From assembly GCA_022605425.2 (NCBI GenBank), contig JAKIMF020000004.1, positions 186,001 to 250,000 on the forward strand: a DNA stretch of 64,000 bases, written 5' to 3'. Below, one piece after another: positions 1 through 64,000 of this stretch (the stretch's first letter is position 1; every line of letters begins with the position of its first letter). Source of the stretch: Hamiltosporidium tvaerminnensis FI-OER-3-3 (Eukaryota > Fungi > Microsporidia). The translations under genes and the position numbers were made by a program. A model generated the notes under the pieces. It ran no database searches. It had not been told where the DNA came from and worked only from the letters and a program-made list of their open reading frames with translations.

Positions 1-476
1 TACTTGTTTCACTTTTTTACACACATTTTATGTCTAAAACATTGTATAAGCCATTTTTTGCAAATATCATAACCTTAAATCCTTCTAGTATTTTATTAAA
101 TACTGTTAAGTAATACACGGAAGCTAAGATTGGATACAAACTTTAGCTGTATCATTTTTTAAAGGTTTTTTTGTGAATCTTTATTAAATCAAGAAAAACT
201 ATTTAGAATTTTATAGAAAAAACTTCGAATTCAAAACCTATAAAATTTTTATCTATTAATTACAATGTTCATATAAAAGAAACATAATAAAAGATAAAAA
301 TAAAAGAAGAATATGAATATATTTCAAAAAACAATATTAAATATTAGATAAATTCTCCATATAAAGAAATAGTGTTAGAAACCCAGGCATATCTTTTGTT
401 AATGAGTGAAATAAAATTATTTGAATTTTTAAATTGAGAAATATAAAAATAGAATAAAGTTAAAATGAATTTTTTT

Positions 477-3400
477 TTATTTTTTTGAATCTTTCTTTAA
501 GTTTTTTATATTTTCAAAATATTCAACTAATCTGGCGACTCTACCTTTTCCTTTGGTTCTAAGTTTTCTAGAATTTGTTGCGCTATCAGTTCTAATCGTG
601 TCAAAATATATGAAAATTGGATTGTTCATAGAAGTTTCGAGCCTTTGAAGTTCCTCTTGGTCTTGTGTTAAATCACTGGCTAAAGTCTGTTTTTTATTCT
701 GGTTTTCATTTTTATCACCTGATTTAAGATTGTAATGTGTTACAACAAATTTTTCTGTTGGTTCTTCTTTTTCATTTACGACGATAGAATCTGATGTTGT
801 TTTTTCTGATACGTTTTCTTCGTTTTTTGAAATTATTTTTGAAGCTGTTTTAATCTCAGACACCTTTTCTAATTCAGCTTGGCATTCTAATTTTTGAATT
901 TCTTGAATCTTCCCGATTTTTGGTTCTGATTTTCCAGATTCTTGTCCTTCCGAAACCACATCTGACGGTTTTCGCTCGCCGTTGCTATCTTCATTCTTAT
1001 CTACCTTATTTATGTCTTTGGTGGGTTTATTAGCGTATTCGCTCTGTTTCTGATCAGAAGTTAGAGGTTGAATGATTTCTTTATCTTCTTCAATAGATTT
1101 ACGTTCTCTTGCTTCTTTTGGCTTGTTTTCATCTAATTTTATGTGTTCTTTTGATTTTCTTTCATCTGGTTTTAATTGTTCCTTTGGTTTGAATGAATTC
1201 AGTCTTTCTTCTGGTAGTTTTTTAATTTCTTGCATTGGTTTTCTTTCGCTCTTTTCATCTTTTTCTTCGGTGGATGATGTTTTGGACGAAAATCTGCTCT
1301 GTGTGGATAAACTATTACTCGATGTTTCGGTTAGTTTCATCTTTAACTCTTCTTTTGGTTCCGTTTCTATTTTTTTACCGTTTTGTTTTTCAGAACTGCT
1401 TTCAATAGATTTCTCTGTGTTATCCATACTATCTTGCTTATTATCGATTTCTTTTTGATCCTTATTTAGATTATCTAATCTTTCATTGGAAGATTTTTCT
1501 TCTTCAGGTTTTGAAAAATTTTGATTGCCATCACTTCTTTCTAAACTTAAATGACCACTTTCTCTAGAAGATTTTATACTTGAGATGTCACTTTTATCAA
1601 TAGATTGGTCAGTTAAACCTTTATTATCAGTTCTCCGATCGTCTAACACTTTTTTGTTAGGATCGTTGGATTCTATAATTTTATCTTCCCTAGAATCCAC
1701 AGGATTGTCTTCAGATGGTTTGGATTTTGATTCAAACGCATCGCTAATTTTTTCATCTTTAACTACCTCATTTTCAGAAAACGCTTCAGTCGGATTTGGG
1801 TTTTCTACATGGTATTTCGAAAAAGATGCACCTTTTTGCACAGGAAAATTTTCACTTATTTCAGAACTTAAAGTAGAAAAAGGATCATATTTAACATTTT
1901 CTTTGCTTTTAGTAGATCCTCCATAGGGCATTTCTTTACTTGATTTTGTTGCATCGCTCAATGATGATCCATCAACATTTTCATAAATATTTGTATTTTT
2001 CAAAAGTTCTCCGGGCTCTTTTTTAACTTCTGCCATAGAAACAGATACTTCTTTGGTCGATATATTTTCGTCAGATCCATTTGCTCCGGATGCTGATTTT
2101 TCAGAAGATGAAATTTCTTCTGCAATATTTTTATTATTTGAATTATTTTCATCAGAATTTTGTGCTAAAGAATCCGAATCTAAAAGATCTAATAATTCCG
2201 GTGAGGATTGAGTATCTCTTGATGGTTTATGATGTTCGTTTTTTTGTGCCGTAGTAGCTATACTTGCACCTGCAAAAAATAACCCGAGTGAAGTAAATAT
2301 TCCAGAAAATCCTTCATTTCTTGTAATTACATTCGTATTTTCATTTTCTTGATCGGATTCTAATCCAAGAATTTTTCCGTTACCATTTTCTTCAATAAAA
2401 ATAATTTCTTCTGGCTTTACATTATTTTTACTGTCGTCTTTTGCATCATCTCCTTCTTTTTCTTCCTTTTTTTCAGTCTTAATCGTTTCGACTTCTTTTT
2501 CGTTTTTAAGCCTTTCTCCGTTTTCTTTCGTACAAGTGAGATCGTGGTCACTTTCTGTACCTTTTTTATCTTGAATTTTTAAATTTTCACTTCCATAAAG
2601 AATAATATTTGGGGTTTTGTTGTTGCTTAAACTCTCTTCTTCTTTCTCGTTTTTTCCCGTAAAAGATTCAACGTCAACTTCCTCGAGAGATTCAAAGCTA
2701 CGATTCTCTTCTGATTCTTTCGACTGATAAATCGGATTTTGCGTAGATAAATTCGATGAAGTAAAAACATCATCTCGGATGTTTTCACCTCGTAAAAGAT
2801 CTGATATTTCGGGATCTGTTGATGCTTTTGAGCGAGATCTAATTTCAGCTTCCTCTTCCTCCTCTGAAAAACTTGAGAAAATCTTGCTGGTGTCTGAGTG
2901 TTGCCAAAAAGATTCAGTATCCTCATCGAATTTTTTATCTTCGTTTACATCAGTCTTTTTTGTTATAATTTTTTCTTTTATCTTTTCCTTTTTGGGCTTA
3001 ATTTTCTCAATACACTCTTCTATATAATCTAATCCCCATTCTTCAGAATCACTTGAATGAATCTCACTTACCTCGTATGAAGATGATTCGCTAACAAATG
3101 TTTCATATAGTTTTTTCTTTGCACTAATCTCAAAATCGTCGTTTATTTTTTTAAGTTTCGGTGTCGAAAGAGCTGCTCTAATCACTCTTTTTTCCACTTT
3201 TTTCATACATTTGCAACACATCTTATTTTTTGTTTTTTCCTTGCCGCACTTTGAACAACTCTGGTCACTTTCATTCCCCACATTCGTTTCTTCAGAATCC
3301 AATACCAAATTTTCTTCCTTACACGTTAAAATCAATGTTCGTTTCTTTTTTACTTTGCTTGTCCCGATGCTATCTTTACTATCATCACATACTTTTTTAA

Positions 3401-3590
3401 CAACATTATTTTCGTTAATATTATTTAACTTACTATCCGATTTTCCACAACATTCCTTACATTTAGTATTATCATGCTTACATTCACCTCCACATTTATC
3501 TTTCTTATCTTCTTGACTCTCATTTTCATCCATATTTTTACGGTTATTTGATTTCTCATTTAAACTTTTCTTATTATTATCTTCATACAT
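477..3590 (-). CDS. Large low-complexity (K/E/S/D/N-rich), probably disordered hypothetical protein, 1037 aa
   Basis: 3.1 kb stop-free ORF in very AT-rich DNA; AATAAA ~20 nt after the stop; N-terminal Cys clusters, one central hydrophobic stretch (GFSGIFTSLGLFFAGASIA), C-terminal RVARLVEYFE. Confidence 0.85.
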   Translation of the reverse strand: MYEDNNKKSLNEKSNNRKNMDENESQEDKKDKCGGECKHDNTKCKECCGKSDSKLNNINENNVVKKVCDDSKDSIGTSKVKKKRTLILTCKEENLVLDSEETNVGNESDQSCSKCGKEKTKNKMCCKCMKKVEKRVIRAALSTPKLKKINDDFEISAKKKLYETFVSESSSYEVSEIHSSDSEEWGLDYIEECIEKIKPKKEKIKEKIITKKTDVNEDKKFDEDTESFWQHSDTSKIFSSFSEEEEEAEIRSRSKASTDPEISDLLRGENIRDDVFTSSNLSTQNPIYQSKESEENRSFESLEEVDVESFTGKNEKEEESLSNNKTPNIILYGSENLKIQDKKGTESDHDLTCTKENGERLKNEKEVETIKTEKKEEKEGDDAKDDSKNNVKPEEIIFIEENGNGKILGLESDQENENTNVITRNEGFSGIFTSLGLFFAGASIATTAQKNEHHKPSRDTQSSPELLDLLDSDSLAQNSDENNSNNKNIAEEISSSEKSASGANGSDENISTKEVSVSMAEVKKEPGELLKNTNIYENVDGSSLSDATKSSKEMPYGGSTKSKENVKYDPFSTLSSEISENFPVQKGASFSKYHVENPNPTEAFSENEVVKDEKISDAFESKSKPSEDNPVDSREDKIIESNDPNKKVLDDRRTDNKGLTDQSIDKSDISSIKSSRESGHLSLERSDGNQNFSKPEEEKSSNERLDNLNKDQKEIDNKQDSMDNTEKSIESSSEKQNGKKIETEPKEELKMKLTETSSNSLSTQSRFSSKTSSTEEKDEKSERKPMQEIKKLPEERLNSFKPKEQLKPDERKSKEHIKLDENKPKEARERKSIEEDKEIIQPLTSDQKQSEYANKPTKDINKVDKNEDSNGERKPSDVVSEGQESGKSEPKIGKIQEIQKLECQAELEKVSEIKTASKIISKNEENVSEKTTSDSIVVNEKEEPTEKFVVTHYNLKSGDKNENQNKKQTLASDLTQDQEELQRLETSMNNPIFIYFDTIRTDSATNSRKLRTKGKGRVARLVEYFENIKNLKKDSKK

Positions 3591-4685
3591 TTTCTGGTAT
3601 GTTTATCTCCTAAAATAGAAAAGATAACAAGTAACCAATCATTTATCATTTTTTCACACTGTTTCTCCTTTTTCTTAAAGTTTTTTACTTTTTTTATTCA
3701 TTTAGTTTAAAACTGTTTTATGGTTAAGATTAGATTTTTTTAAAAAACTATTATTTTTCATTTAAAAAGCAAATAAAACTTGATTTAATAATAGATATTT
3801 CTAAATATCAAGCAAACTAAACTTTTTTAACATTTGTTTCATTAAGTGGCCACTCTATGTTAATATTTGTATCCTTCTTATAAATAACAATTTGATGTTT
3901 ATCTAATTTTCAATTTAGATTTATTAAATACTTATTTTATTTTCGTAATTTTTTCTATTCACCAAAGGAATTTTTGTTCACCACGAGATCTAATATTCAA
4001 TTTAATACTTTATCTAAAATCTATTTTGTTTTATGTATAAATACTTCCTTAAATATCTCAATAACTAATATTTTTTGAATATTATAGTTTAGTTATCAAA
4101 TTTCATCTAATCTAATATATTATCAAATTAACTTAAAAATATATATATTAGAATACTTTATTTTTTTATAATTTCAAATATATTTTTTTTTCAAAAATAG
4201 AAAAACACGTGTTTTAATTTAATCTTTCGAGTAAAGTTTTTCTATTTAATAAATTTTTAATAATTTGCAACACAGTGGAATTATTATATTGTTATTAATT
4301 TTAATCTTTTTAAATATAATTTTTATTCGTGCATATGTTACAATAAATAAAGTTTTAAAATATAATTTAATAAAAAATTTAAGTATCTTTTCTAATTCAA
4401 ATTCTATTTCTATTTAAAACCAAATTCTAAATAATTTTGAATTAAAATATTTAAAAAGTAATATATAAGGAAATGCCGCAATTTCTTTTCTTTTCTTTTC
4501 TATTCAAATTCTAAATTAAAAATTCTAACTTCTAATAAAAAAATATCTTTAATAAATTAATGTTTGAAACATTTGTGTTCATTTTTTTAAGTTTAATTAA
4601 GAAACAATTATTATTTAAAAATTCCTTTTTTATTCTTACCTAAATTCTAATTTAATAATTAAAAAAAAAACACATCCCTTGCATA

Positions 4686-5870
4686 ATGAAAGAATACGAT
4701 ATAATTATATATGGAGCAAGTGGATATACAGCGAGATTTGTAATTGAAAGATTGATAAAAGAACAGAAACGAATAGCACTTGCTGGTAGATCCTTATCTA
4801 ATATAAATAAAAATATAATTAGTTTGGACTTAAAAGAAGATATAGAAATATTTGAAGTAACTGTTGATAATATTGATATAATTACTTCTAAAACCAAGGT
4901 ATTAGTAAATTGTTGTGGTCCGTATATTTTTACAGGAGAAAAAATTGTTAAATCTTGTATTGAACATAGGACACATTATTTGGATATTACTGGTGAAACT
5001 CTGTTTATTGAAAGAATACTTAATAAATATGGGGAAATGGCAAAAAGAAATGGTGTTTTTATTCTAAATTGTTGTGGATTTGATTCCGTACCAGCTGATA
5101 TGGGATTTGAATATTTAAAAAAACATATGAATGTGGATAATTTTGAATGTGAAAGTGTTATGAGTTTAAAGAATTCGTTTGTAAATGTTGCAACTTATCA
5201 ATCTTTAATCTATGGATTGGGAAATATTCAAGAATTACGTAAATTAAGAAGAAATGAGAAAAAAGTGAAAAATAAAAAAATTAAGAAAATATTTTATAAT
5301 AAGTTGACGCAATCATATTGTGTGATATTTATGGGAACAGATGCCAGTGTTGTGAAAAGATCACAAAATATGTTAGAAGAGCATGATTTATCTAAAAAAG
5401 GGGAATATTCTGCGTATTTCGAAGTTGGCTCGTTGAAAAATTTAATATTATTTATGTTTTATTTTGGAATGATTTATTTTCTTTCTAAATTTAAATTCGG
5501 TAGAAAAATTTTGTTGGCTTTTCCGGGTTTCTTCTCGTGTTATCGAATAAAACCAAATGGACCAACATTGAGTGAAATAGAAAATGCGAGTTTTAGCATT
5601 GTCTTTTGGGGGAAAGGAGTAGCTTCAAATGGTGAAATAATAAGAAATAAGCTCAAAATTGATGGTGGCGATCCTGGCTATATTACTACTGCGACATGTT
5701 TAACTCACTGTACAGTAGTTTTGTTAAATATGTTAGAAGAAAAAGAAATGGGAATTAAAAATAGTTTAAGTTTGTTGGAAGGGGGAATATTTACTCCTGC
5801 TAGTGTTTTTAGTGAAACCGATCTGATTGATAGATTGTGTTTGAAAGGTGTTAATTTTAATATTGAATAG
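4686..5870 (+). CDS. SCCPDH: Saccharopine dehydrogenase-like oxidoreductase
   Basis: Rossmann motif YDIIIYGASGYTA plus family motifs NCCGPY, YLDITGE, CGFDSVPADMG, DPGY; CCC motif just upstream of ATG. Confidence 0.92.
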   Translation: MKEYDIIIYGASGYTARFVIERLIKEQKRIALAGRSLSNINKNIISLDLKEDIEIFEVTVDNIDIITSKTKVLVNCCGPYIFTGEKIVKSCIEHRTHYLDITGETLFIERILNKYGEMAKRNGVFILNCCGFDSVPADMGFEYLKKHMNVDNFECESVMSLKNSFVNVATYQSLIYGLGNIQELRKLRRNEKKVKNKKIKKIFYNKLTQSYCVIFMGTDASVVKRSQNMLEEHDLSKKGEYSAYFEVGSLKNLILFMFYFGMIYFLSKFKFGRKILLAFPGFFSCYRIKPNGPTLSEIENASFSIVFWGKGVASNGEIIRNKLKIDGGDPGYITTATCLTHCTVVLLNMLEEKEMGIKNSLSLLEGGIFTPASVFSETDLIDRLCLKGVNFNIE

Positions 5871-6059
5871 TTAAATGGGTCTGTCTTTATTTATTTATTT
5901 GCCATTATTTTAGTTTATTTTATAGTTTTAATTTTAACAATTCCACAATATATTTAGCGATTAATTTTACGTTGTGATTTTTTCTGAAATTAAAAACAGA
6001 TGAAATATTTAAAATTTGTTTGTTTATTTTCTTTATGCATGAATCAAAGTAGGCACCGT

Positions 6060-6450
6060 ATGGATAAAAAAGGATTTCAGAGTTGAATCCCAAACCAGAT
6101 TTTATTATTTGAACAGGAGACTGAACATGATAAATTTCATTTAAAATGACTCTCTTTACAAAAATCACTTCAAATTGATGAAACTAAAAACAAGAGAAGT
6201 ATGACCTGCTAACCAACAATTTACGTTTTATTTATGAATTTGGTATGGAGATACGTTCTCTTAGTTAATCTAGCACAATATTTGACAAAATACTATAAGA
6301 TGTATATAAAAGACAATCAATAACTAAAATGTAGATATGTACATTCTGTAGACATTGCCTAAAATACAGTCCAAACAATTTATTTTGATCGAAGAAGAGG
6401 ACTTAAGTCAGGACCAAGTACTGAAGAGAGTCAAAAAAGAGTGTATTCGA
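6060..6450 (+). mobile_element. Degenerate 3' fragment (RLE region) of the R4/Dong-like LINE
   Basis: Nucleotide similarity to 53000-53380 (tcacttcaaat.g.tgaaac; tatgacctgcta; tttgatcga.gaagaggactt..gtcaggac). Confidence 0.7.
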
Positions 6451-6499
6451 GTTTTGGCGTCGTTTCTTTATTCCGGTCACGTCTTTTTATAAAATATTA

Positions 6500-7960
6500 A
6501 ATTATTTTTCATTTTTTGTTGTGTAAAACTATACAATCCCCTTTTTATCTTAAAGGAGGTATAATTCCTGTTTTATTTTCTGTTTCTGGCATAACACGCA
6601 TAGCTGCACATTTCCGTGGTTCTGCTGCCATTTTATTGACTAAATTACTCTTCTCATATTAAAAGAAATTGTTCCAAATGATTTTTTAAGAACTATTGCT
6701 TTTCCCGACTTTAAGTCTTAAGTATTTAAAGTCTTGTAAGGAGTGACAATAATATTTTGCCACAATACAGTCTTAGGTTATCTCATAAAGAGTTATCTCA
6801 ACACCAAACTCATAAATAAAATCCAGATCGTTATTTAGCAGATCATACTCCTTTTTATTTCTGTTTCAACTATTTGAAGTGAATCTTGTAAAATATTTCC
6901 TACTTCGTTATGTGTTATTTTCTTTATAATTTTATTTAACAGAAATATATCGGATCTATTAATCTGAATCTCAATATCACTTTTTATTCAGGTGTCCACT
7001 TTTATCTCTGCATACTCAATTTCGAAATTTTTTTGAACCAGTGGCTCCTAATTTGTTTTGCAGACACAAATTTGTAGCCAAATAATCTGGGAAAGATTAG
7101 GTCCATAATCCCTTCATTATACCGTCCAATTAGTAATATTCACACATTTTCTCACATAGAGCTGCCAAATTATTTACTGTTTCACCAGATTAGCTGCAGT
7201 ATTAACACATAACTTCTGCACCTCATAATTTATTTATATCTTGAATATAGCAGAATACTGTTTCATCGCATGGCCTTATATCGATTTCTCCATATATCTT
7301 AAAGAGACACTGACGCATACAAGTTTATTTTTTAATGAATAAATAACTTTGACTGAAGTTTTTGTTTTCCTATTTCGTTATATAATTTTGCATGTTGAGC
7401 TTCCTCCGATTTATTTTTAGTGACTTCTTCTTCTATCCAATATTTTATTTGTAAAAAAGCTTCTAATAGTGCAGGGTGTGTTTTCTTATCGTTCTACATT
7501 TAGGATTGCTGCTTTTCTGGTAGATTTATCTTTGTGTTTTTCCATAAATCTAAGAATTTCAAAAGCAATGTTCGCTTTTGAACTCAACACCATGTAAACC
7601 TCTTCCAAGTTTAGTAAGGGAGAGGTTTAGAAGTTTTTTACATTCTGGAAAATGATGTATCTTATTTTCTACAAGCACTGGACGCACTACATAATCCAGC
7701 TCGAGAAGTCGGTTGGTTCAAGTCGAAGTAACCTTTTAGTGATTATTAATCAGAAATATCGCAGATTGATAAATTGAACAAAAGTAAATTTTCTCGACTT
7801 AATCAAGTGTGAATAGGTATATCTCTTGATATCAGTTTGCTTTGTACTTCTTCGAATGTGCTAGGTGTCGAAATACCTCTGGTATCTTCTACTATTCTCA
7901 GATATTTATAAACAGCAACAGCTTCTAGAACAGTAGCAGTATCTTCACAACACGTAAAGT
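6500..7960 (-). mobile_element. Degenerate 5'-truncated copy of the R4/Dong-like LINE
   Basis: ORF 7803-7985 contains TCCEDTAT..YKYL.I.ED.RGI.TPS.FEEVQSKLISR, matching the 51726 ORF; the reverse complement of 6830-6920 matches 53060-53150. Confidence 0.85.
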
Positions 7961-9949
7961 TCATGGGCAACTTCGTGTGATTCAATCGAAATAAATTTCA
8001 AAATAATTTATTAAAAAGTTTTTCAAGTTTTCATGAAGTTTTTAATGAACATCTTTTAGTATTTTTTAAGTTTTATTGCTTACTTTTATATGCGTGTTAT
8101 ATTGATATAAAATGGATAATATCTATATTTAGCTCTATTAAATTATTATGGTTTTGATTTAATATTTTTATGGGATATAAAATTTAACATTTTAATTTAA
8201 ATCTTTTTGGCATTTTTCCGAATATTCTTTAATATTCTTTAATATTTGTATGTGGAATTTAAACTTGATATGCTTATTTATTTATTGTACCAAGTTTTTT
8301 TTGTCAAAGAATAAATATTTTTATTGAAAAAACTGCATTCAGAACAAATCATTATGAAATGATTTACTCGAATGATTTAATTCCAGTGAGATTTCTATAG
8401 TTTTCTATTCCTCTAGCGCATCTAAATAACAATAGAATGATGCGAAATGAAATCAATATAATACATTGGAGAATTTATGTTTTCTACAGTTACTCGAATA
8501 CACCGAAACTTTGGTTTATAATTGATTTATTAGAATATTATTCTTGTTAACATTAACTTAAAATGTATTTTCATTAACTAAAAATATTTGACAGTTTTTT
8601 TAATTTGTTATGTCATACAATAAATTTGAAATACAAATAAACTAATTAAAATATTTAAAAAACTAATCTAATTCTAAATGCATAAAAATATTTTTTTAAA
8701 TATGAAATAAAGAAAAAAATAAAATAACTCATTGAATATGAAATAAAGACAAACTAAAATAATTGTTTAACAAAAAATTAAATACAAAATAAAAATAAAT
8801 TTTCTAAAATTTATTAAAGAAGATTCGAAATACTTTTTTAAGAAATACAATCTGAAAAAATAACAATTAAATAGGAAATTAAATGTCTTTGATGTTAATA
8901 TATCTTAATTTGACTTAAAATAGGAATTTATATTTTCATGTCAAAATGATAGTTTAATTTTTCTATTAGAAATAATTTACCCATAAAAATTTTATTTAAT
9001 AAAATTCTGGGTTAACAAATTTTCTCTTTCGAATAATTAAACTATCATTTCAACCACTTCTTCCCATAAAAATTTATATTGAAATTAAAATGAGCTATTG
9101 GAAATGAAGTCATGGAAATAATCGAGTAAATTTGAAATATTTTATAATTCCTAATTAAATAAGAAAGACCATCGAAATATTCTGTAAATTTCTTAGTTGA
9201 AATAAAATTTGAAATTATTTAAGATATTAAAATAGTTTGATATCAGTATTTCTTTCCGGTATTGATCAAGTTGTGATAAGCAGATGTTCATATTTTTAGT
9301 TCTTTTTGCCACAAAAGTTAAATACATACCACAAATGGTTCATATCTTTGCTTATTTCCTTGATTTTTTTCGTTGAGAATTAAATTTTGTGTAAGCAGAG
9401 TTTTCGATCCAACTTTCAATCCGGGGATTATGAAACATAAAGAGTGTATCAACTAAAAACCATTCAATTTCTGATTTGGATGGCATTCCAACCACTAAAG
9501 AACCGGGATGAATATTAATTTCAGTTATAAACTATTATGTATCACATACATAGTAAATAAATTTTAAGAAGAAAAATGTTTCAGATTATTTAAGTGCATT
9601 CCTTTATTTACTAAAAACATTGTTTATTGAATTGAATCAACACAGCCAAAATCTAAAGATTTTTCTTAGAATTAATGAACTTAATTATATATTGAGATAG
9701 TAATATATAATGAAATATTAGAGAGGTTTTATTAATTATTTTAAATTTAAAAACAGTTAACAATTATTTACTCATATTTGTTAACAAGGGCAGCAACAGA
9801 CAGATTTATAAAAATTCACTGAAATAGTTACACATGAATTTTTTTTACTTTGAAATAGGTTTTTATTTAAATATATTTTGGTCTAAATTCATAATAAGCA
9901 TTCCTAACATAAAAAGAATCTTTGATAAAATATAAAAAAAAGATCTTAT

Positions 9950-11900
9950 AAATAATCTTGTGTTCAAATATCCGAAGTTAAAGTTTTAAAGTGGTTTTTA
10001 AGCTTTGCTTGTGAACTCTTTAGTTTTTGTAAAACAACAGGATTTATTCTGGATTATACAATCTGACTAATAATAACAAAAATTTCTAAGAAATTCCGAA
10101 CAATAAAAACCCCAAGATTATGATTCATAAATTAATCATATTTAATTTTAGGTTTATATCAAGCTACAAAAAAATAATATAATTGAATCGCGTTTTTAAA
10201 TTATTCATGTCTTTTGAATAAAAAGCTCATGATGAGACTAAAAAGAAAAATATTAAATTGAAATATAAAAAACAAGCACCTATAATATGAAAGGCATAAT
10301 TATTGCTCAACAGTTGTAAATGGTTTGAAAAACAAAAAAAATTGAAAGACCAGGCTCTTAAATAAAGCTTAATTATTGCTCAAAAATTTCCAAATTGATT
10401 GAAAAAACAGAAATATTATAATTGAATCAACAATGATTAAGTAATTGTATTTTCTGATTATAAAATAATTCAGAAGCCGCCTTTATTATACGGATCTTAT
10501 ATACCTAAATATATTTATGTTGGGAAAATATTAGACATGTGAAGAAACCGATCTGAGTTTAAAAAACCATAAATCTTTATTTTTTTAAAATATTCTATGT
10601 AAATAAAGGAACAAGAATTAGCCTTTTTGAAGCAAACCATAGAAAAAAATTTGGGGAGTATAAACAAGAATAATCATCACAAATATAATCAAAAATTGGG
10701 AAGGGAAACAATCATTTGAATGCGGATTTATGAATCTTCGAGCCTTAAACTTAAAAGTGTTATAGACTAACCATGAAATATTAACTTTAATAATTCTATA
10801 GATTAGTTTAAATTCTAGATTTATATTTAAAAACAATGAATGGTGAATAATTATAGAATCAAAGGATATAGGATATATATAGAATACAATATTATCACTG
10901 TAATTAAACAAAGAAGAACTATATGGTTGAAAAACGTAAAAAAATACTTGCGAAATTGGGTTTTATTTAAATTTATACAGCCATATACTCGTAGGTAGGA
11001 AAAAATGTTATGGAAAACGAAAAAGATGACTATAAACTGTATAAGGGTCTAAAAAAACACAATTATTTATAATAAAGAAGTTTTATACAAAATAGGTTGA
11101 AAATAGAAAATGATCATAGAGGCTGTTCCTTATTCTTCAAATGCTGTGGAGTCTCAAATAAGATTGAATTATATGAATTGTAACTTGGACTCAAAAATTT
11201 TATTACACGGAGGATACATATTCTTTACGTCTAGAACGTAATGTGCAATAAATCAAGTATGAATAATTACTTAAAAACGGTATCTCTTCAATAAAATGCT
11301 GTAAAAGTCATTTTAAAATTGTTTGATGATTTAATTGATTTTTCGTCTATAAATATTCAAAAGTTTTCAGAAATAAAAATTTATTATTTGATTGTGGAAC
11401 TACTAATATGTATGTCGGTAAAATCAAGAGTGAACACCATAATGAAAACCAAGACCATGATTATATCCAATTTTTTTATTCAAGACAAAAAATAAAATAA
11501 GTCGATTCATAAATGAGTAAAAACACACATAAAAGCGTTGCTTCAGACTCTTGGAATCCAAAAACTTAGAAAATAGTATTTTATAAAGAACAAAGTTTTA
11601 CATTTAAATGTAATATTTTAATATTTTCTTATAGTTTTCAGATAATATTCTGAAGAAACGTAACAACATATTAAAGATTGAAATCCACCAAAATTAGAGA
11701 TATATACTTAATCTAAAGTATCAAAAAGACAGTTAAAACAATTTCCTTTGATTAATGAACATGATTTGATTGAATACTTGGTTCTATCGTAGGCTGGAGA
11801 ATAATACCAGTGATACTTTAGAAATAGCCACGTATTTACAACTCATTTCATATATGCTTTAAGAAGAAAACCTATCTGAATCAACCAAAATATCAGACTA
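9950..11900 (+). mobile_element. Possible highly decayed Ty3/gypsy pol relic (RT end, RNase H, integrase)
   Basis: Fragmentary motifs read by eye in the expected order (F.LG..I, PDY..F.LYTD, V.T(D/N)H, YN..H...K..P); no ORF remains; boundaries approximate. Confidence 0.3.
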
Positions 11901-12337
11901 ATAAATTCCTTAATTATTGAATAGAATAACTGAAATTTAAACTTTTATTCCCATTTTAGAGTGAAAGTAACCTTTGAAAGCTTTTGTTAAGATGAATATA
12001 TTGATGAGATAAAAAAAGGGAAATTTAAATCAAAATTTGAGAAACTGCTATCATATGAAACAGACATTTTACTGACATAAAATATGTTACACGTTTTACA
12101 TTTTGATTTGCTAAATATAATTTTTCCAATCCAATTCAAACTATTTTCCCTAAAATAAACATTTTATAGTCCCAAAAATTAAGAAATTCGCTTATAATTT
12201 ATTCTTTTAAAAATAAATTATTGCGCTTTTTTCTCATAATTTTATCTACTAATTTAATTTATTATAATTTAAGATCAACATTTTATTATCTTTGAAATCA
12301 ATTAAAATAAAAAAGAAACCCCCTTTTCAAAACAAAA

Positions 12338-12955
12338 ATGCTTCATAAAATGGAAGTACCAACAAGGCTTAATAAAGAATATCTTTTAAAATATCGTTCT
12401 TATAAATCTTTAAATATAATTATAAAAGATAAATATATAGAAGATTTGAATGACATTCAATCTTCAACGAAAAAATTCTCTAAAAGTACTTCTTCTGTTG
12501 CCAATAAAATTATTTCTAAAGAAAAATCATTATTAGATTTTTCTAAAAATGACGAAAATATTTGTGACCAAGAGTATTTAATTGTAAGCGAAGAAGAAAG
12601 TGGAGAAATTACAAATATAAATCTTAATAAAAGAAAAAATAAAGATGATCATATTTCTAAGAAAATACAAGATACCGATACTAAAAAGAAAAATGTCAAT
12701 TATAGAACTCAAATATGTAAATTTTTTATTTCTAATTCTTGTACACGTGGTGATGAATGCACATTTTCGCATGATACTTCTAAATTTCCATGTAGAGCTT
12801 ACCACTTAAGAAATTCTTGCACAAGAAAAATCTGCTTGTTCTCACATAAACCTATTTCTTTAGAAGAGCTTAAGCGAATGAAAGATGAGGAAGAAGGTGA
12901 CGTATCTGAAGCTATAAATTTTATATCACCGCTGACCAACGAAAAGTCACAATAA
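12338..12955 (+). CDS. Tandem CCCH (C3H1) zinc-finger protein, putative RNA-binding
   Basis: CKFFISNSCTRGDECTFSH and CRAYHLRNSCTRKICLFSH; CCCCC upstream of ATG; stop overlaps AATAAA. Confidence 0.88.
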   Translation: MLHKMEVPTRLNKEYLLKYRSYKSLNIIIKDKYIEDLNDIQSSTKKFSKSTSSVANKIISKEKSLLDFSKNDENICDQEYLIVSEEESGEITNINLNKRKNKDDHISKKIQDTDTKKKNVNYRTQICKFFISNSCTRGDECTFSHDTSKFPCRAYHLRNSCTRKICLFSHKPISLEELKRMKDEEEGDVSEAINFISPLTNEKSQ

Positions 12956-13677
12956 ATTTTTTTAAAATTATTCTAAGTTTTTTTTTTCTTTTATTATAAT
13001 ATTCTTTATAAAATTTTATTTTAGACAAATAATTATTTAATTCTGTTAATACTTTAAATTTAAATTTAAAAGGTTGAGTTTTCAAAGTTTAAATTACTTT
13101 TGAAGAAATATTTGAGTTTTTTGAAATTATAGAGGGAAAAGAACTTTCTTCTTATAATAATTCCATATTTCATATAAAAGCATTTTTGTTTTTAAGGTTG
13201 CACATATAAAAATGGTGATTTTAAATTTACAAATATTTCCAATAAAGATAATGTTGTTTTCTCAAACTAAAAGTATTTTTTTTTGCGATATTTTAATTTT
13301 ATAATTTTTGATTCTACAAGCAGAATATTTTCTTAGTAAAAACATTTTTGGATATTATATTTAAATAATTAGAACGTGAAAGACAAACAAAAATATAGTG
13401 AAAAATTTAAATAAATTCTTTTTAAAACAGCTACTCAATCAACTCTTTCAAAGTAAATGAAAAAAACATGCTTTATAAAGTTTATATTCAAGGCTTAGAA
13501 ATTTATTGTATGTTGATTTAAAAGTGAATACTTATTCATGTATTTTTATATTTCTTCTATATTTCTCGTTAGATTGGTTTTCATTTACATTTTAATGTAT
13601 TTCTTTATTAAATTACTATCACTGTATTAACAATAATTAGTTGATTCTATAAATTTGTTCAGTAGAAAATATCTTAG

Positions 13678-14060
13678 TCGAGGGAGAATAATTTTATTAA
13701 ACACTATCTGCTTGGCCACGAGTGTGTGAATTCGTATTAAAATCACTGCTGCCATTGTGGTGAGATATTAGCCACACGGAATCTATAGGTCAATTCCCTA
13801 TAATTCCGAATTCATCCTTGGCACTACAGCCCTGTGCGAGTCTTGGCCTCCCTTACTAATACCGCCTACCGGTCTTTTTCCAGTGGATTTGTTTACATAT
13901 CGGGTTTCGTAACAAGGTAGTTTTAAAGGGTGGGCTGTTAGCCCTACGCCAAACCCCAACATGAAGGATCAGTCCCTTTAAGTCGCCTCTAACGAAAAGC
14001 AGAGAATACTCCAAGAAAATTCTGCTCTTGGCATGTTGGGGAAATAATCCCGAATACACC
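13678..14060. repeat. ~380-bp composite non-coding repeat: family-A head plus oppositely oriented RTE-5'UTR-like motifs
   Basis: 13850-14030 is the reverse-complement homologue of 43610-43790; 13678-13770 resembles the head at 25212-25290. Confidence 0.7.
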
Positions 14061-14271
14061 GATTAAAAGCTGCAATTAAAAAACTTTATTAGAGTATCTT
14101 CGACAGCGAAAGGTAAAATAGGATTGAATAAGTTTGTAATAAATATTCATTTAAAATAACGACTATATTGTTAGATTTGTCGCTGAATAATAAAAAAAGA
14201 CTAAAACATGTGATTTTTTAGATAAAAAAAATAAAATAATCTTTTTTTACTCATTTAAAAAACCCAAATTT

Positions 14272-14940
14272 TCATACATTCATATAATATATGTTCATTA
14301 CAATATTATTTTCATAATTTGTTAAACAGTTTATAAATGAAAGAATACTGCTTAACTTATTAATCATCTTCGCTATATAAATAGAATTTTTAGTATGTTT
14401 CTTGTCATATTCTTTTTTATCATGTGTATTGACATTTTTACTTATTTCTGTAAATTCGTTAAGTAATTGTAGGTTTAAGTTTTTTATAGAAACTATAATA
14501 CTTTTTATATTTTGATTAGTTTCTTTTAAATATTCATTATTATAAATCTGATTGTTTTCTAAATACGATATTAAGTTTTTAATGTTCATGGTTTCACTTT
14601 TCTTATTTAAAAATTCTAACAAAAAAATGATTTTTTTATTAATTTTTAAAAGTTTATCGATGTAAATAATTAATTTAAAAATGAATATTTTGTTGTATTC
14701 GCCAGAGTTTTCAATTGTAATAAATTTGTTTCTTTCAATAGATAGCCACATTGAGTTTTCTTCAGCTATCAATAGTAATTTCTCAGACTTTATTTTAATA
14801 TTACATTCACATATTTTAGCATCAATCTTATTTATAGTTAAATTTTCGATCTTTTCAAGTCCCAAAAAATGATTAGAATAACTGGAATATAGAATATAAC
14901 TTAATAAAAAAAGTGAGATAGGAAAGTAAACACTGAGCAT
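14272..14940 (-). CDS. Hypothetical 222-aa protein with N-terminal signal/anchor (copy 1)
   Basis: ORF preserved in both arms (4 aa differences); hydrophobic N-terminus; divergent from the subtilisin across ~160 bp. Confidence 0.7.
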   Translation of the reverse strand: MLSVYFPISLFLLSYILYSSYSNHFLGLEKIENLTINKIDAKICECNIKIKSEKLLLIAEENSMWLSIERNKFITIENSGEYNKIFIFKLIIYIDKLLKINKKIIFLLEFLNKKSETMNIKNLISYLENNQIYNNEYLKETNQNIKSIIVSIKNLNLQLLNEFTEISKNVNTHDKKEYDKKHTKNSIYIAKMINKLSSILSFINCLTNYENNIVMNIYYMNV

Positions 14941-15104
14941 CTTTTTAATATAAAATTTATTTCGAATTTTATTTAAAAAAACAAATTCAAATTAAAAACA
15001 TGCTTATATTAATATTTCCTTAAATAGTCAAATAATTATTTACTCTTATCAAAATTTAAAACTGTTTCAATAAAAATTTATATTTGTTCTGAATTTTACA
15101 CTTG

Positions 15105-16709
15105 ATGATTTTATTGTTCTTTTTACAAATTCTAATTGAAATTTATGAAATCCAAGCTCGAAATTTCAGTTCTAATATTGATATAAAATCCTCAATACAC
15201 GATCAAGATTTAGATGTTCATAAACCCATTATTAAAGAGATAAGAGTAGAACCATTAATTAACGATTATAAAGTAGATTATGACGATAATATTCAGAGCC
15301 TTGATAAAATAATAAATGAAAAACTTGTTACCACTTTGCCAGAAAATAGCAAAGAAGTATGTAACTTAAACACAGAAAACAAAGAAAATTCCACAGAGGA
15401 GAGTATCTTAAATACAGAGAATTGTACTGATGATTTTGGTGATTCAATTGAGAAATGCTACATTGTAAAAACAAAAAGTTCTGATATAACTAAGAATCAA
15501 GAGCTAATAAGCTTTTTAAAATCAAATAATATAAAACCTACGAAAACTTATAGTAAATTGTTCGGCGGATTTACTTTTTGTACAAAAAATCCAAATATTT
15601 CAAAGAAAATCAAATATTTAAGTATTGTATCAGAAATAGAACCGGATTTAGAATATAAGATAAATTCAGTTCAATCAACAATACCATTTTATATGTTTCT
15701 TATGAATAATCTAGATAATACCATATTTAAGAATTATATTATTAACAATCGATTATTTGACTTACTTGGTATAAATACAATATTCAATTATTTATTTGGA
15801 TCTTACACATATAATTTTACAGGAAAAAATATAGAAATCTATGTTTTAGACACAACAGTGGATATAAATGATAGTGAAATTAAAGGAAGAGTTTCTAATT
15901 TATTTAAAAATGATTTATGTAATACACATGGAACAAATGTCGCAAAGGTAATTGGCGGTAAGAATATGGGATTTGCTAAAGATTCTAATTTAAAAATTTT
16001 AAACGTTGTAAATTGTTCAGGTATTGTAAAATTATCTGAAATTATTTCGGGTTTAGAAAAAATCCCAAAAAATTTAAAGAAACCAACGGTTTTATATTTA
16101 AGTATAAATGGACCAAAATCAAATCTTTTCAATCGAATAATATCTAAAATCACAGAAAACAATGTGATTGTTGTTTCTGCTGCTGGAAATAATCATGATA
16201 TAGCATGTAATTATTCACCCGGTAGTAGTGAAAATGTTATAAATGTTGGTTCTATTAATCAAGATGGAGACATATCCAAGTTTAGTAATTTCGGGGGTTG
16301 TATTAGAATATTCGCACTGGGTGAAGAAATTGATTCCAATTCTAATTTAGGAAATAAATTAATGGGTACTTCATTTTCAGCTGCAATAGTAACCGGAGCA
16401 GTAGCAATATATTTAGAAAAGTTTCCAAATGCCACACAAACTGAAATATGGAATTATTTGAATTCCAATTCTATATGGAACAAAAACGGCTATCTAGCAT
16501 TAAAAATACCCCAACTAGATAAAGAAACTGATTCTATAGAGTCTACAAAAAATATTATACCTAATCAATCCACTTACAGCTTTAAAACAATGTGTTTGAA
16601 ATATTATTTTATAGGAATAACTATTCCTATAATATGTATCACATTTTTAATTTTAATTATTTTATATTTCATTAGAAGACACAGAACAAGAAAGGAAATA
16701 ATTATTTAA
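15105..16709 (+). CDS. Subtilisin-like S8 serine protease with signal peptide, I9-like prodomain and C-terminal TM (copy 1)
   Basis: Catalytic motifs YVLDT, HGTNVA, AAGNN, GTSFSA; TM YYFIGITIPIICITFLILIILYFI followed by RRHR; 15102 is TTG, so the first ATG is 15105. Confidence 0.93.
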   Translation: MILLFFLQILIEIYEIQARNFSSNIDIKSSIHDQDLDVHKPIIKEIRVEPLINDYKVDYDDNIQSLDKIINEKLVTTLPENSKEVCNLNTENKENSTEESILNTENCTDDFGDSIEKCYIVKTKSSDITKNQELISFLKSNNIKPTKTYSKLFGGFTFCTKNPNISKKIKYLSIVSEIEPDLEYKINSVQSTIPFYMFLMNNLDNTIFKNYIINNRLFDLLGINTIFNYLFGSYTYNFTGKNIEIYVLDTTVDINDSEIKGRVSNLFKNDLCNTHGTNVAKVIGGKNMGFAKDSNLKILNVVNCSGIVKLSEIISGLEKIPKNLKKPTVLYLSINGPKSNLFNRIISKITENNVIVVSAAGNNHDIACNYSPGSSENVINVGSINQDGDISKFSNFGGCIRIFALGEEIDSNSNLGNKLMGTSFSAAIVTGAVAIYLEKFPNATQTEIWNYLNSNSIWNKNGYLALKIPQLDKETDSIESTKNIIPNQSTYSFKTMCLKYYFIGITIPIICITFLILIILYFIRRHRTRKEIII

Positions 16710-16784
16710 AAAGACTTAAAAATCGAAGAAAAATTATTTTTTAAAAAACATTTATTTTTATATGACAAATCTTTTGACAGATAT

Positions 16785-17066
16785 TTATTTTTCGTAACTA
16801 GTATTGTAAACCCAAGTTTGCGTATCTAAAGGACATATTGGCTTGGATTTAAGCCATCTAGAAATACAGTGAGAATGAAATGCATGATTACACATTCCCC
16901 ATGCAACCACACAGTCTTGATCAGCAGCAGTTTTACCATTTTGGCATTCTACACACGTATCCATAATATGATTTCTACATATTGCGCATGTTTCTACTTT
17001 CATGTCCAAAGACCAAAGAGCTACAGGCATCCATCTTTTTAGTTTTATTGTTATCTTTTTTTCCAT
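16785..17066 (-). CDS. RBX1: RING-box protein 1 (SCF RING-H2 subunit), copy 1
   Basis: W..VALW..D...[14 protein letters not shown]...[19 protein letters not shown]...CPLD; CCCC upstream of ATG. Confidence 0.97.
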
Positions 17067-17402
17067 GATTTTTTTATGGGGTTTTTGTTATTTAAATTTC
17101 TTTTTCGAGATCTAATTTTAGATATTTAAAAATATTTTAACCAATTATTCTCTAGTTCAAGCTTCCATCTTTAGAAAATATTTTTCCATTATTTTTCCTT
17201 CAATTTTACTGACAAAAATATTTTAAAAAGTTTAGAATTTAATTCATTCAAATTTTATTGCAAAGATACTTTTAAGATATATCAAAGAATTTGAATGAAT
17301 TTAAATTTATTTTAATACTTTTAAAAGTTATTTTCTATCTTTTTAATCATTTAACATCGAATTTCTATATTTCTATAAATAGAATATTTTACTTAGAAAT
17401 GC

Positions 17403-17927
17403 ATGAAAATAGCTTTAAACAAACAGAAGAATAAAAATACAGAAACTTTTGATTCTCTTCTTAAAATAACTGATGAAATAAAACAGAGAAACGTATCTTT
17501 CGTCAGTAAAATTAAGTCTGATTTAAATAAAATATACGAAGAGAAAAATGCAGAAACAATCAGTTTATTTCAAAGTAAAGAAGAAGATTTAAAAAAAATT
17601 ATAAAGAAAATGAAAAAAGATGTTGAATTAGTTTTAAAAGAAAGAAAAGATTCTTTAAAATTATTAAAAAGAAAAGTAATTGAAATAAATGAAAAATTAG
17701 CAGAAGAAGAGAATAAAGAAGAAATAATTAATAAAAAATTAGAAGAACTGAAAAATCAAATCGAAGAAAATTTTAAAAAGAATTTAAAATCAATGGATAA
17801 TAACAAAAATAAAAATTTCGAAGAAATTAAGAATCATAAAAAGCAAATCGATAAGAATATTGAAGAATTTGGCGAATCAAAAGATCAAATGAGTGTTATT
17901 AGTAAAATAATCGCTTCGATATTTTAA
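17403..17927 (+). CDS. Hypothetical K/E-rich coiled-coil protein, 174 aa (copy 1)
   Basis: ORF conserved in both arms; stop overlaps AATAAA. Confidence 0.75.
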   Translation: MKIALNKQKNKNTETFDSLLKITDEIKQRNVSFVSKIKSDLNKIYEEKNAETISLFQSKEEDLKKIIKKMKKDVELVLKERKDSLKLLKRKVIEINEKLAEEENKEEIINKKLEELKNQIEENFKKNLKSMDNNKNKNFEEIKNHKKQIDKNIEEFGESKDQMSVISKIIASIF

Positions 17928-18249
17928 TAAAAAGCTTTATGTCGTGTATTTAATATTTCGGTTATAATTTATATCATTGTTTAATCAATAGAAAAGAACT
18001 TAAATTAAAACACATTCTATGAATATCTTACAAAAAATTTCTTATAAAATTTTTGGATTAAATATTGTTGAATAAAAAATAAAATAATTGATTCTAAAAT
18101 AAATACTTTGGAAACAAATCAAAAAATAATTTAAGTTTTCCTAACTAATCATGCTTTTAGGTAAAATAAATATTTTTTTTTCTAATTTATTCATAAGTTT
18201 ATTTCATAGCTAATCCTTGATTCTTTTATTTACATTCATATGATAGTTG

Positions 18250-18810
18250 GCATAGGAAAGATAGCCACATAAAAAATTATCTGCTTTGCAACGAATATGT
18301 GAAATTGATTTATAAAATTCTTTTTTGGGTTTTTGGTGGAATGAAAACCGCATTGCATTTTAGGTTTTTTCCATAAGAGATTGTATAAGAAGCCGAATCA
18401 CTAAAATTTGTAAACCTTTTCAGCAAACATAGCTAGTAGTTTTTATGTAACTAGATTGGAAACCAATGGGTGTCTTTTTAGGTAATTACGATGTAAAAAT
18501 GGAAACCCAACCTTGCTCATTCGAGCCAGAAGACTTGTGCCTGAAAGATACAAAAAAAATACAATTAAAAAACTAGGAGGTAAGTAGCAGGTTATATATG
18601 TTGGTATGACATTGCAATGTCTAAGTGAAACCAATGTAAATCTCCAAAATATATCTTATATAAAGAGGGTATTTGTCTTCGGAACTTTAGAGTAAGTGGA
18701 ATTCTACTAGTCTTGGGTGTATAATATGAGCTTCTACTGGCGATAACAATACGGGCTACGTATATTAACGAAACCTGACTACCCCGGCTCATTTAATGTC
18801 TTCAAAAGCA
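18250..18810 (+). repeat. Family-A repeat, old and internally deleted copy
   Basis: Similarity to 25212-25880 (ggaaagatagccacataaaaaa; ggaaacc..accttgctca; tgttggtatgacattgca; attaacgaa). Confidence 0.8.
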
Positions 18811-19399
18811 CTTCTAGATTAAAAATTTTAGGATTTAGGAATTTTAGCAAATAACTCTAGAGCCGTTGAAAAAACAGTTAGCTATGTAAAACTTATAAAT
18901 ACATAAATATCACTAAAAAACTATAAATATGCTGCTTTGAAACAAAGATATGATATCATTGGATGAAAAATATTGTATGTTAAATATTATACAACCTATT
19001 TGTTTTTTCATTTAAATTTTTACTCGACAGGGATTCGAATTTTTGTATAATTTATTTTATTTTCAAACTGTTCTTTATAAAATAACCAATCCAAATTTAT
19101 TTCATTTGCCCATAGAAAATACAAAATTTTCCCTTTTTTAGAATTACCTTTCAAAATCAATGAATATTTTAGTATTAAAAAAATATAATTTCAACTATAG
19201 ATTTGATAATATTAAAATAAATAATAGAGATTTTTGATAACTAATAATATTAAATCAAGTAATAACCTATATATAGTTAAATAATTTCTATACATTTTTT
19301 TGAAATATATGGCAAAATATTATCAAATATAAGAATTAAGATATAAAATAGATATTTATTGTATAAAAAAAATATTTCATTTATTAATTTAATTTTTAC

Positions 19400-20122
19400 T
19401 TTATTTAAAATATCACATCTTTTTCAAAACAGTGGCAAGTGTTATATTTGTTTTCATGACATTAACGCAGTTCTAGGTTTAACATAAATGACTGCTACCC
19501 CAACACTCCATCGGTAACCCCTGCGATACCTACGTCCCAAAGCCTTTCATCTACCAGGTGTGTAGAACCTAATTAATAGGCGAGGCAGTTGCCCGGAGTT
19601 CGTTAATGTCCGTTGGCTGGAGTGTGATCGAAGGCCGAAGCCCCCCCCCTGGGCTCCCCCAAGACTATGCAGCATTCCCACTTACTCTACACTTTCTGAC
19701 CCCAATAAACTTCTAGCTAAGATATATTTCAGAGATTTACATGGGGTCCACCTAGACAGTGCAATGTCATACCAACAGGTATAACCTGTTACTTAGCTTT
19801 CCCGGCTTTTAATGGTTTCTATTTTTATATCTCCCAGACGCTAAGTTTTCTAACCCGAGTGAGCAAGGCTAGGTTTCCATGATTTTACATGGCAATTACC
19901 TACATGTACAGCTGCAATCTGGTTACATAAAAAACTACAAATAAATTTGTAGAAAAAGTTTCTCCATTTCTTAGACCTCTCCTCCTCATACAAACTCCCA
20001 TGGAACAACCAAAGATGTAGTGTGGTTTTATTCCCACCAAAAATCCAAACAATGATCTCACACCAGTTTCACACACTCATCGCCAAGCAGAAAGTTTTTT
20101 ATGTGGTTATCCTCCATCCACC
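19400..20122 (-). mobile_element. Family-A ~720-nt structured non-coding interspersed repeat (SINE-like/non-autonomous), full length
   Basis: High identity to 25212-25938 (inverted), 31216-31936 and 62920-63633; no TIRs, no long ORF; strand inferred from a C(UUCG)G loop and G.U pairs. Confidence 0.85.
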
Positions 20123-20188
20123 CGTTTAATTTTTATAGAAATATATTTTTAAAAAATATTTAATCTAAATAAAAGTAAAACCCTCATA

Positions 20189-22723
20189 ATGTCGAAACAA
20201 AAAATAAATATCAATGCACTTATTGACTGTGCTGAGGTTGTAAAATCACAAATTAAAAATAAAAAAACTCCATATACTGATTCACAAGTAGAAACTTTAA
20301 AAATTTATACTGATGAACTAACAAGAACAAGAATATCAGATTTTGAAATAATTCGGAGTTTGGCGAAAGGTGGGTATGGTGCGGTTTATATTGTAAAGAA
20401 TAAAACGGATGGAAAAGTATATGCAATGAAAAGAATATGTAAAAGTGAAGTAATCAAGCAACCGCATACTGCATTGTTTATGTCCGAGAAAGATGCAATG
20501 TTGGATGCTATTAATTCAGAATGGCTGGTTTATTTATATTCTGCTTTTCAAGATAAATCATACCTTTATTTTGTTATGGATTTTGTTCCTGGTGGGGATT
20601 TTATGGCTTTATTGGCCAGAAAAGGTGTCATTCCGGAGGAATGGATACGGTTTTACGCTGCTGAGATTTTATTGTCGTTGGAAGAGTTACATTTGCTTGG
20701 ATATTTACATAGAGATATAAAACCAGACAATATTTTAATAACTGCCAGTGGTCATATTAAATTGGCTGATTTTGGTAGTTGTGCCAAAAAAGTGGACGGA
20801 AAAGCACATTCTTCTGTAACTGTCGGTACACCAGATTATATAAGTCCAGAAGTATTAAATTCTATGTGTGAAGAATGTCAATATGGCGAAGAAGTTGATG
20901 TCTGGTCTTTTGGTGTTGTTTTGTACGAAATGATTTTTGGTGAACCGCCTTTTTATTCCAATTCTTTACAGGAAACGTATAAAAGAATTTCTAATATTTC
21001 ATTCAGTCTTCCATCAGAAATATCCGAAGATTTAAAAGATCTTTTGAAGAAGACAATTTGTCACAAAGATCATAGATTGAGTATCCAAGAACTTAAAAAA
21101 CATGCATTTTTTAAAAATTTAGATTTAAAAAATATTAAGAAAATGAATCCACCTTTTGTACCTAAAATATTAGATGAAACTGATATTTCTTACTTTGAAG
21201 ATGTTTGGGAAGATAAAGATTTTAATAAAAATGAAAAAGATGAAGGATTTTTAAATTTTGTTGGATTTACTTATGATTTAAAAATTATGGACAGTTTCTA
21301 TGATCTTATAATAACTAACAAAACAGATATTAAAGATAAAATAAAATATGAAAATTTTAATTTTAAAGAGATGCACGATACATTGAATTATACAAATTCG
21401 ATTGCACCAGGCGTGAATTATACAATAAAAACTGACAAAATTTTGAAAGATGAAAATTCATTGAATCAAACTATTTTAAAACCTAATTATTCAAATGAAG
21501 ATCATCCACCATCACCAATTTATTCAGAATATATAGAAAAAACATTTGGGCCTGTCATAATCGAAAAAACTTCAAAAGATTCAATCGTTGAAAATTCAAT
21601 CTATTTTCGTTCTAAATCTGTAATCTTAGAAAATATTGAAGATATAAAAAATATTGTTTTAAAAATAAGCGAAATAGAAAAAGATGTAGATTTATTAAAT
21701 CAGGAAAATAAGTATTTATCAAGTGAAATATTTCTTTATAGAAGACGATTAGATGAAATGGGAAATCTTACTAGTATGTATGAAGCAGAAGCAAAAAGTC
21801 TAGCCGTAGGTGTACCCGACATATCAGTAGAAGAAATCAAAAAACAACTTCGAATGAAAAAAACAGAAATTAGAGAATATCAGCAAAGGTTGGAAGAAGA
21901 GATTGTTCAAAGACAAAGATTAGAGAACGAGTTAATTAAAATAAAAGAAGAAAAAGAAAAAATTGCAAAAGAAAAAGGCAATATTTGTACAAAAGGCATT
22001 TTCAATGTTAAAATATTACAAATCAATAAAGACGAATCATACGAGAACTCAATTATCGATATAGAGGACAATAAATTTAGTTTCCAAGACAAATCTTCGA
22101 ATATAAATAATGTTTACCTTGAAAACTTGCGAAACAACGAACTTTATCATTTAACTATGAAAAAAAGAGCACTCATAATCAAAATAACTTTTATAAAAGA
22201 CGTAGAAAAAAGTATAAGTTCAATGTCTAGAACCAGTCTCAAAAGAGTAGAACAAGAGATTGATAGAGAAAATCAAATCAAAAAAGGAATTGAAGATATG
22301 ATTAAAATGCTAAATGGACAGGTTTTAGAAAATGCAATTAAACAACTCGAAGGATCAAAAAAGAAAATACATCAATTACAATTTGAATTAGAAAAAATCA
22401 AAAGATGCAGTTTAAATGAAGATTCAGAAGAAGAAGAGCAACCTTCAAATATCAAAGCATACGAATTTAATAATCATCGTTTTATTATAAAATCTTTTCC
22501 ACCTCATACTCTATGCTATCACTGTAATGAAGTACTTTATGGATTATGTGATCAAGGATATGAGTGTAGTGAATGTAAAATGATTGTTCATAAGTGTTGT
22601 TATGTATTAACTGATGTGTCTTGTGAAGTATATAAGGCTATGAGGAAAGGTGTATCATATTATGTTATGTTGAGAAATTTAGAAGAAAAAGAAAAATTAT
22701 TTAGAATTGTAAAAGGACTGTGA
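20189..22723 (+). CDS. AGC kinase of ROCK/DMPK type with coiled coil, HR1-like repeat and C1 domain
   Basis: HRDIKPDN, LADFGSC, VGTPDYISPEVL, PPFVP...D.SYF, FVGFTY; C1 signature H.F...C..C..L.G...QGY.C..C...VH..C; CCC upstream of ATG. Confidence 0.92.
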   Translation: MSKQKININALIDCAEVVKSQIKNKKTPYTDSQVETLKIYTDELTRTRISDFEIIRSLAKGGYGAVYIVKNKTDGKVYAMKRICKSEVIKQPHTALFMSEKDAMLDAINSEWLVYLYSAFQDKSYLYFVMDFVPGGDFMALLARKGVIPEEWIRFYAAEILLSLEELHLLGYLHRDIKPDNILITASGHIKLADFGSCAKKVDGKAHSSVTVGTPDYISPEVLNSMCEECQYGEEVDVWSFGVVLYEMIFGEPPFYSNSLQETYKRISNISFSLPSEISEDLKDLLKKTICHKDHRLSIQELKKHAFFKNLDLKNIKKMNPPFVPKILDETDISYFEDVWEDKDFNKNEKDEGFLNFVGFTYDLKIMDSFYDLIITNKTDIKDKIKYENFNFKEMHDTLNYTNSIAPGVNYTIKTDKILKDENSLNQTILKPNYSNEDHPPSPIYSEYIEKTFGPVIIEKTSKDSIVENSIYFRSKSVILENIEDIKNIVLKISEIEKDVDLLNQENKYLSSEIFLYRRRLDEMGNLTSMYEAEAKSLAVGVPDISVEEIKKQLRMKKTEIREYQQRLEEEIVQRQRLENELIKIKEEKEKIAKEKGNICTKGIFNVKILQINKDESYENSIIDIEDNKFSFQDKSSNINNVYLENLRNNELYHLTMKKRALIIKITFIKDVEKSISSMSRTSLKRVEQEIDRENQIKKGIEDMIKMLNGQVLENAIKQLEGSKKKIHQLQFELEKIKRCSLNEDSEEEEQPSNIKAYEFNNHRFIIKSFPPHTLCYHCNEVLYGLCDQGYECSECKMIVHKCCYVLTDVSCEVYKAMRKGVSYYVMLRNLEEKEKLFRIVKGL

Positions 22724-23299
22724 TTAGTCTATTAATGGTAAAATTGAGTATAAAAATAATATAATGTTGAATTTTAAAATAAAAACTTTAAAAATAATTT
22801 TTTTAAGCAAATGATTTTTATATAAAAATGTATGGTTAAAACAAAAAAATTTAATGACTAAAAACAGACAAATTTATGCTGATTGCTAAATAGAAGTTTG
22901 GTGGGTATTTATTTTAAAATTACTAATGATTTACCTCTTCAATTTATAGAAAAAAAATCAAAAATGCTTGATACAAGTTACTTTTCATTAGTATGGCATT
23001 TTATGTTGTTCTCAGTGATAACCGATTGTATTTTTTAGATATTTGCGTACGAAATATGTACAAGAATTATGAATTTTATGAATCTGATCTTGAACTAAAT
23101 CGACTAATGAGATTAAATTTAAAATAGAAAGTTTTTTGGCAGATCAACGGAAATTACCTGAAATATTTTTTAGGTAAAGAATTGTGTATCAATCAATGCT
23201 TGAAGATAATGATAGGTCTTTCAAATTCTAGGTTCAATGTATTTATTTACTGTTGAACCCATTCCACGCCCACGATTTTTTCGCATTTAAGCTTAAAAA

Positions 23300-24920
23300 T
23301 AATATATATCTTCAAATTTACATATTATAATGATTTTTACAGCATTTTTGTTTCGTTTCTAATTTCTTTCGTTTCCTAATTTTTTTGATTTGAATAAATC
23401 TAATTAAGGAGAAAAACAGTAAAAACAAAATGAAAATCATTAAGAAATTTAAATGGAAAATGGAAAATGAAAAGTAAAAAATGGAAAATGCTATTTTTGA
23501 GGAAATAAGCAGTTTATGTTCAGATTTTGGCTTTTTATCATTCATACTCTTGTAAAGATGTGATAATTCCTCATGGTCATACTTCTTAATACAATTTTTG
23601 CAAGTAATTTTCTTTTTTTTTTGCATTTTAATAGAAAGCTATCACTACCAAATAGCAATAAATTTCCAAGCTGTCTCTCTTAAAAGCGAGCTATTTTGCT
23701 TTTACTTGATTTTGGATTAGTATCAAAACCCTTTTTAGTAGTAAAACATCATTTAGATTAATATAAACGAAATAAATGTAAATTCACATTATTTTTCATC
23801 TGCGCCACATATTTTTCTGGATAAGTAAATTAACCAGTTAGGGCAATGCCGATTTTATTTGATACTTTACGCCTCAAGATCTACTTTATTCTAATAAATG
23901 TCATTTTGATATTTAAATTTGTTTTTCAGTTATTTCTTTAATTTTGAGTTACCGGAATACTCTTCATAAATTGCATATTCTTCGAAATTAACAGCATTTT
24001 TGCATTCGCAACGTTTGAACACCTTAATAAGGGTTTTGCATATTCCAACGCCCTAAGTTTTAATCTGGTTAATCTCGAATTTATATCATAAACTAATTTA
24101 TCTTATTCGGTAAGGCATTTTAAATTTAAAGCAAGTTTGCGTTATTATAGTCTAATATCATCTCCAAATTTGTTCCTGATTTTGTGGATGTTTTGCTCTT
24201 GTAGTAATGGAAGAAATGTTGTATTGCGCACATATTTATCTTATTCATTCATTTACAAACTCTTTCCCTTATCTGTTTCTAGTGAGCAAGATCCATCTCT
24301 ATAAAACTATGATTTTCAGGTTTGGTCTCAAAATTGACTATTGACATGTTTGGTTTGGTATCATAAATTAAAACTTTGTGTGTAAATCCAAAATGTGTAA
24401 GATTCATCTAAGTCGATTATTATTTGTTTAGTATTTTCACATATGAACAAAATTTATTCGAACTTTTTTCAATGAATAATTCTCAGATATAAATGAATTC
24501 ATTATTTTGACTTCGATGCTGGTTATATTGGCTCGTTATAAGTAATTTTCTATTTTTTAACCTAAACCAGCAGTATTTTCTGGTAATTCACCGCTGCATT
24601 CTTTTATACCAATATTACAAGGAATGTGTTATATTACAAAGATTATCTTGCGCTATCTTGTTTTAATCAACTAAACTTTTTATAAGGTTGTCAACATCTG
24701 TGTATTCGCCTTATTACTTTCGATCCATATGTATCGGCTAGTCATTTCAAAGGCCATGTTGTCTAATTGTTATTAATTTGGAAGGTATTTTTCTTAAAAT
24801 TTCGAAGACTTTGGTTCTTCTAATTTAATATTTATCACAATCCACTTAATTTTGATTAAAATTTTTACCTGTTAGAAATACAATATATTTCATTCCTTCT
24901 GAAACATGAATATAGACAAA
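23300..24920 (-). mobile_element. Decayed rve/DDE integrase-type transposase (Ginger2/KRBA2-SCAND3-like), relic 1
   Basis: Collinear homology with 29160-30790; TD.GKEFVN readable near 24270; C-terminal CKNCIKKY. Confidence 0.55.
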
Positions 24921-25211
24921 ATTAAATCGAAATCTTTATTATATGAAAGTTCAGCTAAAAAAATAATTGATTTATTTAAAGTTATTTTTTAGTTTTTTTA
25001 TACTGGTTGTGGAATAGGTTCGACGATAAAAAAATTATTTATCAGGCAGCTTGGATAGTAATTTAGGCGCAAATAAAGTTGTATTTTAGAAATTAAATAA
25101 ATTAATTCTTAGCGGCTTATGTTTCATTGGCTCTATAATATTTTTCGCGGAAAAAGTACTTTTAATCCTATCATCAGCATAATAAATTTATTTATTCTTT
25201 AGCAAATATGT

Positions 25212-25938
25212 GGTGGAGGAAGGATAACCACATAAAAAACTTTCTGCTTGGCAATGAGTATGTGAAACTGTTGTGAGATCATTGTTTGGATTTTTGATGG
25301 GAATAAAACCACCCTAGATCTTCGATCGTTCCCGGGAGTATTTATGAGGAGGAGAGGTCTAAGAAATGGAGAAACTTTTTCTATAATTTATTTGTAGTTT
25401 TTTATGTAACCAGATTGCAGACCGCAGCTGAACATGTAGGTAATTGCCATGTAAAAACATGGAAACCTAACCTTGCTCACCTGGTTAGAAAACTTAGCGT
25501 CTGGGAGATATAAAAATAGAAACCATTAAAAGCCGGGAAAGCTAAGTAACAGGTTATACCTGTTGGTATGACATTGCACTGTCTAGGTGGACCTCATGTA
25601 AATCTCTTAAATATATCTTAGCTAGAAGTTTATTGGGGTCAGAAAGTGTAGAGTAAGTGGGAATGCTGCATAGTCTTGGGGGAGCCCAGGGGGAACTTCG
25701 GCCTTCGATCACACTCCATGTGACGGACATTAACGAACTCTGGGCAACTGCTTTTCCCTATTATTTAGGTTCTAGACACCTGGTAGATGAAAGGCTTTGG
25801 GACGTAGGTATCGCAGGGGTTACTGATGGAGTTTTGGGGTAGCAGTTATTTATGTTCAACCTAGAACTGCGTTAATGTCATAAAAACAAATATAACACTT
25901 GCCACTATTTTAAAAAAGATGTGATACTTTTAAATAAA
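25212..25938 (+). mobile_element. Family-A structured repeat, full length
   Basis: Reverse-complement match to 19400-20122, from GGTGGAGGAAGGATAACCAC to TTTTAAATAAA. Confidence 0.85.
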
Positions 25939-26585
25939 CTCAAGCAAATATGATTGACACATGTTTAAAATAAAGATCTATGAAATTTATTATTTTAAAT
26001 TATGTTACATTTCATTTCTATAGTTGTTAATAAATTCAAATATTTTGTAGAAATGATTAAACTGGTATTTATATATGTTAATTTACAAACATTTTTCAAA
26101 ATAATATCTTCTGGTCTGAAAGTTTATTCATATATCAAATTGAGATAATATCTTTTTGAAAAATTATCCAAAATTTTAATTGAAGTCGATTTCGCACATA
26201 CAAAATAACTTTTAAGTACATATAATGCTCTCGATGTGAGTAAATTATCTAATTCATGTTTTTTACATTGCAAAAAATATTTTGTTCTTGATTTTTATCT
26301 AATTTATGAATATTTCAGGGCAAAAAATAAGTAATTAGTTTGAGAAATTTGCAAAATTTATATTTTAGCGTTTGTAGTTACAAACTTATCTTTTACTTTT
26401 TAAGATTTAAAGTTGGGTTTTTACCAATATTATAAACAATTTGGAATAAAATAATAGATATCTCTTCTTAAAAACCTAACGTAAAAAATAACAATTATAC
26501 AAAAAAAACATAATTCTTCTGACCCAAAGAAACTATAATTATAAACTAAAGCACATAAAAGCAAACTAAACTTTATTAGTTGAAA

Positions 26586-26828
26586 TCATGGTAAACCAAT
26601 GCCAGTGCGAGAATATCCTCCCGCAGCATAAGGGCCTAAATGATCAAAAGGTGATACTAACGCTTTTGGCCCTAACCCATAAAAACCTCCATACAATTGA
26701 CTTCTACCATTTGGTATATCCTCAAAGTTTTCTTTTAAATTACTAGTTTTATCAGAGGATCCATATTTTAAGCAAAGTGCGGATGCAATAGAAAATATAA
26801 AACAAAGTGCTTTTTTCATTTTAAACAT
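26586..26828 (-). CDS. Small secreted peptide precursor, paralog P1 (80 aa)
   Basis: 19-aa signal-like segment, LKENFEDIPNGR|SQ, G/P/Y-rich tail; homologous to four other loci; AATAAAG after the stop. Confidence 0.85.
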   Translation of the reverse strand: MFKMKKALCFIFSIASALCLKYGSSDKTSNLKENFEDIPNGRSQLYGGFYGLGPKALVSPFDHLGPYAAGGYSRTGIGLP

Positions 26829-26850
26829 AATTTATTCCGATTTTTTTGAA

Positions 26851-26888
26851 ATTTATATTTAATTTTGAAACCTATTTATCTCTAGATT
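26851..26888 (-). promoter_or_regulatory. Peptide-family upstream module GATAA-GTTTCA-ATATAAAT (P1)
   Basis: Same ordered motif 15-23 nt upstream of all five paralogs. Confidence 0.65.
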
Positions 26889-29159
26889 CTACTTTGGTTG
26901 AAAAAAAGTCTTTTTATTCTTAAATTTAAGTTCTGGTGTATTCTTTTTCCATATATAAAACATTAAAAATTTCATTTTCAGGATTTAATCGCAGATATGA
27001 ATGTTGAAACAATTATTTCAATTTTTTAATTTAAAGTATTAAATTTTTCTATTCGTTCAATTCAAAACAACAAGAACATGTTTCCTTTCTAAAGAATAAA
27101 GAAATATATAATCTTTGAACATTTTTTTACAGACTCAAATTCCGAATACATCGAACTCATGATAATATTCATCATAGCACAAAGTATTCTATCTAATGGA
27201 TCATAAAAGAAAGATAACGATTTGAGAACCAATTATAAAACACACAAAAAATTGACTTCTATTATCTATAAAATATGTAATTTGCAACTTTATTCTTAGA
27301 TATTTTTATATTAAATTACACTATTTTTTTCAAATAATAATTTTAATAGAAATATACAACACTAGTAGATCTTACTTATCCATGCATTTTCTTAATTGTA
27401 ACCATATTAAATTTATTAAAAAAAAAATACTATCATTAGTTAGCAACAGCTAAAATCGCTATTATAACTTTATTTTCCATTTTCAATGCAATAAATAAAT
27501 GAATGAATTTATAAAAAATAAATTACTTGTAAAAAATAAAATCAAAAATGTAGAAACAAATTATGATGAGCTGAATACAAGTAAAAAGTCAGTGCAAAAA
27601 TAAAAAAAAAACTTATCGGATGATCCAAATATTATCTTTCATGACACAAAAAAAAAACACATTCACCACCAAGTCAAACAGAAATCTAAACCAAGTTGCG
27701 AATTAAATATAATACCTTCGAACAAAACACTACCTCGATCTTAAGTAGTAGAATCTGTTTACGAGTCCTCGAAAAACTATCAAACCTTAATATTGTAGCT
27801 TCTCTTCAAAAGCGGATATCGAAGTGTGAATCATAATCAATTTTTTTTAGCTTACAGGTGGAATGACTTGGCTTCTTTTTTAATATAAATATGGCTAAGA
27901 GAATACACATAAAAAACGCATCAGAGTTTTTTTGTACTTCGATCAGAGAATTTACATGCAATCATATACTTATTATCTTATTCCCGTTCTCTCTTACCTC
28001 TCGGTGTCGAGGGGGAACAAATGAAAAAATTATAGTTGCCTATTTTAATCTGTTAATACTCGAGATTATAGGCGGTTAGCCTATAGATTAAGTATGCTTA
28101 TATGCCACCAAAATGTCAACAATCGATTTCAAACAATTCTACAGATTCATTGCAAGCAGATGGTTTCTAATATAGTTAGTCCTCATTCAACGGCAATTAT
28201 AGTAGCAATACATTAAAACGAATCACGGTGCAAAATAAGGTCGATAAACGAACGAGAAAGAGAACAAAGGAAAACGATTTAGAATCGCCTAAGGACACAT
28301 CGAGGTATATTATTTGGCCAAAGAATTGGGGCATGTCTTGATATATAAGTATTTATGTATTAATTAAAAAATCTCGATTAGGAAACGTGGAGAATTTTAT
28401 TTTAAACTAAAACATAAACAATTTGTTTGATTGTGAAATTTTAGAGCCAATTAATCAAAAATCAGGAGGTTTTTTAGAAGTAAATTTTCTTTGTATATTA
28501 TAAAGAGAGAATATTATACAGGCTGCATTTAGTTTATGGCGAAGCAAACAAAAGAAAGTATAAAATAAAATTATAAGCAATAAATTTCAAAGAGTTTTCT
28601 GGAATTTTGTAGACAAAAGAGGCTAAATACTTCTAAAATGATGAGCTTTGGGAAAATCATGTGTGCTTTTAAATTCAACTAACAACCTAAGGATTTAATC
28701 TAAATTATTTTTAGTAAATATAGTAAAAAATTTCTTTCGCAAAGATGATTTAATGTATTTTTTTGAACTCAATTTGGAAAAAAGCTGTATATTTTAGCTC
28801 TTGCGAGATAGTATTTATCTGGGGTTGGTTATGGTTTTATATGGCTGGTTAATACGTTAATTTTTAATTTCAAGCCTATAGATTTTATGTAAAAAATATT
28901 AAAGAATAATATGAATAATTGCGTAACATGAGTATACAATGCCATTAAGACCAAATGCTTCATAAAGTATGGTTTTTTTCGATTGAAAGTATGTAAATAT
29001 ATTTAATTGTCATCTTGGTTGGTAACTTACCAGAATCGTTACTTCAGTATTTTCTTCATAATGGCTTACTACCATGCTGCAATATCTTTATATAATGTCA
29101 ACCCATTCCGTACCCATATTTTTTAAAAATCCATAAAAAGCTTTGAAATTATTTCATAT

Positions 29160-30790
29160 GCCAGTTCTATTAAAAAAATCATTTAGCCACTCTAATTCAT
29201 TTCTTAATCCATTTCTTGATCGTTTAATATTTTTCGTATTTCTTTTTTTATATTTTAGGAAATAGAAATAACTAAAAAAAGAAAAAAAATGTTATTAAGA
29301 AGTTAAAACAAAAATAAACATAGAAAAACATAAATTTTGAAGATATAAACCATTAATCTTAAAAATTAAAGTTTAATCATTCATATTTTTGTCAGGATGA
29401 GGTAATTCATTATAATAATACTTCTTAATACAATTTTTGCAAACAATATGTTGTGTGCCCCTTACATTCTATTAAAAAGGCAGCATTGTCATCGTAAGCA
29501 ACAACTTTTAAAAGTTTTTCCTCATAGGAGCTAACCATTTTGCTTTTTTTTCGTCCTTAGATTGTTCTCGAAATCTCTCTTTAGTGTCAAACATCACCAG
29601 GATTCGATTTTAAACGAAAAAGGTGTACATCCGTATCATTTTTCATACGAGGTAAAAATTTGTCTCGATATTTAAGTTAAACTGTTGGAAGCTATCAATT
29701 TTATTGGATACTTTATTCTCAAAGGCTACTTGATCCTCATCAGATGGCATTTCCATGTTCTGAAATGTATTTTCAAGAAATTCATTAAATCCGAGCTTGA
29801 GGAATATTCTTTATAAATAGCATCTTCTTCATATTTAACTGCAATTTTGTCTTTACGACCTCTAAATACTTCCATTGGAGTTATCCTTATTGCACTGCTC
29901 TTGGGTTTGATTTAACCATGTACGATTTTCTTATATAAATCGATTCATCTTTTTTGGCTTGATATTCTTAAATTTATAGCAAGCTTGCGTATGGTTGTAT
30001 GGTTGCATCCCATAACTTTCGCTTGATTTTTTGGGTACTTTGCCCGTTCCATAATAAACGATATTTTTTGCTCAACACGTATTCTTTTTATTCGTTCGTT
30101 TAAAAACTCTTTTAATTATCTGTTTGTAAAATTCTAGGCGCGCCTTCAAGAAAAATAGGATTTACAGGCTCGTTTACAACACAGGCTGCTGACTTATTTT
30201 GCAATCGTACTCAAAATAAAACTTATAATATTCATTTAAATGTGTAAAATCGACCCATGACCTCATTATCTATGCAGTATTTCCGCATATCAACAAGATC
30301 TATCTGAATTCTTTCCCATAGATAATTTCCAGTTTTTGTCTGAATTGCATCGTTTCGCTCAAAAACTTATAATAATGGCAATCTTGGCAGGTTTTAAAGA
30401 ATAGTTCTGTTTTCTATCGCTAAATCCGCAGTAGCTTCTTGCAGTTTCCTCGTAATTGCTTTTATATCAATATAATCAAGTGGATGTATAGAAGCAAACA
30501 GTTGGCTTGCGTTTCTGCACAGTCATTTGCTTTAACTTCTTTAATAATATTTTTAAGACACGTCGTACATGACTTGGCGTTTTCAATGTATATATCACCT
30601 ACTCGTTTTAAATATCATCTTTTCTGATAGCGAATCATATTGGATGGTAACTTTCTTGAAATTTTAAAGTTTTTTAAGTCTTATAATTCCAAATTAGTCA
30701 CAATTCAGCTAATTTTGATAAAAATTTTTACTTGTTGAAAATAAATACATTTTTTCGCATCTAAACATGGATATAAACAAAAAAATCGGC
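29160..30790 (-). mobile_element. Decayed rve/DDE integrase-type transposase (Ginger2/KRBA2-SCAND3-like), relic 2
   Basis: Minus strand reads LWERIQIDLVDMR (~30285-30323), TDN..EF (~30110) and R.KYP.NQ (~30035); homologous to 23300-24920. Confidence 0.6.
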
Positions 30791-31215
30791 TCCTCATTAT
30801 CAGAAAGTATACTTTAAACAATTCATTTACTTAAAAGCATTTTTTATCGTTTTAATATATGAGTGGGAGATAAGCATTGTGTCTAACATAAAGTTATAAA
30901 ATTTATGTAGACAGAAAACTTGCCCGAGCTGGTTTATTTCCCTGCGGAGTTATATGTTTTTACTCAGAAAAGATCGGGATAGGTCAAATACCTGTGTTTT
31001 GACCCCAACCCTAATTTGACCACAGAAAGTAGAATAAGTTTCGTTCAAAATGAAGTGGAAGGCAAGTTTTTCTGGCCTAAAATCAATTAGAAGCAGATAA
31101 AAGCATAAAAATAGCAAAATAGTGTTATACTATATTTTAAGTAAATTACATTATAAGAAAAAAAGAAATGAAATTACTTTTTATCTTAAGAACATTAAGG
31201 CTAATAACAAGTAAC

Positions 31216-31936
31216 TTTGTTTAAAAGAAGCACATCTTTTTAAACAGTGGCAAGTGTTATATTTGTTTTCATGACATTAACGCAGTTCTAGGTTTAACAT
31301 AAATGACTGCTACCCCAACACTCCATCGGTAACCCCTGCGATACCTACGTCCCAAAGCCTTTCATCTACCAGGTGTGTAGAACCTAATTAATAGGCGAGG
31401 CAGTTGCCCGGAGTTCGTTAATGTCCGTTGCATGGAGTGTGATCGAAGCCCTCCCCCTGGGCTCCCCCAAGACTATGCAGCATTCCAATTTACTCTACAC
31501 TTTTTAGCCCCAATAAACTTCTAGCTAAGATATATTTCAGAGATTTACATGGGGTCCACCTAGACAGTGCAATGTCATATCAACAGGTATAACCTGCTAC
31601 TTAGCTTTCCTGGCTTTAAATGGTTTTTTGTTTTGTATCTCCCAGGCGCTAAGTCTTCTAACCCGAGTGAGCAAGGCTAGGTTTCCAGGTTTTTACATGG
31701 CAATTACCTACATATTTTGCTGTGGTCTGCAATCTGGTTACGTACAAAACTAAAACTAAATTTGTAGAAAAATTTTCGCCATTTCTTAGACCTCTTCTCC
31801 GCATAACAACTCCCATGGAACGACCGAAGATGTAGGGTGGTTTTGTCCCACCAAAAATCCAAACAATGATCTCACAACAGTTTCACACACTCATTGCCAA
31901 GCAGAAAGTTTTTTATGTGTGTTATCTTCTTTCTAC
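31216..31936 (-). mobile_element. Family-A structured repeat, full length
   Basis: Direct high-identity match to 19400-20122. Confidence 0.85.
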
Positions 31937-34577
31937 ATAACGTTATGAATTATATAATTATTGAAATTTAAAAAAAAATTTGAGAGGCAAGCCAGGCTAA
32001 AAAATCTTTTAACTCACAGATAATATACTATCATAATCCAAAATTTCTTTATCTTAAGACCGGAAACCCTTAAATAATACTCAAAAGCATTCTAAGGAAA
32101 GATAGTTTATTGCCTTTTTTATACATGTTATATATCCATCTGGCGAGCCGAACCTAGAATTGAAATATAAAGGTTGGCAGCATTTTCTAATACGAGTTTC
32201 CCCATAACCAATAACCATTTTAATTATTTATCTTAAGTTTTCTGCGGTGAGTAGGGATAATCTAGCCGATATAAAGAATTAAGTAAAATCTTCTTGTTCA
32301 GGGTAAACTTAGAATTAAAAAACCAGCTACTTACAATACGTGTTATGAAGCCTGCTATTTTTATAGAAGAAGGCAACTATTTAAACATTTGGAAATATTA
32401 GAAGATAGAAAAAAAAACATGAGGTACATTCACGGAAGTTAAAATTAATTTACTTTAACTTAGAGAACTTTTTTTGCCAAATCAATTCCTGCAATTTTTA
32501 GACATCCGATATCGTTTTTTAATCATCGGATAGGAATAATCGGGCTTTAGGCGCAAATCTCTTCGAGTTAGAAGCCAAGATATATGTCGTTAAGTGAAAA
32601 ATAAGACAATACAGACTAGGTTATAAGAAAGCGCCTATCTGCACTTTTGTCAGAAATTCTAAGAAATTTTCATTGTGGCGAGCAGCAAGTGAACACATGA
32701 TTTTGCAATTCTTTGATTGCTTGAGAATAAATATCTATCATATAAAAAACAAAATTGGCGATCTAAATCATAATGAAACATGCCCGCAACTATAAAATCT
32801 TAGGTTCCGCAAAATATACATTAGAAAGGTTTAAGAAGAGAGAAATTTTTCAAAATAAATAAATTAGACAATTTAAATATCGAAATAGAAATCAGAAAAT
32901 TACATTTAAAGCTATATAATGCCAAAAAAAGGATTTGGTAGCTGATGGTGATGCTTATAATTGGCATGTTAAAGGTTACATCAGGCCTCATTACGAGCGA
33001 GTTGGCTATTACATATAAGATAAAAATATATTTCGAGCTACAGGGTGAAATGTCAATGCTGTAAAAGCTCTTGAAAATCGGATGAGCATTTGACGATTAG
33101 GTGTTAAAAAATTCCAGATCTGTGTAAAAAAAGACTTCAAAACGATGTCTTAGTTAAACACATACATTTTTTTAACCACATAACTTCACGTAAGCAAAAA
33201 AAATAAAGTAATTCTGCATGTGAAATCTTATAAGACTGGTACGGAATAAGAGGCAACACTAACATAAAAATCGATGTCAAATATCCTGATATCGGATCAG
33301 TAATTTGTATTTTGAATAGGAAACTGAATATGAATATACTAATTGAAAACGGAATAAACCTAATTTGATTCTTTGTAGACCGCACCAACGAGATAGCTAA
33401 GGTAGTACGAATTATTTTCAATGCAATGAATTTTATTTATAAGTTAAATATAGATATAATTACATATGTTCGGACCGGGGATGGTTTAGGGGGGGATAAA
33501 CCAAATGCAATCTCAAAATCTAAATATGAGCATTAAAACTGGCCTGAAATTTGAGAGATCTTACTCAAAAACAGTTTTAAATCTTTATTTGATCGACGGA
33601 AGATTAAATTATAAAAATATCGATCGGGCTGCGAAAAAGCGTCATATGACGTCATATAAGAAGCTGAGAGAGAAGAGCAATTCATGCCACTACTATATAT
33701 GTGTACCAATGAGTTAGAAGGTCTCGATTGAACAAACGGTAAAGTTAATGTAATATAGATGGATAAAATAAAAGGAATAAATTCATATACTTAAAATCTA
33801 GAAAATGATTCACTTTAAAGAATTGATATAATAAAAAAGGAGTAAAAACTTGGGTAAACTAAATGAAAACAATCGGGAAATAAATCGGATCTAAAATTCT
33901 TTGCTTTTTGTAAAAACAACAGTCACATATGGATTAAAAATAAAATATAATTTTTTTTGAAATATCAAGCAAATTTATTTTGAAAGATTGTCAAAGAGTT
34001 ACAACCATCTTGCTGAATTACTCAATTAATTTAAAAATTTTTAATATTTAATTTTTCTAACTTTAGTAAATAAACAGAGTTAAATCAAAATTTATATTAA
34101 ATATCCATTAGTAATGTACCTTAATATGATTCGAAACAACAATATTAAATTATTAAAAGATTTTTTACGTTTTCTGGATTTTTACACATACAAAATACTT
34201 TTTATCAGTTTGAAAAATCACAATATAATTTGCTCCTTAAATATATTCTTATTCTATTATATTTCAAATAGTAAATACCTTTATTATTCTTTTAAAGTTT
34301 TCATATTTTGGTTAAAAAATTTGTTTATGGTTTTGTAATTTAAATTTATCTATATATTTTAGGGTTTCGTAGTCTATTTTTTTAATTTTTAAGGTTCGAT
34401 CGTTTTTGGTCAAATATAGCTTTTTCCAATTTGAATAAGTGTTTTAATCAAAAAAAGTCATGTATGAAGCAACAAAATTCAATTGAACAAAGACAAAAAG
34501 GTTTTTTAAAAATACGATGAAAATTTAATAATATATTCCAAACATGTAAAATCAAACATGAGCTTTATTGCTATAAA

Positions 34578-34828
34578 TCATGAAAAACCCAAACCCGTAT
34601 GAGGATATCCCCCCATGCCATATGGATCAATTGTTGAAGTTTCGTAAGGCGAGACTACCTTTCTTGAGCCTAAACCAACATACTTCCAAACAATTGACTC
34701 CTACCGTTTGGAATATATTCTGGGTTCTCTTTTAAACTATTCGCATTTCTCGAAGCCCTATAATATTTGTTGCAGAATGTAAATGCAATATAAAATATAA
34801 AATACCATGATATTTTCACTCTAAAAAT
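34578..34828 (-). pseudogene. Peptide precursor paralog P2, frameshifted
   Basis: ATT at the homologous start position; 1-nt loss at ATG-TT-GGT (~34677); the restored frame reads ..IPNGRSQLFGSM(F)GLGSRKVVSPYETSTIDPYGMGGYPHTGLGFS*. Confidence 0.8.
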
Positions 34829-34849
34829 AATATATTTTGTTAATTTTAA

Positions 34850-34888
34850 ATTTATATTTAATTTTGAAACTAATTTCATCTTTTGATT
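34850..34888 (-). promoter_or_regulatory. Peptide-family upstream module (P2)
   Basis: aaatttatatttaattttgaaac is identical to the P1 upstream sequence. Confidence 0.65.
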
Positions 34889-35117
34889 TCATTCTAGTCG
34901 AAAAAAGGAATATTGGAATAAATATGTTCTCATATATTCTTTATTTTATATAAAATATACTTAATATTTTTCTAGACCGAATGAAACTTATGAATGATGA
35001 AACAGTTATCTAGAAACATGTTTTTAATTTATTTAATTTTTAATAATAAAACTTGACTAAGCTAAGATTTTTTAAAATTTAAGAAATTTGTTACTTAGAC
35101 TTTATTTTTTGTTGAGA

Positions 35118-35366
35118 TTAGGGAAAAGCTGAACCTGGAAGATAATATCCACCATGAGCATAAGGACCCGTGCTTAATGGATCATAAGGCGATGTAAAAG
35201 GTTTCGAGCCCACTTCTAGCATACCTCCAAATAATCTACTTCTACTTACAGGAATATCTTCAGGTGCCGCCTTTAATTTGTTTATAATATTGAGTCTATG
35301 TCCTTTTTTGCAAAATGATAAAATGATGTAAAATATAAAATACAAAAAATTTATTTTCATACACAT
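35118..35366 (-). CDS. Small secreted peptide precursor, paralog P3 (82 aa)
   Basis: Signal-like segment, LKAAPEDIPVSR|SR, PYDPL..GPY..GGY; AATAAAG after the stop. Confidence 0.85.
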   Translation of the reverse strand: MCMKINFLYFIFYIILSFCKKGHRLNIINKLKAAPEDIPVSRSRLFGGMLEVGSKPFTSPYDPLSTGPYAHGGYYLPGSAFP

Positions 35367-35380
35367 ATTTGCTCATTCCT

Positions 35381-35415
35381 ATTTATATTTAAATCTTTTT
35401 GAAACAAATCTTATC
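35381..35415 (-). promoter_or_regulatory. Peptide-family upstream module (P3)
   Basis: atttatat..tgaaac..ttatc on the + strand. Confidence 0.6.
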
Positions 35416-36164
35416 GTTGTCAAATAACCGATAAAAATGAACTATCTTAAGTTTGATTTTCAGGTTTTCTATTTAAAACATCGATTATTCTATCTCGTGT
35501 ATTCCATAAAAATTTTATAATAAAATTAGCTTATTGTCATTAATACTTTATCTTTCTATTTGTATCAATCTGAACAAAAAACCTCGATATTTATGAAATA
35601 TATTATTGTATGTGTAATTCTAATTTGTTTTCATTGAAAGAAGTTGTTAAAAACAAAAACCAAAGTTAAATTTTTGTTAGAAAAAGAAGATCTAGCATAT
35701 AAGATGTCAATAAAATGTTTATATACTATAAGCCCGGTTTTCTTTATCATCTTGAAAACACCGTTTTTAATTTATTCAATATCTCAAATTTATTTTAGTT
35801 CTATTTCTCTATTTAGAACACCATATGTTTCACAATATAAATACATCTGCCAATGAAGATATTACACCCTTCTCTTTTTTAAACTTATTTGCTTCCATTT
35901 TTTTATCGTTTCTCATCTATTTTATAACTCATTCTACTTCGGATTTGAGTTTTATCTTCGTTTAAAAAATGAATATTTTGAAAAGAACATTATTTAAAAT
36001 TTACAATTTTGCACATAAAACAATCTAAACTCAAGCTTATGAAATATATAATAGCATTATTAATGAAATAAATTGATTGTATGTACAATCTTTATTTATA
36101 ATAAATAAATCGAGACTTTAAAAAAATGTGAAAATATTAATCAAACTAGACTTTATTATTGAAA

Positions 36165-36413
36165 TTATGGTAAAAAAGTACCTGGTCCGTTTCTAGAATA
36201 TGGATATCCACTGCCAGTACCCAAAGAGCCATAGGGCCGCCCCAATGGTGTTGGACCTAATCCATTCAAATCCCCAAACATTTGACTCCTACCGTTTGGA
36301 CTATCCTCTGAATTCGCTCTCAAGTTACTTCTTTGATACGCACCAGCATTTTTATTACAGCATATATATGTAATGTAAAATAAAAAACACAATAAACATT
36401 CCATTCTAAACAT
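36165..36413 (-). CDS. Small secreted peptide precursor, paralog P4 (82 aa)
   Basis: Signal-like segment, LRANSEDSPNGR|SQ, GLGP..L.RPY; AATAAAG after the stop. Confidence 0.85.
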   Translation of the reverse strand: MFRMECLLCFLFYITYICCNKNAGAYQRSNLRANSEDSPNGRSQMFGDLNGLGPTPLGRPYGSLGTGSGYPYSRNGPGTFLP

Positions 36414-36434
36414 ATTTTCTTGGATTTTTCATGT

Positions 36435-36473
36435 ATTTATATTTTATTTTGAAACATATTTTATCTTTTGATT
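36435..36473 (-). promoter_or_regulatory. Peptide-family upstream module (P4)
   Basis: atttatat..tgaaac..ttatc....gatt on the + strand. Confidence 0.65.
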
Positions 36474-38617
36474 TTCTTCTGGTCAAATCGTCAGGATGAA
36501 ATTAAATTATGTTTTTCCTGATAGGCTCTTTTTCATGTACTAAACAAAAAACATTCTATCTTTTAATTTAATCAGAGTTGGGAATGCCAAAAAAAAATTA
36601 AAAATTATTTGTCCTTAGATATTTTGATACCAAATATGGAAATCCCATATAACTTTTTTTTAGACTAATAGGATGTATAGAGTTAACACAACATTAATGT
36701 AAATAACAGAAAAATTCATCATAGATGGCTTTATTATATTGATATCTATCAGATATTTAAAGTTGTTAAAGGTGTATCATAAAATGATGGCAATTTTTGA
36801 AACTGTTACTAATATCACCATACATTTGAATTCGATTATTTGAAATATATTACGGCTTACGATATTACTGCTTTCTCTTCGAATTCGATAACTCTTAAGA
36901 CAAATATAGGAGCAACATGAAGAATACGGCCTTTTATTCAAAACATAAATTTCTTAGGTTTCCTTACATTTAAATTCATTTTTAAATGCAAATTTTGCAG
37001 ACAAAATATAATTTGCCACAATCAATTAGGGGAAGTTAAAAACAAAAATACAAATCCGTGATGATGGTGTACACATATTTGTTTCTCGTAAGAAAGACAT
37101 TTGCTGACATGAGATTGAATTTAAAACGTATAAAAAAATAAATTTTCTTGCAGTTTTGCCATATCAATGTTGATTGAAACAATATCTTTGTAACCGAATT
37201 AACTTATAATATTTAACTACCGCAAAATTATACTAAAATTCGAAATTTCTTATTTCTTAGCTTTTTTTGTTGTTAAAGCATACTACTTTATATTTATATT
37301 TTTAGTATTTGTTACATTGTTTTTGGTTGCTAATTTTGTTTAAATAAGTTTTTTGTGATTATTAATATTGAATTTTAGTTCTTTTCTTGTTAATAATCAA
37401 AATGGACAAAAAAACCATAAAAATTATATCTATTTCGGTTTAATTGCTTTATATATGAAAATATGCAATCTGAAAGAATATGTTTCTTATATAGAATTTA
37501 GTAAAGTTTAGATATAAATTTGTTTTTTGAAATAACAAACTTGGTTTGGCCATTAAAAGAGGTTTTTAACCATTCCATCGACTATGAAATGATTCTTAAC
37601 CTCTTGTATATATTATTGCGAATTCATTATGAAATTATCAAAAAAAGTATAGGTTCTCTATGAAAGAGTAGGTTAGTTCTAAACATATTTTTATACATAG
37701 TTTAGTAAAACTGGTTTTTTACGATCATGACCGAGTAAGGAAAAAAACTATATGATTTTCCAACATAAAAATGAAAAAAAACGTTATATTACAGAGAAAA
37801 CATTGACTAAATATATTTTGAATTCTATAAAAAGCCTGGGAATGATCTTTGTATGCGCAAGCGAAATAGCATAGAAATTTTAAGACTTTAAAGTAGCGAA
37901 ATATTATATTAGGTTCTAGTCGTTTCAACTTTTTTTTTTACCTAAACTAAATAACTATAGTATTTTTTATTCCAGTATTTTGGTTATTTAACAAATCTAT
38001 ATATGATATCATAAATTTGACTTAGTGAAATTGATTTTTCCACTTTTTTCGTTTGTTTTTAATAAATACCGAACAAACATTCTTTTAATATTGTTCAAAC
38101 TTAGTCTAATGGGCTATTTTAACCCATTCGAAAATACAAGCTATTTACAAGACACGATAGTGGTTTAACCGTCATCGTAAATAATTTCAGTTTAGCCATC
38201 ATATCCAAGTAATATAAGAAAATGGTTTTATTTGCATCTTAGTTAGCATTTTATAAGTTCGGTTGGTAAAATATTTAATTAAAAATTATTTTTTTGATCG
38301 GTAATATCTTATATTCGATATTATTATTTTACAGATTGCACGTTTTTATATTTTTTCTTATTTTAAATATCCATGCTGTTTAGAGATTATTCATCTAATA
38401 TTTTTATATTTTGAATCTTTTTGTTGTGATATGCTTCATTAATTTTATATCGAAAATTATATTTGATAAGAAGTTAATTTAATTTGTATAAAACGAAAAA
38501 GAATAAGTTTTGAATACCAATAGTTCAATTAGTATATAATATATAATAAAATGGTTAGGTATATAGTAAAAAAATGATCTATTTTTTTAATTTTGAACAT
38601 ATCTTTATTTACTTAAC

Positions 38618-38869
38618 TTATGAAAAACCTGCGCTTGCGCCAGACCACCTCGATCCGAAGGAATTATAATATCCACCTAGGGGATCGTATGGTCGTGCTA
38701 AAGGTTTAGGGCCTAATCCAAACATACTAGTAAACATTTGGCTTCGATTATTTAGAATATCTTCCGAATTTGACATTAAATAATCTTTTTTGCTTATAAT
38801 ACTTTCACCAATGCCCAAAACGAATGTTATATAAACTATGAAACACAATATATTTTTTATTCTGAACAC
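38618..38869 (-). CDS. Small secreted peptide precursor, paralog P5 (83 aa); in-frame start is GTG, possibly a young pseudogene
   Basis: LMSNSEDILNNR|SQMF..FGLGPKPLARPYDPLGGY; the start reads ATGTGTTC, with the ATG out of frame. Confidence 0.7.
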   Translation of the reverse strand: MFRIKNILCFIVYITFVLGIGESIISKKDYLMSNSEDILNNRSQMFTSMFGLGPKPLARPYDPLGGYYNSFGSRWSGASAGFS

Positions 38870-38888
38870 ATTTTGCCTGAATTACTGT

Positions 38889-38926
38889 ATTTATATTATA
38901 CTATGAAACAAATGTTATCCTAGATT
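38889..38926 (-). promoter_or_regulatory. Peptide-family upstream module (P5)
   Basis: atttatat..tgaaac..ttatc.tagatt on the + strand. Confidence 0.6.
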
Positions 38927-40127
38927 TTAATGTCATTAAAATCACGAATTAATTCGAATATGGTCGTTCTATAATGTATTCTTTTAATAGATAATGTATC
39001 TAAATACTTTCTTTTGTATTCGATATGGATATTAAATGGAAAATATATTTATAAATATTTTTTTGTAGTCTAAAATAGTAAAAAAAATCTAATTTTTTAT
39101 AATTTTTTTAAGAAAAACTCTATGAATTAAATTATGAAACACACGCACAACCATTTGAATATCCATCGAAATATGAGCTGTTATAAATTATAGCTATAAA
39201 TAGTCTGAAAATTTTGCCTCCATCTTATATATATTTGGAAAAGTTAGATTCTTACGTTTAGATGTTTTCACAATTCATCATGAAATACTGAGTTTTGTCT
39301 ATAACACTGCATTCAACCCCTAATAGATCGTAATGTAAAATTCAAACAATCATATATCTTTCTCAAAATATTTGTGCTCTTTGGTCCTTTATAGGCCATT
39401 TTTAAAATATTAGACCTTGCAGCAGATCCAGATTTGGAAGCCAAGATTAAATAAAAATATATTTATACAAGATTTTATTTTTTTTTTTCGTATAACACAT
39501 TCTATATTGCTGAATGTTATCATAATTATACATTTATAAACATAATTTGGATAATTTTTAACAGTTTGAAATATTTATGTATGTAAATACCGAACTATTC
39601 CCCATATACTTCCATAGTCTTTTAAATAGCTTTAATTTATAAAGATTGAATTTATTTCTTAGCCTTCTCTAATTGAAGCACCTAGACTGATTAAAAAACA
39701 GTTCATTTTTTTAAAACTTTATAGAGAAAGATCAAATTTCGTATGTAGTGTACCTTTTTTAAAAAAATTATGTTGAAAATTTCGACAGAATATAAACAAT
39801 TATATTAATTTATACTTTATTACTTATTCCACTCATCTTCTACCTCTCGATGTATAGAATGAAAAGATGGAAACCAATATATTCTGTCTCCAATCAATGT
39901 ACTGGTATTTCCTTTATCTATTCTTCTTTGACGAAAATTCGTTTAATGTTTCAAACTATTATGACTTTCACAAATTCCTCTATTTTTCGACAATTTGATT
40001 GCTTTTTATATTCCCTATGCAATATTTTAAATTCCTTACCATTCATTTATTTTCGAGACAGTCCTTTATTGTTCCATTTGTTTCTTCTAATATTTTGTAA
40101 TTCATGATTATAGGTAATGATTCATAA

Positions 40128-40233
40128 ATCCACTGTGGTTTATATCCTACTAAATTTTAACAATAAATTTCAAATTAATTTCACAGACTCATTGCCAACC
40201 ATATGTTTTTAATGTGGTTATTCTCTCTCCACC
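40128..40233 (-). repeat. Isolated family-A head fragment
   Basis: actcattgccaa...ttttaatgtggttattctctctccacc matches 20075-20122. Confidence 0.7.
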
Positions 40234-40551
40234 TAAAGACGACAATAAATGAAAAAAATTACTGTAAAAAAAATTACTGTAAAAAATATTTATTATAGAG
40301 AATATATATTGTGAATATAGAAACTTTTTTAGTAATTGTATTTTTGGTAACAAAGGTGACTTTTAAGAATTAAAGATAAATGTAAAAGATTAAGAGGAGG
40401 TGATGTAAAATAAAGCTTACTGTAAAAAAACCAACCGGATCTTTAAGAATATAACGGTAGTATTTGACCAAGAAATTAAAAAAAATAAATTTCATTTTTT
40501 TTTTAATTCAAGAATTCGGTATTGCCAAAAATATTTTCATAAACCCATATA

Positions 40552-40794
40552 ATGGACAATTTATTGATATTAAAAGATATGTTAGTTAAAAATAGAAATA
40601 AAGAAGATATATTGTGTCAAATAAACATTTGCTATGATATTATTTTATCGAATTATGATTATTATTTTACAACTATATTTATAAAGCTTGTAAAGGAACT
40701 TAAAAACGTTCCTTTTTACAGTTTGGAAATTAAAAAAATTTTGAAAACAATTGATTTTATAATATTTCCCGTAAAAAAGTCACTAATTAAATAA
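40552..40794 (+). CDS. Small hypothetical protein, 80 aa
   Basis: aaaCCCatataATG start context as in the conserved genes of this window; AATAAA ~14 nt after the stop. Confidence 0.55.
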   Translation: MDNLLILKDMLVKNRNKEDILCQINICYDIILSNYDYYFTTIFIKLVKELKNVPFYSLEIKKILKTIDFIIFPVKKSLIK

Positions 40795-41059
40795 TTATTT
40801 TTTTTGCAATAAATGCTCTAATTTTCTATTTTTTTTAAATTCTTTTAGACAAATCCTTCATTTAGAAATCTTAAAATATTTTTACGTCAGAAATAGAGTG
40901 GCTTTTTTTACCAAATGTTTTTCAAGAGGTTGACTACAGAAGTGTTTAACTCCGGGTATAAAAAATATTTTTTATCTAAAATTTCTTTAAAATAAAAAAG
41001 TTTTACTGAAATAATTTTTTTAAATAAAAATTTACCGAAAAATATATTTTATTATTAAT

Positions 41060-41653
41060 TCATTTTATAATATAAAAGAATCCTGAAGGTGTATTATTTT
41101 TATATTCCTTGTAACTAGAATGTCTATCCAGTAAAACACCTTCTTCTTCTTCAAGTTGATGGGCAAATTTATTTTTTAAAACGTACAAAACAACTACTGG
41201 TGAAGTCGTGTTTCCTAGATAGAGAAGTGTTCCTACTAAATGTAAAAATGCAGCAACATAGAAAGGATGACGTGCATGAGCATATAAACCACCGTACAAC
41301 ATTTTATTACATTCAAAAGCCAAAGAATATATTATGTAAAGCATAAGCCCGAAACCAATCAAAAGCAATATTGCCCCAGATTTTTGTATAATATTATATC
41401 TAAATTTTGGTATAAAATATGAGAAAAACAAGTATTCGCTTGCTATATAACCCAACAAAAATTTATATTCGTTAATATCGAAGGGCATTGGCACAAAAAG
41501 TGGATGTTTCTTGATTTTATCGCCATATAGTTGAAAAATAAAGAATAAAAATGCTTCCATTGCAAAAACATGACTCAATGGACTGTGTTTTGAATAAAAT
41601 GCTCCATAACTAAATAAAACACCGAGTGCAAAATAAAATATTTTTTCTCGCAT
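41060..41653 (-). CDS. STE14: Isoprenylcysteine carboxyl methyltransferase (ICMT/STE14)-like membrane methyltransferase
   Basis: Multi-TM; GLY...RHP.Y, EEE..L, Y.EYK..TP.G motifs; CCCC upstream of ATG. Confidence 0.75.
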   Translation of the reverse strand: MREKIFYFALGVLFSYGAFYSKHSPLSHVFAMEAFLFFIFQLYGDKIKKHPLFVPMPFDINEYKFLLGYIASEYLFFSYFIPKFRYNIIQKSGAILLLIGFGLMLYIIYSLAFECNKMLYGGLYAHARHPFYVAAFLHLVGTLLYLGNTTSPVVVLYVLKNKFAHQLEEEEGVLLDRHSSYKEYKNNTPSGFFYIIK

Positions 41654-43589
41654 TCTGGGGCTTTTTATTTTTTGTAACTTGTTTGTTCTAAAATGAAAAA
41701 ATTATATAAATAAAGACTTTTTTCAAATAAATGAAACATATTTCAACCAAAAGACATAAATTGAGAAATAATTGATTCTTTGCAGTGTTGAAATGTAGAA
41801 TTTCAAAACACAGAATTATTGGCAGTGATAGTGAAACGGTTGATCTGTTTTAAACATTATTAACAAACTATATTATCTAAAATGAGATATAAAAATTTTA
41901 AAATATAAATAAGATTAATTGATGTTAAAAAATGTAAATTTTATATCGCTTGAAGTATCTTTAAAGTTTCTATGAGTTAAATAAAGTAAAATTTACATTT
42001 TAAAGAATCTATTCTTAAAATCTTTAGCAATTTATTTAAAAAAATTACAAATCCAAAAAGACTGTAAATATACGTTAAAATGCAAACTTTTAATAAAAAT
42101 TTAAAATAAAGAGGAAAAAAGAAATTGAAAAAATAAAAACTGCAAATAAATAAAGGAATTCAAAAATTATTTGAATTTCAGAAATTTATAATCTAACGGT
42201 TCTAGAAGAAAACGGGAATAAAGGAGGTAAAAATACAGAATAAAAGTTTAATTTTTAAATTTTCAAATCTATATTGGAAGTTCTAAAGGCCAGTGAAAAT
42301 CAAAATATTTTTATGCAAATGAAAAGATTATATGTAATATAAATTTCTTTATAAATTATAAAATTTTTAAACGATATTTAAGCTTTCCGATCAAGTTTGT
42401 GAAAGAATATTATTTATAGATTAATTCATAATCAAATATTTTAAAAAATAGAATTATTTCATTAATTGTTATAATTATAATGAGATATTAATATAAACAT
42501 CTCATATATAATCGAGTGATGTCTAGAACGACGACTCACTTCTAAATTTTAATTATTAAAAAAATAAAAATATTATAATTATAAGTTTAAGGCAAAGGGA
42601 AGCAATCTTGATAGAAGACTGCTAAGTGAAATATGAAATACATGATATAATCATCTTTTATGGTAAAAACTAATTTTGAAGCTAATATAATTGTTGTGGT
42701 AATGGCAGAATTGAAATAAAAAATATCATCTCATATTCCTTATATAAGAATAAAAAATAGATTCTAGGTATATAAATACTATTTGGTACGCCTAAAAACG
42801 AGATCAATTTTATATTCCACAAAAAAATAATATTAATGTGTAGATTATTTCTTTAAGTTTATTAGTAGATCTATAATTTATTGATCTTTTATTTAATGCT
42901 TTGATAAACCCGCCTGGTTTATTACTCGTATATTTTTTTAATATTTTATATGCATTGTACCAACTTTGGGTAAATTTCTAATAAAAAGTCAAATTATTTT
43001 ATATTCAGCATTTTTTCGTCTTCTGATCTAATTGATTTTGTTTTTTTAAAAATTTCGGCTGATTATATTCAGTTTGTTTTGTTAATTTAACATCTATTTT
43101 AGCTCGATCGTTTTTATTTTATGGCATTTATCGGTTTGAGACAACTTTTATATCTGAAAAAACAGTTTTTGTAATCAATATGATTCAATTATCAATTAAA
43201 TACTATAAGAACTTCCTATTAATCTTCATTCAAAGAATTTTGATTTAAGAAGGTATAAAATTCTATGCTAATATTTTCTTCTTACACATTCCAGTTCCCT
43301 TCTACTTCTCGGTGTTGATGGTAAACAGATATAATGGAAATGTAGTCTGTCGTTAGTCAATGTCTCTTGATTTCTTGCGTCTATGCCTCTTTCACCAAAA
43401 GCTAATTTTAAAGAATCAAACCAGTTCAAAATCTAAAAGATTTCTTATTTCACTCCCCTTCAAAAATCTATTGCTTAAATGTTGCATAAGTCATAGTCTG
43501 ATTTACACACCAGGCCAGTGATGGTGGGGATATTCTTTGGTTTTCCTTTATTTGTATCTAAGTTAATTCAAGATGCCATAGGAATGAGT

Positions 43590-43946
43590 CATTCCCTACC
43601 ACACCGGGAGCAGAATTGGTACGAAATATTCTCTGCTTGTTCTAAGACGCGACTAAAAGGAACTGATCCTTCAGGTTGGGGTTGCACGTAGGGCTAACAA
43701 CCTACTTTCATAAACCACCTTGTTACGAAACCCGAAAAAGCAAACAAACCTATTGGAAAAAGATCGGTGGGCTATATTATAGAGAGCGACCAACTCCCTG
43801 CAGGACTTTAGTCTTGAGAAAAGATGTATAGAGGACGATTCTATAGATACAGGATGGTTTATATCCTAGCAAAATGTAACAATGATATTTCTACCATTCA
43901 ACATACTCATTGCCAAGCAAATGGTTTTTTATGTGGTTATACTTCC
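43590..43946. repeat. Composite non-coding repeat (RTE-5'UTR-like motifs plus family-A head), second copy
   Basis: Inverted homologue of 13678-14060; ends actcattgccaagcaaatggttttttatgtggttatacttcc. Confidence 0.7.
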
Positions 43947-44544
43947 TTGAACGTTCATTGTATTTGCCTAAGCAGGATTTTTTATTTGTACATTATTAAG
44001 AATATAAATACCTGTCTCATTGAAAACCCTTAAAATATCAATTATAGTTTAATATTGTTCGTGTATGCTAAGAATTATTAGAAATGAAATCCGAGAAATG
44101 TGTTAAAATTTAATATGCTTTGAAAAGTAAAAAAAATGTTTTTATTTTTTTTAAATAAACTTAATATTCCCGTTTTCTTTTATCTCTCGATTTCAAGGGT
44201 GTACAAAGTGAATTATCCGATTTTATTTCATTAAATCGGTCTAAATCAAGATTATTGAGAATTTGGCTTATATATACTTTGTTATTCTTAATATACTATA
44301 ATCTAGAAAGGTTTTTTAACAATTTTGGTGCGAATAGTTTTGAAGCAAAAAAATAATTCGGAGTTTTTCATGTTCCGCTTCTTCATGGAATTATTGATAT
44401 TGCTAGATTTATAAACAAATCATATTATTCATTTTCTTAATCGTAAAACTATTACCGATGTCTTACATTTTCTGAACTCCTTGAAGATTTTGAGTTAAGT
44501 CATTACTTGGGGGTAATATTACTACATTAATCGATCATCTAGAT

Positions 44545-45289
44545 CAGATATCTTAAAACTACCGCAAACAAGCAGAAGCCGGTCTGAAGACACTTTTCAT
44601 TCGGCCACAGGCCACATTTTTCCCGGCTAAGATTTTTCTAAATAAGGAAATAAAATAAAAAAAATATAGATAAATCTTACAAAAATAATTGCAATTATAG
44701 ATAATTTAGACATGATTTTGTAATACAAGAAAGATTCATAGAATTTTCGCTATTTTTTTACACTAGCAATTATTTTTTTAATATTTTATACTAAAAAATC
44801 AAAATGAAATTACAAAAAAAATATGGAATAATTTTTAATTAATGAGATTATTGTTAATAAAATTTTTTAGTGTTAAATTTACAGGTGAAAATTACCAGTA
44901 ACGACTCCAAGGTTTTTATTTGTTATTTAAATCTGTAAATGTTTTTTGTATATTTCATTTTAGAGAATATTTCAATGCAAAATTAGGTAGAGCCGAAGGC
45001 GAGAAAAACCCCCGAGTAAATTTATACGCGATTAAATTATGTGGCTGGAAGACACATATTAAATTTCAGTAATTTATTTATCTATTTTTATATAGAAATA
45101 CCCTTAATAATCATGTTTATTTTTATGAACATCTATATGAAACTTTAAATATCTGAATTACTAATATTAATAATTAAAATCGCAGAAATATTTATCGGTA
45201 TGGTGGCATAAAAAGTAATGAGTTCTTGGCCCGCATGACTTTTTTTAGAGGTCAATGTGGCTCGCGAATCAAAAAGTTGGAGACCCCTG
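44545..45289. mobile_element. Non-autonomous hAT (Charlie/Buster-type) element
   Basis: Right end reverse complement CAGGGGTCTCCAACTTTTT; decayed left end CAGATATCTTAAAACTA with ggcc/gccac subterminal motifs; left flank ATCTAGAT fits the NTCTAGAN target preference. Confidence 0.65.
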
Positions 45290-45348
45290 AAATAAACAAT
45301 GATATAAATTAAAACCGAAATATTAAATACACGACATAAAGCTTTTTA

Positions 45349-45873
45349 TTAAAATATCGAAGCGATTATTTTACTAATAACACTCATTTGATCTTTTGAT
45401 TCGCCAAATTCTTCAATATTCTTATCGATTTGCTTTTTATGATTCTTAATTTCTTCGAGATTTTTATTTTTATTATTATCCATTGATTTTAAATTCTTTT
45501 TAAAATTTTCTTCGATTTGATTTTTCAGTTCTTCTAATTTTTTATTAATTATTTCTTCTTTATTCTCTTCTTCTGCTAATTTTTCATTTATTTCAATTAC
45601 TTTTCTTTTTAATAATTTTAAAGAATCTTTTCTTTCTTTTAAAACTAATTCAACATCTTTTTTCATTTTCTTTATAATTTTTTTTAATTCTTCTTCTTTA
45701 CTTTGATATAAACTGATTGTTTCTGCATTTTTCTCTTCGTATATTTTATTTAAATCAGACTTAATTTTACTGACAAAAGATACGTTTCTCTTTTTTATTT
45801 CATCAGTTATTTTAAGAAGAGAATCAAAAGTTTCTGTATTTTTATTCTTCTGTTTGTTTAAAGCTATTTTCAT
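45349..45873 (-). CDS. Hypothetical coiled-coil protein, 174 aa (copy 2)
   Basis: 4 aa differences from 17403-17927. Confidence 0.75.
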   Translation of the reverse strand: MKIALNKQKNKNTETFDSLLKITDEIKKRNVSFVSKIKSDLNKIYEEKNAETISLYQSKEEELKKIIKKMKKDVELVLKERKDSLKLLKRKVIEINEKLAEEENKEEIINKKLEELKNQIEENFKKNLKSMDNNKNKNLEEIKNHKKQIDKNIEEFGESKDQMSVISKIIASIF

Positions 45874-46211
45874 GCATTTCTAAGTAAAATATTCTATTTA
45901 TAGAAATATAGAAATTCGATGTTAAAAATTGTTAAAAAGATAGAAAATAACTTTTAAAAGTATTAAAATAAATTTAAATTCATTCAAATTTTTTGATATA
46001 TCTTAAAAGTATCTTTGCAATAAAATTTTCATAAAAAAAATTCTAAACTTTGCAAAATATTTTTGTCAGTAAAATTGAAGGAAAAATAATGGAAAAATAT
46101 TTTACTGAAGATTGAAGCTTGAACTAAAGAATAATTGGTTAAAATATTTTAAATATTTAAAATTAGATCTGGAAAAAGAAATTTAAATAACAAAAACCCC
46201 ATAAAAAAATC

Positions 46212-46493
46212 ATGGAAAAAAAGATAACAATAAAACTAAAAAGATGGATGCCTGTAGCACTTTGGTCTTTGGACATGAAAGTAGAAACATGCGCAATATG
46301 TAGAAATCATATTATGGATACGTGTGTAGAATGCCAAAATGGTAAAACTGCTGCTGATCAAGACTGTGTGGTTGCATGGGGAATGTGTAATCATGCATTT
46401 CATTCTCACTGTATTTCTAGATGGCTTAAATCCAAGCCAATATGTCCTTTAGATACGCAAACTTGGGTTTACAATACTAGTTACGAAAAATAA
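46212..46493 (+). CDS. RBX1: RING-box protein 1, copy 2
   Basis: Protein identical to copy 1. Confidence 0.97.
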
Positions 46494-46568
46494 ATATCTG
46501 TCAAAAGATTTGTCATATAAAAATAAATGTTTTTTAAAAAATGGTTTTTCTTCGATTTTTAAGTCTTT

Positions 46569-48179
46569 TTAAATAATTATTTCCTTTCTTGTTCTGTGTC
46601 TTCTAATGAAATATAAAATAATTAAAATTAAAATTAAAAATGTGATACATATTATAGGAATAGTTATTCCTATAAAATAATATTTCAAACACATTGTTTT
46701 AAAGCTGTAAGTGGATTGATTAGGTATAATATTTTTTGTAGACTCTATAGAATCAGTTTCTTTATCTAGTTGGGGTATTTTTAATGCTAGATAGCCGTTT
46801 TTGTTCCATATAGAATTGGAATTCAAATAATTCCATATTTCAGTTTGTGTGGCATTTGGAAACTTTTCTAAATATATTGCTACTGCTCCGGTTACTATTG
46901 CAGCTGAAAATGAAGTACCCATTAATTTATTTCCTAAATTAGAATTGGAATCAATTTCTTCACCCAGTGCGAATATTCTAATACAACCACCGAAATTACT
47001 AAACTTGGATATGTCTCCATCTTGATTAATAGAACCAACATTTATAACATTTTCACTACTGCCGGGTGAATAATTACATGCTATATCATGATTATTTCCA
47101 GCAGCAGAAACAACAATCACATTGTTTTCTGTAATTTTAGATATTATTCGATTGAAAAGATTTGATTTTGGTCCATTTATACTTAAATATAAAACTGTTG
47201 GTTTCTTTAAATTTTTTGGGATTTTTTCTAAACCCGCAATAATTTCAGATAATTTTACAATACCTGAACAATTTACAACGTTTAAAATTTTTAAATTAGA
47301 ATCTTTAGCAAATCCCATATTCTTACCGCCAATTACCCTTACGACATTTGTTCCATGTGTATTACATAAATCATTTTTAAATAAATTAGAAACTCTTCCT
47401 TTAATTTCATTATCATTAATATCCACTGTTGTGTCTAAAACATAGATTTCTATATTTTTTCCTGTAAAATTATATGTGTAAGATCCAAATAAATAATTGA
47501 ATATTGTATTTATACCAAGTAAATCAAATAATCGATTGTTAATAATATAATTCTTAAATATGGTATTATCTAGATTATTCATAAGAAACATATAAAATGG
47601 TATTTTTGATTGAACTGAATTTATCTTATATTCTAAATCCGGTTCTATTTCTGATACAATACTTAAAGATTTGATTTTCTTTGAAAGATTTGGATTTTTT
47701 GTACAAAAAGTAAATCCGCCGAACAATTTACTATAAGTTTTCGTAGGTTTTATATTATTTGATTTTAAAAAGCTTATTAGCTCTTGATTCTTAGTTATAT
47801 CAGAACTTTTTGTTTTTACAATGTAGCATTTCTCAATTGAATCACCAAAATCATCAGTACAATTCTCTGTATTTAAGATACTCTCCTCTGTGGAATTTTC
47901 TTTGTTTTCTGTGTTTAAGTTACATACTTCTTTGCTATTTTCTGGCAAAGTGGTAACAAGTTTTTCATTTATTATTTTATCGAGGCTCTGAATATTATCG
48001 TCATAATCTATTTTATAATCGTTAATTAATGGTTCTACTCTTATCTCTTTAATAATGGGTTTATGAACATCTAAATCTTGATCGTGTATTGAGGATTTTA
48101 TATCAATATTAGAACTGAAATTTCGAGCTTGGATTTCATAAATTTCAATTAGAATTTGTAAAAAGAACAATAAAATCAT
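46569..48179 (-). CDS. Subtilisin-like S8 protease, copy 2
   Basis: Same catalytic motifs; 8 substitutions and a 2-aa TM insertion relative to copy 1. Confidence 0.93.
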   Translation of the reverse strand: MILLFFLQILIEIYEIQARNFSSNIDIKSSIHDQDLDVHKPIIKEIRVEPLINDYKIDYDDNIQSLDKIINEKLVTTLPENSKEVCNLNTENKENSTEESILNTENCTDDFGDSIEKCYIVKTKSSDITKNQELISFLKSNNIKPTKTYSKLFGGFTFCTKNPNLSKKIKSLSIVSEIEPDLEYKINSVQSKIPFYMFLMNNLDNTIFKNYIINNRLFDLLGINTIFNYLFGSYTYNFTGKNIEIYVLDTTVDINDNEIKGRVSNLFKNDLCNTHGTNVVRVIGGKNMGFAKDSNLKILNVVNCSGIVKLSEIIAGLEKIPKNLKKPTVLYLSINGPKSNLFNRIISKITENNVIVVSAAGNNHDIACNYSPGSSENVINVGSINQDGDISKFSNFGGCIRIFALGEEIDSNSNLGNKLMGTSFSAAIVTGAVAIYLEKFPNATQTEIWNYLNSNSIWNKNGYLALKIPQLDKETDSIESTKNIIPNQSTYSFKTMCLKYYFIGITIPIICITFLILILIILYFIRRHRTRKEIII

Positions 48180-48343
48180 CAAGTGTAAAATTCAGAACAA
48201 ATATAAATTTTTATTGAAACAGTTTTAAATTTTGATAAGAGTAAATAATTATTTGACTATTTAAGGAAATATTAATATAAGCATGTTTTTAATTTGAATT
48301 TGTTTTTTTAAATAAAATTCGAAATAAATTTTATATTAAAAAG

Positions 48344-49012
48344 ATGCTCGGTGTTTACTTTCCTATCTCACTTTTTTTATTAAGTTATATTCTATATTCC
48401 AGTTATTCTAATCATTTTTTGGGACTTGAAAAGATCGAAAATTTAACTATAAATAAGATTGATGCTAAAATAAGTGAATGTAATATTAAAATAAAGTCTG
48501 AGAAATTACTATTGATAGCTGAAGAAAACTCAATGTGGCTATCTATTGAAAGAAACAAATTTATTACAATTGAAAACTCTGGCGAATACAACAAAATATT
48601 CATTTTTAAATTAATTATTTACATCGATAAACTTTTAAAAATTAATAAAAAAATCATTTTTTTGTTAGAATTTTTAAATAAGAAAAGTGAAACCATGAAC
48701 ATTAAAAACTTAATATCGTATTTAGAAAACAATCAGATTTATAATAATGAATATTTAAAAGAAACTAATCAAAATATAAAAAGTATTATAGTTTCTATAA
48801 AAAACTTAAACCTACAATTACTTAACGAATTTACAGAAATAAGTAAAAATGTCAATACACATGATAAAAAAGAATATGACAAGAAACATACTAAAAATTC
48901 TATTTATATAGCGAAGTTGATTAATAAGTTAAGCAGTATTCTTTCATATATAAACTGTTTAACAAATTATGAAAATAATATTGTAATGAACATATATTAT
49001 ATGAATGTATGA
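48344..49012 (+). CDS. Hypothetical 222-aa protein (copy 2)
   Basis: Near-identical to 14272-14940. Confidence 0.7.
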   Translation: MLGVYFPISLFLLSYILYSSYSNHFLGLEKIENLTINKIDAKISECNIKIKSEKLLLIAEENSMWLSIERNKFITIENSGEYNKIFIFKLIIYIDKLLKINKKIIFLLEFLNKKSETMNIKNLISYLENNQIYNNEYLKETNQNIKSIIVSIKNLNLQLLNEFTEISKNVNTHDKKEYDKKHTKNSIYIAKLINKLSSILSYINCLTNYENNIVMNIYYMNV

Positions 49013-49899
49013 AAATTTGGGTTTTTTAAATGAGTAAAAAAAAGATTATTTTATTTTTTTTATCTAAAAAATCACATGTTTTAGTCTTTTTTTATTATTC
49101 AGCGACAAATCAAACAAGCCACTATTTTAAATCTAATATCTAATATAATAACCCAAAACATAAATAATAAGATTTATGTTGAACAATATTTTTCTTGTAT
49201 TGTTCAGGAATAAACTATTCTCAATTTATTTCTAATATGTATTTATTTCATAGAAATGCAATTTTAATATAATGCAGATATAATAAGATAAAAAGGTTTA
49301 ATTTTGCTTTTTATATTTTTTTATAAAACAAATCTTGCTATACTTAAATCAAATAAAACAATTTGTTTTTCGCGTCTCTTTTCCACAAAAATTTTTATTA
49401 AACCTATTTTTTAAAAAGTGATTTTTATTTTTAAGGTCGAATAAACCCAACATAATATGTTTATAAATTAGATGAAATCAACAATGTATGAAATCATTCT
49501 GCCGTATTTTCTGGAAGGCGGTTAAGTTTAAACTAGGTATCTAACAAGAAAATCATCTTCCTGCTAACTGTTTCTTTGTTATTATTAAAATAATCGTTTT
49601 TATAAAAAAAGAATTGTCTTTATTGGTTTTATTCACCTTGGCACCCCTATCTCTCATTACCACATAAAATAAAAATATTATAGCTTTGAGATATAAATAA
49701 TATCACACATTCTTTGACAGTTTATAATATTGTATTTTTATTTGAGCAAATATTTCAAATCATATAAAACTAATAATATATCTGAAACTAACAAAGTAAT
49801 TATGAATAAATTAAATGTTAATAACCAAGGATACAATTATTGGTATTTTGAAATATATAATGGGTAGAAGGAAAAAAGTAGACAGCGAAAATATAAGAA

Positions 49900-52800
49900 A
49901 TGAAAAAATAAAGGCTGTAAACAACTTGGAGAACAGCGCAGGAAGATTTTGATGTGTGATGTAGATGTAGCAATGTTATCCGAGAGACTTCCACATCCAC
50001 CGACCTTCCATAACACCACCCACCAACCACCAAGCCGTAGTTGCCAGCTTAGTCCGTCTGCTTGGTTAACACCATACCCTCGTCTTCTGGTACCAATGCC
50101 ACTGCGTTTGGACCAGCCAACGGCATGACAAACCTCAATACAGATGCCATTCTAGAAGGGAATCGACTGATGGTATTGCACTCAATACTTGACTCTGTCA
50201 CAGTCATAGAGCAAGAATGGCCTAGAACTGCTATTCTAGCAGTGCAAAAGAGGTTTGAGAGAATGCCCAGAAATGGCTGGCCCGCTACTCTGAGGTACTA
50301 TAATGAGAAATTCAGCTACACACTAGATATCGATGCGTTTAAAAAACTCGCACAAAATGAGGCAGAAAGTGAAATAAGGCAAGAAGAGAATGGAGAGCGA
50401 TGTAGAATTGCCACTTGTCTCACTGAGCCATGCACCCTGACTGACACTACGGAGTACATAAACCCGAGAGATAAAGCTTTGAGTAAAATTAAAGAAATCT
50501 CTGGGAAGAACTTTAAAAAAGTGGTGGTCCGAACTCGAAAGCTTTCAAGTGAATCGGTTGACAGTAAATTTTTGGACCTTCTAATCGAATTATCGGTGAG
50601 TATGCTGATTCTTGTGTGCCGATGTCGTTAACGGCAGTGGCACGGATAATACCTGCAGCCCAGGTATGCTATGACGAGGCAACACGCAAAGAAAAGCCTA
50701 GATCCGCTTGGAAGGAAAACATAGAAAGTAAAATTTCTAAGTTAGTACTTTCCAAAGATCTTCTCGAGAAGGCTCGTAAGCAGGAAAAGCACTCCACTTC
50801 GGAAACGAAGAGCGTTAAGAAAATCATGCGAGAGTTTAATTTAAACTTGAGCAGTGTAAATGATCTTTCTGAGGCTTTAGTTAAGAAGAATGAGTCTTTG
50901 AATGTGTACGAGAAAAAAATTACGATGCATGAAAGTAGGAAGCAATTCCGAAAAGAGAATCGTATGTTTGATCTTTTCCGAGGTCGATTTTATCGTGGGT
51001 TATCTGAGCGTGTGGAATCCGAGCATGTGGTTAGTCGTGATAAAAATGTGAGTTTTTGGTCTACAATGTGGAACGAAAATGATGACACAGTCACGTACGA
51101 TGATTATTTGATTCCATTTGTATCAGATAATCATCCGACCACGTTTCCTTTATTTGATGAATTTGTAAATATCAGTAATTGGCTTCCTAATTGGAAAGCT
51201 GCTGGAATTGATGGCATTTACAATTTTTTCATTAAGAAACTTACAACTCTTCACAAATATATTTATGATATTGTGAAAGTTATATGTTTAGAAGGAAAAC
51301 CTCAAGCTGATTGGTTTTACTGCGGGCTTACGTATTTGATACCGAAAGGAATTCCACGAAGAGGCTCTGAATACAGGTCAATCACTTGTATGTCCAACCT
51401 CTACAAGTTAACGACAAAGTGTGTAACAAAGGTCGTTCAACTTGAAGTGGAAAGGCGAGGGTTGCTTGCTGAGAACCAGTTGGAAGCAGTTAGAGGTGTG
51501 CAGGGAGCGAAAGAGCAGGCTCTACTGAATATTGCCCTAAATAAAGAGTACGGAAACAATCTTAAGGCAACATGGATTGATGTTAAAAAAACTTATGATT
51601 CAATATATCATGCTTATTTAACTCAATGCATTGAAAACCTTAATTTACCTGATTAGATCCTGAAATTTATCAAGGTAATTACATCAAAATGAAAAATTGA
51701 TGTATCAGTAGGGCCTGAAAAAATCATGAGCAAGAAGATTGATAGAGGGATTCTGCAAGGAGATAGTTTGTCACCATTGTTGTTTGTTTTGTGTATGGAT
51801 CCATTAAGCCGAAAGCTTAATGAAAAATACACAAAAGTGACAGTACAAACAGATGCAGAATCCCATTCTACTAATCATCTCTTGTTTATTGATGATCTTA
51901 AGCTCCTTGCAAAAGACAGCTCCACATTGAGTGCTATGACAGGCGAGGCAAAGGAATTTTTAGAGGTGATTGGCTTAGAGATTAACAAAGAGAAGTCAGC
52001 CACAAATGATACGTGTTGTGAAGATACTGCTACTCTTCTAAAAGGTATTAGTGTTTACAAATATTTAGGAATAATAGAAGATAGCAGAGGAATTCCAACA
52101 CCTAGCTCATTTGAAGAAGTACAGAGCAAACTTATATCAAGAGTTGAAAGACTTTGTCACACTAGATTAAATGCAAAAAATTTATTTTCTGCAATCAATC
52201 AACATGCGATATCGTTAATCAACTACCACATAGGAGTACTTCGACTATAACCGGCTGGCTTCTCTAAGTTAGATGATGCAATGCGTGCGGTGTTGGTGAA
52301 GAAAAAAATACATCTCCGCCCAGGATGTAAAGAGCGTTTATACCTTCCTAGAACAGAACTTGGAAGAGGCCTACATAGTGTTGAGTTGCGAAGCGAACAT
52401 ATGCTTCTGCAACTCTCGGATTGTCTTGAAAAAAAGTAAAGAAATATCAACTAGACGAGCAGCAATACTCAAGGATGAGAATAATAATAAAACCCATCTT
52501 GCACTAATAAAAGGCTTCTTAAAAGTAAAGTACAGGTTGGTAGAAGAAGTCACTAAGAAAAGTTTAGAAGAAGCTCAACTTGCAAAACTATATAACGAAA
52601 TAGAAAAACGAAAACTCCATTCAAAGTTATATAATGCAAGGAAAAATGAGCTTGTGAGTGTTAGTGACTCTTCAAGATGGCTAAAGAGAGGAAATATTGG
52701 GCCACGAAATGAAGCTGTATTCTGCTATATCCAGGATAGAAATGTATTCTGGGGAGCAGATGGTGTGTGTCAACATTGCGGGAAGTCTGGTAAGACTGTA

Positions 52801-53650
52801 GATCATCTAGCAACTCGATGTGAAAAATGCTAGGTCATGATTACACTAGACGGCATAATGAAGTGGTTAGATACCTACACCTTCTTCTTCTAAATAGATA
52901 TAAGTTTAAGTCTTCAAAACGAATAAGGAGCCACTCAGTTTAAGAAATTCTTGATAATGAGTATGCAGAGATAAGAGTGGACACCAGAATTAAAACTGAT
53001 GTTAAAATTCGGAATAACAGACCCGACATATTTATTTTAGATAAGAAGAAGAATAAGATAACACTCATTGAAGTAGGAATCACTTCCCAAGATTCACTTC
53101 AAATAGTTGAAACAGAAAAACTTAGGAATTATGACCTGCTAGCCAATGAATTGGGTCTTATTTATAAGTGTAGTGTTGAGATAATCCCTTATGTGATGAC
53201 CTGGGACGGTATTGTGACAAAATACCATAAATCTCATCTTAAAAGACTAGAAATACCCATGAATTTAGAGGCATACATTCAGTCTATAGTACTTAAAAAG
53301 ACAATCGAAACAATTTCCTTTGATCGACGAAGAGGACTTCTGTCAGGACTAAATGCCGAAGAGAGCTGGGAGAGAGCGTCAATGAGTGTTATTATGAGGT
53401 CAGAGATGCATGAGGAACCAATACCCCCTTTAAAAGAAGCGAAAACAGAGGAAGATGGTGCAAAAAACTTTAAACCAAAAAAATAAAGCACCCCTTATTT
53501 CACAAGGAGGAACCACTTTAAAGGAACCAACCAATAACATAAATAAAGAGTCTGATTTGGAAGAAGAGACAAAAGTGGTTAAAGAGGTAGAAGAAAACAT
53601 GTAAAAAATGGTAAAAATATTTTAACCCAGAATTTTATTAAATAAATAAA
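49900..53650 (+). mobile_element. Near-full-length non-LTR retrotransposon, RT plus restriction-like endonuclease (R4/Dong-like), inactivated by stops and frameshifts
   Basis: Consecutive ORF pieces 50062-53486: KAAGIDG, YRSITC, WIDVKK.YDS, GILQGDSLSPLLF, LFIDDLKL, YKYLG, CQHC..TVDHL...C, RHNEV, RPD..IEV..K...Y; tail ttattaaataaataaaa; 5' boundary approximate. Confidence 0.93.
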
Positions 53651-56600
53651 AATTTAATCTATAATTAATTATATATGAAAAATATCGAAAATTATGTTTA
53701 TAATGTTGCATAAAATATTTAAATACCAGATTTTTATGTATAAAAAAGAAATTAAATTATTCTAATGGCTATAACTTTTGAAATGATTTTGCTTTGGATT
53801 AAAAGTATGTATAGTTAAAATATTCACCCAAATATTTAGAAAAATGTATTTTAAGATCAAAAGTATATATCTTGTACGTATTAGAAGCTTTGTAGTTAAA
53901 ATTTGTTTCAAAAAACAGAAATTGTTCGACCAAACTCTTGGTAAGCTATAAATGTCGTTTTTTAAGTACGAATAATAGATTTTTTAGTTCCTGGAATATA
54001 TTTTTTTTTATTAGAAGCCAAAATTTAGACAAAAATTTAGTTTATACCCAATAAAATAATAGACTTTTGGTTTCAGAAGTAATTATTCATGTTAAGAAAA
54101 TTTTCAAAGATTAATTATTAAATATCTACGTTGTTACTAAATCACTTATCGCTTGAAAAATACCATGACACAATTTAATTGCTTTTATTCGTATAATTAT
54201 GAAAGTAACAGGTTATATGTATTTAACGTTAAAATTAGACCTATATTAAAAGATGCTAAATTAAAAAAAACAAGAACTTCTAAGAATAATAACAGACCAA
54301 AACTTCACAGTTTCAAACTATCAAATAATATCGAAAATTTCGTAAAAAAAACACTAGATCTATATATTTGCTAAAAAAACAATTCTATTTATGAATTGCT
54401 TCTTTTGGTTGATATACAACTAGAGTACAAATTATACAAGAATATATAATACCTTCGACATATTCTTTAAGCTCGTTCATGAAACATTTTTTTCAAAATT
54501 AGGTTTTCCACCCAAAACAACAAGAATCCTCTAGGGCATATATTTTTTTAAACATGTTTTTATGAAAGATAGATTTATTTAAAAAGTATGATGTCCCGAT
54601 ATCCCCCAAAAAAGAATTATTTTAGATGAAAAAATGATGCCTTATCTATAAACAAGATAAAAATGCATTTTTCCTCTAAATATCACCTTTAAACAGTAAA
54701 GACAAAAAATACTGTCTCTATATTGCTTAAATGCTATATAACATTATTAATAGTATAAAAAGTTTTTACTTTATAAAAAAATAGAATAATAACGAATATA
54801 AAAATAAGTGTAAAGCTTCAGATATTATCGTTTTGTCTTTTTTTTTCTCAAATAAGAACACGGAATATCATGTATGTTTTTGTTTATAGCGTAAGTAACC
54901 AAATTAGGATGTTTATAGTTAAATTATAATTTTTTTTTGGAAATTTCACCCGATAAAATTATTTACAAATCGCCCAATTTAAGTAGTATATATGATGTAG
55001 GTGATTTTAAATATGAATTTGTAGTATTAAGTAAAAAAAATATTTTTTAATCGAACACAATATTAGGATCGATTCCACCAAAATTTTAAATAAATACATG
55101 TTTTCTTTACATATATTCTTTTTACATTATATTGTAAAAGTAAAATAGTTGACAAAATATAGTAAACTACCAAGCCGTAAAAGATTTATTCCTATATTTA
55201 TTTTTAAAATAGAAATCCAAAGTGTTTTCTTGCTGTATAATAGATAAAAAAATCACAATGAACTACTCTTTTTGAGAAAAACTTTAACATTTTGCAGACT
55301 AAAGCAATAGAATTGAAAGGCCGATTTCAATTTTACAAATCCAAAGCATATAGGCTTCTAAAAGATTAACTATCATCTTTATAGTTTTTTAACAAAATCA
55401 AATATGTAAAAAGTATTTTTCAATTCTTAGGAATGGTTTAATTTACAAAAATTTAAATAAAAAAGTTAAAATTTCAACAAATGAATTTTCGTGATTATAA
55501 TTTAAAGAATCGATATTTTGCAGTATGTGAAAAACTAGTAAAATACTAAATTATAGCTATATTTTTAATTCTTGAATAATTAATAAAAACAGAATTTAAA
55601 AGAAAAGAAATTTATATCGGTCTACAACCAGAAAGTATTTAATATTATTTTACAGATGCATATCTTAAAAAAAGTGGTTTAAAATATAAGTCATGTTAAA
55701 TAATAACATGATTTCGCAGTTCTGCACTTTATTTCTTAACCTAGTTTTTTTTCATTTTTTGTAGTAGAATTCTTTTTTATATCAAATGGAAATACTAATC
55801 AGTCTTTAGCAAAGACCAAGAAAACCACAGACTCAATTATTTTGAAATATATTTATTAGTTTAAATATTACTTTTAAAATGTCAAGATATATGTTCATAT
55901 CGATATTTCAAGAGATATTATGACGTATTTTTGATAATCCTAACTAAGTAAACTTCAATTTAATATTATATTAGTCCTTCTTCAGACTACATCAAAAACT
56001 TTTTAAAAAATTCATTGATCTAAAAATCTCTTACTTGGTAAATTTTTAAAAGTTTGAAAAAAATATAAAAAAAATATGTATGATAATAAATCAATCCACA
56101 TTTTTGATATATAATTGTTAATATGACTCTTCATGCTTCCGGATAAGTTTTATTCAGATTCAATTAAAAATCTTATCTAAAGTAATAAATTTAGTTCCAA
56201 CATATATATATTTCCAATCTACACTCTGATTATTTAAAGCCTATTTTATCAATTTTTGAGCTATAAAAACACCAGATATGGTTTAAAATTCAAATTTATA
56301 TTAATTCCAGTTATAAATCAAATCAGTATAAGAAAATCCTTATAGTAACCAATCGATCTAAAGGTTTACTTTGAAAAACGAATGTTTTTGATTTAAATTC
56401 AAATAAAAATACACGGAAGACTTCTTTTCTTCGAAATAAAAAAATTTTTGTGTCTGTATAAACACATCTTTTCGTTATTTTATAGATCTATTGGGTCTTA
56501 TTAAAAACCATTCATGAAAAATTCATATTAATCAAGCAAGATATAGAATCTGATTTTCTCATAATTCTTTAATAATCTTATAGCAATCTACTTTAAGCAG

Positions 56601-57136
56601 ATAATAACCATCTGTAACCACAAAAAAAATAGTAGAATCTATACTATTTAAATTATGAATCAATGTGTGCTTATTCTTTAAATATTTTTTCACATTACTT
56701 GAATAACTTAATTTTAATTTTGAAAATCTAGAATTCAATTTTTATTAAATAATTAATTTCGTCAAAATATATATAAAAACAATCTTAATCCATAGACTTT
56801 AAATTCAACTTCAAAACATATGTCAAAAGATAAGCAATCTTTTTGTTAATAATTAAAAAACAAAAAATTGAATTTAAATTTGCTAAAATTTATACCAATT
56901 TTAAAATTTTACTTAGATTATATCTATATTTTTTAAAAAATGTATTTTAAAAATAAAAGCAAAATAAATTTTAAATTTAAACGAATTTTTTTAAAAATAT
57001 ATCCATTTACAATCATTTTCAAGAAATATTTTAAATTTTTCTTAAATGAATTTTATAAGGAATAAAGAACTTAAAAACAAATACAAATATCACAAAATCA
57101 AGACAAAATAATTCTTGAAAATTACAATTTTTTTTA

Positions 57137-58453
57137 CTATAAAGTTAGTTTAATTTTTTTGTTTAAATGAACAATATTAGAAATTATTTCTATATTTGGT
57201 GTAACATCTTCGGAAAAGCCTATAATAATATTACGATCGTTACCAATAACTTTATAAACACCAGAAACATTTTTTTTAAGAAATCTTATGAACTTACCTG
57301 ACTTCAAGTCGTACATTTTTACATTATAAACAGTAGAAACGATGAGAAGATCACATATTACAAACATGGATGTTATTTGTTCATTTTCTGATATTTTATA
57401 AATTAGATTTCCTGTCATTATGTCCCATTTACATACATAGCCATCAGCTCCTGATGTAATAATATATTTTTCGTATTTTAATTCTTCTTTTATACCGTAA
57501 ACTAAGAATAGCCAAGCCACAACCAATCTATGTGAACGTAACACCGCAATCAAAACCCCATCTATTTTAGATAAATTTATTGTTGCATCTTGACTTCCAG
57601 ACGCAATATAATTTTTTCCAAGAACCACAGAATATACTCTATTTGAATGTCGAGCCATTTTTTTTATAGTTTTTCCATTTTTATAATCCCACAAGATTAC
57701 ATCACCATCGTACGATCCCGAAAGTAAAAATTTATCGTTTATGTCCATACATCTGACACTAGCAGAATGTCCAGAGAGAATATGAAGACAATCTCCTTCA
57801 TAATTCCAAACTCTTATATCAGAATCTCTAGATCCACTAATTATAAGTTTTTCATATATTTTTAAACATCTTACAGTTGATCTATGTCCTGTAAGAACTT
57901 TAATAGTCCACCCAGTAGAAATATCCCATATTCTAATACTTTTGTCTGTACTTCCGCTGATCAAATATTTTCCATCCGAACAGAAACACCAGACACCACC
58001 CAAATGACCAATCAATGTTCTAATATATATTCCATTATAAGAAAATATTTTTATGGTTTGATCATCAGATGAAGAGATAACATATTTATCAGTTGAAACC
58101 ATTTGTGTGATATCAGTTTGATTTGTAACCACACAGCATCTTCTTTCATCCGTTCCTTTTTTCCAAGATTGTTTTAAGTATTTGTTTTTTCTAATAATTG
58201 ACAAAAATTCTGTATTTGATCTTAAAAATGGAAGTCCATACGGTTCACATTTATTTTTCCATAAAAAATAGCAGTTTCGTATTTTATTTAGATATTCTTT
58301 TGAAACTAAAAGCATTTTTTTAATTTGTGTAAAGCCCATATGCATTAAAATTGAGGATAATACTTCGTTTGGAACTTCTTTACAAATATTTATACGCATT
58401 TTCTTTGCAAATTTTTTGTTAATTAACACGGAATCTTCTGTAGTTTCTGGCAT
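57137..58453 (-). CDS. CDC4: F-box/WD40 protein, Cdc4/FBXW7-like
   Basis: F-box VPNEVLSSIL...VSK...LWK; WD repeats GHLGGVW, SGSTDKSIRIWD, GHRSTVRCL, SGSRD, GHSASVRC, SGSYD, HSNRVYS; CCC precedes the ATG at 58453 (the ORF extends to 58483). Confidence 0.9.
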   Translation of the reverse strand: MPETTEDSVLINKKFAKKMRINICKEVPNEVLSSILMHMGFTQIKKMLLVSKEYLNKIRNCYFLWKNKCEPYGLPFLRSNTEFLSIIRKNKYLKQSWKKGTDERRCCVVTNQTDITQMVSTDKYVISSSDDQTIKIFSYNGIYIRTLIGHLGGVWCFCSDGKYLISGSTDKSIRIWDISTGWTIKVLTGHRSTVRCLKIYEKLIISGSRDSDIRVWNYEGDCLHILSGHSASVRCMDINDKFLLSGSYDGDVILWDYKNGKTIKKMARHSNRVYSVVLGKNYIASGSQDATINLSKIDGVLIAVLRSHRLVVAWLFLVYGIKEELKYEKYIITSGADGYVCKWDIMTGNLIYKISENEQITSMFVICDLLIVSTVYNVKMYDLKSGKFIRFLKKNVSGVYKVIGNDRNIIIGFSEDVTPNIEIISNIVHLNKKIKLTL

Positions 58454-59789
58454 TTTGATGTTCAAAGGGTGTTTCTGGCGCATTAAAATAATTCTTAATG
58501 CTAGAAACTTTTTTGTTTTATAAAATATTTATTTACATATTAAAAACCAATAAGATGGGTATAAAAAAAATTTACAGTATAAATTTCAAAAAATTTACAA
58601 AGAAACGATGCTGATGAATTGGATAAGGGGAAAAGATGTGGATTTTTGCAAAAAAATAACGAAATTAACACCTTTATCTCTCTACACACAAACAAACAGC
58701 CACCATGAGGTCAGATTGCATGAAATTCAAAATCATATGCTTAAGATTCAAGTTTCGTCAAATAGATCACCTCTCTCTTCGGTTGAAGTCTATGCGTGGT
58801 AGCGATCGGTATCATGTAAAACTTATGTACTCTAATATCCTGGATGAAATTAAGCCAATATACTTCAAAAACACTCGATTTTATACAGCTGAATCTAAAA
58901 AATCCTCAGTTGTTTTTCATTACACTACAGATAAGATTTAGAAAATATTTCTAAATATCTGGATTAAAACTTTGGAGGTACGATAGTGAAAAATTTTGCA
59001 GTGCCGTAACACTGATATGTTGAAGATTTACTGAACATAACGGAAAGAGGAATATTGTCGGTGAAAGAGCACGTATAGTCACCACATTTCTAACTGAACT
59101 ATATTCTTTAGTTAGATTATCTAGTAAATATACCTTGATGATAAGCATTTGAATAAATTAAATGATTTTAATAAAGAAATAAAACTAGATTTTCGAAGTA
59201 TAAAGTTACCAAACGATTTTTTTGGATCCAAAAGCATTGAACTATAGTGATCTAAGGACATGTGGATACGCAGATTTCATTGTTTCGGGATTAAATACAA
59301 ACCCCCATATCATACAGGCCGTGTAGGTACTTTATAAAGCAACAACCACAGCGAGAATTCTAGATTCGATTATAAAGAAACACCGAGATAGTAATTTCAA
59401 AAGTTTTTGCAGAGAATTAATGCTGCCGAACCCTCTGTCTATAAGTTTAATTTCTAAAAAACCATGCGAGCAGTTTAATTTTAAATTAGGCAGTATAAAT
59501 GATCATTCGAAACCAAATTTAGATGAAGGAGTCTTCAAATTTTTAAGCTAAAAATAAATTTTCGATGTATATATATGGAAAGACATACAAAAAAGACATC
59601 GTATGCTCGAGCTATCGGTTTCGATTTTATCGCTATCTGGCCGTATTCAATGAGACAATCTTGTTGATCGTAATAAAATTGAAATATTTTGTTCACAATA
59701 CGGAATAAAACGATGAAATAGAACCCTATTATAATTACCTTGTACTTTTCGTTCCGAATATATTTCAAACAACTTTCATAATTTAATTA

Positions 59790-61500
59790 TTTTCAAAATA
59801 TCAGTAAATTTGTTGATCAATCTTAAAGCAGCTGAAATATATTTTTTTAAAATTGTTTAATCAAAAACTTATACTTTTCATAAATGTATGCATTATATCA
59901 GGAATGTCATAAATTTTGAAGAAGCACCCAAAACTGGTATGTTTTACAACCGACCGTGCATCTGATCTTGAGAAAAACTTTAAGACGAGACTTTGATTAC
60001 AGATAAATTTCCTATGCCAAACCCTATAAGTTAATGAAAAGTTTGTGACAAAAATCGTTCAACTTAAAGTGGAAGGCGAATCTTTTGGCAAACATCAGGT
60101 TAGTTCAATGAGAAGAAGACAAAGACCAAAAGAAAAAAGTTTCATGTAGGTTGTTCTTAATATAGTGTATGCGGAATATATTAAGCTAAAAAATGTTACA
60201 TAAAGAAGCATGTTATTTTATAGATTAGTCTTATTTCTTCAATACATTAAAAACCATGATTAATATGATCACACCCTGAAATTTATTAAAGTAAATTAAT
60301 AAAAATAGAAAATGTATTTACCATATAGGTTGAAAAAATCAATAATAAAAAATAAAGATTAAAATGCAAAGAAAAGAACTGAAGCATTCGCTCTTTATGG
60401 TGTATATGACCAATTGATTCAAACTCAACGAGAAATACAGCAAATGGACAAACCTACAGATGACACCTCTTACATTAAAATTTATTTCTTGTTCCTTATT
60501 GATTCTTAGACACTTTGTAATATACAGTTGAAAATTAAGATCTTTGATAGGCGATATAAAAACCTCTAAAGATTATTAAACCAGAAATATAGAGAGAATT
60601 CTGCCACGAATGAATCATGTACGGAATACTTCTAATGTTTAAGAAGATGTCAGTCCGTGGGATAAATAGAGATATTTCAGTCCCAACTGATACTTGATGT
60701 GAAAATTCTGCTACTCCTGGAGAAAATTTAGTGTTTAAAAACATTTAGGAATATTAGAAGATAGCAGAGTTTATTTTGGAATGTAGCTCAATCTAAGAAA
60801 CACAAACCAATCCTATAGCGAATGGAAAACAATCTCACAATAGATTGCATACAAAAATATTATTTTTTACAATCAATAATTACGCAATATCATTGATTGA
60901 CCACCACTTCGAATAACTTCTAATTGAAGAGCTGAATTCACAAAGTAAGATGCAGCAGTGTATATTTTTTGGGTAAAAAATTAAGAAAACACAGATCGGG
61001 TTGTAAAAAAGTCTGTATATTATAACAAAAACCTAAAAGCGGTCTCCTCGGTGTTTAGTTTCGAAGCGAACATTTACTTTTGCAACTATTGGATTATATA
61101 AAAAAAGTATATCTACATCAACTAGGAAAAAAAGAATTCTTTGGGCAGAAAAGGCAAACCAAATAAATCATGAATTAATATAAGACTTCTCAAATGTAAA
61201 ATGCACGTTGTTAGATGCAAACGAAAAGAAATAAGAAAAGTTACTCTTGCCAAATTTTATATGAAACAGAACAAACAAACCTTCTATAGAAGTTAAATAA
61301 TGTAAAAAAAGCATATGATTTTAAATGACTATTCAGACGATATAAGAAAAGGAATATGTTGCATGCACGAAACAGCATTCGAATATATCCAGGAGAAAAA
61401 TGTATTTTCGGGATCTGAAAATATATATCAACACAGCAATAAGTCTCGTAAAACAGTAGAATTTGAAGGGACTCGATGTATGAAAGAGCTTAACTATGAA
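59790..61500 (+). mobile_element. Old degenerate internal fragment of the R4/Dong-like LINE
   Basis: Collinear matches to 51165-52830 (tcgttcaactt.aagtggaa; atttaggaata.tagaagatagcagag; cgaagcgaacat; tatatccagga..aaatgtatt). Confidence 0.8.
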
Positions 61501-61839
61501 AAAACTTGTCGGTGGATGAAAGTGATAGATGCAACCACATGCTCATTTGTTGCAGCCTTCTTATACATCCTAGTCTGGGTGATACACAGCTGGAATGCTA
61601 AATAAATTTGCTGATTGATGTTCTAGCATAGCCCGCATCTATTTATTTGCAACGAAAATGCTGTTCGCAGAAGTCAAACCTTTTTGAAATCCACAGGTTC
61701 TTATGTTTTTTTATTCAAATCATTTATTTGACGTTCACTAATTCATAGTCGATTTCTACTTTAAGTAATTAAACTTTAAGACATTCTTTCATTTTATCCC
61801 TTGTTCCTTTAATTTTGTTATCATTCCGAATTATGTTAA

Positions 61840-61955
61840 GTTGGTCATAGATCTGGTGTAGTTTATATCCCACTAAAACGCTAACAATGATTTTCACAGA
61901 TATTTTACGCAGTCATTGGTAAGCAGATGATTTTCAATAGGGTTGTCTTATCTCT
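61840..61955 (-). repeat. Degenerate family-A head fragment
   Basis: tcccactaaaa..aacaatgatt.tcaca..tcattggtaagcag resembles 20030-20115. Confidence 0.55.
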
Positions 61956-62919
61956 ATATAGCATGTACCCAGCGTTTAAAATGTATAAATTCAATTATAC
62001 AAAACCAATCCGGTGTCATTCTGTTCAAGATAATTATTAAAACGTGTATCTGAGATTACGATTGATTGCCAGAACAAAACTTGACGGTAAATTTCGTAAA
62101 ATACACCTGACTTTTTTTATTACAAACAATGGCACAATAAGATGCTCCAAACAAATTTGGAGTTCCTTATAAGCCATGTTTCTTATGTTCAAACCAAAAA
62201 GCCAAACTAAAACAAATTTTTAGCCACCTAGATAGGCTTTTTTATTTAGCATCGCAGTTCTCGCATGATTACGTGAGAAATATTATAATCAAAAAAAATG
62301 TACGTTCCAAACTACTGATCTGCTATAAAAAAAAGAATACATCAATAAAAAGTACGCAAATATTCTGCCAAAGTAATATTTTTATTACACAGAGAGAATA
62401 TAAAGCAAAAAAAATCCGGCTTAGGTCAAAGAAGAGCATATAGAGACCCGTTTTAAAATCAAAACACCCCAACAAGTATCTAAAATACGCATTGATTCTA
62501 TTAAGAAGAGGCTGTTAAGTATGTGAACAACAAAATGCGCGGCTCCAACGAGGTATAAAATTTACCGACTCAAAGCTCTAACTTAAATATTAGAAAAAGA
62601 GTAAAATATCTAAATAAATTTTTGTGGGTATAAAGAGTGGAATTATGCAATTAAAAACAAAATCGAATCAATTTATTTAAATAAAATATATTTTATTATC
62701 TACTACTTAAAAAGGTATTTATAAACCACAATCAAATATATTTTTTTCGAATTTTTAAATTTTTCACTCAGTTATTTTTAAAGGTAGAGAGTTCGGGCTT
62801 GTTTCATGCTAAATTGTATTTGATAAAGCCCTTATTCACTACTTTTATAAATACATTGTTCCGTTTAAATATCGCTTTGAGCTCTATTATAAAACTACAT
62901 ATTTTTTTTCTCTTCTATA

Positions 62920-63633
62920 GCATTTTTTTTACAAAATCGGTAGTATCTTTTATATTGTTTTGATGACGTTAACGGAGTTCTAGGTTTAAAATAAATACCT
63001 GAAACCTCAACATTCCATCGGTACCTCCACGATATCTACATCTCAACCCCTTTCAACAACCAGGTGTGTAGCACATAATTTATAGGTAAAGCAGTTGCCC
63101 GGAGTTCGTTAACGTCCGAAGTATGGAGTGTGATCGAAGGCCGAAGCCTTCGGGCTCCCCAAAGACTATGCAGCATTCCCACTTACTACACACTTTCAGA
63201 ACCGAATGAACATCCAGATAAGATATATTTCAGAGACTTACATGAAGGCCACTTAAACAGTGCAATGTCATACCAACAGGTATAACCTGCTACTTAGCTC
63301 ACCCGGCTTAAAATTGTTATATTTTTTATATCTTCCAGGTGCTAAGTCTTCTAATTCGAGTGTGCAAGGCTAGGTTTCTATGTTTTTACATGGCGATTGC
63401 CTACAATTTCTGCTGCAGTCTCCAACCGGTTACATAAAAACCTAATAAAATATATTTGTAAAAAAAGTTTCGCCATTCTAGAAGACCTCTTCTCCTCATA
63501 CAAACCCATGGACAACCGAGAATTTAGTGTGATTTTATACCCATAAAAAACAAATACCGATCTTTACACCGATTTTCAAGCTCATTTCCAAGTAGAAAGC
63601 TTTTATTGTGGTTATCCTAATTCCACTATCCAC
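62920..63633 (-). mobile_element. Family-A structured repeat, diverged near-full-length copy
   Basis: Collinear with 19415-20122 throughout. Confidence 0.85.
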
Positions 63634-63692
63634 TTCATATAATAATAAAAAATTTAAAAAAATAAAAAAACAACCCCTATGTGGCAAAAATG

Positions 63693-64000
63693 TATTATTT
63701 AATTAAAATCTGGGTGAACAAATTTTCTCTCTTTTAGATAATCTCTTGCTCTTTTTCAACCACTTGATTATCTTCTTCTAAATCTGATTCTTTGTTTATA
63801 TATATTGTCGGTTCCTTCACTGTGGTTATGTCATCCAAAATATGGGGCATAATATTTTTTGTATTTTCTTTTTTACCACCATCTTCCTCTTCTTCTTGTT
63901 GCTTAAAGGGGTGTTAGTTGTTTATGCATCTCTGCTCCTAAAATAACACATAATGACGCTCTCTCCCAGCTCTTTCCGGATTGGTCCTGACTCAAATCCT
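63693..64000 (-). mobile_element. 3' end of another R4/Dong-like LINE copy (runs off the window)
   Basis: Reverse complement matches 53335-53645 (gagctgggagagagcgtca; cagagatgcat; acccaga.ttt.attaaataa). Confidence 0.85.

Follow-up and report, generated by a model that had tools for sequence, protein, structure and literature searches.

The small paralogous genes clustered on contig 13 (C13) of Hamiltosporidium tvaerminnensis raise the question of what kind of product they encode, processed bioactive peptides or proteins that act whole. The window, the stretch of 64,000 nucleotides that we analyzed, carries five minus-strand paralogs, as the original prediction had described, and a sixth lies just before base 1. 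A six-frame profile search of this genome (21.6 Mb), which had been suggested as a check, returned exactly six family loci, including the additional member P6, all of them in C13:185.66-224.87 kb and contained within 39 kb. The four open copies had E-values between 1.7e-41 and 3.2e-37, and P2 reached 7.6e-14. Similarity among the copies is far beyond chance. Four of the six are intact: P1 (26586..26828, minus strand; 80 aa counted from the first ATG), P3 (35118..35366, minus strand; 82 aa), P4 (36165..36413, minus strand; 82 aa), and P6 (C13:185659-185964, 37-318 nt before window base 1, plus strand; 93 aa). The other two are broken. In P2 (34578..34879, minus strand) the frame changes near 34673 and ATT stands at the position of the family ATG; the ORF listed for it begins at an upstream ATG overlying P2's own promoter module, and in our study its two pieces were read separately, in different frames, and never joined. 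P5 (38618..38869, minus strand; 83 aa) has a disrupted start: its ORF opens only at a GTG; one base further upstream stands an ATG, but in another frame, which reaches a stop after four codons. Both the P2 break (contig L013) and the disrupted start of P5 are also present in H. magnivora. The presumption that such ORFs fall below annotation cut-offs is partly correct, given that public Hamiltosporidium assemblies already list four members as hypothetical proteins, by annotation or by gene calling; P1 appears there with 77 aa, counted from the second Met. It is important to consider that a TATA-like box lies very near the first ATG, so translation could in fact begin at the second Met (residue 3-4).

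Special attention was given to the possibility that the family has no function, its members being either ORFs that arose by chance within a repeated DNA element or the remains of a wholly decaying family. This reading would account for the two broken copies, for the 1-nt deletion found in the H. magnivora P6 of the public assembly, and for the setting of the cluster among transposon fragments, but the substitution pattern makes it extremely improbable. Between paralogs, pS is saturated (0.63-0.81) and pN is 0.33-0.52, with whole-gene pN below pS in every pair. At the shallow scale, the intact CDS differ from other Hamiltosporidium assemblies at 1 of 741 nt, against 167 of 12,457 nt in non-feature DNA (Fisher p = 0.0011), a divergence about tenfold below that of the surrounding DNA. 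The P1 CDS and promoter show 0 differences from GCA_004325065.1, where the flanks differ by 0.78%; the H. magnivora ortholog of P3 (P0003) differs by one residue; and 429 nt of P4 are identical in H. magnivora contig L014, which as a whole differs from the window by 1.5%. Family sequences are near-identical between H. tvaerminnensis and H. magnivora. Moreover, DNA similarity between copies is limited to the promoter, the CDS, and the poly(A) signal, and it stops within about 100 nt of the ORFs, which argues against a repeated element. Selection on the family is purifying, not diversifying, on the deep time scale as well as on the shallow one, and the idea of a "diversified" effector family fits it poorly. 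By their sequences, the loci are real and conserved genes, because pS is saturated with a lower pN, the divergence of the CDS is low, and the promoter and AATAAA have been kept.

The regulatory signals are conserved as well. Upstream of each intact gene, the element GAT.A.AT..GTTTCA(AAA) is followed by a TATA-like box whose distance from the start codon is 26-29 nt. The P1 module, GTTTCAAAA-N4-ATATAAAT, occupies 26851..26871 on the minus strand, where the distance to the ATG is 43 nt from the start of GTTTCA and 29 nt from that of the TATA-like box. On the same strand, the P2 module (34850-34870) was located by DNA alignment and pattern search, and pattern search placed the P3 element at 35400-35415, the P4 module at 36435-36455, and the P5 element at 38904-38919. 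Downstream, also on the minus strand, AATAAA follows P1 (26572..26577, 8 nt past the stop codon) and P2-P5 (34564-34569, 35101-35106, 36152-36157, and 38604-38609, respectively), lying 7-11 nt past the stop in intact genes. In the DNA alignment of the copies, the promoter block and AATAAAG have survived although neutral sites are saturated. We read an intact gene as a compact microsporidian transcription unit, in which the promoter element and TATA-like box precede an ORF of 80-93 codons without introns and AATAAA comes last; in microsporidia, 5' leaders are known to be short and poly(A) signals to lie near the stop (PMC4589312).

Searching the 21.6 Mb for the full module, GTTTCAAAA-N(0-6)-ATATAAAT, gave five occurrences, three of them at family members, and none for a control pattern; at the level of sequence, the full module is family-specific. 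The same cannot be said of its core: a promoter private to the family was rejected as an idea, as GTTTCA at about -41 also precedes the three Peptidase_S8 genes of this genome, a gene for a Ras-family GTPase, and a further ORF. The remaining matches of the two promoter pattern searches were set aside as chance or relics. The TATA-type promoter is unlike the CCC-type starts of neighboring housekeeping genes. The family element is absent from the PTP2 and spore-wall (MICSWaP) genes of the same genome, which lie elsewhere, on C6 and C7, and co-regulation with known spore structural genes consequently finds no support. Four RNA runs from four studies gave 0, 2 (both partial), 0, and 0 reads over 35090-41089, the parasite being absent from these runs, and exact-protein look-ups for transcript contigs returned only genomic contigs from NCBI assemblies.

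Regarding the encoded proteins, the tripartite layout that had been proposed is borne out overall. A hydrophobic N-terminus of 19 aa, whose last residue is Cys in P1, P3, and P4, is followed by a 23-aa segment ending in E-D-I-P-N-G-R, with Arg42 in P1, P3, P4, and P5, and by a Cys-free tail of 38-41 aa with GLGPK, P(Y/F)D.L, and GGY motifs. Small departures from the motifs occur in P3, which has an S-R-L-F-G start and EVGSK, and in P4, which has GLGPT and PYGSL. The N-terminus presents basic residues (net charge 0 in P4) and then a hydrophobic core of 13-16 residues, and a small residue (Cys, Gly, or Ser) occupies the putative -1 position; the 12-residue hydropathy maximum is 2.2-3.0 there, with all later stretches at or below 1.3 and no membrane anchor seen by hydropathy. 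On the basis of hydropathy and the -3/-1 pattern, the N-terminus is of the signal-peptide type, as had been anticipated, and may be cleaved. The UniRef name of the H. magnivora P6 ortholog is "Secreted protein". AlphaFold2 places a helix at residues 2-23 and leaves the remainder as coil (pLDDT 43-52), and the ESM Atlas model has a pLDDT of 0.40. The tail contains 17-27% Gly, 6-15% Pro, 12-20% Tyr+Phe, and no Cys.

Our two protein searches for relatives covered 5.8 billion clustered sequences and 1.84 billion representatives, in which only Hamiltosporidium hypothetical proteins matched. None of the five proteins matched a Pfam family at E <= 10, and a metagenome scan gave 341 pattern matches with no relative among them. 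These results agree with the original prediction, which recognized no known family and placed the paralogs in a microsporidian, as the genome of H. tvaerminnensis confirms. It is important to note that "genus-restricted" is a lower bound on the range of the family, because short unannotated ORFs of other microsporidian genomes would escape protein databases. Several candidates were rejected. P0007-P0009, which came up in the exhaustive search (995-1923 aa, with identical tandem units, two of them with MBG-like adhesin repeats) were dismissed as relatives because their scores sum over 8-13 weak repeat matches. Language-model neighbors were small arthropod proteins, cuticle proteins, and a nematode-specific peptide family, with scores of 0.76-0.83 that correspond to noise level and serve as leads only; structure neighbors were likewise at noise level. 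None of the five proteins matched the PTP2 (PF17022) or MICSWaP (PF17018) profiles. Mimicry of crustacean orcokinin (NFEDI..RS vs NFDEIDRS) gave local alignment scores of 14-21 with shuffle p = 0.18-0.76 against a NFDEIDRSGFGF-type peptide, as printed in PMC4696782, and multi-copy orcokinin precursors were absent from the output of the exhaustive profile search. An allatostatin-A-like motif was dismissed on inspection: its "FGLG" is confined to P5 and P6, where Tyr/Phe is missing at -4 and no basic site follows.

The layout had been read as that of a prohormone-like precursor, and we therefore weighed whether these proteins are prepropeptides, in which a protease, perhaps the S8 enzyme of the cluster, cuts after Arg/Lys42 to release bioactive peptides of 38-49 residues that act on host cells or microbes. 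Every one of the six members has the basic residue 42 and Ser43, and Asp37 does not vary among the five that were aligned (P2 has Tyr); the consensus of the site is (E/S)-D-(I/S/R)-(P/L)-x-(G/S/N)-(R/K)|S. Pairwise identity is 0.09-0.15 at residues 20-30, which are nearly free to vary in the manner of a spacer, and 0.46-0.54 at residues 31-48, the best conserved block, which surrounds the site. In addition, intact copies end in (L/F)-P and the two broken ones in F-S. Against this reading, identity continues at 0.42-0.48 through residues 49-64 before falling to 0.31 at residues 65-82; the conserved core is one continuous block, residues 31-64, that spans Arg42 evenly, and the proteins do not divide into a conserved pro-part and a variable mature part. 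A region-wise check of substitutions, which had also been proposed, gave pN/pS < 1 in every region where it could be computed, and the "mature" part varies no more than the remainder. The 23-aa "pro" segment, described earlier as acidic, is not so: its net charge is 0 in P1, +4 in P3, +2 in P4, -1 in P5, and +3 in P6. Monobasic convertase sites usually carry a further basic residue at cleavage position P4, P6, or P8, but the alignment has none at P4 (Pro/Leu), P6 (Asp), or P8 in any member. Furthermore, when all six frames of the genome (21.6 Mb) were searched for the kexin/furin P-domain (PF01483, P_proprotein), nothing matched at E <= 1; the assembly has a BUSCO completeness of 94%.

The proteases of the neighborhood bear on the same question. 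The genome holds only three Peptidase_S8 genes, all of plain subtilisin type, and two of them lie 7.7-9.9 kb from cluster members. Copy A (15105..16709, plus strand), with a C-terminal membrane segment, is located between P6 and P1, and copy B (46569..48179, minus strand) belongs with it to an inverted duplication that is 98.2% identical (14134-17983 vs 45293-49148). All three S8 genes have GTTTCA(A) 41-43 nt before the ATG, as family genes do (41 nt in copy A). These associations would favor the prepropeptide reading, but of 58 other ORFs sampled, 2 have the same hexamer at about -41, the duplication of the S8 gene is recent whereas the peptide paralogs are old, and S8 orthologs in four other microsporidian contigs (Encephalitozoon-like, Edhazardia, Conglomerata) had no adjacent family-like small ORFs. 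NbSLP1, the sole microsporidian subtilisin with mapped cleavage sites, cuts between Ala and Asp (PMC9421246). A complex prediction for the S8 catalytic region (residues 215-490) and P1 (20-80) scored 0.03, which speaks neither for nor against binding. Cleavage after Arg/Lys42 is possible, but our results do not support it; we consider it unlikely that the family consists of prepropeptides, and highly doubtful that it forms a substrate-protease module with the cluster S8 protease in which this cut would free (Leu/Phe)-Pro-ending peptides of 38-49 residues acting on Daphnia.

In our view, the family is a Hamiltosporidium-restricted set of six genes for probably secreted proteins that most likely serve as a building block of an extracellular parasite structure, a reading to which we assign a probability of roughly 0.5. 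A signal sequence of 19-20 residues would send the product into the secretory pathway, and its removal would leave a soluble protein of about 60-73 residues that lacks Cys, is slightly basic and disordered, and contains much Gly, Pro, Tyr, and Phe, with the single conserved core, residues 31-64, as its probable functional part. The structure built may be the spore wall, the matrix of the sporophorous vesicle, or polar-tube-associated material. The structural role is proposed from composition and selection pattern: the composition resembles that of self-associating extracellular matrix proteins, and the genes are under purifying selection. The spore-coat option, which the original prediction offered as an alternative, is the one we rank first.

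The same proteins could instead be host-exposed effectors that require no processing, in which case disordered proteins of about 60 residues would pass from meronts or sporonts into the Daphnia cell and bind a conserved host target via the 31-64 core. A secretory N-terminus without membrane anchor or Cys would suit this role, as would the departure of the promoter from the housekeeping type, and a lineage-specific, clustered family with birth-and-death turnover is typical of microsporidian host-interaction families (PMC3879972). We nevertheless regard it as rather unlikely, since diversifying selection was not found, the sequences hardly differ between the two Hamiltosporidium species, the family is very small, and an exhaustive protein search found no similarity to Daphnia or any host protein.

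On present evidence, this is an ordinary orphan family: it had not been described, it is confined to the genus, and it encodes small, probably secreted proteins, as is common for microsporidian families. Its interest lies in the scarcity of recognizable secreted proteins in Microsporidia, in which the parts that interact with the host or build the spore are for the most part lineage-specific unknowns. The four intact genes, with their clear promoter module and the conserved core of 34 residues, make up a compact and well-bounded candidate set for spore or vesicle matrix or host-exposed proteins in a model Daphnia parasite, and the promoter is a natural reporter promoter. Processing by the neighboring subtilisin, if true, would be a new kind of microsporidian biology, and a substrate-protease module would give Microsporidia processed peptide effectors or signals for which no earlier description exists.

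Among known systems, the closest in kind are the lineage-specific secreted families of Microsporidia (interB and the large gene families of Nematocida; PMC3879972), which have the same signal-type N-terminus, narrow-clade range, clustering, and gene birth and death; with its predicted secretory N-terminus, six paralogs, and Hamiltosporidium-only matches, our family belongs to this descriptive class. It differs from them in being smaller (about 80 aa, six copies), Cys-free, and of low-complexity Gly/Pro/aromatic composition, in being under purifying selection rather than fast-diverging, and in its conserved TATA-type promoter module. Prepropeptides such as neuropeptides, antimicrobial peptides, and yeast alpha-factor and other Kex2 substrates share with the family a short precursor, a signal-type N-terminus, a spacer that varies, and a conserved basic residue that leads into a conserved stretch (here Ser-Gln/Glu-Leu/Met-Phe/Tyr), but the Hamiltosporidium proteins lack their dibasic site or further basic residue, acidic pro-segment, and hypervariable "mature" part. 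The large tyrosine-rich precursors GAM56 and GAM82 of the Eimeria oocyst wall are cut by subtilisin and cross-linked; the likeness is that small Tyr-containing peptides might build the wall of a transmission stage and that an S8 gene lies inside the cluster, whereas the Hamiltosporidium proteins are small and moderate in Tyr. Finally, the small Gly/Tyr-rich proteins that invertebrates secrete (arthropod cuticle-type, nematode NLP/CNC, and "nematode-specific peptide") resemble the family in size, in its putative signal, and in the disordered Gly/Tyr/Phe/Pro tail; they show no sequence homology to the family, which is set apart from them by a unique conserved core instead of simple GGY repeats.

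The window occupies bases 186,001-250,000 of contig 13 (C13) in an assembly of 21,638,905 bases and 17 contigs; it is AT-rich (GC 0.21-0.40), its closest database proteins are named H. tvaerminnensis and H. magnivora, and a near-chromosome assembly of H. tvaerminnensis, a microsporidian of Daphnia magna, has been published together with 8.5 Gb of PacBio Iso-Seq reads (PMC10542269). The original prediction of five minus-strand paralogs was borne out in the ORF list, where four open copies lie exactly where they had been placed and P2 appears as a truncated ORF; protein and DNA alignments likewise bear out their common layout. With a profile built from the open copies, a six-frame search of the whole genome recovered all five (P1-P5) and corrected the size of the family, adding a sixth paralog, P6, on the plus strand just before the first base of the window (C13:185,659-185,964; 93 aa). 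E-values ran from 1.7e-41 to 2e-8, the latter becoming 2.4e-30 with P6 in the profile, and there were no other loci. All six lie on C13, and the whole family is contained within 39 kb.

The neighbourhood also carries repeats. One of ~720 bp occurs four times among the peptide genes, in both orientations and at 78-93% identity (19400-20122, 25183-25938, 31216-31976 and 62921-63662); a second forms a pair (23533-25002 and 29372-30859, 66% identity). At 50062-53486, where GC locally rises to 0.33-0.40, lies a degraded non-LTR retrotransposon whose RVT_1 domain is divided between two ORFs in different frames, with 66-73% identical copies elsewhere in the window (related pieces at 6101-7956 and 59458-61479). 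An 844-aa kinase (20189-22723) of ROCK/PKN-like architecture, in which a protein kinase domain is combined with an HR1 repeat and a C1 domain, stands between P1 and the first copy of a subtilisin-like protease (Peptidase_S8) gene, and a Ser/Glu/Lys-rich ORF of 1037 aa without a Pfam match (477-3590, minus strand) is kept beside P6 in H. magnivora (L054).

Three independent lines, all drawn from sequence comparison, indicate that the family loci are genes. Synonymous sites between paralogs are saturated (pS 0.63-0.81; pN 0.33-0.52), and pN is below pS in all pairs when each gene is taken whole, a pattern that fits poorly with the diversified family described beforehand. Similarity between copies is limited to the ORF and ~100 nt, and non-coding blocks have survived a divergence expected to erase them, which supports the same conclusion. 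Compared with other Hamiltosporidium assemblies, which are 98.5-99.3% identical across 14.6 kb of this region, the intact coding sequences differ at 1 of 741 nt and the surrounding non-feature DNA at 167 of 12,457 nt (Fisher p = 0.0011); P4 with its promoter shows no difference in 321 nt, and the neighbouring ICMT gene is alike in this respect (0/594). No parasite reads occurred in the four RNA runs examined, which therefore count neither for nor against expression.

The family genes are framed by tight signals of a kind described for microsporidian genes (PMC4589312): GAT.A.AT..GTTTCA(AAA) 39-43 nt upstream of the start, a TATA-like box 26-29 nt upstream of it, and AATAAA(G) 7-11 nt downstream of the stop. 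A genome-wide search for the full promoter module, GTTTCAAAA-N(0-6)-ATATAAAT, gave five occurrences, of which three belong to P1, P2 and P4; its reversed control gave none. GTTTCA(A) also stands 41-43 nt before the ATG in 3/3 Peptidase_S8 genes, as in the family (upstream of 15105 and of 48179, and at L031:2733-2740). Two of the 58 other ORFs sampled (150 aa or longer) carry the element, at -39 and -42: a Ras-family GTPase gene (L049, upstream of 1976) and a 155-aa ORF whose start is signal-like (L051, upstream of 1904). Upstream of 60 sampled ORFs, GTTTCA occurs 12 times within 150 nt, 4 of these times at 39-42 nt. GTTTCA(A) appears to be a position-dependent promoter element shared by some of the genes. 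The housekeeping neighbours (the kinase at 20189, ICMT at 41653 and a saccharopine-dehydrogenase-like gene at 4686) carry a CCC motif at 5-11 nt upstream of the ATG, the known microsporidian start signal (PMC4589312), whereas the peptide genes lack it and have the TATA-like box instead. Judged from these upstream regions, the family is co-regulated by a TATA-type promoter, unlike its CCC-type neighbours.

ATG-initiated open copies are P1, P3, P4 and P6. P2, which we read as two separate pieces, is broken by a frame shift near 34673 and has ATT at the family ATG position; its listed ORF begins at an upstream ATG overlying its own promoter module. The ORF of P5 is out of frame with the ATG, whose frame stops after four codons, and opens only at a GTG. 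Both defects are also found in the H. magnivora assembly GCA_004325035.1 and are therefore not assembly slips of one genome. The H. magnivora P6 (L054:1501-1781 versus L006:1477-1758) has one A missing from a GCGAAAG run, which may be a true break or else an error of short-read assembly; its public gene model (P0005, 84 aa) keeps the frame by skipping the conserved LFG..GLG core. The promoter module recurs in exact form at G000:C13:108937-108957 (L008:1501-1521, minus strand), where it is followed 31 nt on by ATG-TTC-AGA and a 14-codon ORF; this locus, 77 kb from P6 and undetected by the family protein profile, may be a decayed seventh member.

Residues 1 to 19-20 of the proteins comprise basic residues and then a hydrophobic core of 13-16 residues, the final residue being Cys, Gly or Ser. 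With an N-terminal 12-residue hydropathy maximum of 2.2-3.0, a cleavable signal is likely, and the P6 ortholog of H. magnivora is named 'Secreted protein' in UniRef. Hydropathy analysis of the family proteins found no hydrophobic stretch after this segment, so they would be soluble once the signal is removed. AlphaFold2, run on the family alignment, predicts a single helix (residues 2-23) and coil for the remainder (pLDDT 43-52); the ESM Atlas model has a pLDDT of 0.40. The tail beyond residue 42 has no Cys and is 17-27% Gly, 6-15% Pro and 12-20% Tyr+Phe. Mean pairwise identity, with ranges for the alignment with and without P6, is 0.35-0.42 in the signal (residues 1-19), 0.09-0.15 in residues 20-30, 0.46-0.54 in residues 31-48, 0.42-0.48 in residues 49-64 and 0.31 in residues 65-82, which points to a single functional core, about residues 31-64, that runs across Arg42.

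Arg42 is the conserved residue after which the original prediction placed a cut, in a processed-peptide system with the layout of monobasic bioactive peptides; we rank this reading third. A basic residue followed by Ser is indeed invariant (Arg in five members, Lys in P6), residues 20-30 are spacer-like, and the intact copies terminate in (Leu/Phe)-Pro. The segment before Arg42, however, is not the acidic one that had been described, its net charges being 0, +4, +2, -1 and +3. Monobasic convertase sites usually follow a rule with a further basic residue at subsites P4, P6 or P8, but here subsite P4 is Pro or Leu, subsite P6 is Asp and subsite P8 is non-basic. Moreover, a kexin/furin P-domain was not found in the genome, and the 'mature' part is no more variable than the rest.

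The Peptidase_S8 genes near the cluster, with their common GTTTCA(A) element, keep the idea of processing alive. The genome has only three: two, at 9.9 kb from P1 (15105..16709, plus strand) and 7.7 kb from P5 (46569..48179, minus strand), are arms of an inverted duplication, one arm lying between P6 and P1, and the third is at C13:469,618-471,189 (L031:1119-2690). The duplication (14134-17983 and 45293-49148, on either side of the cluster; 3.86 kb, 98.2% identity) contains the protease (535/537 aa, with a membrane segment at its C-terminus) and two further ORFs, one of 222 aa and one of 174 aa that is coiled-coil-like. We consider the link with the family weak, since the GTTTCA element is also present in 2/58 other sampled ORFs, the Peptidase_S8 orthologs in four other microsporidian contigs have no family-like neighbours, and NbSLP1, the one microsporidian subtilisin with mapped cleavage sites, self-cleaves between Ala and Asp (PMC9421246). 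Complex prediction of the protease with a family protein gave no answer, neither for nor against binding.

That the proteins belong to no known family agrees with our searches: Pfam gave no family at E <= 10, and in 5.8 billion clusters a word-seeded profile search retrieved nothing beyond the family members and hypothetical proteins of Hamiltosporidium. When 1.84 billion representatives were searched exhaustively with hmmsearch, the only additions were three long proteins of identical tandem units, which were rejected as relatives because their scores add up over 8-13 weak repeat matches. A degenerate-pattern scan of metagenome contigs gave no relative, and a likeness to crustacean orcokinin was not significant. 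Short ORFs often go unannotated in eukaryotic genomes, so the family appears genus-restricted as far as these data show, which is not proof of absence elsewhere. The family is undescribed, as had been proposed, but not invisible to annotation: public assemblies already list four of its members, gene-called or annotated, as hypothetical proteins.

We rate first an extracellular structural or matrix role (spore wall, sporophorous vesicle or polar-tube-associated material), which is suggested by genes that are conserved and not diversifying, by TATA-type co-regulation and by small, disordered products rich in Gly, Pro and aromatic residues. The family proteins do not match in PTP2 and MICSWaP profile tests, and the promoter element was not found at the PTP2 and MICSWaP genes of the H. 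tvaerminnensis genome, so this structural reading is without support from co-regulation with them. An unprocessed, host-exposed effector comes second. The family would gain more than modest interest only if processing or a host target were demonstrated. Compared with convertase-processed prepropeptides, it fails three of the four features tested, the fourth, a cleavable signal, being likely; in its workings it resembles the lineage-specific secreted families of microsporidia, a descriptive class (PMC3879972) of which it is a member.
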